Notes under the pieces: generated by a model
The model's database searches: none
What the model was told of the DNA's origin: nothing
Seen by the model: only the letters and a program-made list of their open reading frames with translations
Made by a program: the position numbers and the translations under genes
Part shown: piece by piece, positions 1-64,000 of the stretch
Position numbering within the stretch: the first letter of the stretch is position 1
Layout: each line of letters starts with the position of its first letter
Source of the DNA: an uncultured virus (IMG/VR IMGVR_UViG_3300027688_000004)
Lineage: Duplodnaviria > Heunggongvirae > Uroviricota > Caudoviricetes
Direction: 5' to 3' (one strand)
IMG/VR virus record: IMGVR_UViG_3300027688_000004
Length of the DNA: 64,000 nt

Positions 1-1
1 G

Positions 2-1915
2 GGGCAGTATGAGAAGGCACGCCAAGAAGCCGCGAGAAGAGATCGTGGGCAGTCCCGGCCAGCTTCGCAGAACCCCATGCCGGGGATGCCGCAACAGCAG
101 CAAGCACCCCCCGCTGGCAACTTCCCACCAATGCCAGCCAATCTGAGTCCGTACGCACAGAGGCAGTTTGAGAATGCACGCCAAGAAGCCGCGAGAAGAG
201 ATCGTGGGCAGTCCCGGCCAGCTTCGCAGAACCCCATGCCGGGGATGCCGCAACAGCAGCAAGCACCCCCTTCTCCACCATCTCAGTCCGACTCTGATGC
301 GGCTGATTTCCGCAGAAATGGGATGACGGCTAGTCCACCAGCTGATCCATCTGGCCAAGCTGCGGCTGATTCCCGCAGAAATGGGATGATGGCTAGTCCA
401 CCGGGTGCAGCTTCACAGAACCCCGCCAGCAGGACTGCCCCCTCCTCTCCACCATCTCAGTACGACTCTGCACGGCCCCCCTCCTCTCCACCATCTCAGT
501 ACGACTCTGCACGGCCCCCTTTTATAGACCTGTCCGGATTGAACCCTCAAGGGTCGGCTACTGGGTCTACGATCCCGGGCATGTTTACGCAAGGCTATGC
601 TGGGATGTTTGCCGGAGGAATGCTGACTGGGTCTCGCATGGGGTCCGCGTTTTCTGAGATGGAATCCGCACGACAGGCCCAACTTAACCCAAACTTTGTT
701 GGGCCAAGAACACAAAACCCAATGCAGGACGGACCGTGGGATCAACGCGGGAGTGATCAGTTCCGCCGCGGAGCGGCCCTTGACGCGAACCCACTACCCG
801 GTAGCTCTAATCAGGCCGCGGTATTAGCGGGACAACTACAGTCTATGGACGTCCAGAACCCGATGTCAGCAGAGGCCGCAAACCAGTACAACGGGTATGT
901 AGCCGATGCCAACGACCCCAATCGTATGACGCCTGACCAGAAGTACGCTGCGGCTCAGCAGAGTGCCCAGCGGATGGGCCAGTCTGACCCGACCAACATG
1001 GCTGGCCGGTTCGGGCCAGGCTCAGAGTTGGGGCAGCAGGCAGCAAAGAACGCACAAAACGAAGCCAGCGTTGCCGCCGGGACCCAATACGAGATCCCAC
1101 AGGGGTACGGGACGCTTCCGGAATACCGCCCAATCAATCCAAGCCCTGAGGTACGGTACAGGGTCAACCCAGACGGATCTCAGGGGAGTTCATACTTGCC
1201 GAATACTGACCCAGTGCTGGGAAGGCAGCAAGCCGCAGCACGTCGTCAGTGGGGTGATCTAGGGTCACCGGCAGGGGTAGCAAAAGCAGAGTCTCGGAGA
1301 ACCCGGAAAGCAGCCGAAACGACTCGCCGCGAAGGGGTGAAGTTCAGGCACATGATCAGCCAAGGGATGAACCCGATGTCTCCGCAGGCACAGGGGATGT
1401 TCCCTAAACAGGTGGCGGAGATGAAAAAAGCTGCTGGGCAGAACCCGATGCAGATGGGGACTCCCGGTTCTGTAGAAGCTCAGCTTGCCGGTACACAGAA
1501 AGTTACCTCGGACATGGCAACTAACCGCCATCTCATAGCGATGGGCGGTAAGCCGGGTGCTACCCTCCAAGACATCAACAGTGGGGTGTCGGCTCACCTG
1601 TCCAGCGGCGGGACTTTCAGTGACGACTCTCTGGAGGCATTTCAGCAGCACGCTATAGCTCAGCAAGCTGGGATGAACAGCGACAACAACCCGTTCTCGT
1701 GGTCCGGTGTAGGTGATTCTGCTGGGGTAGAAGGCCAGATGTGGCTGGACCTCGCCCGGTTACCCAACACACCCGAAGCAAGACGGGCCTGGCTTGAGAG
1801 ATACGAGTCAGCCGATCGTACCCCACGCAGCCAAACCACACCGAACCCCGGATACGCTGCCCCGGGCTCTCCATATACACCCCCACCAGCACCCGGCCGC
1901 AAAATCCCCGAGTGA
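2..1915 (+). CDS. Gln/Pro/Gly-rich low-complexity protein, probable internal virion (ejection) protein; 5'-truncated
   Basis: The frame of ORF 77..1915 is open back to position 2 (GQYEKARQEAARRDRG...); lies directly upstream of a 1666-aa protein. Confidence 0.5.
   Translation, partial: GQYEKARQEAARRDRGQSRPASQNPMPGMPQQQQAPPAGNFPPMPANLSPYAQRQFENARQEAARRDRGQSRPASQNPMPGMPQQQQAPPSPPSQSDSDAADFRRNGMTASPPADPSGQAAADSRRNGMMASPPGAASQNPASRTAPSSPPSQYDSARPPSSPPSQYDSARPPFIDLSGLNPQGSATGSTIPGMFTQGYAGMFAGGMLTGSRMGSAFSEMESARQAQLNPNFVGPRTQNPMQDGPWDQRGSDQFRRGAALDANPLPGSSNQAAVLAGQLQSMDVQNPMSAEAANQYNGYVADANDPNRMTPDQKYAAAQQSAQRMGQSDPTNMAGRFGPGSELGQQAAKNAQNEASVAAGTQYEIPQGYGTLPEYRPINPSPEVRYRVNPDGSQGSSYLPNTDPVLGRQQAAARRQWGDLGSPAGVAKAESRRTRKAAETTRREGVKFRHMISQGMNPMSPQAQGMFPKQVAEMKKAAGQNPMQMGTPGSVEAQLAGTQKVTSDMATNRHLIAMGGKPGATLQDINSGVSAHLSSGGTFSDDSLEAFQQHAIAQQAGMNSDNNPFSWSGVGDSAGVEGQMWLDLARLPNTPEARRAWLERYESADRTPRSQTTPNPGYAAPGSPYTPPPAPGRKIPE
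17..520 (+). repeat. Intragenic direct repeats
   Basis: ~95-bp copy at 17-111 and 176-270; 39-bp tandem (PPSSPPSQYDSAR) at ~438-518; partial repeat (AADxRRNGM) at ~300 and ~360. Confidence 0.85.
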
Positions 1916-1928
1916 GATTTAACCACTG

Positions 1929-4900
1929 ATGGCCAGTCTGCAAGACCTACTCTCTGCATCTCAAATCGGATCCCGCGCCGCAACATACGCTTCGCCGGGA
2001 CAGCCGACAGGCGGCACGAACCTCTTCGACACTCTGAAAGATGTCGGAGGGGTTGGTCTCGGGGCGGTCGCGTCTGTCGGGAACGTCCTGGACCTGCCGG
2101 GTAGCTCCGTGCGTGACCTGTTCGCCGGGGAGAATCCGTTTGACCAGTGGCTCTCCCCACTGCAGGATACAGACCGTACGACCGGTCGCCAGCTTCTCGA
2201 AGGCTGGGGAATGCGGAAGAACGAGGAGACCGGCATTGGTGGTTGGTTCAGCGATCCAGGAGAAGGGCTACGCGACCTTGCTGGGTTCGGGGCGGAAGTA
2301 GTTCTCGACCCGTTCGGCCCGGTGGTCGGTGCTGCGATGGGGGCTGTGAAGGGAACAACGCTCGGCATCAAGGCAGTGTCTGCAGCCAGTCGCGCCCACC
2401 CACTGGCAAAGCTGCTTGGCCGGACAGCCGTCAATGTCTTTGACAAGCTCCCGATGAAAGCTCAGAAGGAACTATTCAAAGGCGTAGGCAGAGGAGTAAG
2501 TGCCCTGCTCGACCGCAAGGTGATGAGCGTCACTGATGCCGCCGTTCAGCCGATGGCGAGAGAAGTAACAGAGGCTGCGGATAAAGTAATGGCACGGGCC
2601 GCAGCTGACGCGGCCGAAATTGCGCTGACTGCAAACAATGTCGGGTACAACCTTCATCCTGACCTTAAGCTGGACCCAGCGGATCCAGCTACTTGGCTCA
2701 GAGACGATTCGGTCCTGAAGACAAACGCCCGTGAGATGACAATCCGGCGATACCTTGATGGGGTCTACAACCCCGATGATGCCCAGCTCATGTCCGGGGA
2801 TCTCGTGACGATCGGGGAGTCTGCAGATATCCATGCGGTGGAGTTCGTCGATCGTACGCTGACCGGGGCAAAGGTGAAGCTGGTAAATCGGGACGAGTTG
2901 ATTGATGATACCGCGCTGAAGCCAGCCTTCATGCAGCAGAAGGACAAATCGCTGGAGTTGCCGGAGGAGCTGAAGGCGGTGCTGGATGTTCAGCTAAGAG
3001 AGTCAGATGCCCTGCAGTTGGAAGCCCAAGGCGTTGGTCTGAAAGGACTCGGGGACAACCTCGACCGGTACGGTGGTAAGAATTTCTACCACCGCTTAAA
3101 GAGTGATCAGCTTCGCCAGATAGAGGCTGTCACCGGGCTGGACCCAAAGAGCTGGCGGAAGGGTTACAACAGTATAGTCGCCACGCTGTCTACGCCGGGA
3201 GGGAGAGAACTCCAGTACAAGGGCTTTACCGGAGTCACAGCCGGAGTGAATGAACTCTTCGCTGATAAGTACATGCAGAAGTTGGTTGAACGGCTTCACA
3301 GTGAATCCGAATTGTCAGCAAACATCGTCGATGGGGTGCAGTCACGGATCATGCGGAGCCAAGCCACAGGCGCGCTGATGGTTGGGCCTCGCCACTTTGA
3401 AACTTTGGCCGAGTCACTCGGTATGACCTCAGATGAGCTGTGGCTGGAAGTCGCAGAGATTCCACGTACGAGGAAGACGGGGGCTTCGGCGTTTCCTGAC
3501 GCTAAAGATACAGGGCAGTTCACCCTAGAGGAGAATGGACTCGGACTCGGTTATGTAAAGACTGTCATCAACGGGGATACAGCAGAACTGAGTCACACTC
3601 TACCAGCCGGAGATATTGATCGAGGGGTGTTGAACGATACGCTCCTAGACATAGAACGCAGCCTCCACGAGAAAAACGGCGTCAACAAGGTAGTTATCAA
3701 CGCCCCTACAGACGACGCAGCAGACAAGCTGTGGAAAGGTTTAGGATATACTCTGGACGGAACACCACCATCAGGGGGATCACGCTGGATTAAGAATCTA
3801 TATAACGGTTTGCCCGGAGTTTCCCGGGAGAACATGGGCTCTGTGCTGCCGATGATGATGGACGTTGATGAAGCGATGAAACGGCTCAGCTTCTTCCGAG
3901 ACCAACTGGCAGATCAGATTAACACTGGGGCAAAAAAGGGGGAGTCTATCGCCACAGGCTGGTGGACTCGCTTCGATAACCTGCGAGACACTGAGAATAA
4001 AGGTCGGTTGAACCTGAATGCGAAGGTCGTCAAGGCGGAAATGACTAAGCTGGAGCTGGACACTCTCAACCTAATACAATTCCGCCCATCAGGTGTCCTC
4101 CAACAAGCGTCTGACTTCGAGAAGGCAAAAGCCGCACTTGAAGCTGGACGAGAGGTCTACTACGGTCGTCACATCACGAAGAAGGGGGAGCCTGCTGTCT
4201 CGATCTTAGTTTCACCAACCACAGTGTCTACACTGGAGAAGAACTGGACGAAGATCTCTGACGGGCTGAAGCAGGCAGTGAAGGATAGTCCGCTGCTCCT
4301 GAAGGAGACGACCTACGATCATCTGCACAGAGCGATCTCGCGAAACTACGACGGGCGTATCGACCGCTGGATGCCGGAGCTGACTAAGCCGGATGGCAAG
4401 GGCTACCTGGGTGGAATGGCGAGGGCCTCTACGACAGAAGAGATTCTGCACGAAGAGTCAATCGGCGGGTGGCATAAAGCGTTTCTTAATTTGCACAAGC
4501 GTATGGAGATCATCGATCCCGGCACCATCGGTAAAGACCTGACGAAACCGATGAACGCAATAATGCGTATGGATGATGAGACGCTGAAAGCCTTGCTGTT
4601 CACCGACGCCAACATCAAGACCATACACACTCTGCGGGAGAAGTACAACGGGAAGCTCGGCCTACTCAACGAGGAGAAACTAAACCGGGCGGATCTTGTG
4701 AAAGACCCAATCGGCCGGAGTGATCCAGGTTTCATAGAAGCAACCAGACCCCGGGATCTGCTGACTCAGGATGCAGCGGTACCACTGGTGGACCGGCATC
4801 ACGCTTTAGCCCATGAACTGGGGGACCATGTAGAGAAGAGGTCTGAGCCACTCTTCCACGCCTCAGCGGCAGTGTCAGGGTACGACTACGCGAGCAAGAA

Positions 4901-6929
4901 TGGTCGAGCAATTGAGCTGATCAAGTCTACCGCGAATACCATCACACGCATCCGGGCGGGCAGAGGGAGTCAGCCTCTGACGGATGAGCTGGATGTTTTC
5001 CTAGACAGAGAAGCGGCACAAGGGCAGAGGCTCAGTGAGCTACTTGAGCCGGGACCTAACTCTCTGTTCGGTGATCGCGTTGATACGAACGTCTTTCTGG
5101 AGAATGTCCGGAAACAGTGGGAGGACCTGAAGTTCTTTGACAAACCAAAGGACGGGGAAGAAACTGCCAGACAGATCTCACACATCCTAGGACTGAGGGC
5201 CCCCGCTGAGACCTGGACCCAGATGAGAACACTGAACCAGATCTCTGCTGCAGCGGACCTTCCGGAACTAGCGGCAGTTCAGCAATGGTTCGAGAGCGGC
5301 ATGGCGTGGTTCAAGTCAGGAGCACTAGCCTACACCCCCGCGACAGCGATACGCGATGGATTCTCCTCCTTCGTGAACGCATTCATTATTGGCGATCAGA
5401 ACCCAGCTACCGCCCTGTTTAAGCACGGGAAAGACGCTGCAGCTTTTGCTCGCGGGGTAGCCGTAGACCCTGGGGACAACATCCCCGAAATCGTGGCCCA
5501 TCTAAAGAAGTACGGTAGGCAGAATACTCCCGAGACCAGAGGCCAAGCGTTCCAAGTACTGTGGAACGCTCACCACGCAGGAGGTTCGATCCACCCGAAC
5601 GTGATCTCTGCTGACGCAGACCTAATGAAGACCGCTAACTCCTCTATGACGATGGTCCGGGACATCCCCAATGTGGGTAAGGAGGGCATGTGGTCCCAAG
5701 TCAAAGGTGCGGTCAAAGAGGCATTTTGGGACACGAAAGGGGCATACAACCCTCTCCCGTTCAGCAAAGCCGGGCCGCTCGGGAAGAACGGGCCCTTCAG
5801 TTTTACGAAGGTAGCCGGATCGTGGACTAAAGACGACATCGGAAGATCAGTACGTCGGTCAGAGAGCAATTTCTTTGTTCAGACAATGAACAGTTTCCGT
5901 TCCCTAGTCGATACCACGAACCGCGCCATGTTCGTGCTAGACCGGCTGGGCAAAACTAACTCGCTCACCGAAGCGTTTGCCATGAGCGACATGGCTCTGC
6001 TCAACGCCAACCCGAAGAACTTCTCCCGCTTCGAAGCTAAGTACTTGAAGAACATTGTTCCATTCTACTCCTTCATGCGGCAGAGCATCCCGCTCTTCCT
6101 GAAAGAGCTGATGATCAACCCCGGGGGCAAGCTCGGCATGACTGTCCGGGCTACTCGTTTGGGACAAGGGGATGAGAAAGGATATGTGCCTTTCCAGTAT
6201 CAGGACACGTCAGCTATTCCGATCAGCCAGCACGAGGACGGCTCTGCGAAGTACCTGACATCCCTTGGTCTCATGCACGAAGATGCGGTGGCGTATGCTG
6301 GTAACGCTCTGCAGCTCGATGTACGGGGTCTGCTGCAGAAAGCGATCAGCAGTACAAACCCCGCGCTGAAGTGGTTGACGGAGTACTCCACGAACACCAG
6401 CCTACACAGTCAGGGTCCGATGGGGGCCCGGCGACTCGACGATCTCGATCCTACGATGGGTCGGATCTTGGCAAATGCCGGACTCGGTACAGGAGAGAAA
6501 CAGCTTAGATCTCCGTTCGGCCCGATGGCTGAGTCGCTGGCGGCTGCTTCTCCACTGTCCAGACTCCTCAGTATGACAAAGATCGCCACAACGGATCCGG
6601 CTCGATCCGGGGCGGCAGAGAAGGTCTTCCGTCTCATGTCAGGCGTTCGTATAGAAACAGTGACTTCAGAACAGATCACGCGAGACGTGCGTGACCGGCT
6701 GAACATGTTGCAGATTCAAAGCGGGGCCCGTCCGCTCACTACTGTCTCTGGAACTGCTGATCTGATGAAGCACATGATCGAACGGGGGGATGTGGAAGGG
6801 GCGGCTAAGCTGGAGAGGATCACGAAGGTCTTGTCCGTCCTGCGGAAGCAGGTCTCCGGGAAAAAGAGCCGGGAGGGTAAACCTCCGACAACACGATCTC
6901 TGGTTGACAGGCTCCGGACGAGTGGGTAG
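1929..6929 (+). CDS. Large (1666 aa) virion/ejection-type polyvalent protein
   Basis: Size and position; N-terminal domain paralogous to that of 47307..50093; GNAT-like segment near 3530-3750. Confidence 0.6.
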   Translation: MASLQDLLSASQIGSRAATYASPGQPTGGTNLFDTLKDVGGVGLGAVASVGNVLDLPGSSVRDLFAGENPFDQWLSPLQDTDRTTGRQLLEGWGMRKNEETGIGGWFSDPGEGLRDLAGFGAEVVLDPFGPVVGAAMGAVKGTTLGIKAVSAASRAHPLAKLLGRTAVNVFDKLPMKAQKELFKGVGRGVSALLDRKVMSVTDAAVQPMAREVTEAADKVMARAAADAAEIALTANNVGYNLHPDLKLDPADPATWLRDDSVLKTNAREMTIRRYLDGVYNPDDAQLMSGDLVTIGESADIHAVEFVDRTLTGAKVKLVNRDELIDDTALKPAFMQQKDKSLELPEELKAVLDVQLRESDALQLEAQGVGLKGLGDNLDRYGGKNFYHRLKSDQLRQIEAVTGLDPKSWRKGYNSIVATLSTPGGRELQYKGFTGVTAGVNELFADKYMQKLVERLHSESELSANIVDGVQSRIMRSQATGALMVGPRHFETLAESLGMTSDELWLEVAEIPRTRKTGASAFPDAKDTGQFTLEENGLGLGYVKTVINGDTAELSHTLPAGDIDRGVLNDTLLDIERSLHEKNGVNKVVINAPTDDAADKLWKGLGYTLDGTPPSGGSRWIKNLYNGLPGVSRENMGSVLPMMMDVDEAMKRLSFFRDQLADQINTGAKKGESIATGWWTRFDNLRDTENKGRLNLNAKVVKAEMTKLELDTLNLIQFRPSGVLQQASDFEKAKAALEAGREVYYGRHITKKGEPAVSILVSPTTVSTLEKNWTKISDGLKQAVKDSPLLLKETTYDHLHRAISRNYDGRIDRWMPELTKPDGKGYLGGMARASTTEEILHEESIGGWHKAFLNLHKRMEIIDPGTIGKDLTKPMNAIMRMDDETLKALLFTDANIKTIHTLREKYNGKLGLLNEEKLNRADLVKDPIGRSDPGFIEATRPRDLLTQDAAVPLVDRHHALAHELGDHVEKRSEPLFHASAAVSGYDYASKNGRAIELIKSTANTITRIRAGRGSQPLTDELDVFLDREAAQGQRLSELLEPGPNSLFGDRVDTNVFLENVRKQWEDLKFFDKPKDGEETARQISHILGLRAPAETWTQMRTLNQISAAADLPELAAVQQWFESGMAWFKSGALAYTPATAIRDGFSSFVNAFIIGDQNPATALFKHGKDAAAFARGVAVDPGDNIPEIVAHLKKYGRQNTPETRGQAFQVLWNAHHAGGSIHPNVISADADLMKTANSSMTMVRDIPNVGKEGMWSQVKGAVKEAFWDTKGAYNPLPFSKAGPLGKNGPFSFTKVAGSWTKDDIGRSVRRSESNFFVQTMNSFRSLVDTTNRAMFVLDRLGKTNSLTEAFAMSDMALLNANPKNFSRFEAKYLKNIVPFYSFMRQSIPLFLKELMINPGGKLGMTVRATRLGQGDEKGYVPFQYQDTSAIPISQHEDGSAKYLTSLGLMHEDAVAYAGNALQLDVRGLLQKAISSTNPALKWLTEYSTNTSLHSQGPMGARRLDDLDPTMGRILANAGLGTGEKQLRSPFGPMAESLAAASPLSRLLSMTKIATTDPARSGAAEKVFRLMSGVRIETVTSEQITRDVRDRLNMLQIQSGARPLTTVSGTADLMKHMIERGDVEGAAKLERITKVLSVLRKQVSGKKSREGKPPTTRSLVDRLRTSG

Positions 6930-6980
6930 GGTACATCGTGCCATTTGCGGGAAAATCTATTTTGTGCGGGGAGAGAGTAG

Positions 6981-7319
6981 ATGTTGACTAAAGAATCAGT
7001 GGACGCCCTCGTAATTAAACTGAACGCGGAGCTGAACCTCCCGTTTGCCACCGAAGGGCAGGAAGCGCGGATCATCCGTTGGGCAGTGAATCTAGTATCA
7101 GTGGTGTTGCCGGAGTGGGTTGTACCTTTCCTTGAGTCAGCGGTGGACGGGCTGTCACCTCTCGACATTCTCCAGCACGAGGAAACGCTAGTTACAGAAC
7201 TTAACAAGCTCATCGACATCCCGTACATCCCTGAAGTGATGGAGACTGCGGTCATTCGACCGGTCGTCCACGCGATCTTAGAGTACGCTCTGATCGACAA
7301 ACAGCTCCCAGGAGTTTGA
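6981..7319 (+). CDS. Hypothetical protein (112 aa) with internal duplication
   Basis: Tightly packed ORF; two similar halves (KLNAELNLPF / ELNKLIDIPY). Confidence 0.65.
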   Translation: MLTKESVDALVIKLNAELNLPFATEGQEARIIRWAVNLVSVVLPEWVVPFLESAVDGLSPLDILQHEETLVTELNKLIDIPYIPEVMETAVIRPVVHAILEYALIDKQLPGV

Positions 7320-7320
7320 G

Positions 7321-7635
7321 ATGACCAGCGTCAACTGGCGGTTCGTCATTGCATCGATGCTCCTCGTGGGTGTGGCTGGAGGAGGGACTCTGTTCCTCTT
7401 TGGCTCGTACCTGTATGGACTCTTCAACAAGCCGTCAGTGGGGGCGAAAGCCCATGGAGCGAAAGTCCGTGGTGCGGATGAACTAGCTCCTCCGGGAGCG
7501 GTGGAGTGGGTCGAAGACATCGGTAGTGCGATGGGGCCGTCAGTGTCAGCAGAGACAGTACTCATGTCCTTGAGGGCTGGGCAGAGTAGAGACCAGGCGA
7601 GAGCGACCCGAATTGCGGAGTTACAGAAACCATGA
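7321..7635 (+). CDS. Membrane protein with N-terminal TM helix
   Basis: Hydrophobic FVIASMLLVGVAGGGTLFLF; ATGA overlap with next gene. Confidence 0.65.
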   Translation: MTSVNWRFVIASMLLVGVAGGGTLFLFGSYLYGLFNKPSVGAKAHGAKVRGADELAPPGAVEWVEDIGSAMGPSVSAETVLMSLRAGQSRDQARATRIAELQKP

Positions 7636-7967
7636 AACGCTTCCTCCCTTTTCTGATCGCGGCCTCTGGTCTTCTCGGAGGAATACTCTTGTCTCCCGGG
7701 AAGCCCATTGGGCCTACCCCTGCCCCAGTAGCAGCAGACGTACTGGGACAATGCTATCAAGCAGATCGAGCAGGGAAGGTAGCTCTGCTCCGCGAGATCG
7801 CAGGTAAGACATGGCCCGATGACCCTTCCAAAGCGAAAGCCTGGAATGACGGCATGACTGCTGCCCGCAGTCGTGACTTCAAGCCCTTCATAGAAAACGT
7901 CCTCGCCCCTGCGTTCGACAATGACAAGCTGAAAGAGCTGGCTGACGAACTGGAGAAATCTAAGTGA
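7632..7967 (+). CDS. Secreted or membrane-anchored protein
   Basis: Signal-like MKRFLPFLIAASGLLGGILL followed by a Pro linker; overlaps both neighbours by 4 nt. Confidence 0.65.
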   Translation: MKRFLPFLIAASGLLGGILLSPGKPIGPTPAPVAADVLGQCYQADRAGKVALLREIAGKTWPDDPSKAKAWNDGMTAARSRDFKPFIENVLAPAFDNDKLKELADELEKSK

Positions 7968-8776
7968 GCGGATACCCAATTGAACTGGAAGACCGGGAGT
8001 ACCTGAAGACCCTTGAGAATGAGGTAAGGGTCCTCGCGGTCAGAGGCACTTACACTGAAGTTCGACTGGACCCGCGGGTTCTTATCCAGACCGAGAACCA
8101 GCTTCGACAGGGATCGTGCGCCGGGCATTCTCTGTCATCGACGATGGAGTGGAACTACGCTGTTGCCACCGGAGGTCAGCAGATCCAGCTCTCCCGCGCG
8201 ATGGCATACTACGAGGTGCAACGGATTGACAAGATACGCGGCGATGGTGGGTCCACTGTTGGAGGGGGAGAGCAGCTCAGCAAGAAGGTCGGGGTATGCC
8301 GGGAAGAACTTTGGAAATATCCTAAGAGCTATGACCCGACGCGACCTCCTGACTGGGACGCGGTTATCACTGACGCCGCCAATTACAAGATAGGAACCTC
8401 GGTTCGGATCACTTCGTATGAAGGGTACCGCACGTTCCTCGGCGCAGGGCTCGGCGGGATCCACCAAGGTATCGCGTGGAACGATACAATGAATCGAGCT
8501 GTCGTTGAGGTCTTCCGCCCGGGGGACGGAGGCCACTCGATCTGTGCTCTGTGCCTGAGTGAAAGGGTAGACTCGCAGGGCAACCCTTACGCTTGGATCC
8601 TGAACTCCTGGGGCCAGTCGTTCGGTAACGGTAAAGGTTGGCAAGAGTGGTCGCCAACCGCCATTCGTCAGATGCTGGCCCACCGCTTCACAGTGTTCAT
8701 CGGCTTGTCCGATATGCCGAACATGACTCCTCGATCCTACTCCCTCAAAGACTGGAAGAAGGTACTCACTGCATGA
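7964..8776 (+). CDS. Papain-like cysteine peptidase (C1 family)
   Basis: Catalytic motifs NQxxQGSC, GGHS and WILNSWG. Confidence 0.85.
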   Translation: MSGYPIELEDREYLKTLENEVRVLAVRGTYTEVRLDPRVLIQTENQLRQGSCAGHSLSSTMEWNYAVATGGQQIQLSRAMAYYEVQRIDKIRGDGGSTVGGGEQLSKKVGVCREELWKYPKSYDPTRPPDWDAVITDAANYKIGTSVRITSYEGYRTFLGAGLGGIHQGIAWNDTMNRAVVEVFRPGDGGHSICALCLSERVDSQGNPYAWILNSWGQSFGNGKGWQEWSPTAIRQMLAHRFTVFIGLSDMPNMTPRSYSLKDWKKVLTA

Positions 8777-9582
8777 GAACTCTCCTCTCCATCGGAGCAT
8801 CGCTCTGTGCTATTGTCGGTTGTACCGTTCATCCGGTAATCCGGGAGGCACCTACCGTATCTGTCTTCAGTCAGCTTCTCACAGAGGCGACGGCTCCAGT
8901 ACTCCTACAGCAGGACGCAACCTTAGGTGCAATCAAAGACCAGACCGAAAGCCTGACCGAAATTAAGTCCTTGCTCACTGACCTCAGTGAGGGGAAGAAG
9001 TCCTGCACACCAGCCGGGATTACGGATACGAAGGATCTGCCGCCCGCACCTGATCCTGCTCCGGTCCCGGTTGGTGTGCGTTTACAGTTCTGGTCAGCTA
9101 CTTGGTGTGTGTTCTGTCCTGACGCCAAAGCTGAAGCCAAAGCCGCTGCTGACTCTCTGGGTGTCAAACTGGAAGAGTTTGACTGGGACACCCATGCCAA
9201 CCAAAGAGCGAAGTGTAAGATCACGAGGGTGCCTACCCTCTGCATCGTCCACAACGGGATGACGCGGAAGTGGTTGGTAGGGAAACACCGCCGGGATCTC
9301 ATCCTGAGTTCAGTCGAAAAAGTTCTCGGAGCCAAGGTCGTGAGGTTAGACTCAGCCTCTGCTCCCGTCCGTATGAAGTGGAACGTACAAGGGGACTGGA
9401 CCCCGACTGTGGGCCAGACCGCAGAGCATCTGCAGGGCACTCACGGGGTCTCGACTGAAGGGATGGACCACCAGCAAATGTTGGACCTGCACGACTCCCT
9501 CCATGGTTCCGTAGTTCAAACCCGCAGGGTGCGGATTGCAAGCAAAGGGGCGTACTGTCCGTCTGGGAGATGCCCACGATGA
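8773..9582 (+). CDS. Thioredoxin-fold lipoprotein
   Basis: ATG at 8773 (ATGA overlap); lipobox-like IVGC; FWSATWCVFC and cis-Pro-like VPT motif; C-terminal CPSGRCP. Confidence 0.75.
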   Translation: MRTLLSIGASLCAIVGCTVHPVIREAPTVSVFSQLLTEATAPVLLQQDATLGAIKDQTESLTEIKSLLTDLSEGKKSCTPAGITDTKDLPPAPDPAPVPVGVRLQFWSATWCVFCPDAKAEAKAAADSLGVKLEEFDWDTHANQRAKCKITRVPTLCIVHNGMTRKWLVGKHRRDLILSSVEKVLGAKVVRLDSASAPVRMKWNVQGDWTPTVGQTAEHLQGTHGVSTEGMDHQQMLDLHDSLHGSVVQTRRVRIASKGAYCPSGRCPR

Positions 9583-9869
9583 GCCTGTTTGAGATCCAAG
9601 AGACTCTACCGTACGCCACAGCTAACCAGATGCTGTTCGATCTGTTTCACGGGGGGAGGTGTACCCTCAAGGGCCATGTGCTCCTCCTGTCTAACCCCTG
9701 CCTCCCAAAACCTACAAAGCTGCAGGACTGCATCCTCTGGGTGTTCGAACACCCTGTCACCGTCGATACCCCCGGCCCTAACTCCGACGTAAGTGACATC
9801 CGTCAGTACCGAGATCGGTTGGAGATGACCCTGTGGCCATGGGCCCATGTCAGGATAGATTTTGTATGA
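9579..9869 (+). CDS. Hypothetical protein
   Basis: ATGA-coupled to genes on both sides. Confidence 0.55.
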   Translation: MSLFEIQETLPYATANQMLFDLFHGGRCTLKGHVLLLSNPCLPKPTKLQDCILWVFEHPVTVDTPGPNSDVSDIRQYRDRLEMTLWPWAHVRIDFV

Positions 9870-10168
9870 CGCCAATGGAAGCTCAGCCCCCGCAAGACCT
9901 GTTCAAGGCATTCGGCTGTGAGTATCGGCTCATGGGATCCAACCGGGAGAACGTATCCCGGCGGAAGAAACGAGATAAAATCTCAAAAACCTGGGAGCAT
10001 TTCAAAGCGGTAAGGCCCTACGCGACCACCCAAGAGCAGGCCTTGGCCCTAGTAAAAGATAAGTGGACGTACGGGATGGGCCCCGTCGCCGCTTGGCTTG
10101 CTTGGACGGTAGTGAGTTCGCTTATCAAGAGTATTGTGTTCTGGCTATGGGAGCGGTATAGTTCCTAA
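9866..10168 (+). CDS. Small protein with C-terminal TM helix (holin-like candidate)
   Basis: Basic N-terminus; hydrophobic VAAWLAWTVVSSLIKSIVFWLW. Confidence 0.5.
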   Translation: MTPMEAQPPQDLFKAFGCEYRLMGSNRENVSRRKKRDKISKTWEHFKAVRPYATTQEQALALVKDKWTYGMGPVAAWLAWTVVSSLIKSIVFWLWERYSS

Positions 10169-10224
10169 GACCATCCCCCAGACGGTCAGCTTTATCCCTT
10201 TTGGTTCTCTAGGAGCTGGCCACT

Positions 10225-10686
10225 ATGCCACTTACAATCGTCGCTGGAAATAAGCAGGGGTTCGGTAGCCCTCGCAAACTACGGGCAGCTTTTTCTAGGG
10301 CAGACACTAACTTCACGGAAGTGAATGCTGACGTTGTCATCGCCATCCCGATTTCCCTCCATGCCTCCAAAGTGATCTACAACATGTTTGTGGCTCGTCG
10401 GGCATATCAGGTCACGCAGATTGACTGGGTTGGGGATATCGCACAGGCAGTCACGGGGACTGTCGTGAAAGCCGTCGGCACCGCAACCCCTGCCTCTGCC
10501 ACCACCCCGATGCACACTGCAGCCGGGGTCGTATGTAATACCGCAGCCCACACAGTCCTGCCAATCGCCCTGACAACGACCGCAGCAGACCTTGTGCTTG
10601 CGACCGGTGACAGGATTGCATTTGTTCTCGGGGTGGCTCTGTCCACCGGGTCCGGTACCATCGTGCTCCGCATGAAGAGAGTCTAA
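10225..10686 (+). CDS. Putative virion structural protein (beta-rich)
   Basis: RBS AGGAG; Ala/Thr/Val-rich; followed by a terminator. Confidence 0.5.
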   Translation: MPLTIVAGNKQGFGSPRKLRAAFSRADTNFTEVNADVVIAIPISLHASKVIYNMFVARRAYQVTQIDWVGDIAQAVTGTVVKAVGTATPASATTPMHTAAGVVCNTAAHTVLPIALTTTAADLVLATGDRIAFVLGVALSTGSGTIVLRMKRV

Positions 10687-10703
10687 ATCCCGTTCTTTTG
10701 ATC

Positions 10704-10733
10704 CGGGGGCCATCGCCCCCGGTCTTTTTTTTT
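10704..10733 (+). terminator. Rho-independent terminator
   Basis: ccggggg-ccatcg-ccccgg type hairpin followed by a T run. Confidence 0.75.
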
Positions 10734-10811
10734 GGGTCTACCGGCGCAGCCCTTCATACTCACGGCCACCGTTCGCTTAGTTTTAGAACTCCAAGGCATA
10801 GATTGGCTAAC

Positions 10812-11174
10812 ATGACAACCGCAAAACTCGCTACTGATGTTCTAATTGCCGGGCTCAACACCGCCCTCGTCCCGAAGTTCGCTGTCATCTCCGCGGCGGG
10901 GGCGGGAAACAACACTCTGGTTACAGCGGTGCCGGGCAAGAAGATCCGGGTTCTCTCGTACACCATCGTCGCTACCACAGCAGTGACTTGTCAGTTTCAG
11001 AGTGGAGCCGGTGGTACCAACTTATCAGGGGCCATGCCTGCGGGAGTGAACGGGGTTATTTCTGCCCCCTTCACCCCTCTCGGACACTTCGAAACAGCCG
11101 CAGCTGCCTTGCTCAATCTGAGCCTAGGCGGGGCGGTGGCGGTGGCAGGGCACCTGTCTTACGTCGAGGTGTAG
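10812..11174 (+). CDS. Putative virion structural protein (beta-rich)
   Basis: ATG at 10812 downstream of the terminator; Gly/Ala/Thr-rich. Confidence 0.5.
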   Translation: MTTAKLATDVLIAGLNTALVPKFAVISAAGAGNNTLVTAVPGKKIRVLSYTIVATTAVTCQFQSGAGGTNLSGAMPAGVNGVISAPFTPLGHFETAAAALLNLSLGGAVAVAGHLSYVEV

Positions 11175-11225
11175 CTATAAATCGAACGTATTAGTAACCA
11201 TTTTCTACTAGAGTTGAGGCAGTAA

Positions 11226-11459
11226 ATGAATGTGTCATCAGAAATTATCCTAGGGCTGATGACTTCGGGCGGCGCGGTGCTGGCAGCAGCAGTCGCAAGG
11301 ATGTGGATCTGGTTTACCGAGGAGCTAAAAGAGTGCAAAGGTGACAGAAAAGAACTGCACGGCAAGCTCGATGTGATGCACGGACGCATCGCGGAAATCT
11401 CTCAGACGGTAGGCAGATTGAGCGGAAAGATTGACGAACAAGCGGAGGCTGAAGAATGA
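11226..11459 (+). CDS. Small TM plus coiled-coil protein (holin-like)
   Basis: N-terminal hydrophobic helix, then a charged coiled-coil. Confidence 0.45.
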   Translation: MNVSSEIILGLMTSGGAVLAAAVARMWIWFTEELKECKGDRKELHGKLDVMHGRIAEISQTVGRLSGKIDEQAEAEE

Positions 11460-11538
11460 AAATCGTAGCAACTACGCACGAACACGCAGCGACGTTTGAT
11501 CCGCCGTCAACATCCGAAAAGAATTGAGAGTCTAAACC

Positions 11539-11874
11539 ATGCCATCAGCACTAATGCCCAAAGACAAAGAGATATCTGAAGAAATCATCCTTTTACGACG
11601 CATGGTTCAGATGATGAGCCAGCAGAACGCGGTTGACGCTGGCAGCAGGCAGCGAATCTCTGTTGATGCGTTCCTGCCAGGGGTGGCACTGCCCAACGTC
11701 ACTAATGTGGCCACAGTATCAACAGTAACAACAGTATCAACAGTATCAGCAGTATCAACAGTATCAACGCTCAACAACCTCGCTGCCGTGGCAGGCGAGG
11801 GCGTCCGGATGTACGAAGTTCCGGCCCGCAACTGCTACTCAAATTCAATCCGAAACAAGCTCACTTTCGCATAA
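11539..11874 (+). CDS. Tail-fibre-associated small protein with TVS/TVT repeats
   Basis: 9-bp acagtatca tandem repeats; immediately upstream of the fibre-like gene. Confidence 0.55.
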   Translation: MPSALMPKDKEISEEIILLRRMVQMMSQQNAVDAGSRQRISVDAFLPGVALPNVTNVATVSTVTTVSTVSAVSTVSTLNNLAAVAGEGVRMYEVPARNCYSNSIRNKLTFA

Positions 11875-11887
11875 GGTCTGACCTGTC

Positions 11888-14506
11888 ATGCCGACGCCAA
11901 AACTCACAACGAACACACTGATTCGTCAGGTCGATCTGCCCACATGGGAATGGATCAGGCAGATGCCAGCGGTGTCGTCTGCGTTGTCATCCGGATGCAC
12001 GGCACACAACGGAAACTTCCATCCATCGCACGGTCGATACGTTTATTACTTCGTGGGGACAGTACAGTTTTGGAGGTATGACACTTGGTCGGACGGCTGG
12101 ATGCAATTGTCATCGCCGCCGTTCGCCACGACCGTATTGAGCGACGTGGGATTTCTCGGTGACTACGGCCCGGAAGGACGAGTCATTTCGGCGACAGGAA
12201 CAACGCTTGACATTGCGGGAATCCCGCAGCGTGTACTTGAAACGATGGAGGTTAGAATCATCGGCGGCACGGGACGTGGACAGCGACGGTACATCACGAC
12301 GCAGGCGGAACCAGTTGTTGCTGATCGTGGTATCCCGACGACTGTACTCGCGGGTGTTACGTCCACACTGACCGACACGACAAAGGCTTGGACAATTAAC
12401 CAATGGGTCGGATACTCGGTACGAATTGAATTCAGCACAGGCGTGAATAACGTCCGCAAGATCCTGTACAACGACGCAACCTCGATCACCTACATCTCGC
12501 ACGCAAAATTCTCAGAAAACGTGCTTTCTGCTCCGGCACAGATGTCTTCATTGCCGGTTGTCACTAATTCGATTTACTCCATCGAGTCGTCAACGCTCAC
12601 CGTCGAAACAGCATGGGCCACGACCCCCGACGCAACGTCACGATATCGCGTTTTGTCAGGGGCAATTGCTTACACGTACACGGGTTTTCCGAGTCCGACC
12701 TTTTACAATATCGCAGAGGACTTGTGGTATATAGGGGCTTCTCCGACGTTGATCATGGCCGCGACCGGGACCGAGTCTCGTTTAGAGGCATCAGGCGAAA
12801 CGCAATGCACATGGTGGAATGGAATCGCGACGGCCGGATCAACTACGACGTTGACTGACTCGCTCGCAAATTGGGTAACGGATGAGTGGATTGGAAAATG
12901 TGTCTGGATCACATCCGGAACTGGCGAAGGGCAACTTCGCAAGATCAGTGCAAATACGTCAACTCAACTGACGTGGGTGACGGTTGGTACAGCCCCAACA
13001 ACCACAAGCCGATATTCGATTGAGGGGTATGACGCTGGTGTTGCCACCTCTGGAGCGGCGTCAAGTATTACTGACACGGCTCAAGCGTGGACTACAAACC
13101 AGTGGACGAACCACCGTGTGAATATCGTGTTTGGAACTGGTAAGGGGCAGAGCCTCAATGTCCTGTCAAACACGGCGACGGCACTCACGATGGTGCAGCC
13201 GTGGGCATCATGTTTCCCCGGTGCGGTCAGCCCAGACAGCACTTCGGTATACTTGATCGTGTGCGACAACACGGTCTTGTATTCAGCACATGCTCCCACT
13301 TCGACAATCTTGAGAACAAGCTTAAAGAACGGAATCAGTTTCGTCGGGGCTGAAATTGACCAAGGCAACTGCTGTTCGGGTTCAGCTCGGTACGGTGACT
13401 TTCCTCCAGTGGCTGTTGCCAGCTCCACCGGCACTGCCGGTACAGTCACAATCACCACCGTCAATCCCCACGGTTTCAGAACCGGTTGGACTATCCTTCA
13501 TGCCGGAGACACTGGAGCGTCAGCCGTCCAGAATAATATCTCTGCCGTTATCACAGTCATCACCGCAACGACATATTCATACGTTGCTCCCGGATCAACG
13601 GCTGTTTGGGTCATCGCCGCCCAGACAACCTCCATCCTGAAAGACTCTTCGAAAGCATGGACTGCCAGTGAGCATATCGGGAAGTTGGTACGTTTTTCGA
13701 ACGCGACGTTGCTGATTAGCGGTTCATCCGCACAGGCAACGGCCTACATCTCGGCCAATACCGCAAATACCTTGACATTCGGGGCAGCAACCGCCGCAGC
13801 AGCATTCTCCGGTACCAGTAATTATGTCATTACAAAACTGGATGCGATTGGCCAGCAAGACAGTGGTGTTGCGACTGGAGTAGCCCAGGGAACAACCTCG
13901 TTGGCCGATACGTCCAAGACATGGGTGGTAAACATCCACACGGGCCGCAGAATGCGATATCTCTCTCATCTTGGTGAAGCGGCGGAAGTGTTGATCCTCA
14001 ACAACACGGCTACCGCACTGATCTATGCTCCGGCGACTCTCCCTGTAGCAGGGGCGACGGCTTATGCCATTCTCGGACAGGCTACTCGTGGTCTCGGGAC
14101 GTGTCTGGAATTCCAGAGTGGCGGTTCACGGGCAGCAATGCGTGGACGGTATTTGTATTCATTTCGCGGTGGTGCGACTATTGGCATCGACCGATTCGAC
14201 ATCACTAGTAATGTGTGTCTTCAGATGTCCGGGCTTCAGCAGTTCGAAGTTCTCGGCTCGGGAACCATGGCCGCTTATGACGGTGAAGATCGGATCTATT
14301 ACACAAAGGACGCCACGAACAGGATGTACTGCCTGAATCTCGTGACGGGCATAGTATCTGCGTCTCCGCAGATACCATACGTTGTCGGAACGGCTCATAT
14401 CGGAAACCGTATGACGGTCACAGTGACTCGCGATCGCCTGAAGTACCTGATCTTAAATCGACATTCGAATGTCGAAATGTTCCGCACATTGTTGTTCTGG
14501 GAATAA
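11888..14506 (+). CDS. Tail fibre/spike-like protein (872 aa)
   Basis: Thr/Gly-rich; repeated TLTD..KAW..N.W.G..V.I..GTG.GQ modules; propeller-like termini. Confidence 0.6.
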   Translation: MPTPKLTTNTLIRQVDLPTWEWIRQMPAVSSALSSGCTAHNGNFHPSHGRYVYYFVGTVQFWRYDTWSDGWMQLSSPPFATTVLSDVGFLGDYGPEGRVISATGTTLDIAGIPQRVLETMEVRIIGGTGRGQRRYITTQAEPVVADRGIPTTVLAGVTSTLTDTTKAWTINQWVGYSVRIEFSTGVNNVRKILYNDATSITYISHAKFSENVLSAPAQMSSLPVVTNSIYSIESSTLTVETAWATTPDATSRYRVLSGAIAYTYTGFPSPTFYNIAEDLWYIGASPTLIMAATGTESRLEASGETQCTWWNGIATAGSTTTLTDSLANWVTDEWIGKCVWITSGTGEGQLRKISANTSTQLTWVTVGTAPTTTSRYSIEGYDAGVATSGAASSITDTAQAWTTNQWTNHRVNIVFGTGKGQSLNVLSNTATALTMVQPWASCFPGAVSPDSTSVYLIVCDNTVLYSAHAPTSTILRTSLKNGISFVGAEIDQGNCCSGSARYGDFPPVAVASSTGTAGTVTITTVNPHGFRTGWTILHAGDTGASAVQNNISAVITVITATTYSYVAPGSTAVWVIAAQTTSILKDSSKAWTASEHIGKLVRFSNATLLISGSSAQATAYISANTANTLTFGAATAAAAFSGTSNYVITKLDAIGQQDSGVATGVAQGTTSLADTSKTWVVNIHTGRRMRYLSHLGEAAEVLILNNTATALIYAPATLPVAGATAYAILGQATRGLGTCLEFQSGGSRAAMRGRYLYSFRGGATIGIDRFDITSNVCLQMSGLQQFEVLGSGTMAAYDGEDRIYYTKDATNRMYCLNLVTGIVSASPQIPYVVGTAHIGNRMTVTVTRDRLKYLILNRHSNVEMFRTLLFWE

Positions 14507-14508
14507 AA

Positions 14509-14712
14509 ATGAAACATCGAAAATATCGCATCGCTGACTTCATTGAGTTTTGCACGCTCGCACAGCAGAAACTTAGTCCGATGTTGTCGCTGGCGGATGC
14601 AAACAACGATATTGAAGAGTCATACGAAATTGACCAAGATCTAAAAGATATTGTTCGGACGTTGACGTGGCTCGACACGATCAAAGACAGAGACCGACCA
14701 CCGAGGGAGTGA
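14509..14712 (+). CDS. Hypothetical protein (possible fibre chaperone)
   Basis: Fills the gap between two fibre-like genes. Confidence 0.5.
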   Translation: MKHRKYRIADFIEFCTLAQQKLSPMLSLADANNDIEESYEIDQDLKDIVRTLTWLDTIKDRDRPPRE

Positions 14713-14715
14713 TCA

Positions 14716-16656
14716 ATGGCGACACAAACTGTAAAACTCGCAAGTCATCCGTCTCAGGTTGGGACTAAGCTGCAACTGTGGGCAATCGACACGCTGCTAC
14801 TGGTTCAAAATGTTTCGGCGGTTGAGACAGTAGCAGGGTCCGGTTTGTACACGGCGGATTTTACGGACGCACCAGCAAACAGCTACCGCGTGTTGCACTA
14901 CGCTTCAGATGGGGATCTGATCTGGTCATCTTGTGTTGTTCTGACTTTGTCTACAGCGACATTTCAGGCACACGACGCTGCGTTCGCGGCTGGCGGTGGT
15001 GGTGGTGGCGGCGGCGATGCCACACTGGCAAATCAGGTAATTATCAAGGCCGATCTGGATGACATTCAGACGCGACTACCTGCAGCACTGCAAGGCGGTC
15101 GTATGAATGCCTACGTCGGGGAGATGGGCACCGACACGCTGAACGCCTCGGCACTGGCAGCGGACGCTGTGGCTGAGATTCAGAGCGGATTGGCTACGCC
15201 GATAAACATCACGGCAGGCACACTAACGACAGTCACAAACTTAACGAACGCTCCGACGAGCGGTGATCTGACTGCCACGATGAAAGCCTCGGTAACGGCA
15301 GCAGTACCGTCAGTCGTGTCGATACAGACCGGATTGGCAACACCAACCAACATTACCTCAGCTAGTGGGATCGCGGTCAGTAGCATTGGTAATAACGTCA
15401 TCACGGCGTTGGCTCTGGCGACTGATGCTGTTAACGAGATTCAAGCAGGCTTGGCCACACCGACAAACATTACCTCCGCAAGTGGTATCGCCGTCAGCAG
15501 TATCGGCGCAAACGTGATCACCGCATCTGCACTGGCTACCGATGCGGTCAATGAGATTCAATCGGGCCTTGCAACTCCAACAAACATCACATCGATCACA
15601 GGCAATCTCAGCGGATCGGTCGGTAGCGTGACTGGTGCTGTGGGTAGCGTTACGGGTGCAGTCGGTTCGGTCACCGGCGCGGTTGGCAGCGTGACGGGTG
15701 CGGTTGGATCTGTGACTGGTGCTGTGACGGTCGGCACAATCAACGCCAACGTCGTCAACGCTTCGGCACTGGCAGCGGACGCTGTGGCTGAGATTCAGTC
15801 AGGCCTAGCACTTGCCGCCACCGCCCTATCAACCACGCAGTGGACAAACACGCTCGCGGCGAATATCGGCACGACAAATACGACGGTCGCGACAAATCTT
15901 GATGCGACTGTAAGCAGTCGATTAGCCTCGGCCAGTTACACAGCCCCATCCAACCTGACAGCGGCACAGATTGCAACGGGTGTTTGGCAGGATGCAAATG
16001 CCGGAGACTTTACAACTGCATCCTCAGTCGGCAAGTCTCTGTACCACGCCTTCACGGCAGGCACATCTGTGTTCACAGTGGCCGCACTGGCTAATGCTCC
16101 ATCAGGTGGTGGTGGTGGTGGTGGTGGTGATGCAACGCTGGCCAATCAGACGCTTATTATCTCCACACTCGCCGCAATAAAAGGGGCGGGGTGGGACGGC
16201 AGTACGGACACTCTTGAGAAAATCAGGGACGCGATTACCGCATACATCTCAAGTGCGGTAGGGTCCGTCCAATCCTCTGCAGGTACGATCGTGGGCTTCC
16301 CCAGCACCCTCACTATCGGGGACTCGTATACCCAGGACGCAAACCGCGCTATTGTTGTCTACATCCGGGACGCAGCCAACGCCCCTATTCTCTCCGTTGG
16401 AAGTCACAACTTCCTCGATGGAGACTTCGCCCCGGAGCTTGTAGTCACGCAAGGAGGGGAAACGGGGCGGGTCCACGCAACCGTTACCTACGTCGTACCT
16501 GGGGGAATACTGGAGAATTACCTCCGGGTTGAGTTCTCTCCGAAAGAGACGAGACGCGCCGGTCAAGGTGCTGCTACCATGCAGTGTCGGCTGAAATGGA
16601 CCGGAGTCCAATTCACCCTCGCCACCCAAGCGGTCGTATGGAATCCTTCAATCTGA
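14716..16656 (+). CDS. Tail fibre-like protein with repeats
   Basis: (VTGAVGS)x5; repeated ALAxDAVxEIQxGLATP; two poly-Gly DATLANQ linkers. Confidence 0.6.
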   Translation: MATQTVKLASHPSQVGTKLQLWAIDTLLLVQNVSAVETVAGSGLYTADFTDAPANSYRVLHYASDGDLIWSSCVVLTLSTATFQAHDAAFAAGGGGGGGGDATLANQVIIKADLDDIQTRLPAALQGGRMNAYVGEMGTDTLNASALAADAVAEIQSGLATPINITAGTLTTVTNLTNAPTSGDLTATMKASVTAAVPSVVSIQTGLATPTNITSASGIAVSSIGNNVITALALATDAVNEIQAGLATPTNITSASGIAVSSIGANVITASALATDAVNEIQSGLATPTNITSITGNLSGSVGSVTGAVGSVTGAVGSVTGAVGSVTGAVGSVTGAVTVGTINANVVNASALAADAVAEIQSGLALAATALSTTQWTNTLAANIGTTNTTVATNLDATVSSRLASASYTAPSNLTAAQIATGVWQDANAGDFTTASSVGKSLYHAFTAGTSVFTVAALANAPSGGGGGGGGDATLANQTLIISTLAAIKGAGWDGSTDTLEKIRDAITAYISSAVGSVQSSAGTIVGFPSTLTIGDSYTQDANRAIVVYIRDAANAPILSVGSHNFLDGDFAPELVVTQGGETGRVHATVTYVVPGGILENYLRVEFSPKETRRAGQGAATMQCRLKWTGVQFTLATQAVVWNPSI

Positions 16657-16663
16657 TAAAAAT

Positions 16664-16716
16664 TTTTACAGATTCTGTAAAAGTCCATTGACAGATTCTG
16701 TCAATACTTGCACAAT
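16664..16716 (+). promoter_or_regulatory. Sigma70-like promoter overlapped by two palindromic operators
   Basis: TTGACA-17-CACAAT; palindromes TTTTACAGA-T-TCTGTAAAA (16664-16682) and ATTGACAGA-T-TCTGTCAAT (16687-16705). Confidence 0.65.
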
Positions 16717-16737
16717 CCCTCAGTCCCTTTTTAGGAG

Positions 16738-17346
16738 ATGGATATGCAAGTTTCAGTTTCGTTCGGGCTTGAGGATCTGGCCCATCTGCCGTTGGATTTG
16801 CGGCAGAGAATTCATCAGGCGTTAATGCTCCCCGCTGTCGTAACAATAGGGGGTCAACTGCCTTCACCCCCTATGCAGTACATGCCGCCGCCCCAGCAGA
16901 TGAGTCAGATTCCTCTGCAGCAGGCACCACCGGCTCCGTATGTAGCCCCGGTGGTGAAAAGCCCGCTGATTCAAGGTAACACGAAGGTGTGGATGCCAGA
17001 CATGGGTCATCCGACCCAGGTCAATTCTGCGGTGGATGTGATCACCGGGCGTCCGGTTGGGATAGCGTCAATACCGGATGCTCCGGTTGTTCCGCAGTAC
17101 TCGAACGCTCCCGTAAATGTTGTCGCAGTCCCGATGAACGGGCAGCCAGTGGTGGGTCCCCACCCCAACTGCGACACTGAGACAGCCCGCGGTGCGGCAA
17201 TCCGGCTGTACCGTAACGAAGCCCTCGGTGGAGTGAATGCCCTCAACGCGGCAGTTGAGAGGGCGGGGATCGGCAGCATGTCAAACCTGAACGCAGCGAA
17301 CGCCTCCGCCCTGTACGCTGCTATCCTTTCGGTAGGAGGGCAGTAA
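16738..17346 (+). CDS. Pro-rich hypothetical protein, first gene of the replication operon
   Basis: RBS AGGAG; TAATG coupling to the next gene. Confidence 0.65.
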   Translation: MDMQVSVSFGLEDLAHLPLDLRQRIHQALMLPAVVTIGGQLPSPPMQYMPPPQQMSQIPLQQAPPAPYVAPVVKSPLIQGNTKVWMPDMGHPTQVNSAVDVITGRPVGIASIPDAPVVPQYSNAPVNVVAVPMNGQPVVGPHPNCDTETARGAAIRLYRNEALGGVNALNAAVERAGIGSMSNLNAANASALYAAILSVGGQ

Positions 17347-18578
17347 TGTCCGAGACCAAAGTCCATCATGTACTCAGCCCTTCCGGACTACATCGAATTA
17401 CGAACTGCATCGGTTCGGTCTACGGGCCGGGCAGGTCAGAGTCGAATGAGTTTGCGAGGGAGGGTACAGCCTGTCACTCTCTGCTGGAGTTTTGTCTGGC
17501 AACAGGTGCAAACCCCCGGGATCTGGAAGGGATCGCAGAGTTCAGCAGTGAGTTTCCAGTTACGCTGGAGATGATTGAAGCGGTTGAACTGTTTATCGCA
17601 GAAGTGAAGAGAGTGTGTGACGAGTTCAATATCCCTCACTCCCGCATCAAGGCGGAGGAAAAGCTCGTTCACTCTCAGATCCCGAACCAGATGTTCGGTG
17701 GGACAATGGACTGCCAAGTCCCGGGCGATGAAGTGTTAATCGTGGCTGACCTGAAGTTCGGGCGCAATCAGGTCTATGCGGATTCCATCCAGTTAACTGC
17801 GTATTCCATTCTGTCTCTGGACAAGATGGAAAAACAGCCCCTGAAGGTCATCCAGCTCATCATCCAACCCCGAGGAGGTACTACTGTCAGTCGGTACGAA
17901 CTTGGGGCGGATGAGATCAATGAGACATGGAATAAGATCGGCATGGCGGCTGGTCATATCCTGCGTTACCCGGATCGGAGCAAGAAAGCCCCGATCGAAC
18001 ACCTGAAAGCGGGGGAGTGGTGTAAGTACTGTCCTCAGTCAGCCGGATGCCCAGCGCGAGATGCGATGGTGACGGACATGATTCAGATCGGCACTTTTCC
18101 GAACCCAACATCGGGTGACCTGATCGTATCTCCAACTCAGGAGATCCCAACCGAAGTTCTGGTTGACCTGATGAAGAAGGGGGACGCTGTCCGAGAATTT
18201 CTGGACGATGTCAAGAAGGCCCTCATCACGAGGGCGTCGATGGGGCAGGAGATCCCCGGTCATAAACTGGTCCTGTCCTACGGCCACAGGAAGTGGACGG
18301 ACGAGGATGAAGAAGCGATGCTGAAGAAGATCCCAAAAGCAAAGCTGGGTCTAACAGTGAAGGAGATCACGATCAAGAAGCTCGGGTCACCAGCCCAAGT
18401 GGAAAAGATCTTGAAAGCAAAGGGGACTTTGCAGGAAGTCAAGGAGCGGTTTGACCGCTTAGTAGTGAGCAAGCCAACCGGTGTTCGGTTGGTGGAGAAC
18501 CGTGCCCGTGGTGAAGCAATTCGCCCGGAGACTGCGGTGGAGTTTCTGACCAATATGAAGGATACTGTCGATGAGTAA
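17346..18578 (+). CDS. DUF2800-like PD-(D/E)xK (Cas4-like) exonuclease
   Basis: HxxLSPS...C, EGTxxH, GTMD, DLKFG, QLxxY, WCKYC...CP. Confidence 0.85.
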   Translation: MSETKVHHVLSPSGLHRITNCIGSVYGPGRSESNEFAREGTACHSLLEFCLATGANPRDLEGIAEFSSEFPVTLEMIEAVELFIAEVKRVCDEFNIPHSRIKAEEKLVHSQIPNQMFGGTMDCQVPGDEVLIVADLKFGRNQVYADSIQLTAYSILSLDKMEKQPLKVIQLIIQPRGGTTVSRYELGADEINETWNKIGMAAGHILRYPDRSKKAPIEHLKAGEWCKYCPQSAGCPARDAMVTDMIQIGTFPNPTSGDLIVSPTQEIPTEVLVDLMKKGDAVREFLDDVKKALITRASMGQEIPGHKLVLSYGHRKWTDEDEEAMLKKIPKAKLGLTVKEITIKKLGSPAQVEKILKAKGTLQEVKERFDRLVVSKPTGVRLVENRARGEAIRPETAVEFLTNMKDTVDE

Positions 18579-19335
18579 TCAATTCGGAGCAGCACCAGGT
18601 ATCAACCCCGGAATGCCTGCACAAAGTACGTCACATCAGACCGGCAATGTCGCGGGAAAGAAGGAGGCCCTACGCATCAACGTGGGGCCCTTTGTCCTGA
18701 GCTATCCGAGTCTGTTTGTGCCGCGGAAGAAGATGGGAGTACCTAAGCCGGGAGAAGCCCCGGGCCTGCAGTACAGCTGCGAGTTGATGATGTACTCCAA
18801 CAACCCTAAAGCAGGAGAGACATACCAGCTCCTGACTTCTGCCGCCAATCAGGTTAGTATGGCAAAGTTCGGGAAGACCGTTGACTCCCCGATCTTTAAG
18901 AACAAGCCGGTTCGTGACTTGGCAGAAAAGCAGAACGCGACTGAGACCGGGTTCTTCATCTCGGCCCGAAGCTCACAGCCACCCTCAATCGTGATCGGGT
19001 CTCCGCCGGTCACGGTGACGAATCCGGACGACGTTTACGCGGGGTGTTTTGTGTACGTCAACATCACCCCGTCAACCTACGATTTTGAAGGGAATCGTGG
19101 TGTGAAGTGGTTCCTGAACAGCGTCTGGAAGGTAGCAGACGGTCCTCGTCTAGCTGCAGTGCGCGACGGAGTCCAAGACTTTGCCGATCTGGTGGGCAAG
19201 GTTGAGGTTAATCTGGCCCCGACACAAGGGTATGGAGAAGCTCCTCCGATGCCGGGCCAGATGCCTCCGTGGGCCCAGCCTCAGCAAGAGCAGTTGCCTC
19301 CGTGGTCTCAGAAACAACCCGGCGTTCCATACTAA
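18571..19335 (+). CDS. DUF2815-like single-stranded DNA-binding protein
   Basis: LSYPSLF, VYAGC, GNRGV...LNSV, DGPRL; standard neighbour of DUF2800 and PolA. Confidence 0.8.
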   Translation: MSNQFGAAPGINPGMPAQSTSHQTGNVAGKKEALRINVGPFVLSYPSLFVPRKKMGVPKPGEAPGLQYSCELMMYSNNPKAGETYQLLTSAANQVSMAKFGKTVDSPIFKNKPVRDLAEKQNATETGFFISARSSQPPSIVIGSPPVTVTNPDDVYAGCFVYVNITPSTYDFEGNRGVKWFLNSVWKVADGPRLAAVRDGVQDFADLVGKVEVNLAPTQGYGEAPPMPGQMPPWAQPQQEQLPPWSQKQPGVPY

Positions 19336-19358
19336 GGCGTGTGACTGAGTGGTACTTG

Positions 19359-19387
19359 AGGCCGGAGGTCCCCCTCCGGCCTTTTTT
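19359..19387 (+). terminator. Rho-independent terminator
   Basis: ggccggagg/cctccggcc stem followed by tttttt. Confidence 0.75.
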
Positions 19388-19397
19388 GCAGGAGACA

Positions 19398-19616
19398 ATG
19401 ATGAAACCAGTATACGTTGAAGTTCGGATGATAGATCACGAGAAGACGGGACTGTTAGTGAGACGGGAACGGCAGAAGCAGGGCATTAGTGTCACCGACC
19501 TCGCCGCGATAGTTGGGATATCCGTATCCTACTTGTGCTGCCTTGAGAACGGTGACCGAGCATGGTCCGAGGAGTTATTTGCTCGCGTAACGAGGGGGCT
19601 CTCGTGCGATACTTAG
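19398..19616 (+). CDS. XRE-family HTH regulator
   Basis: RRERQKQGISVTDLAAIVGISVSYLCCLENG; RBS GGAG. Confidence 0.85.
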   Translation: MMKPVYVEVRMIDHEKTGLLVRRERQKQGISVTDLAAIVGISVSYLCCLENGDRAWSEELFARVTRGLSCDT

Positions 19617-21691
19617 TGCTGGACTTTGAAACAAGATCTGCAGTATCCCTGAAGGACTCCAGCTACCGGCACTACGCATCCCATCCGACGACTGACATCC
19701 TCTGCATCGGTCTGAAGTGGGACGACCGGCCTGCAACAGTTCACGTCCCCGTCCCGGGTATATCCGGTGCGGTGCTAAACGGGAAGATCGGCTGTACTGA
19801 GATTCAGGAAGCGATCAAAGCGGGTTGCCCTATCGTGGCTCACAACGCCTTCTTCGAAAGGCGGATCTATTACCATATCTGCCATCTGCGGTTCGGCTGG
19901 CCAGCCATCCCGGACGCTCAGTGGATGGACACGATGGCGATCTGTGCGTACTACACCATCCCGATGAAGCTGGCGAAAGCTGCGAAGGCGTTGAACCTGT
20001 CCAACCTGAAGGACGAAAGTGCCGGACAGGAGGATGACGATGACGAGGAATCACCCAAGAAGGGAGGCCATATCGTCACACAGGTTTGCAAGCCCCGGAA
20101 CCCATCGAAGAAGGCGGTCGCTGACTGGAAGGGCGCGGCCCCGATGCCTCTAGTCTGGTGGGAGGACAGCGTTCGGCTTGAGAAGCTGTACGAGTACTGC
20201 AAGCAGGACGTGCGGACCCAAGCAGAACTGTTCGAGAAGTTAGGCCCTCTGCCGAAGGATCGGTGGCTGGACTGGCAGTTGGACCATCGCATCAACGAGA
20301 GGGGCGTACGCTGTGACTGGGGGGCCCTATTCGCTGCAAACATCGTGGTGAAGAACTCTCTCGCCACTTACAACGACCGGGTCCGGACGCTCACTGCCAG
20401 CCTGGCCTACCCGCACGGCATGGTCCAGACGGTCAACGAGCGGCAGAACATCCTTGACTGGTGTGAGCTGAAAGGTTTCCAGATACACTCTCTGCGGAAA
20501 GAGCATGTGGAGTTCGTACTCAAGCACTCCGAGATGCCGGACCCCGTTCGCGAGCTGTTGAGCCTTCGGCAGGCGGCCGGTAAGACCAGTCTCGGGAAGC
20601 TGATTAAGATGCTGAACTTGGCCGACACTGACTCCCGCCTTCGTGACAGTCTGGCATGGCACGGTGCGGCGACAGGACGATGGGCTGGTCGCGCGTGGCA
20701 ACCGCATAACCTGCCCCGGGAGTGCATGTCAGATGAGGAAGCGAAGGCGTTCCATGATGCCCTGAAGTCTGACGAAATTTATGCCTACCTGCAGAGCCGG
20801 AAGGACCGGGACGGCATGAGTACCCCGGACGTGGTGTCCTCAGCCCTCCGGTCATTCTTGATCGCGGAGCCGGGGAAAAGGCTACTTGTGTCGGACTTCA
20901 GCTCAATCGAGGCCCGGGTGTTAGCTTGGTTCGCCGGATGTAACACGATGCTCGATGCGTTCAAGGCGGAGAAGTGCGTCTATACTCAGTTCGCGTCCCG
21001 CGCGACAGGGAAAGCCGAAGCTGACATCACAAAGAAATCGAGGGATCGACAACTCGGCAAAGCCGCTGTGCTGGGGCTGGGGTATGGCATGGGTGGTGGG
21101 AAGTTCCGAGACACTGCGGAGGACCAGTACCGGGTTGTACTCACGCCAGAAGAAGCAGACATCATCAAAGTTCTGTACCGCAAGACGTACCCGGAGGTAC
21201 CGAAGCTCTGGTCGGCCCTCGAATCCGCTTTCTCGCAGGCAATCCTGAACCGAACCACGGTCACCTGTGGCAAGCTGTTGGTTGGATGCAACGGAGAGTG
21301 GGGATTCATCGTCCTGCCTTCGAAGCGGGCGATCTGGTACCGAGAGCCGATGGTGAAGAAAGTTCCAAACCCGTGGCGGGATGGTGCTACGATGAACGAG
21401 ATCAGTTCAATGGGTCAGAACATGACCAAGCAGTGGGTCCGGCAGTCCACATGGGGCGGAACGTTGGTTGAAAACATTTGTCAGGCGACAGCGGCCGACC
21501 TGTTGACGGAGTCCATCCGGCGAACAGAGAACGCGGGCTATGCCTGTGTCCTTAGTGTGCATGACGAAGTCATCGCGGAGAGTGAGAAAGATGAAGCCGA
21601 GTTTCACCGGCTGATGAAGATGACGCCTGCGTGGGGCATGGATCTTCCTCTGGATTGTGAGACGCATTCTTGTGAGAGGTATGGGAAGTGA
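19604..21691 (+). CDS. Phage family A DNA polymerase with 3'-5' exonuclease (APSE-like)
   Basis: ExoI DFET, AHNAxFE, YCxQD; motif A DFSSIEARV, motif B RQLGKAAVLGLGYG, motif C VHDE; GTG start at 19604 likely. Confidence 0.93.
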   Translation: MRYLVLDFETRSAVSLKDSSYRHYASHPTTDILCIGLKWDDRPATVHVPVPGISGAVLNGKIGCTEIQEAIKAGCPIVAHNAFFERRIYYHICHLRFGWPAIPDAQWMDTMAICAYYTIPMKLAKAAKALNLSNLKDESAGQEDDDDEESPKKGGHIVTQVCKPRNPSKKAVADWKGAAPMPLVWWEDSVRLEKLYEYCKQDVRTQAELFEKLGPLPKDRWLDWQLDHRINERGVRCDWGALFAANIVVKNSLATYNDRVRTLTASLAYPHGMVQTVNERQNILDWCELKGFQIHSLRKEHVEFVLKHSEMPDPVRELLSLRQAAGKTSLGKLIKMLNLADTDSRLRDSLAWHGAATGRWAGRAWQPHNLPRECMSDEEAKAFHDALKSDEIYAYLQSRKDRDGMSTPDVVSSALRSFLIAEPGKRLLVSDFSSIEARVLAWFAGCNTMLDAFKAEKCVYTQFASRATGKAEADITKKSRDRQLGKAAVLGLGYGMGGGKFRDTAEDQYRVVLTPEEADIIKVLYRKTYPEVPKLWSALESAFSQAILNRTTVTCGKLLVGCNGEWGFIVLPSKRAIWYREPMVKKVPNPWRDGATMNEISSMGQNMTKQWVRQSTWGGTLVENICQATAADLLTESIRRTENAGYACVLSVHDEVIAESEKDEAEFHRLMKMTPAWGMDLPLDCETHSCERYGK

Positions 21692-21728
21692 GCATTGAGT
21701 ATGGGTACTTTGAAGCAGAGGAAATGAC

Positions 21729-22010
21729 ATGACACACCACGATCGCGAACTTGCGATGAAGGACCGAGAGATCCAGACGTTGCAACAGATCATCGAATCA
21801 TTAAAAGTGGATAACGCACTACAGGCGGACGTAATTCAAGGTTTTCTGTCGTGTCGAATGCACGCTGCTTTCGACATCCGTACCCAGCAGCACATGCTCA
21901 GCCTGATGTTCGATGAGAAGGCTTTGGTGTGCGGCCGGAGGGTGGCTGAGTCTGTTGGGGCGAGGGTCGCCTACCAACTGGACAAATACATTAAAAAGTT
22001 AGGGAAGTAA
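21729..22010 (+). CDS. Hypothetical protein
   Basis: RBS GAGG; coupled to the next gene. Confidence 0.6.
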   Translation: MTHHDRELAMKDREIQTLQQIIESLKVDNALQADVIQGFLSCRMHAAFDIRTQQHMLSLMFDEKALVCGRRVAESVGARVAYQLDKYIKKLGK

Positions 22011-22294
22011 TGGCTGGACCTGAAAACAGAATCGAATCCGCCTTCGTCACTTGGTGCCGGGAGAAGCACGGGATCGATTGTCGGAAGCTGAAGGATGCCG
22101 GGAAGAACTTCTTCCCGGACAGGTCCATCATCCTGCCCGGCGGGAGGATCGTCTGCATTGAGTTCAAGTCCCCAGACGGACATCTCAGTAAAGGGCAGGA
22201 ACGTTGTATCGAGGAGTTGCGGGGGCTCGGTGTCCCCGTGTTGGTTACATGTGACAAGGAGGAGGCTATCCGATGGTTGCTGGAGCAGATGTAA
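22010..22294 (+). CDS. VRR-NUC domain nuclease
   Basis: ExxIE...PDR...IEFK.P.G.LS..Q. Confidence 0.85.
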   Translation: MAGPENRIESAFVTWCREKHGIDCRKLKDAGKNFFPDRSIILPGGRIVCIEFKSPDGHLSKGQERCIEELRGLGVPVLVTCDKEEAIRWLLEQM

Positions 22295-23718
22295 AAGCAC
22301 CGAAGCTGTGGGTCCCACATACTTATCAGGACTCTGCAGTGCAGTTCCTGCATGAACGGACGAGTCTGAACAGGGAAGGCGCAGGGGGCGGGGCTCTCTT
22401 TCTGGACCCGGGGATGGGCAAGTCCAGCATCCTCCTTCAGTGGATGAAGGAGATGAAGTACTTCGGGATGGCCAGCCGCTTTCTGGTGATAGCCCCGTTG
22501 CGAGTTGTGTATAACGTCTGGCCGGACGAAGTGCAGGGCTGGACCAACTTCAGGGACCTCAGCTACAGCATCGTCCACGGCACAGAGTCTGTCCGGAAGA
22601 AGCGGCTCGCGCTGCCTACCACCATGCACCTGATCAACCGGGATGCAGTGACGTGGCTGGCGAAGCTGGTCGAGGGTCGGAAGAACCTGCCTTGGCAGGC
22701 AATCGTAATCGACGAAAGCACCAGCTTCAAAAACTGGGGTGCGGCTCGGTCAAAGGCTCTGCGGAAGCTGATCGATCGAATTCCGTACCGAGTGATTATG
22801 ACCGGGACCCCAGCACCTCGGAACCTAGCCGACCTGTTTCCTCAGGTCTGGCTGCTGGACCAAGGGAAGGCTCTTGGTGAGAACATCACCCGCTTTCGGG
22901 AGCATTACTGTATGCAGATCGGCGCGAGGGAGCAGAACAACTATCAGGTCCGGGACGACCGGGCAGACGCTATCCACCAGCGGATCAGTCACCTGACCCT
23001 CCGGCTGGACGCAAAAGACTACCTGTCCATGCCGGACATCACATACCATCAGGTAATGATCGATCTGCCGCCTGTCGCGAAGGCAGAATACGATCAGATG
23101 GAGAAGGATATGTTCCTAGCCCTCGCAGATGGCTCAGGAAGGGCTGCGGTCAACGCAGGCGCAAAGTATCAGGCTTGTAAACAGATCTCCAACGGCGGAA
23201 TCTATGGGCACGACAGGAGCATCCATGACTTGCACGAGGCAAAGACAGAAGCCTGCTTGGAAATCATTGACGAGCTGGGCGGAAAGCCAGTCCTCATCGC
23301 GTACCAGTACGAACATGACCTGCGCCGCCTGAAACGGGCAATCAAGGGCCTGCATGTGATCAAAGGTGGGATGAAGTCGGACGCAGTAACGCGGATCATC
23401 CAGGCATGGAACGAGGACAAGCTGGACCCGCCTTATCTGGCAGTCCAGCCTCAGGCCCTGTCATACGGGGTCAACGCTCAGCATGGGTCATGCCGGGACA
23501 TCATCTGGTACGGCCCATCCGATAACCTGGACACGGTGCTGCAGTTTGACTGCCGCATCCATCGACAGGGTATCGGATCGGGCGTACGGGTTCACCGGTT
23601 GTGCTGTAAGGGCACGATTGATGAAGTGATCTGGAGAAGGATAGATAAAAAGGAGGACGTGCAGTCAACTCTACTGCAGGTCCTCCGGGAATACGCTCAG
23701 GAGAAGCTGGGGCGTTAA
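22273..23718 (+). CDS. SNF2-family helicase
   Basis: DPGMGKS, IDES, TGTP, RIHRQG motifs. Confidence 0.9.
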   Translation: MVAGADVKAPKLWVPHTYQDSAVQFLHERTSLNREGAGGGALFLDPGMGKSSILLQWMKEMKYFGMASRFLVIAPLRVVYNVWPDEVQGWTNFRDLSYSIVHGTESVRKKRLALPTTMHLINRDAVTWLAKLVEGRKNLPWQAIVIDESTSFKNWGAARSKALRKLIDRIPYRVIMTGTPAPRNLADLFPQVWLLDQGKALGENITRFREHYCMQIGAREQNNYQVRDDRADAIHQRISHLTLRLDAKDYLSMPDITYHQVMIDLPPVAKAEYDQMEKDMFLALADGSGRAAVNAGAKYQACKQISNGGIYGHDRSIHDLHEAKTEACLEIIDELGGKPVLIAYQYEHDLRRLKRAIKGLHVIKGGMKSDAVTRIIQAWNEDKLDPPYLAVQPQALSYGVNAQHGSCRDIIWYGPSDNLDTVLQFDCRIHRQGIGSGVRVHRLCCKGTIDEVIWRRIDKKEDVQSTLLQVLREYAQEKLGR

Positions 23719-23915
23719 TCTAAGAAACAGACTTCGACAACGCCAATGTCACGCCAAGGGTGAAGAAGGATCATCCCTTCTATCTCCACGGCTATACCAA
23801 CCCCGTCCGCTGCGATCAGGCTGAAGGTTTGTGTCACGCACCGAATATCAACCCATGACACTTTCAACACAAAGGCTCGGTCCCCGCCAAGAAGCCTGTT
23901 CAGGTACTCACTCAT
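23715..23915 (-). CDS. Hypothetical protein, last gene of the minus-strand array
   Basis: Coupled to 23912..24139; converges with the helicase gene. Confidence 0.55.
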   Translation of the reverse strand: MSEYLNRLLGGDRAFVLKVSWVDIRCVTQTFSLIAADGVGIAVEIEGMILLHPWRDIGVVEVCFLD

Positions 23916-24139
23916 ATCTCCAACTCCTCTAAGTCTGTGGAATAGACCCGGTTCAGCGGGTCATCGTTCGGAGCTACGGTCAGCCGTACTCCGCCGTTCG
24001 TGTGGCACAAGCCGACGATCTTCACCATCGTTCCTGTGCTGTAGTCGAAATGATCTTCCTCCGTCAGCTTTGCAAACTGCCGTAGGACGGAGGCCATTCG
24101 GGTTCTCCAGCTACGCTGCTGATCATTAGTCTCGGTCAT
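23912..24139 (-). CDS. Hypothetical protein
   Basis: Overlapping, coupled ORF. Confidence 0.55.
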   Translation of the reverse strand: MTETNDQQRSWRTRMASVLRQFAKLTEEDHFDYSTGTMVKIVGLCHTNGGVRLTVAPNDDPLNRVYSTDLEELEI

Positions 24140-24452
24140 ACATCTCCTCTATCGGAAAACCACCTGAGAACTCAGGTGGGTAAAGTGGTCTGCCCTCCTC
24201 GTCCACGTTGGACCAAGAGAACCTCATCGCCCTCATCTTAACTGCGGTCTCATCAGACACTCTCCGACTGCGGGAGTAGTACAACGGCAGTCCGTCCTCC
24301 CAGATCTCGGTGCGGGTGAACCACTCACCCGAGGTCCGCAGTAGCTTCACTTGGTGACGGTATCGACAGCCTTGACTATCAATGGTTGACCAGAAGGTGG
24401 TCCACTGTCGGGGGTCGTGCGCTGTCTTGCTGACTGGGTTAAGTCTGGCCAT
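24126..24452 (-). CDS. Hypothetical protein
   Basis: RBS GGAG; overlapping ORF. Confidence 0.6.
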   Translation of the reverse strand: MARLNPVSKTAHDPRQWTTFWSTIDSQGCRYRHQVKLLRTSGEWFTRTEIWEDGLPLYYSRSRRVSDETAVKMRAMRFSWSNVDEEGRPLYPPEFSGGFPIEEMYDRD

Positions 24453-24478
24453 TCAGTTGTTCTCCGCTGAATTCTTGA

Positions 24479-24664
24479 TCATGGTTTTCTCCCCATCTTC
24501 TTGTACGCCTCTTCAATATCTTCCGCCAGTTTTGCTGACTCACGTTTGTCAGACTTGGCCAAGGCGCAGTCCGTAATTGCCCACCCAATGAAAACAATTA
24601 CCATCGCTAGGGCAATCCCCGGGATGAGCGGGGTTGGAAGTGAGGCCAGTTCATTCAGCAACAT
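24479..24664 (-). CDS. Small membrane protein
   Basis: Start MLLNE after AAGGAG; TM segment IPGIALAMVIVFIGWAI. Confidence 0.6.
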   Translation of the reverse strand: MLLNELASLPTPLIPGIALAMVIVFIGWAITDCALAKSDKRESAKLAEDIEEAYKKMGRKP

Positions 24665-24962
24665 TTGGTCTCTCCTTCCGTACGAGGGTGACCCCATCGA
24701 GGAATTCGATACGGGTCTGGTCCTTGAAGTCGATGTACCACCCGCCGCGCACAGCATAGACGCTGTACCCCAGGTTGAATTCCTGGGATGTCTGGTTCAT
24801 CCGCTTCTTCGTGGTGACCGTCATCCAGCCGCCGCTGTCCAGGATAATCTCAAACGGATTCCACCGGACGACCACAGTCTTGTGGTACTTCACACAGGTG
24901 TATCGGTCTGCATCCTCGAAGATGTCCGTACAGACACCTCCTGCCAACATTCCTCTCGTCAT
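24651..24962 (-). CDS. Hypothetical phage protein
   Basis: Preceded by leader repeat and RBS AAGGAGG. Confidence 0.75.
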   Translation of the reverse strand: MTRGMLAGGVCTDIFEDADRYTCVKYHKTVVVRWNPFEIILDSGGWMTVTTKKRMNQTSQEFNLGYSVYAVRGGWYIDFKDQTRIEFLDGVTLVRKERPNVAE

Positions 24963-25043
24963 CTCATCCTCCTTCTAAAGTTGTGAAGAACACGATCGAG
25001 GACCACCGCAGTGGTCCTCTGTCACACTCTCCGCTGCGGACTG

Positions 25044-25334
25044 TCAGTCCTTCCACTCCTCGAACCGCTTCATCGCCTGCAGTTCATCATCTTCATCGCT
25101 ACCCCAGCGGCAGTTCAGTGCCTGTTCGAGCTTGATCCCGCAGTACTCTTTGGCGTCTTCAACAGAGTCGAATGACTCCAGCACGTCAGAAGGGCTAAAG
25201 CACTCGACGATTGTATCTCCGCCCGCATCATAGTTTGCTTCGCAAGCGGCGTAGATATTATCGACCAGCTCGACCTGCTTGCGAGTCAACTCCGACAGGT
25301 CATCCACATACAACTTAATCGTGTCCGACTTCAT
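25044..25334 (-). CDS. Small acidic hypothetical protein
   Basis: RBS AGGAGGAG; TGA stop lies inside the repeat element. Confidence 0.75.
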   Translation of the reverse strand: MKSDTIKLYVDDLSELTRKQVELVDNIYAACEANYDAGGDTIVECFSPSDVLESFDSVEDAKEYCGIKLEQALNCRWGSDEDDELQAMKRFEEWKD

Positions 25335-25563
25335 TTGTTCTCCTCCTGTGAAAGTGTAAAAAGTCTCGGATACTTAGGCGATGACGAACCTTAAACCCAG
25401 TATCCCCGCTCGATGACCACTGGCTTAGAGACGATAGACCAGCGAAACTGCTTCTACCAAGTGCCCCCTCATTGTTGTGAGAGAGCGTAGACGCCATGCG
25501 GCTCTGACGGATACCGGATCGATTTGAGGAACCACCCTCAGGACGATGCAATCCTTTTTGATC

Positions 25564-25812
25564 TTAGAAGTCCAGCTCACCATCAAAGGCTTCCGCTTCG
25601 TCTTCTTCATCAGAGGGAAACGCCTCGTCTTGACAGGCTTGGCACATCCCGCTGATCGTATACTCCTTCCGCGACAGACTGTCAGAAAATACAGCTGCAG
25701 GACCTGAACACCAAGCACAGGTGTCGCTTCGAATTGACTCTTGTCGGTTGCTGCCCGAGATGGCGTTTATCTTTGCCTCGACTTCTGGTGACTTCTGTGT
25801 TGGCTTAGCCAT
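25564..25812 (-). CDS. Small Zn-ribbon-like protein with acidic tail
   Basis: CAWC...CQAC. Confidence 0.7.
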   Translation of the reverse strand: MAKPTQKSPEVEAKINAISGSNRQESIRSDTCAWCSGPAAVFSDSLSRKEYTISGMCQACQDEAFPSDEEDEAEAFDGELDF

Positions 25813-25981
25813 TGACGTTCCCCTTTAGGTGACGGGTTATGTAACACTTCGCAGCGTGAACGGACTTGACGGTAGTGGTGACATGGTCCGGAGACATGAC
25901 CCGGGTACATTCAGATAATCCGTAGTACCGGGACTGCATCGTATAGTGGATCCACCACCCCTTGTACTCGATTGTGATCAT
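25805..25981 (-). CDS. Hypothetical protein
   Basis: Start MITIEYK after AGGAG. Confidence 0.6.
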   Translation of the reverse strand: MITIEYKGWWIHYTMQSRYYGLSECTRVMSPDHVTTTVKSVHAAKCYITRHLKGNVNG

Positions 25982-26307
25982 CTGCTTTCTCCTGTAGCTT
26001 TGGCGATTGCCTGTCGTGCTCGGCATATCGCACAATCATGTGGCAGGCTGTGACCAGCTTTGCAAGTGCATGGTGGTGCGTTGAGAATAAAGCCAGTTTG
26101 CATGATGGCTTTCAGTGCCCCCAGCAATTCCGGCGCGGCAGCAAACAGGACTGCATCAGCCTCCTTCGGACAGAGTGCCACGAGGTCTCCGTTGAAAAAC
26201 CCATTAACGGTTCGTGGTGAATAGATACCGAACTGTTCTGGCTCATTTTCGATGAATGTACGGGCCACTTTTAACACATGGAGTGGCTTCGGTGACTGTT
26301 CAGTCAT
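25978..26307 (-). CDS. Hypothetical phage protein (AAAPELL motif)
   Basis: LFAAAPELLGALK...ARQAIAKATG, a common small phage protein motif; start MTEQ after AAGGAG. Confidence 0.75.
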   Translation of the reverse strand: MTEQSPKPLHVLKVARTFIENEPEQFGIYSPRTVNGFFNGDLVALCPKEADAVLFAAAPELLGALKAIMQTGFILNAPPCTCKAGHSLPHDCAICRARQAIAKATGESR

Positions 26308-26377
26308 TGTATTTCTCCTTCCAGGCGACACTGCCTGATCGAAGACCGGCGACTCTCCGGTCCTCTGTCTGAAAGTG

Positions 26378-27337
26378 TCAACCACCCGACATCTTCCGCA
26401 TGATACTCTTCGTCGGGCTATCCTGCCCTTTGTACAGCCCAGCAGTAGAGTCTCCCTTCATAAAGTCCCAGCCGGTACTGCCGATTGCGTTCTGCGCGGC
26501 GTCCAGCTTGAATCCTCCGAACGTATGAACGTCAGTCATTCCCTCGTTCAGTTTCTGCAACAGGTCGATCTTGCTGTTGCTCATGTCCTGCCAGAGATGG
26601 GCACAGAGGCCTGCTGACATCAGCTCCTTCGCCTTCCAGACGGGTTCAATCTCTTCTTCCGGGTCCACACCCAAACTACTGCAAACCTCCTTCCATCCGG
26701 CTTCTCCGGCCATGCCGATGTTCACTGCACAGATCGACCCGTGGTACCGGTACTCCGGGTTCCGCTCATGTTCCTCCATGTACTGGATCCGGACAAAGAG
26801 CCAGGTGTTATCGGCCGGAGGGTCATGGGTCGGCAGTTTTGTATCACAAACCCAGAGGTGCTCGTAATCCCCGTCCTCCAGCTCCGCACAGGCCGTCAGA
26901 GCCGTTTGAAACTTCGTTCTGAGTTCATCGTCGTCTAGGAACTCAGACGATCCTACGAGGTTGCCACAACCATCGCAGTCAGACGGGCCTTGCCGCTTGT
27001 ACTCGAAGGACCCGCAGCTTCGGCAGATTACCTTCCCTGCCTTCGCACAGTAGTCTTGGTTGATCTGATTGACCAGATCCTGTATTTCACCCAGCATGAT
27101 GTTGCCGTCAAGGACGGCGATCGTGCGAGGTTCATCCGGTAAACCGTGTTTGACGTAGTGCAGACAGTCCCCGTCCCGTACACCAATTTCCCCGATGAGA
27201 GCACCGACTGCGTCCGCACTTTCATCCGGGACCAGCAGGTAAGCTGCTTCCCAAGCAAGGGGGAAGTCTTTTTCATCTGGATGATCCGCCGCGTACTGCT
27301 TCATCTCTATGGCGGCTTCCACCATGTCCGTTTTCAT
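26378..27337 (-). CDS. Hypothetical protein with Zn ribbon
   Basis: CRSC...CDGC; start MKTD after AAGGAG and leader hairpin. Confidence 0.75.
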   Translation of the reverse strand: MKTDMVEAAIEMKQYAADHPDEKDFPLAWEAAYLLVPDESADAVGALIGEIGVRDGDCLHYVKHGLPDEPRTIAVLDGNIMLGEIQDLVNQINQDYCAKAGKVICRSCGSFEYKRQGPSDCDGCGNLVGSSEFLDDDELRTKFQTALTACAELEDGDYEHLWVCDTKLPTHDPPADNTWLFVRIQYMEEHERNPEYRYHGSICAVNIGMAGEAGWKEVCSSLGVDPEEEIEPVWKAKELMSAGLCAHLWQDMSNSKIDLLQKLNEGMTDVHTFGGFKLDAAQNAIGSTGWDFMKGDSTAGLYKGQDSPTKSIMRKMSGG

Positions 27338-27409
27338 TAGTCTTCTCCTTCTGTTGAAACTTAATAACCACAACACCGACCATCCGCAGATGGCCGGACT
27401 TGTGACTAC

Positions 27410-27781
27410 TCAGCGTGCCGGGCAGCCCATTGATTGTATCTCGACAGTACAACGGGTATGTGCAACGTGCTCACGGATCATGATAAGTTCTGGCTCTGTT
27501 CGGTCTTTTAGTACCTCAGCGATGACTGCTGCCTCCTCTGTGATCCTGGTGCCTATTAAGCCGCGATCTCTTGACCTCTTGTCAGGCTTCCCTGATCTGG
27601 TTTTGTCTCTGCCGCGAAACTGGATTCGAGCGTAGAACTGGTCTTCATCCTCCGGAACCTCACCGTAGTCATTGAATTCCACGTTGATCACTTCACAGAA
27701 TCCCCTCTGTATTTCCAGAGGAGGGTCAAAGAACACGCTGAATGAAACTGTTTTTACTATGTCGGTGATTGTGTTTTTCAT
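27410..27781 (-). CDS. Hypothetical protein
   Basis: RBS GGGAG. Confidence 0.65.
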   Translation of the reverse strand: MKNTITDIVKTVSFSVFFDPPLEIQRGFCEVINVEFNDYGEVPEDEDQFYARIQFRGRDKTRSGKPDKRSRDRGLIGTRITEEAAVIAEVLKDRTEPELIMIREHVAHTRCTVEIQSMGCPAR

Positions 27782-27853
27782 GTCTCTCTCCTACTCGTTG
27801 TTGATAGTACCCAACAATCCCCGTGCCGATCTCGCGGGGAAAGCAGGGGGCTT

Positions 27854-28270
27854 TCACAGAATCACACCCTCACCTTCGCATTTAGTGCAGTTGGGGTTTA
27901 TCGGCCAACCGCCGAATTCCAATTCTTCACCATCGTCGTTGCAGCATCCATCAGTCCAGCAGTGCTCGCATCCATGAGTGTTGTCCCATGTTTGCTTTCC
28001 GTCCGAGTCAGCGTCTTCTAAAGCCTGCCACCATTGATCCTTAGTGAACGGAAATTTTAGTTTATACGACCGATGCGCTACGTCACTTCCCTCGCAGTAT
28101 CCCCTGACAGTTACACAACCATCACCGTGATGGAAGCTGCATCCGCATTCGGTGTATTTGAAAACGCCGCAAGACACTTCGCTTTCAGCGTCTTTAGCGT
28201 CTATCCCCTCATCAGCGTCGTAGCATTTCACAGCAAGCTCCTGAATGCTGTGAATTAGTTCCTGTGCCAT
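27854..28270 (-). CDS. Acidic Cys-rich hypothetical protein
   Basis: Start MAQEL after GGAG and leader; CEHC and CTKCEGEG. Confidence 0.7.
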   Translation of the reverse strand: MAQELIHSIQELAVKCYDADEGIDAKDAESEVSCGVFKYTECGCSFHHGDGCVTVRGYCEGSDVAHRSYKLKFPFTKDQWWQALEDADSDGKQTWDNTHGCEHCWTDGCCNDDGEELEFGGWPINPNCTKCEGEGVIL

Positions 28271-28349
28271 TGTGATTCTCCAAATAGTGGTTTTGAAAGT
28301 TGTTAAGAACACAATCAGCAGATCACCGCAGTGAACTGCCGTTCTGGTC

Positions 28350-28982
28350 TCACCACTCTCTCCGGCCCTGACTGTCAAACTCATAGTCATTGGCGATTAT
28401 ACTTTCTCCCACTGCTTCATCACTGGTCAGGTACTCGTGCTCTTTTTCCAGATGCTGATACATCCAGTACATGAAGTCCCGCAGATATTCCTTCAGATCC
28501 TCGTCAGACGCATCTTCGTTGAACCCGTCTGTCTCGATCTCAGTACAGCCGGGATGGCTGTAGCGACCACGATGTTCTACTCGGGCAGTCAGTCGGTAGA
28601 AGTGAGCCTTCTGGAGTCGAGCCAAGTCGTCCGCAATACGATGCAGACCAGTGTCCATCGGAAACTCTTTCCGAACCGCTTTGGAGCTACCTTTCCTGTA
28701 CTCATATCGACCTTCGAAACAGGCTCCATCCCCCTGACTGGAAAAGCCGCTGAAGAAGATGCGAGGCTGACCCTCGATTGGTTCACCTTTCATGTTCTTC
28801 GCGGGTCGGTTGCTGATGTCAATACCGATCAGTTCCGCAGCAGTATTGATCCACTCGTAGGAGGATTCCCACCAGTCATGATCAAGATAGTTTCCATTCC
28901 CTCGATACCAGTCCCTGGCTCTTTCTTTTCCAAACTCGTCCAGCTCCTCATACTTGAAGACCTGGGTCTCCTTGGTTCTCAT
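28350..28982 (-). CDS. Conserved mobile-element protein (family often auto-annotated 'antitoxin of toxin-antitoxin stability system'; function unknown)
   Basis: F.YEEL....KERARDWYR, FSGFSSQGDGACFEG, YxxLEKEHEYLTSDEAV...IIANDYEF; recognised from memory. Confidence 0.7.
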   Translation of the reverse strand: MRTKETQVFKYEELDEFGKERARDWYRGNGNYLDHDWWESSYEWINTAAELIGIDISNRPAKNMKGEPIEGQPRIFFSGFSSQGDGACFEGRYEYRKGSSKAVRKEFPMDTGLHRIADDLARLQKAHFYRLTARVEHRGRYSHPGCTEIETDGFNEDASDEDLKEYLRDFMYWMYQHLEKEHEYLTSDEAVGESIIANDYEFDSQGRREW

Positions 28983-29065
28983 CGTCTTTCTCCTTCTAAA
29001 GTAAACCAAGTAAGTAAACACGAAAGAGAGTCACCGCAGTGACCCTCCATCCAGCTCACTCTGGC

Positions 29066-29623
29066 TCACTCTGGCTCAACCAGCGTATCGTCCGATACCC
29101 GATAAACCGGATACGGGGCAACCCCACTCTCAAACCAGTCGTGACCGAGGCAGTATGTCTTTGGTCCACCAGCACAGAATGTGTCCAGATTACCGGCACC
29201 CGGGACACATGGAGAGCAGAACTGAGCATAGGTGTAGTAAGGTGATTTGAAGACCCACAGGTTGTTATCTGAGGTGGTCTGAACGCTGTATCCGTCTTCA
29301 AACCAAGCGAAAGGCCCCGCTTCCTGAGCATCGCCCCACTCAATATCTCCGCTGTCCAGAACGGCCTGAGCGATCTCCTCAGCCGTTCGAGGATCGATGG
29401 ACCCATAGCACTCGATTGCCCTTTCAATGGCGGAGGCTAAACCTCCTTTCACCTCACTCCGCATTTCTGAAAAGCCCAGGTCCTCACCGTTTTCGTAGAT
29501 GGCATTGATTGCCTCTTGCTCGATGCTGTGCTGGCAGATCATGCCATACCGAATACCGGTCTCCCCATCTCGATTCACCGTACTCCCGGGGCTGGAGTAA
29601 TCTATCCCCGCATAGTCTGTCAT
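29066..29623 (-). CDS. Hypothetical phage protein
   Basis: Start MTDY after AAGGAG and leader; CSPCVPGAG motif. Confidence 0.75.
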   Translation of the reverse strand: MTDYAGIDYSSPGSTVNRDGETGIRYGMICQHSIEQEAINAIYENGEDLGFSEMRSEVKGGLASAIERAIECYGSIDPRTAEEIAQAVLDSGDIEWGDAQEAGPFAWFEDGYSVQTTSDNNLWVFKSPYYTYAQFCSPCVPGAGNLDTFCAGGPKTYCLGHDWFESGVAPYPVYRVSDDTLVEPE

Positions 29624-29898
29624 CGCTCTCTCCTTCAGAAGTTGTAAAGAACACAATCAGCAGCTCGTCGCAACGAACTGCCGTTCTGGTCTCTATACCC
29701 TCCCGCAGGTCACTTACGGCCTGTGTCACTCGGGAGCGGCCCATGATCTTGTAGGCTTTGCCCATCACAACACCCGATCATGGCAGGCTGTGAGCTTGGC
29801 TGACCTTGCCCATCGGTTTTTCTCTCCTTCTGCAGCTTTCGCGGCGGATGTAAAGAACACAATCAGCAGCTCGTCGCAACGAACTGCCGTTCTGGCCT

Positions 29899-30312
29899 CT
29901 ACTTCATCGCTTTCAGCTCAGCCATGTCTCGCTTGTATTCAGTGGCTTGGTACTGCTTCCGAGCGATCAGAGCAGCCTTCGTGTGCTTCTTTGCATCGAA
30001 GGTATCGATGAAAGCGAACATGTGCTTCTCTGCCTTGTGGCTGGTGTTGAAAGTGCTCGCCAAGTCAGGCCGGTACACTACTGTACCTAGAATATCAAAG
30101 ACGACACAGCGTTTCCCACGGGTCTTGTTGTGCAGATCGAGAGCAACACTCTCTGTGATGCCGAACAACAGCCCGTCTGCTAGGACTCGGGACGCTGTTA
30201 CCCGAGCGTGAAAACACTTCATTGTGTCCCGGTCAACATAGTGTGTCCGGCCTGACAGGTTTCGCTCCGCATTGTGATACGGGTCAGAACTCTCTGAACG
30301 ATACAGTCTCAT
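29899..30312 (-). CDS. Hypothetical phage protein
   Basis: Start MRLY after AAGGAGG and leader. Confidence 0.75.
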   Translation of the reverse strand: MRLYRSESSDPYHNAERNLSGRTHYVDRDTMKCFHARVTASRVLADGLLFGITESVALDLHNKTRGKRCVVFDILGTVVYRPDLASTFNTSHKAEKHMFAFIDTFDAKKHTKAALIARKQYQATEYKRDMAELKAMK

Positions 30313-30394
30313 TGTTTTCCTCCTTCTAAAGTTGTGAAGAACACGAACGACGACCACCGCAGTGGCCGTCTATCACACTCTCCGCCGCCGACTG

Positions 30395-31114
30395 TCAGAT
30401 CTTCTTTTCTACTGGTATGTCCTCAACTTCCGCAAGAAGCTGAAACCAGCCGAAGTCATAATAGAATGGGGTAGACCCGGGACTGTATTCCTCAGTCATG
30501 CCGCACCCTCTGGCCAGCTCTCTCAGCTTGCCAGAATCCAGATCCTCCAGCACAAGGATTGCATCGTACAATCGCTCATTCTCCATGAGGAAGCAGTCAC
30601 CACAGCCGCACAGATCAACATCCATGCCCCAATTCTTACACCACCGCTGCTTCGGGTCGTCTGGTACAGTGTCTCCGTCATCTGTGATCTCCGATTCCAG
30701 CGTCTGGATCATAGCCTTCCGTACCTCTGAGTCACCGTAATTATCCCATGACTCATTGATATCCTCCATCTCTCGCTCAGCTAGGTCTTGATCATCCAGC
30801 ACTGGATAGTTCTCCAGTGCGCGAGCCAGATCATAAGCTCTGTCCATCGCCTTCTCATCAGCCGGATCCACGATGATAATCTCGTACCATCCAGGACCCC
30901 AATGACCGAAGCAATGGACTTCCACCGTCTCAGACTCGCCACCTAGCTCTAGGAGAAAGGCGATGAAGTTGGAGTTCTCTAGGCACTCCGAGTCACGAGT
31001 CCGAGAGACTGGCATGAGATACCAGTCCTCCCGGCCATCAACCTCGATATGCTGATCGAAGCCGGTTGGGCGATGCTCCCCGTATCTGGGGAAGACGCCC
31101 TCATATTTGTCCAT
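30395..31114 (-). CDS. Acidic hypothetical phage protein
   Basis: RBS AAGGAG; FGHWGPGWYE motif; stop inside the repeat. Confidence 0.75.
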   Translation of the reverse strand: MDKYEGVFPRYGEHRPTGFDQHIEVDGREDWYLMPVSRTRDSECLENSNFIAFLLELGGESETVEVHCFGHWGPGWYEIIIVDPADEKAMDRAYDLARALENYPVLDDQDLAEREMEDINESWDNYGDSEVRKAMIQTLESEITDDGDTVPDDPKQRWCKNWGMDVDLCGCGDCFLMENERLYDAILVLEDLDSGKLRELARGCGMTEEYSPGSTPFYYDFGWFQLLAEVEDIPVEKKI

Positions 31115-31181
31115 CTGGTTTCTCCTTCTTAAAGGTTAAGTAAACACGAAAGAGAACCACCGCAGTGGCCCTCCATCCAGC

Positions 31182-31598
31182 TTACTCTTCGTCAGCCCAA
31201 GATGGATCCCAGAACTGCCTTCGTTCCCAGTGCTGGTCAGCCACTTCCTGCCAATCGACTTCACCAGTATCGCGGTAGTTCCGTAGTACCCCCAGTGCGT
31301 CATGCAGCGAGACCCATTTGTACTCGACATGGCTCTCCCCACTGCCTGGCCAGCATAACCGATCTGCATCCTCCTCAGGTATCTCGCAGAGCCTGCTTAG
31401 AGCAGTCTCTGGAGACAGGTTCTCATCCTCCAGCAGCAATGCCGCATGGCCTCCTATGCAACATGCTGAGCCACAGCCGTGGTTTGAATGCTCCCGATTA
31501 TTAGCTTGGTAGTTCATGTCGAACCCGCATTCTGACTGCGGGCTATTGTCCAGATGTTCCAAGTGATCAATGAGCTTCTGAACTCCCGGATGTTTCAT
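31182..31598 (-). CDS. Hypothetical phage protein (FDM...CGSACCIGGH motif)
   Basis: RBS AAGGAG and leader. Confidence 0.75.
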   Translation of the reverse strand: MKHPGVQKLIDHLEHLDNSPQSECGFDMNYQANNREHSNHGCGSACCIGGHAALLLEDENLSPETALSRLCEIPEEDADRLCWPGSGESHVEYKWVSLHDALGVLRNYRDTGEVDWQEVADQHWERRQFWDPSWADEE

Positions 31599-31694
31599 AA
31601 CTCTCTCCTTCTAAGTTTGTTGTGAAGAACACGAATGACGACCACCGCAGTGATCGTCTCTCACACTCTCCGCCGCCGACTGTCAGTTATCCTT

Positions 31695-32111
31695 CTACTG
31701 AACCACCCGGCAACCCTTCAAGGCCAGCCAGACTACATACCCCAGCTCAGTCTCTCCCTGCTCCACATCGTCCAGCCACATCTTCTTCGTGTACACTTTC
31801 GGTGGCAGTTCCGGCTGAGCCATGATCCACGCAACCACTTCGGCCATGTATTCAGTGCTGCAATGCCCTTGGACATCCTGTCCTCCACTGTTCGGATAAG
31901 ATGTACACCACTCCTCTCTGGCAAACACTGCGATCTCAGCAGTGTTCGATCCTTCTTCTCCACACTTCCGATTGTCTGGATCCAGCCGACTCCACTGACC
32001 GTAGTGGTCGCAGTAGTTGCCCGGCCCGAACTGGACAGATAGTTTATACCCGTTCTTAAATGTCAGTTGAAAACCTTTTCCATCTGAGATCCTAAACGCT
32101 TTCGTTACCAC
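31695..32111 (-). CDS. Hypothetical phage protein
   Basis: GTG start after AAGGAG; F.NGY.LSVQFG.GNYC motif. Confidence 0.7.
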   Translation of the reverse strand: MVTKAFRISDGKGFQLTFKNGYKLSVQFGPGNYCDHYGQWSRLDPDNRKCGEEGSNTAEIAVFAREEWCTSYPNSGGQDVQGHCSTEYMAEVVAWIMAQPELPPKVYTKKMWLDDVEQGETELGYVVWLALKGCRVVQ

Positions 32112-32197
32112 TTCAACTTCTCCTTCTGATTGACTGAGGGAAAACACGAACGACGACCACCGCAGTGGCCGTCTATCACACTCTCCGCCGCCGACTG

Positions 32198-32380
32198 TCA
32201 GATTCTGTTCTTATTCCAAGTGTGCAATGCAAAGACTAGCTCAGCCAGTCTTATTGCCAAGTGGGAGATCTCATCTGTGAACCAGTCAGGCACAAAGTCA
32301 TCCGGATTTGAATCGTCGATCTCGTAAAGCCGCTTCGCTATCTGGAGCTGCTCAGCTAAATTTGCTTCAGGATCCATCAC
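32198..32380 (-). CDS. Small hypothetical protein (MDPxANL type)
   Basis: RBS AAGGAG; stop inside the repeat. Confidence 0.65.
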   Translation of the reverse strand: MMDPEANLAEQLQIAKRLYEIDDSNPDDFVPDWFTDEISHLAIRLAELVFALHTWNKNRI

Positions 32381-32393
32381 TTGTCTCCTTTTT

Positions 32394-32573
32394 TTACCTA
32401 AACACTACGTTTGTAAAGAAATCCTCCACAGTACCAATCGCTTCAAGCTGTTCCAGCCTGTCAGCGACCATCTGTTCGTCGTCACACTGCCTTTCTTCAA
32501 GGACGTTCTCCCTCGCAAGGGACATCACGATCTCGATTGCGTCTTCAATTCTCATCGTCTTTCTCTTTCTCAT
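32394..32573 (-). CDS. Small acidic hypothetical protein
   Basis: RBS and leader; the start segment gagaaagacgatgag is tandemly duplicated. Confidence 0.65.
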   Translation of the reverse strand: MRKRKTMRIEDAIEIVMSLARENVLEERQCDDEQMVADRLEQLEAIGTVEDFFTNVVFR

Positions 32574-32659
32574 CGTCTTTCTCCTTCTAAAGTTGTGAAG
32601 AACACGAACGACGACCATCGCAATGATCGTCTATCACACTCTCCGCCGCCGACTGTCAG

Positions 32660-32911
32660 TTATGAATGGGTAGAGTACTTACCCTCTGAGTCCGGAACCC
32701 CACAGATGAAGTAGGTAGTCTTAAACTCAGGCCCGTCTCCTTCTTTGTAACAAGCCTCGATCTCGTTGTCCCTTCCCTGACTTAGAAGAAGGAAGGCATA
32801 TCTGGCTGAGCCCAATGCCCAGGTTGATAGGTAACCGATGCAGAGCTTTGCTTCTGCTGTAAATACAAAGTCATCCTTGAAGCTCATCTTGATAGTACGG
32901 TTGTGGTACAT
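32660..32911 (-). CDS. Hypothetical protein, first gene of the minus-strand array
   Basis: Start MYHN after AGGAG. Confidence 0.65.
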   Translation of the reverse strand: MYHNRTIKMSFKDDFVFTAEAKLCIGYLSTWALGSARYAFLLLSQGRDNEIEACYKEGDGPEFKTTYFICGVPDSEGKYSTHS

Positions 32912-33149
32912 GGTCTGTCTCCTGTTTGGGGTGAATGTCAAAACGCATACCGAGCTTCCCGCCGCCGACTGTCAGGTATTAGATTCCGCCTTCTGACTCA
33001 ACTAAGCCCGGGGATTTTTACCCTTAAAGAAAGAGAATATAACTCTAAGAATCTGACAGTGCGCTGCGGTTAACAGGATTGTGAAGATCGGACTAGCCGA
33101 TATGACACATGCGGGAACGTCATCACAACAACACGAACGGAGAACGAAC

Positions 33150-33851
33150 ATGAAGAACAGCGTAGCGAGATTTGACACAGCATCAGCAGACGACCGACCG
33201 GAACCGGGTCACCTGTGGTTCTGGCAGACGCCGGAGGAATGGATTGAGGACGAACCGCAGCAAACCCCGACACATCGACAACGCCGCGGCAATGTGAACG
33301 GCTTGGCATTGTTCGGCGAGGAGGCAGGCGAATTGATCGTCAATGACCTTGCTGAGCAACTGCCGACGGACGAGCAGCGATCCAGCGCGGAAACACTGGA
33401 CAACGCCGAAAGACGCCTCCCGGTTGAACGCCGTGTCCTGTCAGGCGATAGGGTAGAGCCTGCAGGATCACACGCTGTTAGTCTAGCCTTTTGGATCACC
33501 TACCAAACACTTGAAAAGGACATCCTCGCAGAGGTGTCAACCCATGACCGGGAGGACATCCGCCAAGAGTTTGCATTTCGAGTCTGGCAGAAGGCCTACA
33601 GCGATGAATTGAACCAGACAAGGACTTGGAGGAAAGAGCTAAGGCAGTCCGTCCGAAGACTGATCCGCCTCAGAGGCAGGGTAGCGAAGCACGACCAGAC
33701 CGCAGCCGGAACAGCAGACGAGGCAGCAGCACTTCGAGCGCACTCAATTGAGTCTAAGATCATGCAGACCGAACGGAACCACCTTGCCACCGTTGAGGCT
33801 CTGCAGCAGAAGGACAAACCCCGAAAACCACTGTTTGAGTTTGTAAACTAA
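33150..33851 (+). CDS. Hypothetical protein with a sigma-factor region 2-like segment
   Basis: DREDIRQEFAFRVWQK...TW resembles ECF sigma region 2; no clear region 4 HTH; RBS GGAG. Confidence 0.4.
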   Translation: MKNSVARFDTASADDRPEPGHLWFWQTPEEWIEDEPQQTPTHRQRRGNVNGLALFGEEAGELIVNDLAEQLPTDEQRSSAETLDNAERRLPVERRVLSGDRVEPAGSHAVSLAFWITYQTLEKDILAEVSTHDREDIRQEFAFRVWQKAYSDELNQTRTWRKELRQSVRRLIRLRGRVAKHDQTAAGTADEAAALRAHSIESKIMQTERNHLATVEALQQKDKPRKPLFEFVN

Positions 33852-33933
33852 GACGCTGACAGTCAAACGCGGAAAGCATGACAGACGATGAACCTTGCAA
33901 TTCGCAAGACATCACGAACGAACGACCGAGGAA

Positions 33934-34503
33934 ATGAAGATGAAGACCATCGACACTATCGCAAATGAGTTGATCCAGCGCGGAGTCGCGATTGGCCCGG
34001 CATACCAGCAGGCCGCGCAAGAATTCACAACGCAGGTTGAGCAGCATCATCAGGCAGAAGCGCAGAAGACGATTGACGACACCCGGAGGAAAGACGAGGT
34101 TGCTCAACACATTGTGCGGTTCCTTGACGGACGCATTCGACTGCGGGGATTGGTGGGAAACATGACTAGCCCTTCCCAGTCCCCTCGCTGCCTTGCTCTT
34201 GACGCGGGTATTGTCGGAGAACCTGCAAATTATTCCGACACAACCCGAGCATACTTCCCGCCCAAACTATGGTGCTTTGCCGTTGAAAAGACGCCGTGGT
34301 TCCTCAATCAGGCAGAATGCAATCAACTCTTGGCTTGCGAGGCAGCAGAACCCGGAGTCATCCTGAAAACGCTTGAAGCAATCGGATCAGATGCAGCCAT
34401 CGCAGAGTACAAAGCTGAGTGGAAAACTAAGAATGACGCAGGGTTGATCAAAGCATACGAAAAGGACATTATCAAAGCGAAAGCAATAAAGAAAACCAAA
34501 TAA
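33934..34503 (+). CDS. Hypothetical protein
   Basis: RBS GAGGA; preceded by a CTGACAGT-N5-GCGG motif; followed by a hairpin at 34524-34548. Confidence 0.65.
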   Translation: MKMKTIDTIANELIQRGVAIGPAYQQAAQEFTTQVEQHHQAEAQKTIDDTRRKDEVAQHIVRFLDGRIRLRGLVGNMTSPSQSPRCLALDAGIVGEPANYSDTTRAYFPPKLWCFAVEKTPWFLNQAECNQLLACEAAEPGVILKTLEAIGSDAAIAEYKAEWKTKNDAGLIKAYEKDIIKAKAIKKTK

Positions 34504-34919
34504 AGCAGCCTGACTTGATTCTAGCCCTCCAGCGCATCGCTGGAGGGCCTCAATCAATCCAGACACACAAGCACAGCCAGTTCCCGCATCGTTTGACCCT
34601 TGACCCCGTAACGCTGGACAGACAGACGAGCAGACAGACACTCAGCCCGACAAGCAGAACAAGGCAGACAGACAATCACGCTAGAAGGACTGGATTGACT
34701 GGATTAACTGGCCTGTTTTTCTGATCAAATCATGCAAAAAAGCAGCCTTTCTGGCCATTCTTCAGATGACACGACAGCACCACGCCCACCAGTCTAGCCA
34801 GCAGATGCAGCCCTGCCAGCATCGCCGGAAAAACACGAGGTAGGGAAGTTCAGCCAATCCGAACACCCCACCGCATTGACCCCTTTACCGCCTCCCGAGA
34901 CCCTTTGGTCTCCCATCCG

Positions 34920-35045
34920 GAATTTCCGGAGTTTTGAAAACACTAGAAATTGATACTGGGCCATGAAAAGCAGGTCGTACCCGAATTTCCGGAGTTTTGA
35001 AAACACTAGAAATTGATACTGGGCCATGAAAAGCAGGTCATACCG
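34920..35045. repeat. 63-bp tandem direct repeat (2 copies) in a non-coding convergent region
   Basis: gaatttccggagttttgaaaacactagaaattgatactgggccatgaaaagcaggtc at 34920 and 34983. Confidence 0.9.
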
Positions 35046-35211
35046 GCCCATCGGTAACTCCAGAAGTAATGTTTACCGTAATTCCTACCCATTCAGCACC
35101 TCTGGTCCCAATTCCGGAAGCTGGACTCTCCGGAAGGTCAGGATCTGCCGAGGAAGGGCCTGAATTTGAGCTGTACGGGCCTTGGGCCGATGGGATGAGT
35201 AAAGTATGGGC

Positions 35212-35244
35212 GTAAAGAAAGGCAGGTCCTGTTGGACCTGCCTT
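35212..35244 (-). terminator. Rho-independent terminator for the minus-strand csrA operon
   Basis: aaggcaggtcc/ggacctgcctt stem followed by TCTTT on the minus strand. Confidence 0.65.
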
Positions 35245-35289
35245 GGAGCTTTTCACTGATTTGAGTGTTTAATCACACTGAATACCGCC

Positions 35290-35463
35290 TCACTTCTTAT
35301 CCCCTTTTTCCTTCAGAAGCCTGATCTCTTTCCTGTCCACGGAGACATCCCGCGGGGCACAGATGCCCAGCCGAACTTTATCTCCTCTGATCTCGACCAC
35401 CATGATCGAGATGTTATTCCCGATGAGGATTTCCTCACTCACTTCCCTGCTCAGTACCAGCAT
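35290..35463 (-). CDS. csrA: Carbon storage regulator CsrA/RsmA homolog (57 aa; absent from the ORF track)
   Basis: Manual translation MLVLSREVSEEILIGNNISIMVVEIRGDKVRLGICAPRDVSVDRKEIRLLKEKGDKK. Confidence 0.9.
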   Translation of the reverse strand: MLVLSREVSEEILIGNNISIMVVEIRGDKVRLGICAPRDVSVDRKEIRLLKEKGDKK

Positions 35464-35650
35464 GTCCTAACTCCTTTTCTTCGAGGATGTCTCTGATGTA
35501 ATTCGCCAGCTCGGAGTGGGCCAGATCAACTGCCTCCATCCTCCGGTAGTCACCATCGGTATTCAGCTTGTAGATTGTATCCATGAGCCGCTGAAACACG
35601 TCATGGGTTTTCATCAACACGTCATCGTAGATAGCCTCCTGGTTGATCAC
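35435..35650 (-). CDS. Hypothetical protein
   Basis: Coupled ORF between the nuclease and csrA. Confidence 0.6.
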   Translation of the reverse strand: MINQEAIYDDVLMKTHDVFQRLMDTIYKLNTDGDYRRMEAVDLAHSELANYIRDILEEKELGHAGTEQGSE

Positions 35651-36063
35651 TCTACCGCTCCATCTTCTAAGACCTGATTGCAGAGGCGAACAACCCCTGC
35701 CAACTCCTCACTGGTCCAGGGGGTACGTTTCCCTTTCCCGTCATACGGCTTTACCAGTTTATGGGCCAACATGAATCCGGCGTAGGTCAGATCGGTCTTA
35801 TCAGGTCGATAGACATCCCCGATTGATCTGCCGTACATGTCCAGCGCATGGCTGGTAAAACGGTATCTTCCTTCTGTCAGCCAGAGCCTTGCCACTTTCA
35901 GCACGAGCTGTCCGGCCAAAGTGTTCTTCTCTGGAGCGTCAATGCCGACGATCCGAGATGTCACATCAATCCGGATACACCATCCGGGGTCTACGATCAT
36001 TTTGTGGGTGTCGCCATCGATCATAGTCAGCTGCAGGATTTCAACATCGTAGGTTGGTTTCAC
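35647..36063 (-). CDS. Thermonuclease (SNase-like) family nuclease
   Basis: IDGDT, RIVGIDAPE, DMYGRSIG. Confidence 0.85.
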   Translation of the reverse strand: MKPTYDVEILQLTMIDGDTHKMIVDPGWCIRIDVTSRIVGIDAPEKNTLAGQLVLKVARLWLTEGRYRFTSHALDMYGRSIGDVYRPDKTDLTYAGFMLAHKLVKPYDGKGKRTPWTSEELAGVVRLCNQVLEDGAVE

Positions 36064-36249
36064 AGTGTATCCCCTTGAAAAGTAAGTGGGGCGACATTGT
36101 TCCGAATGAAAGCTGAGCCTGTCCAGTCGAACGGGCCAAGGTAAATGATTGGAGACCGGTCAAAACCCGCAAACCAATTGAACACCACATATCCATAATA
36201 CTCAACCATCACCATCCTCCTGTGTTGAATTGACCGCCGTGATTAGGTG

Positions 36250-36498
36250 CTACTGAACTCGTTCCATCCACCCCAGTGGTCCAAAAGGGACAGCCGTTTC
36301 GCTCGGCCTTCCAGGAGGCTCCGGATGCGCGACGTTCCATTCCTCGTTGATCGCGTCGTCAAACAACTCGATCCCTTCACCTTCTGACACAACCAGCAAC
36401 GCGGAACATACGCTTTCCCACTCAGCTTTGCTCATCGTTCCAGACTCAATCCGTGAGCGTGCCAGCCGCTTCCAGTCCCCAATGTCCATGATTCGCAC
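36250..36498 (-). CDS. Hypothetical protein
   Basis: ORF within the minus-strand operon. Confidence 0.5.
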   Translation of the reverse strand: MRIMDIGDWKRLARSRIESGTMSKAEWESVCSALLVVSEGEGIELFDDAINEEWNVAHPEPPGRPSETAVPFGPLGWMERVQ

Positions 36499-36579
36499 CT
36501 ATTAAGCAAAATGCACTTGAGCGGCGGTCAGGTTGGTTCACATGGCGGGCCGCTCGTCGCCACCAAGTGATTTTGAACG

Positions 36580-36957
36580 TTAAGTTTCCACTCCATCAAT
36601 TGAACAGACGCAGGCAGCAGTATTGGCCCGTCCTCTGAGCACAGCTCCGGTGGTGAGACGGAAGACGCCTGACTCTCCGGGGTTGAGCCTCATAAAGGGT
36701 GCAATCCCTCCGGCGGCTGATGGGCCGAACTCAACGTAGTTCGTGACATCGTGGTTTGTGATGCAGAAAATGCCCGGAGTGGTGAGTCCGGTCAAAGAGA
36801 TCACGGTATCTGCCGCTGGGACGCTCACACGTCCCGGGGAAGGGCCTCCTACACCGGTCTGGGTGAAAGTCTTGTTCGTGGAGAGGATCGTCTTGTTGAA
36901 GAAGGCAGCGTCCTTTTTGACGCTGACCTGCAAGTTCATCCGGATTTCATCGGCCAT
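36580..36957 (-). CDS. Hypothetical beta-rich protein
   Basis: RBS AAGGA; overlaps the upstream gene. Confidence 0.6.
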   Translation of the reverse strand: MADEIRMNLQVSVKKDAAFFNKTILSTNKTFTQTGVGGPSPGRVSVPAADTVISLTGLTTPGIFCITNHDVTNYVEFGPSAAGGIAPFMRLNPGESGVFRLTTGAVLRGRANTAACVCSIDGVET

Positions 36958-37711
36958 TTGACTGTTCCTTGAGAAGTTCGTGTAACAGGCCCTGCACGTT
37001 GAACATCATTGCGCAAAGGGCTTCAACTTGATCAACCTGCAGACCAGAATCGGGGCTGATGGGGGCTCCTCCTCGATGAAGGGACCACAAATCGAAGAAG
37101 TGCCGGAACAGGGATTTGACGTAGACGTCATGGGGGATCCCCTTCTGCCAGTTGTCGCTGTCTCGGAAGGTATCATCCTTCTGCTGGCGATGCGAGTGCA
37201 TGTACTCTGCGAACGCTCTCAAGGCTAAGGGGGACAGAAAGCCTTCGTAATCGAGCTTTGATTTGTCTAGGTTCCGTGTTGCGCCGGTAGAGAACTGCCG
37301 GATGAAGGGTCCCTCCTGCAGAATCTTCTCGTCAGCCTCGGCTGCTGCTTCGTATTTGGCATCCTGGTCAAGCCGGTTTTGGATGGAAGCAATTCGCTGA
37401 TCGAACTCGGCCTTCAGTTTGCCTTCGCCTCGATACTTGACGGACTCCATCTTCTCTTTCCATTCGTCCGCCACAACCTTCTTGAAGTGTGCCGCCGATA
37501 AGGTCGGATTATCGATGAATTCGTCCATAGAAGGGATCCACGAGATAAAAACGTCCTCAGGGAACCAATACTCTCCGCATCCTTCGATCTGCAGCCTCCC
37601 GCCGGGCAGATCCTTATGAATTGCCGCCACTGTCCCAAGATGCCCCTTGGGGATGACCCTCTCAGCCATTCCGACGTACTTAACCGTATCTCCCACCTCG
37701 AACTTTGACAT
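36947..37711 (-). CDS. dATP/dGTP diphosphohydrolase-like (DUF5664-type) domain protein
   Basis: RQFSTGATR...NWQKGIP...SLFRH...A.MFN; start MSKFEV after AAGGAG. Confidence 0.7.
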   Translation of the reverse strand: MSKFEVGDTVKYVGMAERVIPKGHLGTVAAIHKDLPGGRLQIEGCGEYWFPEDVFISWIPSMDEFIDNPTLSAAHFKKVVADEWKEKMESVKYRGEGKLKAEFDQRIASIQNRLDQDAKYEAAAEADEKILQEGPFIRQFSTGATRNLDKSKLDYEGFLSPLALRAFAEYMHSHRQQKDDTFRDSDNWQKGIPHDVYVKSLFRHFFDLWSLHRGGAPISPDSGLQVDQVEALCAMMFNVQGLLHELLKEQSNGR

Positions 37712-37791
37712 GACTTTCTCCTTGTGTCGCTGAATCCGGAACTTCCACTGAGAGGCAGAATATCGTCTGTTTGGAAACCGGTCAAGGGGTG

Positions 37792-37823
37792 TTGACAGAT
37801 TTTGTAAATGGTAGCTAAATGGT
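37792..37823 (+). promoter_or_regulatory. Third copy of the palindromic operator over a TTGACA element
   Basis: TTGACAGA-T-TTTGTAAA matches the operators at 16664-16705. Confidence 0.55.
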
Positions 37824-38348
37824 GCCAAGTGCTGAAAGTGCTGAAAATTTTCAGCACCATGCTTTTCAGCGGTTCAAAAACTATTTGGAAAAATTTTCGG
37901 AAACTAGCCGGTCCAGACTTTACAGCTTTTCCACGACTATGTAGCCTTAGAGCGCAGCATGACTGGAAGGACTGCCTAAACATCGGATGTATCTTCTCAT
38001 ACCCTTACTCTTCGGATGCGTCTTCCTCCCTTACCCGTCAGCCGCACCGAAGCATAGTTCTTTATGGCTGATTACATCAGCTGTAGCCGGTTAAGCAAAC
38101 ATCAACGGTTCCCCAAACGACGACGACGAGGGGATAAGGGAGGAGGCGGAGTCGTTTGGGAGAGGAGATAAAGGGTTAAAGAGATACATCTCTAAGGCTC
38201 TTGGGCTTTGCAAGACAAAGAATCGACGGAAAGGCTGGCACGTCTGGATTCCGCGAGCGGGGTGTACAAATGTACAAAAAATGGCATTTTCAGCGGTATT
38301 TCAGCGGTTGGTGTGAAGTAGGAAGAAGTGGTCTGTGGAGAATCTGGC

Positions 38349-38378
38349 TTGACAGGTTTGAGCCAGTGAGTAGTATAC
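38349..38378 (+). promoter_or_regulatory. Sigma70-like promoter for the HNH/primase operon
   Basis: TTGACA-16-TAGTAT. Confidence 0.45.
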
Positions 38379-38495
38379 GGTCTTGCGTCCGATTCGTGGT
38401 CGGACAAAACTGACACACGCTGGGGTAAAGCCCGGTAATTAGCCGTCTGGAAGAGCCACGAACTCCTCCAGACGGTTTTTTCATGGAGTGATGGA

Positions 38496-39014
38496 ATGCT
38501 GACCCAGGAAAGACTGAAAGAATTGCTAGATTATGACCCGGAGACTGGGGTTTTTACGTGGCGCGTGCGCACGTCAAACAGGGTTCGTGAAGGTAGCCCA
38601 GCCGGATGGAGGCGGACAGATCTGAGATGCGGAAAAACGTACATCCAGATCCAGGTGGACGATAGGACCTATAACGCCCATCGGCTTGCCTTTCTTTGGG
38701 TGGAAGGCAGTTTCCCCGAGAAGGTTACTGACCACGAAGATGGGGATGGCACAAACAACCGTTGGTCTAATCTGAAAAGGGTGAACCGCCAACAAAACGG
38801 AAGAAACATGCGACGGAGTTCAGCCAACACGAGCGGAGTCACTGGCGTGTACTGGCACAAGGCGGCGCAGAAATGGGAGGCCCGAGTCAAGGCGGAAGGC
38901 GGGTTCATCTATCTGGGCATTTTCGTTTCTAAAGACGACGCCATCGCCGCCCGCAAAGCAGCAGAACTGGAACATAACTATCACCCTAATCACGGCTCAG
39001 ACCGTCCCCTTTAG
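38496..39014 (+). CDS. HNH homing endonuclease with AP2 domain
   Basis: LLDYDPETGVFTW, AHRLAF, DHEDGDGTNNRWSNL, SGVTGVYW, YLG. Confidence 0.92.
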   Translation: MLTQERLKELLDYDPETGVFTWRVRTSNRVREGSPAGWRRTDLRCGKTYIQIQVDDRTYNAHRLAFLWVEGSFPEKVTDHEDGDGTNNRWSNLKRVNRQQNGRNMRRSSANTSGVTGVYWHKAAQKWEARVKAEGGFIYLGIFVSKDDAIAARKAAELEHNYHPNHGSDRPL

Positions 39015-39044
39015 AGTTTCCCCCAGGCCCAGAACGGAATCGTT

Positions 39045-41285
39045 ATGTCGGAGCAGGAATATCGTAATGTCGCTGTGCAGACCGCACTGTGGCTGTGCAA
39101 GCACAAGATAGAAATCTTTCCTCTAAACTATGGAGTCAAGGGGGCCGAGTTCCGCTGGAAAGAGGTATGTACCAGTGATCCTAATGCTTTCATTAGATCG
39201 GTGAAAGCTGGGCCGTTTAACCTAGCTATGACCTTTGGCCCTAAGTCCGGGGTCATGGACCTCGAACCTGATACGGAAGCTGCTGTAGAAGTGATCGAGC
39301 GGCTGATGGCGGAGAACGGGGTCAAAACCATGGCCTACCAGTCCCGGCGCGGGACGCACCGTATCTTCAAATGGTCCCCGGTTTTCATGCACTTCGGTAA
39401 GGCCGCGTTGAAAGCACATGGGCTGGACATCCGATACGGTACCTCCGACCTGACTGCCTACAGCGTTTGCCCGCCCAGCCTGCATCCGGACACGAAGCAG
39501 CACTACTTCTGGCTCCCCGGGTGTGCTCCATGGGAGATCGGTCCAGCGGATCTGCCAGATAACGTCCGGGATTACTGTCTGGCTAACATATCCGGTGGTA
39601 AGAAAGGCGGCATGGCTCTGGACGTGGACCGGACGGATGACGGCTACCTTCCGGCGGTTGGCGGGAGGCATGAGTACCTCCTAGGTTTCAGCAAACTATT
39701 ATTCTGTAACCTGCAGATGCCGACCGAGCTTTGTGTGGAACTAACTCGCACGGTCTCCCAGACCATAGGTTCTTACACAGAAGAGGGTCGTGGGGAGAAA
39801 GAACTAACTAATCTGTTTAAGGGGCTTCACCGTCCGGCCGACCCGGTCAAAGAGATGTCGGCTGTCATCAGCATGGCGACAGTCAACGAAGTCGCGAATG
39901 AAGCCTTTTCCCGGTACAATGAGACGAATCGACCCTCAGATGAGGACATCCCGAGCCATATCTTCCACCCGAAGCTGGAAGAAGCGTCACAGTGGGCCAG
40001 AAATGCCCATCTGCCAAGGAACCTGTGGCTGATGACCCTCCTGACCGCAACAGCGGCTGCGACCGGAACGGCGACGTGCATCCGCGCCAGCCCCCATCAC
40101 CCAGTTACGGGGACCCAGATCTATGCGTTTGGGGTCGGTGGGTCGGGAACTGGTAAGAGCCGGGTCCTGAAAGCCTTGCTGGCCCCCTTCACGGACTCCG
40201 AAGCCGTCGCAACGGATGCCACCCCGGAGGCTTTGACCTCCTGCCTGATGCGAAACCCGCGCGGGGTCATGCTGGAACTGACGGAAGGGAAAGAGTTTTA
40301 CAAGATGTTGGGCCGGTACTCAGCCAAAGACGATCAAGGGAGTGATAATTCGCTGTTTCACAAGTGCTGGAGCGGTGATCGGATGCGAGTTCAACGGCAA
40401 AAGCTGACTTATGCGATCGACAACCCTCATCTGGTGGTCTCTGCCGCCATCCAGCAGCTGAATCTGAACATGATCCCGCAGAATGACGTGATTGACGGTC
40501 TGATGCAGCGAATGCTACCGTATCCAATCGGTAAAGTGCCAAAGAAGACTACTAAAGAGGCTCTAGAGGCCCACGCGGCCTTCCTGATTGAGTGGGAAGG
40601 CATGGTCAAACGGCTCCGCGCGGTAAAAGTGACGCTTGGAAATCCAACTCTGACCGATCTGACAAAGGAAGTCGGGAAGCCGGTCCTTCCGACGACCCTG
40701 ACCCTGACTCCGCAGGCCCAGCAGGTCTGGGAAGACTATGCCGCGCTGAAGCGATCGGACCAGATCGAGGCTCAGTGGCCGGATCCGGAGCATCCGTTCC
40801 GCGCGGATCTGGTTCGACATGCAGAATACTCCCTGCGGATCTCGGACCTGCTGTTCTATCTCGATCTGTGCTGTGAGCCGGAGAAGTGGTATGAGTGGAA
40901 GATCGAACAGATCGATCATGCTTGGGTCGGGGACAACATCGCCCGCCGATCAATTGACTTCATGGAGTGGATCTGGGGACATAAGCAGGCCCTGCTGGAA
41001 CCAATTGTTGAAGCAGCGTTCTCCGCCGCATCCAACGGGCATCTGCTGAAGAAGAGTGAGGGGGTATCCACGAAAGTTGAAGGGTATGTCCGGGAACGAA
41101 AGAGGAGGGTTGAAACTGCAGCTGGGGAGGATTGGACCATCCGAGAGTATTACACAGCCATTCGGCTGAAGAAACGGGAAGCTGAGAAAGAAGTTGAGAT
41201 GTTCATGCGGGAGAAGCATGTAGTGATGCACGATTTGAAGGAAGGCCAGCGGGCCATTCGTTACAGTTTTACTGACATAGAGTGA
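39045..41285 (+). CDS. Primase-polymerase (PrimPol N-terminus) fused to a DUF3987-like helicase/ATPase
   Basis: IFPL, DLEPD, RRGTH, PPSLHP; Walker A GGSGTGKS; DGLMQR. Confidence 0.8.
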   Translation: MSEQEYRNVAVQTALWLCKHKIEIFPLNYGVKGAEFRWKEVCTSDPNAFIRSVKAGPFNLAMTFGPKSGVMDLEPDTEAAVEVIERLMAENGVKTMAYQSRRGTHRIFKWSPVFMHFGKAALKAHGLDIRYGTSDLTAYSVCPPSLHPDTKQHYFWLPGCAPWEIGPADLPDNVRDYCLANISGGKKGGMALDVDRTDDGYLPAVGGRHEYLLGFSKLLFCNLQMPTELCVELTRTVSQTIGSYTEEGRGEKELTNLFKGLHRPADPVKEMSAVISMATVNEVANEAFSRYNETNRPSDEDIPSHIFHPKLEEASQWARNAHLPRNLWLMTLLTATAAATGTATCIRASPHHPVTGTQIYAFGVGGSGTGKSRVLKALLAPFTDSEAVATDATPEALTSCLMRNPRGVMLELTEGKEFYKMLGRYSAKDDQGSDNSLFHKCWSGDRMRVQRQKLTYAIDNPHLVVSAAIQQLNLNMIPQNDVIDGLMQRMLPYPIGKVPKKTTKEALEAHAAFLIEWEGMVKRLRAVKVTLGNPTLTDLTKEVGKPVLPTTLTLTPQAQQVWEDYAALKRSDQIEAQWPDPEHPFRADLVRHAEYSLRISDLLFYLDLCCEPEKWYEWKIEQIDHAWVGDNIARRSIDFMEWIWGHKQALLEPIVEAAFSAASNGHLLKKSEGVSTKVEGYVRERKRRVETAAGEDWTIREYYTAIRLKKREAEKEVEMFMREKHVVMHDLKEGQRAIRYSFTDIE

Positions 41286-41299
41286 AGGGTAGGAAACAG

Positions 41300-41785
41300 A
41301 TGAGTGAATCACTATTGATTGGACAGAGTTGGGAATTGAAACTGATCGACAAGGTGGCTGACTCGATCCGTGGGTCCAACTGGCTTAACGACCCACGAAT
41401 CGCCATTCTGCAACTAAGTTATGAGTACAGCGGACTGTTCGCTCAAATACTCGCTCACCGTTTGTCGCGATATGGCGAACCGATGCCAATCGAACCTATT
41501 GACATCCCATACAAAAACGAGTTCGAAGTCGTCATACATCCCGACAAACTGGATCCCTACCACAAACTGATTGTGCTGGATTCAGGGTGTCTGACTGGTG
41601 GAAACTTTACCCGTGTCCGCGCACAGCTCATTAACTACGGATTTCAGCCAGAGGACTTACTCTTCGTTTGTTTGGCTTGTTCAAGCGAATCATCGTTCAA
41701 GCCAGATTATTGCCCAGTGATCTTTGATGGGACTAACACGATGGTTCACTTCTGGTGGGAATGTAAAACAACTAAGTTTGCATAA
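41300..41785 (+). CDS. Phosphoribosyltransferase-like protein
   Basis: PRPP-loop-like LIVLDSGCLTGGN; C-terminal PDY...FWWE. Confidence 0.5.
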   Translation: MSESLLIGQSWELKLIDKVADSIRGSNWLNDPRIAILQLSYEYSGLFAQILAHRLSRYGEPMPIEPIDIPYKNEFEVVIHPDKLDPYHKLIVLDSGCLTGGNFTRVRAQLINYGFQPEDLLFVCLACSSESSFKPDYCPVIFDGTNTMVHFWWECKTTKFA

Positions 41786-41794
41786 GGAGCAGAT

Positions 41795-43348
41795 ATGAGT
41801 ACTTACATCTACGCGCGGGTTTCGACCTTCGACCAATACGTCAACGGTAACTCCATCGACGCGCAGTGCGAGATGTGCCTGAAGCACGCAGTGAACCACG
41901 GGATGGAGATGGGAACAGAATCAAACTGTGACCTGCCCGGGGTGTTTTTGGATGGGGGCAAGTCAGCTTATACCAAGAAGCTGGCGGAACGACCCGGGGG
42001 ATTGCGGCTGTTGACAGTGCTGCAGCCGGGAGATGTTGTTATCGCGACAGCAACCCATCGCCTGTTTCGCCGGATGGGCGACATGGTTGCCACAATGGAC
42101 CACTGGGTTCAGAACAAGATCTCGGTGAGGTTCACTGACTATCCGATGCTGAACACGGATACTGCCAACGGGAAGGCTATGCTGTACATCTTTGCGGTGA
42201 TTGCCCAGATGAAGTCTGAACTGACTTCGTCCCGGGTGAAAGAAGCGAGGGCGATGTCCAGAGAGAAGCCAAAAGTGCCTGTGCAGGTACAGCCGTCTGT
42301 CCCTTTGGATACGGCAGAGCACCTTATGACGAAAGACGTAGGGAGCATCATGCAGGAGATGCGGAGGGAAGAGACCCAGAGCCAGTTCAAAGGGACCGTC
42401 CGGGCGTACATCCGCGTCTCGACGAAAGAGCAGACGGTAGAACAGCAACGCCAGTGCATAGAGCGGATGATGCCCGACGACCTGCGAGGGGCACCCATCG
42501 AGTGGTACTCCGATGAGGGGGTGAGTGCCTTCAAAACAAAGATGGTGAAGCGGCCCTCCGGATCAAAACTTCTGGAGGACCTTGAGCCAGGTGACATTGT
42601 TGTGACATGGCGGCCAGACCGGATGTTCCGGTCTTTGCTCGACATGGCGAACACCACCGAGCTGATCCACCGGAAAGGGGCCTTCTTGCTCACTGTGGAG
42701 GGCGGGATCCGCACTGACTCACCGTTCGGTAAGACGATGGTCAGTCTGCTGAGCCTACTCGCGGAAGTCGAGTCTCAGGAGATCAGCCGGAGTACAAAGC
42801 AGGGCTTCTTTGTAGCGGTAGGGGTAAGCGCGAAAGCCCGGGCAGTGTTCATGCCGAAGTTCCTGAGTAGCATGAAGGACCATCACACGCAGAAGCACTT
42901 CTGCTTCAATCGGTTCTTCACGCAGGAAGACAAGTTCAACATGCACGTCCAGCTTTCCCTGACGGGAAAGCACTACCACAGCCTGAGTTCGGCTTGCCGG
43001 GTGATTAGTAACAAGTGGCTGCGGCGAAAAGGGCTTCCAAGTATGACCGGGATCGAAAGCGAAAGTGTTGGCAGCTACCTAGCCAAAGTTCGGGAGATGC
43101 AGCAGCAGCGATTTAGCGAGCGGCGCGAAGCTCTTATCCGGGTCTTGCGAAGACGAAAAGGAAGTGACCGAGTTGTATACCCAATCAACGTCACTTCCAG
43201 CCGTAGGGTGATACCTAATCAGGATCGATTCCTACGAGCGTCCCGCCGGATCTCAGGTCGGATAAAGAACAAGCAAGCCTTGATAGCGATCGCGATCAGA
43301 GGCTCTGACCTAGAGAGCAACCTCGACCTCATCAGGAGAGTTAGCTAG
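41795..43348 (+). CDS. Serine recombinase with two tandem resolvase-type catalytic domains
   Basis: Domain 1 YARVST.DQ...RPG...HRLFR; domain 2 YIRVST.EQ...RPSG...DRMFR; basic C-terminus. Confidence 0.85.
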   Translation: MSTYIYARVSTFDQYVNGNSIDAQCEMCLKHAVNHGMEMGTESNCDLPGVFLDGGKSAYTKKLAERPGGLRLLTVLQPGDVVIATATHRLFRRMGDMVATMDHWVQNKISVRFTDYPMLNTDTANGKAMLYIFAVIAQMKSELTSSRVKEARAMSREKPKVPVQVQPSVPLDTAEHLMTKDVGSIMQEMRREETQSQFKGTVRAYIRVSTKEQTVEQQRQCIERMMPDDLRGAPIEWYSDEGVSAFKTKMVKRPSGSKLLEDLEPGDIVVTWRPDRMFRSLLDMANTTELIHRKGAFLLTVEGGIRTDSPFGKTMVSLLSLLAEVESQEISRSTKQGFFVAVGVSAKARAVFMPKFLSSMKDHHTQKHFCFNRFFTQEDKFNMHVQLSLTGKHYHSLSSACRVISNKWLRRKGLPSMTGIESESVGSYLAKVREMQQQRFSERREALIRVLRRRKGSDRVVYPINVTSSRRVIPNQDRFLRASRRISGRIKNKQALIAIAIRGSDLESNLDLIRRVS

Positions 43349-43634
43349 ACGCGAGATGGTCTAGCAGCGGTATGAAAGTATTGAGTGACTCCCGCAGGAT
43401 ATGAATCCTTCCCCCAATCCGGATTGCCCCGAGCTTGTAACGAAGCTCGGGGCATTTTTTGTTATGTATCCCAGTTGTACACCAGTTACGAACGGTGTCA
43501 TCACACACGAAGATGTTGTGAGCTGCTAGTTCAGCAACCACCTCTTTTGGGGTTACAAAAGGCGACACTGGGACTCCGCCGAAGAAACCGTGAAAACCGA
43601 AACTAGGGCTTTTGTAGTCCATTAGAGATTGCAC
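43341..43634 (-). CDS. Excisionase/MerR-like winged-HTH DNA-binding protein
   Basis: TPKEVVAEL...DTVRNWCTTG...LGAIRIGGRIHI; convergent with the recombinase. Confidence 0.65.
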   Translation of the reverse strand: MQSLMDYKSPSFGFHGFFGGVPVSPFVTPKEVVAELAAHNIFVCDDTVRNWCTTGIHNKKCPELRYKLGAIRIGGRIHILRESLNTFIPLLDHLASS

Positions 43635-43694
43635 GTCCAGCCCGAGGTAATTCTCATACGGTCGGAATGTACTCCCCCAGCTGAAGGAAAAATT

Positions 43695-44729
43695 ATGTCT
43701 CTGGTAACTCCGGCTATGCCGTCGTTCGCTGACCTGCAGTCACAAATGGGTCAGCAGCCACCTACTACACCGCTTGCTCCGTCTGGGGGAGCACTCTCGT
43801 CTCCCGCACCGGCTTCACAGCTTGGTGCGGGGGGCAGTTCCCCTCCAGCCCAACCAGCACCTTCTTACCTGTCTGAACTTGAACAGGCAGGGAAGGTTCC
43901 GGCCGGGAGGTTCAAGACCGAACGAGAATTGATTGACGCGCTGTACGGAACAGCATCGGACCTGGCCACTCAGATGGAGAGGTACGAGCAACAGGCTCCG
44001 CCAGCACAACCTGAACCACCAGCTCCGGCGGCAATCCCTCCGGCGGCTGATTTAACGAAGATGGCAACGGTCTTCCAGCAGAACGGCTGGCTGGCTTTGC
44101 AGAACGGACAATGGGTCGCCACCAACGCAATGGCAACCCAGATTGCTCAGCAGATGAACAACTCGATTCTTGAAGCTCAGGCCCGTCAGGCAGAGCTGTC
44201 TGACCCTTCGGCGTTCATCGCCAAGTACGGGTCAGACGCTATCAAGCAAGCGGTTGACCCTCTGAAACAGCAGATTGATAGGTTAGTCCAGCAGAATCAA
44301 CAACTGCAGCAGCAGTTTGAAGCTGCCGCTCCCCGTCCGGATAAGGAGTGGGTCACTTCAAATAAAGGCCAGCTGTATGCTACGGATGCTGCCGGAAAAG
44401 AAGTTCCGACTCCAGCAGGAAAAGCCTATGGGGACGCATGGGAGATGGCCCGTCGAGCCGGAATCGACGACATCGCTCAGATCCATCAATACGCTCTTAC
44501 CGTCGCTACCCCTTATCTGGCCCCAAAGCCAGTCACTCCTGCCGCCCCACCAACCCAAACTTGGATGCAGCAGACAGTTCCAACTCTCCCAGGAGTAGAT
44601 CCGAGCTTCAATGCCCCCGGATCTGTTCTCAATAGTTCTGTCCCTCCCACAGGCATCGGTATCCCTACCGGTAACGATGGGTTTCCGACCTTCCGCTCAT
44701 TACAGGCTCTTGGTCTTCAAGGCCAATAA
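43695..44729 (+). CDS. Capsid scaffolding protein (putative)
   Basis: Pro/Gln-rich, coiled-coil, directly upstream of the capsid gene. Confidence 0.6.
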   Translation: MSLVTPAMPSFADLQSQMGQQPPTTPLAPSGGALSSPAPASQLGAGGSSPPAQPAPSYLSELEQAGKVPAGRFKTERELIDALYGTASDLATQMERYEQQAPPAQPEPPAPAAIPPAADLTKMATVFQQNGWLALQNGQWVATNAMATQIAQQMNNSILEAQARQAELSDPSAFIAKYGSDAIKQAVDPLKQQIDRLVQQNQQLQQQFEAAAPRPDKEWVTSNKGQLYATDAAGKEVPTPAGKAYGDAWEMARRAGIDDIAQIHQYALTVATPYLAPKPVTPAAPPTQTWMQQTVPTLPGVDPSFNAPGSVLNSSVPPTGIGIPTGNDGFPTFRSLQALGLQGQ

Positions 44730-44742
44730 ACCGGAGTAGATC

Positions 44743-45885
44743 ATGCCAGCACTCGTACCATCAACCGTCTCGGGTACAATTAACATGGTGCGCGACCTCG
44801 CGCCCCACTACTGGAAAGGGATTTCGGACCTGACCGTCCGCAACTTCCTGACCTTCTACAACCTCCGCAAGTGGGGCTCGTTGACTTTCAACGCCCGATC
44901 CCACAGCCAAGTGTGGAACGCCCGAGTCAAGCAGCCAACGGTGCTGCCAGCCGTGGACAACCAACCGATCGAGTTCACGAACTGGGACACAGACATCCAG
45001 TACTACATCGGTGTCAAAGGATACCGTGGCTCCGACTTCCTGCCAGAGCAGGAGTATCTGCAGGCACAGGGTGCCCCTGAGCAGATCACAAACCGGTACG
45101 AGCGCAAGTCGAAAGACTTGGCTCAGTCAGTTCAAGAGCGTCTGTGTTTCGCGTACTGGAAGGACGGTAACGTCGCTGCCAATGCAAACGACTTCGTCGG
45201 TATCAAGACGCCACTGGCGTATAACGCTTCTACCACGACCGCTGCAGACCTTGTCGGTCAACCGAACGGCACTTACGCTGGTCAGGCGTGTGCGCTGGCA
45301 ACCCTCGGCGGAACATGGTCCGCAAACTTGGCTACTCCGCCAAACGCGAACCTCGCGAAGGACTGGCCTTTCGGTCAGGGGTCCAGCGAGTATGACGGCA
45401 CTTCGCCGTTGATCGTCAACTACGCAGCCACTGGCTGGGGAACTGGTGCAACTGACTGGGCGTCCAACGCCATTCAGGCAACCAGCTATGCTCAGACGGC
45501 TCTACTGCACCGCGGTGGTCAGTCCATGGTCGGTGCTCCGACTCAAGTGGCAATGGCCTCCGAAATGTTTACGCAGTTCAAGAACTCCTTCCGGGAAAAC
45601 AACCGTCAGATCATGCCGTTCAAAGACGGCGATCTGGGATATCCGGGCGAGACGATGATGGTTGACGGCATGGTCTACTCGATGGACTACGCCATTCCAG
45701 CCGGGGAAGCGTACATGTATCTTCCTCAGTACGTGGAGGCGTTCTTCCTCCACAATCAGATCTACGGGGTCATGGGACCTGAGTACAGCATCCCGCACGT
45801 CGGGTACCTGTACTACATCAGTACCTATGGGAACTTTAAGTTCCTGCCGAAGTACTTGGTACGCTTCGTTTCAGACGTAGCATGA
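44743..45885 (+). CDS. Major capsid protein (putative)
   Basis: 380 aa; position after the scaffold gene; strongly biased codons. Confidence 0.75.
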   Translation: MPALVPSTVSGTINMVRDLAPHYWKGISDLTVRNFLTFYNLRKWGSLTFNARSHSQVWNARVKQPTVLPAVDNQPIEFTNWDTDIQYYIGVKGYRGSDFLPEQEYLQAQGAPEQITNRYERKSKDLAQSVQERLCFAYWKDGNVAANANDFVGIKTPLAYNASTTTAADLVGQPNGTYAGQACALATLGGTWSANLATPPNANLAKDWPFGQGSSEYDGTSPLIVNYAATGWGTGATDWASNAIQATSYAQTALLHRGGQSMVGAPTQVAMASEMFTQFKNSFRENNRQIMPFKDGDLGYPGETMMVDGMVYSMDYAIPAGEAYMYLPQYVEAFFLHNQIYGVMGPEYSIPHVGYLYYISTYGNFKFLPKYLVRFVSDVA

Positions 45886-45965
45886 TCGTCTGATACCGAT
45901 TGGCCCGGGGGAAACCCTGGGCCCTCCCTCCTGATTCCGTTTCATTTTCAAATAAGGTTTTTACT

Positions 45966-46490
45966 ATGACCGTTACCTCACAGCAACGACTTGGCACATA
46001 CAACGCCATCGACGATGCCAACTCCCTTGGCCAGATCGGGATGTTCCAGGATCAAGATCAGACGGACATTCTGCAACCGCTGATCAACTCCGGTACGCCG
46101 ATCTATGCCATCCTAGTGAAGAATTCCAAAGGCGGCACGTTGGCCCCCGGAACCGGGGTGGTTTTCAAGTCAGGGAAGATCGGCAAGGAGGTTGACGCCC
46201 TGTCGGGTGCCAACGCAATCTGCGACGGAATCGTTGACCCGTTCGTCGTCGGGACTATCCCGGATCTGGCCTTCTTCTGGCTGATCATCCAAGGGCCATG
46301 CAAAGTCAAGGCCGCCGCAGGCGGAGTCACCCAGAACGCTGAAGTCCAGACAGCCGCTGCTGGGCTGTTCGGAGACGGTACCGCCGGTACCAACCCAATC
46401 GGTCACTGCGGCAAGGCCAATGCTACCGGAACGTCCGGCAACCTTGTCAGCATTTACTTCCGCAGTGCCTTCGCTGCGGTCCGTCCGTAA
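45966..46490 (+). CDS. Capsid decoration/cement protein (putative)
   Basis: Follows the capsid gene; Gly-rich, FFWLIIQGP motif. Confidence 0.55.
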   Translation: MTVTSQQRLGTYNAIDDANSLGQIGMFQDQDQTDILQPLINSGTPIYAILVKNSKGGTLAPGTGVVFKSGKIGKEVDALSGANAICDGIVDPFVVGTIPDLAFFWLIIQGPCKVKAAAGGVTQNAEVQTAAAGLFGDGTAGTNPIGHCGKANATGTSGNLVSIYFRSAFAAVRP

Positions 46491-46511
46491 TCCAGAAAGG
46501 TGGTGATCTCC

Positions 46512-46637
46512 TTGTCACACGTTCTCCCACTTCCAGCTCCGTCCGGCATTCACTCGCAGTCCGCTGTACAGAATGTCTACGGAACTAACCCGATCCAGGT
46601 CCCTCTGACCCCGCCGACGTCTCAAGCGTCAGGCTAA
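46512..46637 (+). CDS. Possible 41-aa peptide (TTG start)
   Basis: Extended SD AGAAAGGTGGTGATC; fills the gap between genes exactly. Confidence 0.35.
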   Translation: MSHVLPLPAPSGIHSQSAVQNVYGTNPIQVPLTPPTSQASG

Positions 46638-46642
46638 GCCAG

Positions 46643-47323
46643 ATGACCGAAACGGATCAATCCGGGCAGGCAGCTACACACTGCCTGCCCTTTTCGTTGG
46701 TATTCAAAGGGAAACATCTGTGCCCGGTCTGCGGGCTCCCCTTCTCCCCACAAAACTTCTCCCCCAGAGGACTTTGTATGAAATGCACTGAGGAAGTTAA
46801 GGTAGCTGGAGCCATCACAATACTGGCTTCTAAGGTCCCCCAGCGGGGCTTCAAAGACGCGATAGACGCTGTCCGACGAATGGGTCGTCCACTGACGCTG
46901 GATATTGCTGAAGGGGCCATGGACGACCTCGGAGGGGCAGCCCAAGTGGGCCAGCGGATTGCTTTCGACCTGAAGCAGATGAGGGGAGAACATCTGCCGG
47001 AAGAACTGAGACAGTTCCACGACCCCGACTACAAAATCATCAAGGGGATGTACGAGTCCATCCTCCGGCTCGCGACAGAGCGGGACAAGCTGGTGGGTGA
47101 AGTTGGAGACCCGCTTGACGGTCTCTCCGAAGAAGACCTGATGGCGATAGCTTCCCAAGCTGCTATGATTCGAATCGAGGTTGACGCCGACTTCAGAAAG
47201 CAGTTGTTGTCTGCAATTGTGAAACTCGACCCAGAGGCGGTACTGGCAACGGCTGAGGAAGCCCTTGATCTTGTAATATCAGGTCCCCGGGTTGAGGTGC
47301 TGAAAGATGGCGAACCTATTTGA
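46643..47323 (+). CDS. Putative terminase small subunit with N-terminal Zn ribbon
   Basis: CPVC...CMKC; LDGLSEEDL motif; upstream of TerL. Confidence 0.45.
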   Translation: MTETDQSGQAATHCLPFSLVFKGKHLCPVCGLPFSPQNFSPRGLCMKCTEEVKVAGAITILASKVPQRGFKDAIDAVRRMGRPLTLDIAEGAMDDLGGAAQVGQRIAFDLKQMRGEHLPEELRQFHDPDYKIIKGMYESILRLATERDKLVGEVGDPLDGLSEEDLMAIASQAAMIRIEVDADFRKQLLSAIVKLDPEAVLATAEEALDLVISGPRVEVLKDGEPI

Positions 47324-50093
47324 TGTGCTGGAAGGCGCGGGTAATCTCCTAGATCTCCCCGGCAGCTCTGTGCGAGATCTGCTGAGCGGTCAAGATCCAT
47401 GGGATCAGTGGTCCACCCCTTTCCAAGGAAAGAACCGGGCCACTGGTCGTGATGTGCTGCAACCTTTTCTAGGGGCCAATGAAGAGACGGGTATGTCCGG
47501 CTGGCTGGACAACCCGATGGAGGGGTTGAAAGACATCGCCGGGTTTGGTGTGGAAGTAGTGGCAGACCCGCTGAACCTGATCCCGGCAAGCTGGTTTACG
47601 AAGGCACTCAAAGGCCGCAAGTCGGCAGCGGCTGTCAATAAAGCGATCGATGCTGTAGCGGCGTCACCAGATCGAGCACGCCTCGCGGGCGAGATGGCGA
47701 AGGGCTTCGGGAAGTCATCCGACCCCACGATGAAACTCCTTGATGCGTTCGTTCTGCGGAACAAACTGAAACCGGAGGACGTTTACGGCAAAATCTCAGT
47801 CGGTGGACAGATTGACAATCCGATGTCTCCTGCCGGTAATCAACTTCTACAGCCTGTCTACCACGGCACACCCCACGATTTCGTATCGGAGCCGGGTTTC
47901 CCAAAAGGCCGACCTCGGCTTGATAAAGTTGGGACTGGGGAGGGGGCACAGATCCGGGGCAGAGGTATTTACTTTGCAGAGGCAAGTGAGTTGGGAGATA
48001 AATACCGCAGAGGTGTAGCGGTGAGCCAACTTCGCAATAAGATGTTTGATCTGTATGACGAAGGGGACGCTCCGTTCGCCATCACACAAGTTATGGAACA
48101 TCTTGACAACTTCACCTCTTCGGAGCAGAAACTGTTGAAGAGCCTTGATGAGCACGACTGGCTGGGGTTTGATTACCCTCATCAAGCTGTTAAGGAGGCT
48201 TTCAGCAGCAAAGCGAAGGACCGGTACGGTGACATTGAAGGGCTCCTTGATGTAGTTAAAGAACATGGGAACAAGTACAAGCTGGATCTGCCGGATGAAG
48301 ACATCCCACGGATGCTTGACCACGATGCGTGGCTTGATCAACAGCCGGAGCATGTGACAAATGCTCTTACCAAACTAGCTGATTCACCGGAGGTCACGCC
48401 TTTCATTGACAAACAGAAGCGGTTGCAGGAAGAACTGTCCCGGCTAAACGACACCCCCGGTTTTAGGTTTAGTTCGGCGGACGGGAATTTGGGTTGGGTA
48501 GTACAGGAGAGGAAAAGGCTCAACGAGGCCCTGCGTGCAAATCGCGACACTGCGTCGTCACAGGTACGAGCGGGGGAACAAATACGTACCCTGCTCGACT
48601 GGAAACCAAACAACAGCTGGTCAGGGTCAAACACGGCAAAGGGAAAAACAGTCACTGACAAACTGGAGGAGGCGATTGGTCCAGAGGAAACCGCGAGAGT
48701 TCTGAGGGAAGCGGGCATCCCAGGTGCGGTATTCAAAGATGCTGCTTCTCGGAATGCAAACCCCATGCAGCAGCTAATTGCGGGTAAGATCATACCTGAC
48801 ACCCTGAACTACGCCGTATGGGATCAGGAGGTCCTGGACAGGATGAAGATGTTGGGGAACCGGGATGTTCTGTACCAGAACCCGACAGAGTCAAGTGCCT
48901 CCATAAAGGCTGCTGCGATCACAAAAGGACGAGACGCTGCCCTTGTGGATGCTACCCGCAAATGGCAGGAGGGTTTGATCACTAAGGCCGAGCGTGACGA
49001 TATCATCGATAGGTACAAACCGGTTTCGCCGTACAAATCAGCCCCTGTGCCGGTGACCACTGAGGAAGTGTTTGCCATTAACACAAACAAAATCAAGGAA
49101 GGGTGGGGTGCGCACGAAAAAGTAGTCAAGGATGGTGACCAAGTTGGGCTTCGCCTTGACATCCCTTCATACACAAACCACAAGCAGTGGATAAACAGTA
49201 TCCACTACAGCACCTCTGGCAAAGCAAGGGTTGCATACGGGGCTGTTTCACGGGTTGAAAACGCAACATTCAAAGTACCTCTGAATAAGGCGATGGGGGT
49301 TGCTTCCGATACCCAGAACAAGAGTCCATTCGCCACAATCGATGGTGAGTGGAAAGGTATACTACCGGAAGAGGCTCATGCAAAACTGAAGGATATTGTT
49401 GAGAACCCTGAAGCCAACCCTGAGTGGCGTCAAGTCGGTATGGACCCGGAGAGGCACGCTTACTTCTATGACAGAGAGAATCATCGGATTCAGTACACAT
49501 CAGCAGACGAAGTAATTCAGGTTGGCCCACTGGTGGTTGCTAAAAACCCTGTCGCCGCTGCCGCTGATGACACGAATGTTCTGTTCCAAGGGGAGAACCC
49601 AGGCCAGCCTCTCTACCAAAAGCAACGCGGCATGGTGTCCTTCGGGGATCAGGGCAAGGCTTTGATCAACCCTATTGATCCCGACTTCTCTACAGCCCCT
49701 CACGAGGTGTCTCACGTCCTGCGGAGGATGCTGCAAGGAGAATCTGCGGACAGAGCAGCGGATGTCTTTGGGGGAGCTAAAGAGGGGCGGTGGTCCCGCG
49801 AAGCGGAAGAGAGTTTTGCACAGGGAGCAGAAGGGTATCTGCAGACAGCGAGCACTAAGAGCCCGGCCATGCAGCAGACCATGCAGCAGATGAACCAAGG
49901 GATGTCTCAGGTGTATGACAACCCAATGCCCGTTCGCGACGGCGGGACAGAATTCTTTGAGAAGGTCTTCGGTATCACTGCAACATCCTCCCCACTAGAT
50001 AAGGCCGTGCCGCCAGGGCTGGCGAAATCCCTCGGATACGGTGCGGCGTACAACGTACTCACCCGCTTCTTGTCAAACGGGGGAGCGTTATGA
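47307..50093 (+). CDS. Polyvalent protein (ART-like domain plus zincin-like metallopeptidase)
   Basis: YHGTPHDF...GTGEGAQ..G.GIYFAE...NYAVWD; STAPHEVSH...EESFA. Confidence 0.7.
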   Translation: MANLFDVLEGAGNLLDLPGSSVRDLLSGQDPWDQWSTPFQGKNRATGRDVLQPFLGANEETGMSGWLDNPMEGLKDIAGFGVEVVADPLNLIPASWFTKALKGRKSAAAVNKAIDAVAASPDRARLAGEMAKGFGKSSDPTMKLLDAFVLRNKLKPEDVYGKISVGGQIDNPMSPAGNQLLQPVYHGTPHDFVSEPGFPKGRPRLDKVGTGEGAQIRGRGIYFAEASELGDKYRRGVAVSQLRNKMFDLYDEGDAPFAITQVMEHLDNFTSSEQKLLKSLDEHDWLGFDYPHQAVKEAFSSKAKDRYGDIEGLLDVVKEHGNKYKLDLPDEDIPRMLDHDAWLDQQPEHVTNALTKLADSPEVTPFIDKQKRLQEELSRLNDTPGFRFSSADGNLGWVVQERKRLNEALRANRDTASSQVRAGEQIRTLLDWKPNNSWSGSNTAKGKTVTDKLEEAIGPEETARVLREAGIPGAVFKDAASRNANPMQQLIAGKIIPDTLNYAVWDQEVLDRMKMLGNRDVLYQNPTESSASIKAAAITKGRDAALVDATRKWQEGLITKAERDDIIDRYKPVSPYKSAPVPVTTEEVFAINTNKIKEGWGAHEKVVKDGDQVGLRLDIPSYTNHKQWINSIHYSTSGKARVAYGAVSRVENATFKVPLNKAMGVASDTQNKSPFATIDGEWKGILPEEAHAKLKDIVENPEANPEWRQVGMDPERHAYFYDRENHRIQYTSADEVIQVGPLVVAKNPVAAAADDTNVLFQGENPGQPLYQKQRGMVSFGDQGKALINPIDPDFSTAPHEVSHVLRRMLQGESADRAADVFGGAKEGRWSREAEESFAQGAEGYLQTASTKSPAMQQTMQQMNQGMSQVYDNPMPVRDGGTEFFEKVFGITATSSPLDKAVPPGLAKSLGYGAAYNVLTRFLSNGGAL

Positions 50094-51856
50094 CAGATAT
50101 CTCAGACCGACTTCGGGCCACACTCGTCGGCCGACGAGACCTGCAACAGGGTCTTGCCGCCGCTGCCAAAGTGGCCAAGCAGAAGCTGAACGCCATCGAT
50201 CTGTTCAGACCGACCGAGTATCAGGAGAAAGTCGTCCTGTGCAAGGCGACAGAAATCCTGGTACAGGGAGGTACGCGATCGGGGAAGTCCTTGATCGTGG
50301 CGGTGATGATTGCGTCCTACCTGCTCAACGTGCCAATCACGTTCGCAGACGGATCAAAGCATCACATGAGAGAGCTGTCGTGGCGGAAGAGAGCCACAGT
50401 CGTATGGCTCATCGGTCTGCAGTTGAATCACATCGGCCAGACCCTACATCGTCTGCTCTGCCGCGCAGGGGCCTTCGACATGGTCCGCGACAAGCAGACT
50501 GGCATGTGGCGGTCGTGGCAACCCGGACGTATCCCGGGTGATGAGCTTCTGTCAGAAGACGAACGGAAGCCAGCCCCACCGCTGATCCCACCCTCGGAGA
50601 TCATCGGAGAGACGTGGGAGAATAAAGCTGAGTTCAAGTTCACGTCTCTCACCATGAAAGACGGATCCATCTGTTACGGGTACGCCTCTTCCGGCGATGT
50701 CAAGCGTGGCGACCCTGTCAACATCATCTGGATCGACGAAGAAATCAAGTTCAGCTCGCACTACCCGGAGTGGCAGTCCCGTCTGTCGGACAGGAAGGGC
50801 AGGATCTACTGGACCTCCTGGCCAGATATGGAGACCCCCGCGCTGCTGACGTTATGGAAGCGAGCCTGCGAACAGAAGGACGAAGTCCTGCGTGGTATCA
50901 GGACCCATCAGGACGCAGAGAACTTCGTGTTCCGAGGATCCGACTCTCCGTTCATCGACGAGAACGAAAAGCGGAAACGAGCCGAAGGCTGGACAGACTC
51001 CCAGCGTCGGGCGCGAGACTTCGGGGAGTTCGTAACAGACACGATCCTCGCCTACCCCGAGTTCGACCGGAAGTATCACGCTGTAGACTATGGGCCGGAC
51101 AGTCCACTGAATGATAAAGTCACGGAGGTTATGCGGAAGATGCACTGGAACGTACCGGCCGACTGGTGCGTGGACCTAATCCTCGACCCAGGTACCTCTC
51201 GTCCTGCTCTACTCTGGGCGGCAATCCCTCCTAAGGAGTTCTGGGATGATGGGGAGCCTTACCATATTTTCTTCAGGGAAATGGCCATCCCAAGAATAGA
51301 CGCCCAACAGATGGCGATGCGAGCTAAGGCGGCTGATCCGGGCAGGCATTACATGCGTTTTATCGGGGACAGCAAGGCCGGAGACCAAACTCCGATGGGT
51401 TTTGCTTGGTCCGTATTCGAACAGTACAGCCGCGAGTTCAAGCAAGCAGGCTTGCGGTGCCAGCTTACCGGTGATATGTTTCTTCGAGGTGAGACTACGT
51501 GGGTCGTCCGATCTATGAAACTTCGGGCTCTTATGCGGGGTCGTCCGTGTGGGAGGCCGAGGCTCCGCGTCGTTGCGAACTCGTGTCCAACCCTTGTCCG
51601 ACAGCTCGAAGAGACCCTGAAGAAAGTCACTAAAGAAGACGTGCAGGATAAGCTGGCCGAAGGTCAGCAGCACGACGTACTTGATACTGCGGAGTATTAT
51701 GCTGGATTCGAACCAACCTTCCTGACCCCTCCCCCAAGACAACCCCCTATGGACCCGGGAATGGCAATGTTTCAGTCTGATCAAAAGACTCTTACAAACA
51801 TCTTCCGGCAGAACAAAGCACCAGAGAAAGGCCCTATTATTCTAGGGCTTCCATAA
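50090..51856 (+). CDS. terL: Terminase large subunit
   Basis: Walker A GGTRSGKS, Walker B WIDEE, nuclease ILDPG and HDVLD. Confidence 0.9.
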   Translation: MTDISDRLRATLVGRRDLQQGLAAAAKVAKQKLNAIDLFRPTEYQEKVVLCKATEILVQGGTRSGKSLIVAVMIASYLLNVPITFADGSKHHMRELSWRKRATVVWLIGLQLNHIGQTLHRLLCRAGAFDMVRDKQTGMWRSWQPGRIPGDELLSEDERKPAPPLIPPSEIIGETWENKAEFKFTSLTMKDGSICYGYASSGDVKRGDPVNIIWIDEEIKFSSHYPEWQSRLSDRKGRIYWTSWPDMETPALLTLWKRACEQKDEVLRGIRTHQDAENFVFRGSDSPFIDENEKRKRAEGWTDSQRRARDFGEFVTDTILAYPEFDRKYHAVDYGPDSPLNDKVTEVMRKMHWNVPADWCVDLILDPGTSRPALLWAAIPPKEFWDDGEPYHIFFREMAIPRIDAQQMAMRAKAADPGRHYMRFIGDSKAGDQTPMGFAWSVFEQYSREFKQAGLRCQLTGDMFLRGETTWVVRSMKLRALMRGRPCGRPRLRVVANSCPTLVRQLEETLKKVTKEDVQDKLAEGQQHDVLDTAEYYAGFEPTFLTPPPRQPPMDPGMAMFQSDQKTLTNIFRQNKAPEKGPIILGLP

Positions 51857-51874
51857 CCCCAGACAGGAGCACGT

Positions 51875-52177
51875 ATGAAGATTTCTGAGATCTGCCGAGA
51901 GGTCACTATTGACGGAATTACCGTCTCAGTATCAATTGGTGACACAGTGTGGTGGTTCATGGAGAACCAGCTCGACAACATCCCAGCAGTGGCGATCGTT
52001 ATTCAGTTCAGCGAGGACAACATGATCGACCTCGCAAGATACACTTCCCCCGGCAGCAGGCTGACAGCAGAGACAGGGGTTTGTCTACTCGACGACCCCC
52101 GACTATCGAACGCGAATTATCGCAAACGTGGATCATGGTGCCCTCGTGGCATGTGGTCTTCACTCAAGCTAAAGTAG
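51875..52177 (+). CDS. Hypothetical protein
   Basis: RBS AGGAG; between TerL and portal. Confidence 0.65.
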   Translation: MKISEICREVTIDGITVSVSIGDTVWWFMENQLDNIPAVAIVIQFSEDNMIDLARYTSPGSRLTAETGVCLLDDPRLSNANYRKRGSWCPRGMWSSLKLK

Positions 52178-52184
52178 GTAAGCG

Positions 52185-54374
52185 ATGCTTCCGACGACAG
52201 AGAACCTCCAGCAGTATCTGCTGGGGCCAATCATCAGCCAGTGGTACGCTCGCTTCACTTCTGCAGAGAAGTCGAAAGAGCGTTTCACGGTCATGGCAAA
52301 GCTGTGTCGTCAGTTTCTCGGAAGCTCAGCCAAGGCTATGTGGGAGGATTCGTTCCGTCGCGAGTTCTACCCCGCAATCGCGCAGCCTCAGTTCATGGTA
52401 AGCCTGAACAAAGCCTTCGAGTTAGTAGCCATCATCGGACCATCGCTCTACTGGCAGAACCCTAGTCGGGAAGTTAGGTCTACGGGGGTCCCCGATCAGT
52501 CTCGCATGGCACAACTCATGGGTGTCACCGAGGAGGATATGCTGAAGGAGATCCAGCAGCAGCAGGCCCAACAGGGGGAAGCCCTAGAGGTCCGCAACAG
52601 CCTCGCCACCCTCGTTATGGATTCCATAAGTAAGCAGCACCCCGGCGGTACTAAGATTGACAATGAGCTTGCGATCCAAGACGCCTTAGTTACAGGTCGG
52701 GGGTGCATGTGGACCGAGACATACTCTGACCGCGCGACCGGAGAAACTATGGTTGGGTCTTTCTATGACCCAGTCGATAATCTGCTCATAGATCCAGATG
52801 CGAAGGACCCTGCATGGCGGGACGTGAAGTGGATCTCTCGGACACATGTTGAACCGATCTGGGTCGTTGAGCGAAGGTTTGGGTATCCGCCGGGCTACCT
52901 CAAAGGTAAGGGCACTCATATCTCCTCAGAGTACATGGCGAAGCTGGAAGTCGAGGTCCGGGACGGGAACTCGATGTACCAAGACATGATCGAATGGAAA
53001 GAGGTCTGGTCAATCGGAGGCATTGGAGCGAGAGTCACCGGTGCCAACGCCCAGTTAGGACAGGCTCTTGACAGCCTTACCGGAGACTATTGCTATCTGG
53101 CACTCACCCGAAACCTGATGCACCCGCTTAACCTTCCGCCGCTGCTAATCTCAGAGGGGAGTCCAGATCAGATTCTGGAAGCTCTGATGTGGAGGACGGC
53201 CCGGTTCGGGAAGGTTTGCGAGCTGTGGCAGGACCGTCGCTGGCCAGTCGAGAAGCTGGACTTCTACCCGGTGGTCGGGTCATGCTGGCCAATGGCCGTG
53301 CTCGGCCCAGGGATCGGCAGTCTCCTCGCGATGAACATCCTGTTAGTCTCCCAGCTTACAATGAGCTGGGACAGGCGCAGAGACATCATCGCGGTCAATG
53401 GTGCGTACGCAGACGAAGTGGAGTCTGCAATCAAAGGGGAAGGCAACCCAGCCGTCCTGAAGATCAACAGTGCGTCAAACATGTCGATCACCGAGATCGT
53501 GGCATTCGTTCAGCGTCCAGAGGTACAGGGGAACCTCTTGGAATGGATCCAGTATCTGGACAGCCAGTTCAAGATGGCGACGGGGTTGGACGACATCCAC
53601 TACGGTATCAGTCGGACACAGTCCCGAGTGAGCGGGGATGTCCAATCGAAGACCGCAGCGGCTAGTGTTAGGCCAGAGAAGATGGCGACCGACGTTCACG
53701 AGTTTGTGGTAAACTGCGGGAAGAAAGAGCTATGGCTTGCAGCCATGTACATCGAGGGCCAGCAACTGCAGTACCTCCTTGGAGACTGGGGCGCGGCAGC
53801 ATGGGATACTATGCTCGGGTCAATGCCGTTCACGCAGCTCTGCCGAGAGATGGACATCACCATCGAGGCGACAGACTTACGTCGGCCAAACCGAGATAAG
53901 GACATGGCGGATCTGGAACGACTGGTCCAGTTCTACATCCCGTCTGTCACGCAGTACTCGCTCACAACCGGGGATGAGAAGCCGTTCAATGCCTTCCTGC
54001 ACAAGTTCGCGACAGCGATGCAGATGACTAACCCTGAGGATCTATACTTCGGGCCATGGCATCCGATGCCGGATCAAACAGCAATTCAGATGCAACAGGA
54101 AGCACAGCAGGTTGACATTGCCAAGACTCAGGCGGATACCGAAGAAGTCAAGGCGAAGACTGTGGCTCGACTGGTGGACGCTCAGTACAAACAGCAGGGA
54201 GCCACGGCACCAGCGATGCAGAAGTTGAAATGGAATGACATATTCAATCAGCAAAAACTGAAGATGCAGGATGAAGCTCACCTTCAGAATCTAGTATTCC
54301 TGCAGGAGCAGCAGGACATCAAAGAGGAAGCAGCGCGGGCTGCGATCAAGACAAAGCCAAAGGCGAAGAAATGA
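52185..54374 (+). CDS. Portal protein
   Basis: DALVTGRG, LLIDPDA motifs; Gln-rich C-terminal coiled-coil; position. Confidence 0.8.
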   Translation: MLPTTENLQQYLLGPIISQWYARFTSAEKSKERFTVMAKLCRQFLGSSAKAMWEDSFRREFYPAIAQPQFMVSLNKAFELVAIIGPSLYWQNPSREVRSTGVPDQSRMAQLMGVTEEDMLKEIQQQQAQQGEALEVRNSLATLVMDSISKQHPGGTKIDNELAIQDALVTGRGCMWTETYSDRATGETMVGSFYDPVDNLLIDPDAKDPAWRDVKWISRTHVEPIWVVERRFGYPPGYLKGKGTHISSEYMAKLEVEVRDGNSMYQDMIEWKEVWSIGGIGARVTGANAQLGQALDSLTGDYCYLALTRNLMHPLNLPPLLISEGSPDQILEALMWRTARFGKVCELWQDRRWPVEKLDFYPVVGSCWPMAVLGPGIGSLLAMNILLVSQLTMSWDRRRDIIAVNGAYADEVESAIKGEGNPAVLKINSASNMSITEIVAFVQRPEVQGNLLEWIQYLDSQFKMATGLDDIHYGISRTQSRVSGDVQSKTAAASVRPEKMATDVHEFVVNCGKKELWLAAMYIEGQQLQYLLGDWGAAAWDTMLGSMPFTQLCREMDITIEATDLRRPNRDKDMADLERLVQFYIPSVTQYSLTTGDEKPFNAFLHKFATAMQMTNPEDLYFGPWHPMPDQTAIQMQQEAQQVDIAKTQADTEEVKAKTVARLVDAQYKQQGATAPAMQKLKWNDIFNQQKLKMQDEAHLQNLVFLQEQQDIKEEAARAAIKTKPKAKK

Positions 54375-55036
54375 ATCGGTTCCCCAGACTGAGAGACGAG
54401 TTGGAGTGGGATGCAGTGCAGCAGGCAGGTCCGGCTGCGGTGGAATCCTTTGAGAAGATGATTGCACAGGGAGAGTCAGTCTCTTTGGCTGCTCAATTTG
54501 CTACCCGCAGACCACCGAGCGGGGGGTACGATGAACAGCTTGTGCAGAGGAATACGAAGAGTGTGACGGAGCAGTTCAAAGGGTGCGGTACGATGCTTGA
54601 CCTGTACCGGAAGAACTACAAAGCTCAGACAGGGGAGAACCTGCCGGAGGATGCGGTGGTCTATCGCAGCCTTGCTAAGTACCCGGGAGACCCCGGATGT
54701 ATCGTGACTCACAAGCAGAGCTTGTCTGACGTGAAGAAGATTATGAAGGAGCGGAACGAACAGGTCGAAGGGGACTGGGAGAACCATCCGATTTCGGAAG
54801 CTCCTCAGCCGCAAGTGGTGCGGATGAATGAGAACGTGATGGCTCGGTATAAAGCTGAGTACAAAATGGAGTCAGAGGAGTACGCGAAGCTGGATGAACG
54901 GGAACTCGAAGAACACATCATCGACACTCACACCTCACTCGTGACTGCGGATGATGCGATGAACGCCCCAACGTCAGAGGAGCAGGTCAATAAAGCCACC
55001 TTCGGTGGGCGGGATGCAATCAGAGGAATGTCATGA
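54371..55036 (+). CDS. Hypothetical protein
   Basis: Coupled to the portal gene and the next gene. Confidence 0.65.
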   Translation: MNRFPRLRDELEWDAVQQAGPAAVESFEKMIAQGESVSLAAQFATRRPPSGGYDEQLVQRNTKSVTEQFKGCGTMLDLYRKNYKAQTGENLPEDAVVYRSLAKYPGDPGCIVTHKQSLSDVKKIMKERNEQVEGDWENHPISEAPQPQVVRMNENVMARYKAEYKMESEEYAKLDERELEEHIIDTHTSLVTADDAMNAPTSEEQVNKATFGGRDAIRGMS

Positions 55037-56184
55037 TCACAGTCGCAGATATGATGAGTCACATCGCCGTTCAGCTCAATGCCGTACTCGGCGGTTTTCT
55101 GGAAGGGAAGGTACGCACATCTGTACTTTCTGCATGGGGTCGGCTGTTGAGTATGCACGAATGGGCGTACTTCCACCGGATGGGCACCCTCATCACGTTT
55201 GCGGGAGAAACCACGGGGACCATTGTCTTCAATTACGCCGCGAAAACTGTGACCCTGACCGGGGCTACTTGGCCTACCGATGCAATCAACATGCACATCC
55301 GTCTGGACTTCAACTGGTATCCGATCTACAAGCGGACGAGTAACACTGTACTGGAGCTGTTTGACGGTAAGACGCCGGAAGTGGACCTGACGGGCGAAGC
55401 GTTCGTCATCCAGCAGATCCTCTATCCCCTCCCCTATGATGTAGGCGATATTGTACAGGCATTGGAGGGTCAGCAGAACCTGCAGCTCATGCGGCTCAAT
55501 CTGATGGAGGCCCACCAGGTTCAGGAGGGTTTCGCTTGGTCACCAACCCTCCCATCGTGCTACGCGCTGGTGGCGGACTCGGCAAACCCTTCTCGTTGGA
55601 ATATGTGGCTTCCAACAGTACAGACTTTGGACACCGTCCTGCAGTATCTGTACGTCGCGAGGAAGCCGACCTTCACGCTCGCCCGGGAGTCACGCGGCAC
55701 CGTCTCAGTATCCGCAGGAGTTGCGACCTTCAGCGACACCGTTGTAAACTCTCTGTGGGATGGTGCTGTCCTTCGGGTAGCAAAGGATGACACCTCCAGC
55801 CCTACTGGAGAATTCGGGGATGTCCCTGTCAACGATCTCCTGTACGACCGGGATTGCTACGAGATGCGGGTTGTGAAGTGGCTTACGAGTACGACTTGCC
55901 GCGTGAGTGATCTTACCGTCAACCAGACAAGTGTATCATACACTGCGTCATCTCTGATCGACGTGAGCGACGGGGCGATGACAGTCCTTCTGCAACGCCT
56001 TTGTGAAGACGAGTATGGTGCGAAAATGGTTGGCAATCATACTGAACGGTTGGTTAGCCAGTCTCGGCTGTCACAGGCATTCAACGACGCAAAAGCATCG
56101 GACGGTCGCTACGTTCGAAACAAAGGTCCAGCGGCTCAATGGTACGGACTCCGACTCAAAGATGTCGGATACGTCACCCCCTGA
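55033..56184 (+). CDS. Head-tail adaptor (putative)
   Basis: Helical N-terminus with W.YF and YPLPxD motifs; position. Confidence 0.55.
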   Translation: MITVADMMSHIAVQLNAVLGGFLEGKVRTSVLSAWGRLLSMHEWAYFHRMGTLITFAGETTGTIVFNYAAKTVTLTGATWPTDAINMHIRLDFNWYPIYKRTSNTVLELFDGKTPEVDLTGEAFVIQQILYPLPYDVGDIVQALEGQQNLQLMRLNLMEAHQVQEGFAWSPTLPSCYALVADSANPSRWNMWLPTVQTLDTVLQYLYVARKPTFTLARESRGTVSVSAGVATFSDTVVNSLWDGAVLRVAKDDTSSPTGEFGDVPVNDLLYDRDCYEMRVVKWLTSTTCRVSDLTVNQTSVSYTASSLIDVSDGAMTVLLQRLCEDEYGAKMVGNHTERLVSQSRLSQAFNDAKASDGRYVRNKGPAAQWYGLRLKDVGYVTP

Positions 56185-56192
56185 GGTTATAG

Positions 56193-56723
56193 ATGGCTAA
56201 CCCTGAATGGAACATCCTCAACCGGACGTACACTATCGTCCGCGATATGGCGGCAAACCAAGAACTGGTCGCCTCGGCCGGGGAGAGGGTACGCTCCGTT
56301 CTGCCCAGTGCAGTCCGAGTCTGGAGAGCAGTTGAGGGAGGGGAGTTGAAACGCTCAGCGGACGGTCTGCAGAATATGATCATGCCGGGTATCGCGATAA
56401 CCCTCCTTCCAGTAAGCTCCACCCTCGGGGCAGGGTTGAACTGTGCAGATGACGAAGTCCAACAGATTGCCATCCAGATTATGGACTCTACCCCTCATCA
56501 ACACGAAGGCCCGATTCGCACCTATACCAACTGGATGAATCTCATCCGGCTCAAGTTTACAACAGTCCCTAACCCATTCCTTCAGGACGCTGACCCAGCG
56601 ACGTACGACCCGTACGTTGTCCATCCGTTAAAACGACTGCCCGCAGAAGCCCAGAGTCTGGTACGGCACGAACAACAGGTTTCAATGTTCACCTTCCAAG
56701 TGATGGTAAGACATCACAGATAG
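56193..56723 (+). CDS. Tail completion/terminator-like protein (putative)
   Basis: Size and position before the tube-like gene. Confidence 0.4.
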   Translation: MANPEWNILNRTYTIVRDMAANQELVASAGERVRSVLPSAVRVWRAVEGGELKRSADGLQNMIMPGIAITLLPVSSTLGAGLNCADDEVQQIAIQIMDSTPHQHEGPIRTYTNWMNLIRLKFTTVPNPFLQDADPATYDPYVVHPLKRLPAEAQSLVRHEQQVSMFTFQVMVRHHR

Positions 56724-56732
56724 GCTTGTATC

Positions 56733-57596
56733 ATGGCAATCAGCGTACCAGTAAATGCCCGTATGATGGTGGGCGGAGCGAAGTACTGCTTCGCTAAGTT
56801 CCTCGATCAGAGTAAGTATGAACGTGTACAGAACCCTGACGCGATTTGCGGAAACAGAGACCCACTGATTGAACGGACCTCGCCGGGTCGGAGAAAGATC
56901 CAGTTCACTACCTTCCACGACCTTACCGCTCCCGTGATTGCACTGCTACTCCCGCTGGCCGGAACAACGCTTGCTTCAGGGACATACACCGCCAACCAGA
57001 CCGTCACGCCTGTCGAGATCATCATCGATAAAGTCGGGGCGATACATAAGTACACGAACGCCCGCATGGCCCGTATGATAATTCGGGGGCAAGTGGGAAC
57101 GCTGCCGATCTCAGCGGAGTGTACCTGGATCGCGGAGGATGAAATCCAAGACAACGCCGCGGTGTTTTCGGAGGGGGCGGTGGACTTCATCTTCGCGTTC
57201 CCAGGGACCACTCACAAGATCGCGACTGTCCTGAAGAACCTAGACCGTTTCGCGTTTGTTATCGACAATAAGCTCATCCCCTCCTGGAATGCGGCCTTCA
57301 CCGTGACGGATGTGGGGCAGGGCCCTCGACAGACGCTGCTTGCTACTAGCATCCCATACACTACCGCGTATAAGGATGACTTCTGGAATTACCGGGACGT
57401 TACGACCGGCACCGCCCTTGAGTTAAAGATTGTGAACAGCTTAGACAGTATGACCATCAACATCCCAAAAGGGGTAGTGAACCCCGAGTCTCCGTCGATC
57501 GAGGGGGCACTGGAGGAGATCCGGCTCCCGCTGACGTGGGAGGCACACCGCCAGTCGGCCACAGAGGCTTTTAACATTGTAGTGGTAAACGCATGA
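56733..57596 (+). CDS. Tail tube-like protein (putative)
   Basis: 287 aa, beta-rich; position. Confidence 0.55.
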   Translation: MAISVPVNARMMVGGAKYCFAKFLDQSKYERVQNPDAICGNRDPLIERTSPGRRKIQFTTFHDLTAPVIALLLPLAGTTLASGTYTANQTVTPVEIIIDKVGAIHKYTNARMARMIIRGQVGTLPISAECTWIAEDEIQDNAAVFSEGAVDFIFAFPGTTHKIATVLKNLDRFAFVIDNKLIPSWNAAFTVTDVGQGPRQTLLATSIPYTTAYKDDFWNYRDVTTGTALELKIVNSLDSMTINIPKGVVNPESPSIEGALEEIRLPLTWEAHRQSATEAFNIVVVNA

Positions 57597-58399
57597 TACC
57601 TGCTGACCTTGATGATGGCTTCACTGTTGAGATGCCCTCGGGCCTGTTCTGCCGCCCAATGCTTTGGGGAGACAGACAGGCCCTGCGAGACGATATTGTG
57701 GATATGCCGCATCGCTCGGTACAGAGAGTTCTCTCTCCGCCCTACACGATGGGGCGGGTTGCGGAGGGGAACGAGCGGGCTGCTATCCAGCAAGTGTTGG
57801 GGTACACCGTGACAGAAGAGAATCGAGACTTTCAGGCTCTGTCGGATTCAGCAGACATACACGTCCGGCTGAATACGGGGATGAGCCTTCTCAACTGCAG
57901 TCAGTGCAAGGCGGTTTCGGTAGACCACCGGGACGGGTCAGTATATGACGGGGCAAGCGGGAGGCCGACCGCTCTCCCTCCGGGGACCTTAGTCCCGTGT
58001 GAGACCCACCAAGGGTGCATTAAAGGCCACCACTCCGCCCCCCTCGGGCTGTCAAACCCAAGGTGGGCCAAGACTTGGTCACATTACTGGAAGTACAGAG
58101 ACTCTCGACAATTCGCACTAAGCAGTGACCCAATCTTTCGTAGGAACCGGGTACTTTTGGATTGGATAATTGATTATGGACGAGATCTCAGATTTGATCC
58201 GTTTATTGGCGGAGGCACCGGCGGAAGAAGCCCCGATGTTTCGGCCGAAGGAGTTCTTGGACAGGCTGGCGTTAGAGAAGGTAGCACAGGAGGGGATCCG
58301 CCCGGAAGGACCTGCCGTACCAGACGCGGATGCAAAATCAAACGAGTCCCTGACAGGGACGCCCTCGAAGTTCAATCTATCCCCGCCGGGGGAGCATAA
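57593..58399 (+). CDS. Tail assembly chaperone-position protein with Cys motifs
   Basis: CSQC...PC...GC; follows the tube gene; C-terminus overlaps the next ORF by ~220 nt. Confidence 0.5.
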   Translation: MIPADLDDGFTVEMPSGLFCRPMLWGDRQALRDDIVDMPHRSVQRVLSPPYTMGRVAEGNERAAIQQVLGYTVTEENRDFQALSDSADIHVRLNTGMSLLNCSQCKAVSVDHRDGSVYDGASGRPTALPPGTLVPCETHQGCIKGHHSAPLGLSNPRWAKTWSHYWKYRDSRQFALSSDPIFRRNRVLLDWIIDYGRDLRFDPFIGGGTGGRSPDVSAEGVLGQAGVREGSTGGDPPGRTCRTRRGCKIKRVPDRDALEVQSIPAGGA

Positions 58400-59117
58400 C
58401 CCAGCGAACCCTACCCCTGCACCAATGCAGGTTGGAGCGGCCGCCAGCCCAACCACTGGAATGCCTGAGATCGGGATGCCCGTGCGGGCATACACTACCG
58501 AGGCATTCAGGGGGACGGTTGCCGCCCCAAGGACCCTAGACGCTATCGCGGGGACAGTTGCCGCCCCAAGGACCCTAGACGCTATCGCGGGGATGCCAGC
58601 TTCACCCCGAGAAGCGGGGGACAAGGTCGGGGCAGCAAATCCCGCCCCTGACCCTGTGCCCACGCAGGTTGGCGCGGTTGCTAACCCAAACCCCGGGATG
58701 CCTGAGATTGGAATGGCTGTGCGGGCATACACGACCGAGACATTTATTGGGATGGTTGCTACCCCAAAGATCCTAGACGCTATCGCGGGGATGCCCGCTA
58801 CCCCAAAGATCCTAGACGCTATTGCAGGGATGCCCGCTTCTCCGCGAGAAGCGGGAGACCGGATCGGGGTAGCGAACCCAACCCCCCGTTCGGAAGTAAC
58901 CATCACGATACCCCCGGCTTTCCCGATGGACCCAAAAGAGGCTTTCTCTATGGTAGACGAGCAGCTATCATTGCCTCCGCAGCAAGAACCAAAAGAGTTC
59001 CGGGAGATACGTGCGAACACGGAAGATCTGGTGCTGGAATCAACGGAGGCTTTAGTTGCAAGGTCTTACCAAACCCTCGAAGGTGCTCGGTCAGATATAG
59101 ACAGGTGGTCGCTGTGA
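58176..59117 (+). CDS. Pro/Ala-rich repeat protein at the tape-measure position
   Basis: Repeats LDAIAG(T/M), GMPEIGM.VRAYTTE, PASPREAGD. Confidence 0.55.
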   Translation: MDEISDLIRLLAEAPAEEAPMFRPKEFLDRLALEKVAQEGIRPEGPAVPDADAKSNESLTGTPSKFNLSPPGEHNPANPTPAPMQVGAAASPTTGMPEIGMPVRAYTTEAFRGTVAAPRTLDAIAGTVAAPRTLDAIAGMPASPREAGDKVGAANPAPDPVPTQVGAVANPNPGMPEIGMAVRAYTTETFIGMVATPKILDAIAGMPATPKILDAIAGMPASPREAGDRIGVANPTPRSEVTITIPPAFPMDPKEAFSMVDEQLSLPPQQEPKEFREIRANTEDLVLESTEALVARSYQTLEGARSDIDRWSL

Positions 59118-59875
59118 TCTATAAGTACGGCTCCTACTCCCATGACCAAGACGAGGTCATGGTACGCACCTCGATCCAAGGGATCTTCGACCGGTTCAAT
59201 CGCCGCATGGGCGGCACTGTCGAGCACACCATCGTTGGCGTGAAGAAAGTTGCGGACAATGTTAACCCTTTGGTCACGCAGGCGAATCTTACCACCGCGC
59301 TTCAGGCCCTTACCGCGGCGTACGACACCGACTACAACGACTTCGGACTCTACCTGAACGACGGGGCAACGCCGACTGAGCACCAGGTGCTTAACTCTTC
59401 GACCTTCGGCGGTACAAAGGTAATGGTTAAGCCTTCCTTTATGAACGGCCCTTGGGGTGGGCGGATCGAGTACCTGAACCGCCGTATGTACTATATCGTG
59501 CTTCGCGCCGAGATCCGCATTGGATCCGGTCTGTACAGCTGGAACGAGAGACTAACTATTCGCGGGACTGGAAGTCCGAAGTGGAGGTACAGCCCTCAAG
59601 AAAATGGGTTTCCTCAAGTACAGACTTTGCAGACCGCCACCACGTTCTGGTATGTTCAAGAAGGGGAGTGCGTTGGCAGGCAAGACTGGGAGCCTCCAGC
59701 AGACCCGCTATTCCCGATCATAGAGCACGGAGAGATGAGGGTACGCACATTCGAGACTGCTAAGGATGTGGTGGTCGGCGGTCAGGAGATGTTTGCCTCG
59801 TCGTGGAAGTACTTCATGGAAGCCTCTCTGGACCAAGGCTTCAACGCTTTAATGGTCCCATCGGTGAACGCATAA
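59114..59875 (+). CDS. Distal tail-like protein (putative)
   Basis: GTGA and TAATG coupling; position. Confidence 0.5.
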   Translation: MIYKYGSYSHDQDEVMVRTSIQGIFDRFNRRMGGTVEHTIVGVKKVADNVNPLVTQANLTTALQALTAAYDTDYNDFGLYLNDGATPTEHQVLNSSTFGGTKVMVKPSFMNGPWGGRIEYLNRRMYYIVLRAEIRIGSGLYSWNERLTIRGTGSPKWRYSPQENGFPQVQTLQTATTFWYVQEGECVGRQDWEPPADPLFPIIEHGEMRVRTFETAKDVVVGGQEMFASSWKYFMEASLDQGFNALMVPSVNA

Positions 59876-61506
59876 TGGCTTGGTCATTTCCTGGAGTGAG
59901 CTACCCTGTTGAGCTGATTTACACTCAGACGCTCGGATTCCAACCAGACATCGTACTCATGCGTAGCTTACCGCAGAGCGGGGCGGTGCCAATTGAGGGG
60001 ACGGTGACTCTGACATGGGGTGCAGTCACTATAGCCCTCCCTAACTGTGTAGTAGACCTCGGCTCAGTTAACCTGACAGATGACGGGAGGTTCCTGCTAT
60101 TCAAAACCTTTGACCGGAGGGAGCGGTGGAAATTAGCTGCCCCACTTTCAGGAGAGTACAATACTATCCGAGCCGGGGCTTTTACCGCTGCTAGGCAGAG
60201 GACACTGCGACAGCTCGGTACGATTCTGATGACTGCTCTAGGGGAAGCGGGAGCGGATGTGTCTGTCCTGCCGACGAACGTCTACCCTCCGGTATCGTGG
60301 GAGTGCGTAGGTGTAATTGAAGCAGCCCAGGCACTGTTTGAAGGGTACGGGTATTCGGTTGCTTTAGGGTTTGGCGCAGAGGCGGTTAAAGTCGTCCAGA
60401 TGGGGACTGGTGCTGCCTTATCTACGGTAGACAAGTTCATAGGATCTGACACCCTCGACCCAAGGCTGAAGCCCCGGTATATCCGAAATTGCTTTGGTCC
60501 GTCAGTAGCACAGGTACGCCTAAAGCTAGAGGCGGTTGGACTGGACACCGACGATACTTGGAGGACGATAGACACCCTGTCTTTTACTCCGGCAGGCGGA
60601 TGGGCTTTGTCTGCACCGTACAGCCTGCCGAATTTAGATTCCCTAGAAGCCAATGGGTACGTCCGTAGAGCGTACCGGGTCATGGGCTTCGCAGACGGTA
60701 CGCTGACTATCCCGGATGGGTCCGGGGCCATCGCGGATGTCACGGATATACTGCCAATCCAAAACCGCCTATTGTTGACGGAGTCAACCCGTCCGGATTT
60801 ATCATATCAACCATTTAAGGTTTACGGGAAGTACCACAAAGAGGAAGATGAGACAGGGGAGCCGCCAATTCCGGGAGGGGCTGATACGGTAATAGGGGAT
60901 GAGGTTATCGGCAGGAGGATGAGCTTTGACGGGGAGAACGGGATCGTCATCTTCGAGGAACCGATCTGGTATGTAAATGCCGGAGCGTACTCTGCTGCAG
61001 ACCTGTGGTTGGAAGTTACGATTCAGATCCGACACGCTACTAATTTTTCTTGGAAGCACTATGAGTACGACAAGGAGGTCTCACCGACCTCTGTCGGGTA
61101 CCATACCGTTCGACACGAGCAGCGGGCAGAAACGGTGGTCGCATATAACACCAGTCACGTAGTCACTGGTTCATCAAACAATCAGGCGGCTCTTAACGCC
61201 TTGGGAGACGCTTGGGCGACAATGGTGGCGGCAACTTACGCCACTGCGTCCTCCCAGCACATCGTCTACTGCGCCCCAAAATTGGCACTGAGATGTGACG
61301 GGGCGATCATTCAGGTCCAGCACATAATGACCTGCGGAGAGCTTGGACACGCCGTGAATCGAACCACGGCATCCCGAAACTTCGAGTTCGACCGGGGTAT
61401 ACCCGCCAAGCGGCAACGTATCGCGTACCTTCAATCCTTGGCATCCGCCCCAAGAGTGGCTGCGGGGGAGTATAAGACTAGAAGGATGGTCAACGCCGAT
61501 GACTGA
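59875..61506 (+). CDS. Baseplate hub / tail tip protein (putative)
   Basis: ~540 aa; position after the Dit-like gene. Confidence 0.5.
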   Translation: MAWSFPGVSYPVELIYTQTLGFQPDIVLMRSLPQSGAVPIEGTVTLTWGAVTIALPNCVVDLGSVNLTDDGRFLLFKTFDRRERWKLAAPLSGEYNTIRAGAFTAARQRTLRQLGTILMTALGEAGADVSVLPTNVYPPVSWECVGVIEAAQALFEGYGYSVALGFGAEAVKVVQMGTGAALSTVDKFIGSDTLDPRLKPRYIRNCFGPSVAQVRLKLEAVGLDTDDTWRTIDTLSFTPAGGWALSAPYSLPNLDSLEANGYVRRAYRVMGFADGTLTIPDGSGAIADVTDILPIQNRLLLTESTRPDLSYQPFKVYGKYHKEEDETGEPPIPGGADTVIGDEVIGRRMSFDGENGIVIFEEPIWYVNAGAYSAADLWLEVTIQIRHATNFSWKHYEYDKEVSPTSVGYHTVRHEQRAETVVAYNTSHVVTGSSNNQAALNALGDAWATMVAATYATASSQHIVYCAPKLALRCDGAIIQVQHIMTCGELGHAVNRTTASRNFEFDRGIPAKRQRIAYLQSLASAPRVAAGEYKTRRMVNADD

Positions 61507-62185
61507 GCGAGTAACTGGGGAGCACCGGACAACGACGAAGCTCGGTGATACTGTGAAGTGGGTGAACGTGGCGGGAATGTCCATCCCGGCGTATGGTGTC
61601 GTCCAGCTAAGTACCAACTACGCCGGAGGGCGAAGCCAAGCCACTCGGCCGACGAGCGGGACCGGACTGTTCTTTGTGAATGGGCCTGTCGCCGTAGCAT
61701 CCACAAAGAAGGGCGAGGCCCTCCTGTGGAACCGGGCTCGGCTGGTACTGGTGAGCGGAGCCCCCACGGTCGGAGACGAAGTTGGGCCGGTTGCTGGGTC
61801 CTTCTCTATGTCCTCCAGCGGGGCGGGGTACCGCGTCTTCCATCAGGCGGTAGGCGGGGTGGCTGCGGTGCTGCAGATCGGCGGCGGCGGCGGCGGCACA
61901 CACGAAATCTGGTTCACAATAATAAGTGTTGAATGTGTTTCACCGACTGAAATGATTTTGACCGTCCAGCCGACTTGGTACACCGGCGGCTGCACGGCGG
62001 CAATTCCCGGTGAAGACTCCTATGGATATGTTGAAGTGGAAGATGTTTGTGAGATCCTGCTTTTCTACACGGCGGCGTGGCTGGTAGGCAAAACAGGCAG
62101 GGCTACATACATGTATCCCCGCACAGGAACATGTACTCCCAAGTGGTTGGTCGATACGATTTGCGGTACGCCGGAGTGCGCATAA
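61499..62185 (+). CDS. Tail tip-associated protein
   Basis: IPAYGVV motif, poly-Gly linker, Cys-containing C-terminal domain. Confidence 0.55.
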   Translation: MTERVTGEHRTTTKLGDTVKWVNVAGMSIPAYGVVQLSTNYAGGRSQATRPTSGTGLFFVNGPVAVASTKKGEALLWNRARLVLVSGAPTVGDEVGPVAGSFSMSSSGAGYRVFHQAVGGVAAVLQIGGGGGGTHEIWFTIISVECVSPTEMILTVQPTWYTGGCTAAIPGEDSYGYVEVEDVCEILLFYTAAWLVGKTGRATYMYPRTGTCTPKWLVDTICGTPECA

Positions 62186-62186
62186 A

Positions 62187-64000
62187 ATGGGGCCGGAATT
62201 CTGGACACCTGACAAGCCATTTAAGCTGAAAAAGTGCAGCGAGAAGAAGTCTTCGCCATGCAGTACCGAGACAGGCGGCTGTTGTGCTGTAATACCGTGC
62301 GAATACTGTCTTGAATTTATTGTGGCAGGCAAAGCAACGCGGTACGGCTTAGCCACTGAATCTGGTGGCCACTGGTACGGCACGATTGCAGGCGGGTCTT
62401 TTCATGCGTATTGGGACTCGTACTGCACTTTTGTCGTCGAATTAGACGGCGAAGAAATTTTTGTTAGTGGATGCAGTGGTACTATCTCCTGTCGAGACGC
62501 AAGCTCTCAGGCGACGGTAACAATTTACCCCGACACAGGACAACTGAAGTGGATCAAGCGAGAGCATAGACCGTTACCACATGCAGAAGAAGAAGACAGT
62601 TACTGCAAAACATTCTTCTGCGGAACCTGCGACTGCACATGCGATGCGTTGTGTGTGCGTGTACTTCGCCCGACATACTTCGATCCTCCGCCAGAATTTG
62701 ATCCGTATCTGTGTGAAGGGATGCTACCGATTTGTGGTATGTGTCCGGCAGTACCGACAGACTTTGATGTTCATGGAGAGATACCAGACACGCAAACAGA
62801 TCAATGCTTCGGCCCGGATTGGAAAGGCACTGTAGACGGTATCGTATTTTGGATAAAGCTACGACGTGGACCTTACGGTGAGTGCATCCTGTCAGGGACA
62901 GCGGACGGAGAACAGATACCGGAAAAGATCATTACGGACTGCAAGTCAATATCACACTCATGGACAATGGCTGACGGCACTTTCATTACGATTGCCTGTA
63001 AGGTGTGTGATTGTGAAAAAGATCCACCACCAGAGGTCAGTGATTGCTGCGACTCTGTTCCGTGCAAGTATTGTGTAACGCTCGCGTGCTACGGCGAAGA
63101 TCCCATTACAGTTGAATCTGATTATCTAGGGGGTGGCTGGGGAGGTATAATTCTTGGCAATACGTTTTCTATGTATTGGACTCGCGATTCATACGGCGAG
63201 TGCATCTTCGTTGTAGAATTTAACGGCGTAATTATTTATTCAAAAACAATAGCAGAAGGGCAATCATGCGAAGACAATAGCGATTCGGTGGGTGTCGTAA
63301 TCAATTACAGCGGCTGCACGCTGACGTGGATAAAGTATCAACCACGACCGATGAAGCAGTTTATTGATCCCGTGACTTACGAGCAGAGTTCGTTCTGCGG
63401 CACAGCAGACTGCGTGTGCCCTGTATTGGTTGCAATTCTCGAAGTCGCTGATCCTTATTGTTGCAACGTCACTGGATCACTAACTGCTGGTGGCGATCCG
63501 TGCGATGCACCCAATTGGATAGGCACTTTGATTTGCAACGGAATCCCGTACCTTATCTCAATCCAGTTATCACGCGACAGTTACGGGGCATGTGTTCTTG
63601 GAGGCACTATAAATGGCGAGCAACTAACTGGAGGGGCATCGGGAAATTCTGCCAGTAGCGTAGGTGGTCTCGGTGGCGTTGAATTCCGCATGGCGGATGG
63701 CACGGTACTTCATGTGAGTTGTCAGATATGCCGAGACCTTACGGTTGAAGAAAAGTGTGTAACAGGGTGCTGTTGGCCGGTGGTATACAATTATTTGTAC
63801 CCATGCGGATACAGAATTCCAGTCCCATTTGAAATCGTCTCTGCATGTGATTTGAATGGCCGCACTGGTGAATTTAATCCCGCTGGAGTATCAGACAGAG
63901 GGACGTGCGGATCATGCACGGCGGCACCTCCTGTGAGTATTGGACAGACAATGGGCTCAATTAAAATGCCATTGCCGGGCACGTCATACTGCAATGACAC
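62187..64000 (+). CDS. Cys-rich tail-region protein with ~255-aa tandem repeat; 3'-truncated (absent from the ORF track)
   Basis: Manual translation from MGPEFWTPDKPF is open to the window end (~604 codons, ~50 Cys). Confidence 0.85.
   Translation, partial: MGPEFWTPDKPFKLKKCSEKKSSPCSTETGGCCAVIPCEYCLEFIVAGKATRYGLATESGGHWYGTIAGGSFHAYWDSYCTFVVELDGEEIFVSGCSGTISCRDASSQATVTIYPDTGQLKWIKREHRPLPHAEEEDSYCKTFFCGTCDCTCDALCVRVLRPTYFDPPPEFDPYLCEGMLPICGMCPAVPTDFDVHGEIPDTQTDQCFGPDWKGTVDGIVFWIKLRRGPYGECILSGTADGEQIPEKIITDCKSISHSWTMADGTFITIACKVCDCEKDPPPEVSDCCDSVPCKYCVTLACYGEDPITVESDYLGGGWGGIILGNTFSMYWTRDSYGECIFVVEFNGVIIYSKTIAEGQSCEDNSDSVGVVINYSGCTLTWIKYQPRPMKQFIDPVTYEQSSFCGTADCVCPVLVAILEVADPYCCNVTGSLTAGGDPCDAPNWIGTLICNGIPYLISIQLSRDSYGACVLGGTINGEQLTGGASGNSASSVGGLGGVEFRMADGTVLHVSCQICRDLTVEEKCVTGCCWPVVYNYLYPCGYRIPVPFEIVSACDLNGRTGEFNPAGVSDRGTCGSCTAAPPVSIGQTMGSIKMPLPGTSYCND

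What the first reader, a model, noticed from the sequence alone, without database searches (positions are those of the whole stretch)
24968..32660. Eleven covarying UGCG-loop hairpin leaders punctuate a 9-kb array of small unknown genes
Seen: in front of most genes of the minus-strand array there is a 9-11 bp hairpin whose 4-nt loop is invariant (CGCA on +, UGCG on the coding strand). Loops are at 25007, 27385, 28327, 29035, 29669, 29875, 30358, 31161, 31646, 32161 and 32619. The stems differ in sequence but keep pairing, e.g. gaggaccac/gtggtcctc, ccgaccatc/gatggccgg, cagcagctcgt/acgaactgccg, gagagtcac/gtgaccctc. Nearly every + strand mismatch is A-C, which is a G-U (G-T) wobble only on the minus strand, so the structure is selected on the coding strand. 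It is usually followed by U(U/C)GUGUU and then the RBS. A variant with a different loop lies at 26341-26365. Inference: a gene-by-gene cis element that I do not recognise. Candidate roles are endoribonuclease processing or stabilising sites (compare the RNase III sites of the T7 early region), an antiterminator or translational-regulator binding site, or a single-strand DNA signal.
Basis: partly seen in the sequence, partly recalled or inferred. Interest (0 to 1): 0.88.

Follow-up and report, generated by a model that had tools for sequence, protein, structure and literature searches.

The report
Repeated RNA hairpins split phage operon
An uncultured freshwater phage and its relatives put the same long, precisely shaped RNA hairpin in front of about half the small genes of one operon, most likely as cutting and stabilising sites for the host enzyme RNase III, as phage T7 does; we found no match in the Rfam library of RNA families, and cutting is not yet shown.

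Summary
All 11 UGCG hairpins are at the stated coordinates (shuffles: mean 0.07). The 26341 variant is a twelfth member. I found 71 distinct copies in the same array of related 65-68-kb phages, whose host is probably a planctomycete. Over 58 aligned copies, 93% of cells pair, 19 of 22 pairs show compensatory change, and G-U outnumbers A-C 254 to 7, so it acts as RNA. The loop is conserved (64 of 71), not invariant. There is no Rfam match. A separate directional box, probably a phage promoter, ends at the foot of 35 of 71 copies. Best reading (about 50%): T7-like host RNase III processing and stabilising sites. The lower helix fits the published half-site rules, but only suggestively (permutation p about 0.06), and two scoring methods disagree on the cut site. 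They are not terminators. Genes are gained, lost or moved at these units, as at PeSLs. Earlier scan notes describe analogous arrays on other DNA; none matched this sequence.

The parts
23715..32911 (-). Variable array of about 21 small ORFs, mostly of unknown function, converging on the polA / VRR-NUC / SNF2 block
   Evidence: gene content differs among relatives while the order is largely kept
32593..32648 (-). Hairpin 1 (type A, UGCG loop at 32619-32622), before ORF 32394-32573
   Evidence: (67 bits)
32135..32190 (-). Hairpin 2 (type A), before ORF 31695-32111
31620..31675 (-). Hairpin 3 (type A), before ORF 31182-31598
31135..31190 (-). Hairpin 4 (type B, no upstream box), before ORF 30395-31114
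30332..30387 (-). Hairpin 5 (type A), before ORF 29899-30312. Candidate cuts: basal register 30384|30383 (5' arm) and 30334|30333 (3' arm); internal-loop register 30348|30347
   Evidence: registers inferred
29848..29904 (-). Hairpin 6 (type C, one extra base), heading a 206-bp unit with only an 11-codon ORF behind its RBS; relative L040 lacks this unit
29642..29698 (-). Hairpin 7 (type C), before ORF 29066-29623
29009..29064 (-). Hairpin 8 (type B), before ORF 28350-28982
28300..28356 (-). Hairpin 9 (type C), before ORF 27854-28270
27359..27414 (-). Hairpin 10, before ORF 26378-27337
26324..26382 (-). Hairpin 11: variant with a 7-nt loop and the same 9-bp stem, 2x2 loop and lower helix, before ORF 25978-26307
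   Evidence: (19 bits, E 0.011)
24981..25036 (-). Hairpin 12 (type A), before ORF 24651-24962
32959..32974 (-). Upstream box TGACAGT-N5-GCGG at the head of the array, with no hairpin behind it (putative phage promoter)
   Evidence: same position in relatives
32643..32658 (-). Box abutting hairpin 1
32185..32200 (-). Box abutting hairpin 2
31670..31685 (-). Box abutting hairpin 3
30382..30397 (-). Box abutting hairpin 5
28362..28377 (-). Box with one mismatch, upstream of hairpin 9
25669..25684 (-). Box inside ORF 25564-25812, with no hairpin
25031..25046 (-). Box abutting hairpin 12
33054..33069 (+). Box heading the divergent gene 33141-33851
   Evidence: same place in L199
33857..33872 (+). 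Box heading the divergent gene 33934-34503
   Evidence: same place in L199
33141..33851 (+). Clade-conserved helical protein with a weak resemblance to sigma-70 region 2; candidate reader of the box (a lead only)
   Evidence: present in 5 of 5 related records; weak sigma hits; no Pfam or PDB sequence match

Best explanation
The units are RNA processing and stabilising hairpins in the polycistronic transcript of a variable (probably early) operon, read by the host's RNase III as in the T7 early region. SHOWN: the hairpin exists as a conserved coding-strand RNA structure of fixed geometry (pairs numbered k from the loop: 9-bp stem k1-9, 2x2 loop k10-11, lower helix k12-24). It ends 3-23 nt before the SD core, is confined to this operon and is kept across the clade. 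INFERRED: the lower helix is one RNase III half-site (11 bp, k12-22, plus the two pairs between the cuts, k23-24). A cut at its foot would give one- or two-gene mRNAs. A 3'-arm cut leaves the upstream message capped by the whole hairpin and frees a short A/C-rich leader, as in T7; a 5'-arm cut gives a message that starts with the hairpin. INFERRED: a phage-specific promoter box in front of half of the units starts transcripts at the same foot, so both routes give hairpin-protected messages. The UGCG tip is a stable cap (UNCG/NGNN type; recalled) and possibly a secondary contact. Recombination between units gains, loses and moves genes as a by-product.
For: Structure: 58 distinct copies align without gaps; 93.3% of cells pair against 69.6 +/- 0.9 in 500 shuffles and 36-47% in slid registers; 19 of 22 pairs have two-sided changes. 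Size: the hairpin has 24 positions, the duplex length scored for E. coli substrates, and RNase III binds about 22 bp (PMC6212723); T7 R1.1 is a 49-nt stem cut on one strand (PMC8708148). Half-site rules (PMC1540722; PMC3074117; +3G in PMC9291653) are best met, of 33 register-orientation options, with pb2 at k20. There A-U/U-A holds in 66 of 67, 5' G at pb1 in 50 of 67, non-G-C at pb4 in 56 of 67 and 3' G at the distal box in 60 of 67. Pairing falls from 46 of 67 at k24 to 23-30 of 67 at k25-30. Loop variants keep the geometry, as expected if bacterial RNase III ignores loop sequence. The hairpin consensus is constant across lineages while the upstream box changes by lineage, which points to a conserved host reader for the hairpin. 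No RNase III or dsRBD family was hit among 77 window ORFs. The likely host phylum has RNase III in 40 of 41 genomes, with both dsRBD glutamines in 18 of the 20 sequences extracted from 30 loci. L199, found by a helicase search and not by hairpin pattern, has 5 copies.
Against: No transcript ends could be mapped. The basal-register fit is only suggestive: p = 0.06-0.07 when helix columns are permuted. The 5 type-A copies among the 9 window copies in standard register have G-C at pb4, a catalytic antideterminant in E. coli. No duplex continues below k24, so only one half-site exists. The E. coli in vivo matrix prefers another register, a cut in the internal loop: 25 of 58 copies reach the published -25.5 threshold against 8.8% of threaded controls, but only 1 of 8 window copies does, and that register breaks the pb2 rule (G-C in 45 of 58). 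Mean scores are only about 1 SD above controls. RNase III alone does not explain why 64 of 71 loops are UGCG or why k3 is C-G in about 64 of 67. The copies are related, so the counts are not independent, and the host is inferred.
Confidence: 0.5

Rival explanations
1. Uncut protective or insulating hairpins. The box is a promoter whose start lies at the foot of the helix, so the hairpin is a 5'-terminal stabiliser; where no box is present it insulates the RBS from upstream RNA.
For: The box also heads three hairpin-free units in both directions. A hairpin at a processed 5' end stabilises B. subtilis mRNA (PMC11780869 passages).
Against: 36 of 71 copies have no box. Stability alone does not need a never-paired k11, an A-U at k12, A-U/U-A at k20 or a wobble-rich k14-17. 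The promoter role of the box is itself inferred.
Confidence: 0.2
2. Binding site for a phage or host protein (translational regulator, antiterminator or dsRBD protein) that reads the UGCG loop and the internal loop without cutting.
For: The loop is UGCG in 64 of 71 copies, with G at loop positions 2 and 4 in all 68 tetraloops, and k3 is nearly always C-G. The closing pair is U-A or U-G in 22 of 58, so extra-stable cUNCGg thermodynamics (recalled) cannot be the whole reason. Several small clade-conserved proteins of unknown function lie in or next to the array.
Against: Three copies have 5- or 7-nt loops yet keep the helix geometry. No RNA-binding family was found among them. The phage CsrA has no tblastn hit in the four related complete records. 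The distance to the SD varies from 3 to 23 nt, which argues against steric control of the RBS.
Confidence: 0.2
3. PeSL-like recombination cassettes whose main role is gene exchange, the RNA fold being incidental.
For: Against relative L040, the window has an extra 206-bp unit bounded by two type-C hairpins, and a 138-aa gene sits between different hairpins in the two phages. Several block ends in G004/G005 and L199/G002 fall at units. Five type-A units are 80-92% identical to their reference copy over 92 nt.
Against: Compensatory changes lower the sequence identity that recombination needs. Other breakpoints lie away from hairpins. Gene order is largely colinear.
Confidence: 0.05
4. Single-stranded or cruciform DNA signal (N4-type hairpin promoter, attC-like site), or intrinsic terminators.
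For: The upper stems also fold as DNA, and 9 of the hairpins pass a loose terminator scan.
Against: G-U 254 against A-C 7 on the coding strand. The lower helix mostly fails with DNA energies. The 8 nt after the upper stem hold at most 5 U (3 U in 34 of 62) and are paired in the covarying lower helix. No RNA polymerase or tyrosine integrase family was found among the scanned ORFs.
Confidence: 0.05

Closest known systems
RNase III processing signals of the phage T7 early transcript (five sites; R1.1)
   Same: Intergenic hairpins of about 50 nt with an internal loop, repeated between the genes of a polycistronic phage operon. A one-strand cut can leave a protective 3' hairpin (PMC3867540 and PMC8708148 passages). 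The lower helix matches the minimal half-site rules.
   Different: Up to 12 copies per operon, all of one sequence family with a shared tetraloop. The best half-site lies below the internal loop, not between it and the tetraloop. Half of the copies are fused to a promoter-like box. Different phage group and probably a planctomycete host. Cleavage is not shown.
PeSL (promoter-early stem-loop) cassettes of T4-type phages
   Same: Composite intergenic units (stop codon, promoter-like box, stem-loop, SD) in a hyperplastic region of ORFans, with gene gain and loss at the units (PMC2839356 passages, PMC4122927 part 1).
   Different: PeSLs have sigma-70 consensus promoters and G-C stem-loops that act as terminators and lie within or over the promoter. 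Here there is no sigma-70 excess (6 found, 7.5 expected) and no U-tract, and the hairpin is a long covarying two-storey helix downstream of the box.
SPO1 host-takeover module
   Same: A terminal cluster of 24 small early genes for which RNase III cleavage is mentioned (secondary mention in PMC3896407).
   Different: I could not read the primary description, so its site structure was not compared; different phage family and host.
Yeast Rnt1p substrates ([A/u]GNN tetraloop hairpins)
   Same: An RNase III substrate defined by a tetraloop with G at position 2 (PMC3867540 passages); UGCG fits UGNN.
   Different: Eukaryotic enzyme. The equivalent register (cut 14-16 bp from the loop) scores poorly on the bacterial matrix, and bacterial enzymes tested in vitro ignore the loop.

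Membership tests
Any Rfam family | Match at the gathering score | tested here: not met
   0 hits in the window; 7 weak hits, all far below gathering, in 23700-35400
Bacterial RNase III processing site (T7 type) | Intramolecular duplex of about 22 bp with at least one 11-bp half-site | tested here: met
   22 pairs over 24 positions; lower helix k12-24
Bacterial RNase III processing site (T7 type) | A-U/U-A at proximal box position 2, G at position 1, no G-C at position 4, G in the distal box | tested here: inconclusive
   Basal register 66, 50, 56 and 60 of 67, all three pb rules in 39 of 67; permutation p 0.06-0.07; 5 of 9 window copies break pb4
Bacterial RNase III processing site (T7 type) | Score on the E. 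coli in vivo pair matrix | tested here: inconclusive
   Best register is the internal loop: 25 of 58 pass -25.5 against 8.8% of controls (best of seven registers: 28 of 58 against 22%); 1 of 8 window copies passes
Bacterial RNase III processing site (T7 type) | RNase III-dependent cut with 5'-monophosphate ends | not testable with these tools
   The only RNA run is low-depth contigs
Bacterial RNase III processing site (T7 type) | Host encodes RNase III | tested here: inconclusive
   40 of 41 genomes of the inferred host phylum do; the host itself is inferred
PeSL | Sigma-70 consensus promoter in each unit | tested here: not met
   No excess of sigma-70 matches; the box is a different, lineage-specific motif
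PeSL | Stem-loop acts as a terminator | tested here: inconclusive
   No U-tract (at most 5 of 8) and the tail is paired; termination was not assayed
PeSL | Gene gain or loss with breakpoints in the units | tested here: met
   L040 against the window; partly G004/G005 and L199/G002
Rnt1p-type tetraloop substrate | [A/U]GNN tetraloop | tested here: met
   65 of 71 copies are UGNN
Rnt1p-type tetraloop substrate | Cut 14-16 bp from the loop by a loop-reading dsRBD | not testable with these tools
   No end data; the register scores poorly on bacterial rules
Intrinsic terminator | G-C hairpin followed by an unpaired U-tract | tested here: not met
   3 U in 34, 4 in 16, 5 in 8 and at most 2 in 4 of 62 copies; tail paired with covariation

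The most novel reading that the evidence does not exclude
RNase III cuts both arms at the foot and excises each unit as a free, stable hairpin of about 50 nt with a 2-nt 3' overhang and a conserved UGCG tip. The operon would then also be a host transcript for up to a dozen copies of a small decoy or effector RNA (pre-miRNA-like cropping in a phage), or the host enzyme reads the tetraloop as yeast Rnt1p does. The gene-free 206-bp unit between hairpins 6 and 7, and the loop conservation that bacterial RNase III rules do not explain, are compatible with this.
Probability: 0.12. Interest if true: 0.85.

Novelty: new variant of a known kind. Interest (0 to 1): 0.56.

Why it matters
It defines a structured RNA family with no Rfam match, with 71 natural variants and strong covariation: in effect a natural mutagenesis of one cis element. 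If these are RNase III sites, they give the substrate rules of an enzyme from a poorly studied phylum (probably Planctomycetota) and show T7-like processing evolved as a modular, exchangeable cassette fused to a private promoter. If the loop proves to be read, or the hairpins are excised, the mechanism would be new for bacteria. The 56-nt unit is small and can be tested directly in vitro.

Tried and rejected
Rfam at gathering and E-value thresholds: no family. Cultured phages: no match to the unit by blastn or to the capsid protein by tblastn. GTDB pattern scan: 116 matches, none forming the family hairpin; model R1 found 0 hits in 150 planctomycete genomes and none in 100 kb around the G394 prophage. 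5 of 21 metagenome loci and 5 of 10 first viral loci were chance pattern hits; the five TCTG 'hairpins' of L002 are a coding repeat. A single-sequence helicase search returned four 25-39% relatives without arrays. RNA run X1 (share 0.06): 7 short contigs that cannot show ends or levels. An anti-SD switch after a cut in the loop: SD accessibility 0.33 against 0.36 with a shuffled arm, so nothing specific. Phage CsrA as reader: no hit in four relatives. A virion RNA polymerase motif in seven large ORFs: none convincing. Sigma identity of 33141-33851: Atlas 0.92 with only 105 of 256 features shared, Foldseek E >= 1, VIA Z 5.5-6.4 for sigma chains below unrelated helical bundles, no Pfam or PDB sequence hit, so a lead only. 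Atlas on conserved ORF 24126-24452: nothing above 0.78. Host 16S leader-trailer helices: one of four planctomycete genomes has GAGUGUGUGAG in the helix, like the phage 5' arm; this is post hoc and boxC-type sequence is widespread (PMC10250234 passages), so it is not used as support. An early idea that the 2x2 loop is the overhang zone, or that the cut is at the hairpin centre, got no support. No R-scape was available. Literature searches that found no description of this element. The sequence files of the 10,006-candidate viral RNA catalogue (PMC10690425) could not be read (files 1, 2, 4 and mmc1-3 not searched), so an unnamed entry there is not excluded.


Full report
CONTEXT. The window is 64 kb of a 68,474-bp phage contig; record G001 matches its ends at 97-100% protein identity. 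It encodes polA, VRR-NUC, an SNF2 helicase, a primase-polymerase, a double resolvase, CsrA and a virion block. The minus-strand array (23715-32911) holds about 21 small ORFs; only one has a Pfam family. No cultured phage matches the capsid protein. A prophage with syntenic virion genes (23-50% identity) lies in a 352-kb contig of a Planctomycetota genome, 1 strong hit among 401 searched. The phage CsrA is 63% identical to that of a Phycisphaerae MAG and 48% to that of a gammaproteobacterium. A planctomycete host is therefore likely but inferred. 'Early' is inferred from layout.

OBSERVATION. In the array, 11 of 41 minus-strand hairpins have this loop; shuffles give mean 0.07 and maximum 2. Folding shows that each is the tip of a longer hairpin. 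Three type-C copies carry one extra base. A covariance model finds the 11 copies (36-73 bits) and the 26324-26382 variant (19 bits); apart from reverse-strand echoes, no other hit in the window exceeds 14 bits. The units precede 11 of the 21 ORFs and one 11-codon ORF.

RELATIVES. Pattern scans of IMG/VR gave five contigs with 6-9 copies each; two of them (G003, G006) have identical hairpin sets. 16 of 21 metagenome loci carried true copies. None of 116 GTDB matches did. The four complete records are a syntenic clade, with core proteins about 40-80% identical to the window's and the array in the same place. A helicase-alignment search, blind to hairpins, returned 6 contigs. Five were those already found, and the new one, L199, has 5 copies.

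COVARIATION. 58 distinct standard-register copies align without gaps. Over 22 pairs, 93.3% of 1276 cells pair (shuffles 69.6 +/- 0.9; slid registers 36-47%), 19 pairs have two-sided changes, and the covariation score is 0.70 against 0.26. Caveats: the copies are related; pairing of k1-9 and k12-13 and the UGCG loop were selection criteria; the search patterns enrich one subtype; this is not R-scape. Pairing at k18-24 was not selected for and covaries (for example k18 A-U 20, U-A 16, C-G 9; k20 A-U 45, U-A 12). G-U cells outnumber A-C 254 to 7, and the lower helix mostly fails with DNA energies, so the structure is RNA on the coding strand. With loop variants and L199 added there are 71 distinct copies: UGCG 64, CGCG 2, GGUCA 2, UGAG 1, CGAG 1, AGAGUCG 1. 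In the 67 standard-register copies, k11 is never Watson-Crick, k9 is G-C or C-G in 66, k12 is A-U in 67, k16 has a 3' G in 65 and k20 is A-U/U-A in 66. Pairing falls to 23-30 of 67 beyond k24. The SD core lies 3-23 nt after k22.

A SECOND ELEMENT. TGACAGT-N5-GCGG occurs 9 times exactly in the window, always on the coding strand: before five hairpins, inside one ORF, at the head of the array and before two divergent plus-strand genes. Relatives have lineage-specific versions (TACAGT-N6-CGG, GCAGGT-N6-CG) at equivalent places. It precedes 35 of 71 hairpins, and its conserved G falls at k21-28, the foot of the helix. I read it as a -10-like hexamer, a spacer and a C|G start, that is a phage promoter (inference, about 60%); an activator site or RNA box is not excluded. 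The divergent gene 33141-33851 is present in 5 of 5 related records and weakly resembles sigma region 2, but no test was significant.

MECHANISM. A hairpin consensus that is constant across lineages while the box drifts suggests a conserved host reader. No RNase III or dsRBD family was hit among 77 ORFs (about 4.4 kb of the genome lies outside the window and was not scanned). RNase III is present in 40 of 41 planctomycete genomes. I tested the RNase III reading in two ways.

First test: biochemical half-site rules from PMC1540722 (parts 2-3 of 7 and passages) and PMC3074117 (passages). Of 33 options, pb2 at k20 fits best (66, 50, 56 and 60 of 67 for four rules). This makes k12-22 the 11-bp half-site and k23-24 the pairs between the cuts, exactly where pairing ends. 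Permuting helix columns gives p 0.06-0.07, and the five type-A window copies have the inhibitory G-C at pb4.

Second test: the in vivo E. coli matrix (PMC6212723 Table S4). The best register puts a cut inside the 2x2 loop: 25 of 58 pass the published threshold, against at most 3 in other registers and 8.8% of threaded controls. But only 1 of 8 window copies passes, pb2 is G-C in 45 of 58, and my handling of loop positions was ad hoc. The two tests disagree on the site, so membership is inconclusive. A cut in the loop would free a pyrimidine-rich arm and lower predicted SD accessibility (0.46 to 0.33), while a basal cut leaves it unchanged (0.48); this is a mild argument for the basal register. 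The only RNA run was uninformative.

RIVALS. An uncut 5'-terminal stabiliser fits the box-to-foot alignment, but not the 36 box-less copies or the fixed internal geometry. A protein-binding site fits the loop conservation, which E. coli and Aquifex RNase III do not need, but not the 5- and 7-nt loop variants. Terminators fail on the U-tract. Recombination at the units is real: against L040 the window has an extra 206-bp unit between two type-C hairpins, and a 138-aa gene has moved between units. Other breakpoints lie elsewhere and gene order is mostly colinear, so I take it as a by-product.

KNOWN SYSTEMS. It works like the five T7 early processing signals (PMC3867540 and PMC8708148, passages) and is organised like PeSLs (PMC2839356 passages; PMC4122927 part 1 of 3). 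It fails the PeSL sigma-70 test. There is no Rfam match. Eight literature searches found no description, but most subscription papers are not held and the sequence files of PMC10690425 were unreadable. PMC9291653 was read in parts 1-2 of 4; PMC3896407, PMC11780869 and PMC10250234 as passages. UNCG stability is recalled, not from a call. The scan's own notes had no sequence look-alike but list analogous arrays in other phages; my RNase III and PeSL readings were stated before I saw them.

VERDICT. It is most likely a new variant of T7-type RNase III processing and stabilising sites fused to a private promoter. Cleavage and its position are unproven, and the conserved loop is unexplained. Interest 0.56.

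Noticed in passing
window 34917-35042: Two 63-nt direct repeats (97% alike), next to a CAGA/GACA-rich non-coding stretch at 34600-34720; possibly an origin or genome-end region. G002, G004 and G006 begin or end near the equivalent region.
   Followed up: no
window 35219-35244: Perfect 11-bp hairpin between converging regions, probably a bidirectional terminator.
   Followed up: no
window 41795-43348 (+): 517-aa serine recombinase with two resolvase domains, about 50% identical in four relatives.
   Followed up: no
window 35290-35463 (-): Phage-encoded CsrA, with no hit in four related complete records; closest of five tested genomes was a Phycisphaerae MAG.
   Followed up: partly
window 32984-32994 (-) and the same place in G002, G004, G006, L199: A conserved purine-rich AGAA(G/A)GCGGA motif lies a few to 10 nt upstream of the first box at the head of the array; unexplained.
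   Followed up: no
window 29699-29847 (-): Unit between hairpins 6 and 7 has an RBS and only an 11-codon ORF; absent from relative L040.
   Followed up: partly
window 27790-27850 and 25340-25520 (-): Intergenic regions before ORFs 27410-27781 and 25044-25334 fold into other hairpins that are not of this family.
   Followed up: no
window 23912-24452 (-): Two small ORFs near the end of the array are kept in all complete relatives and in L048, unlike most array genes; function unknown.
   Followed up: partly
G394:C22, about 190000-223000: Prophage in a Planctomycetota genome with virion genes syntenic to this clade, without these hairpins in the 100 kb scanned.
   Followed up: partly
G002 (L173:1030-1085 and L176:8197-8252): The record carries the same hairpin unit near both ends and a tandem-repeat gene in the array; it may be terminally redundant or misassembled.
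   Followed up: no
window 7964-9582 (+): Papain-like peptidase (weak Pfam hit) and thioredoxin-fold genes among the virion and lysis-region genes.
   Followed up: no
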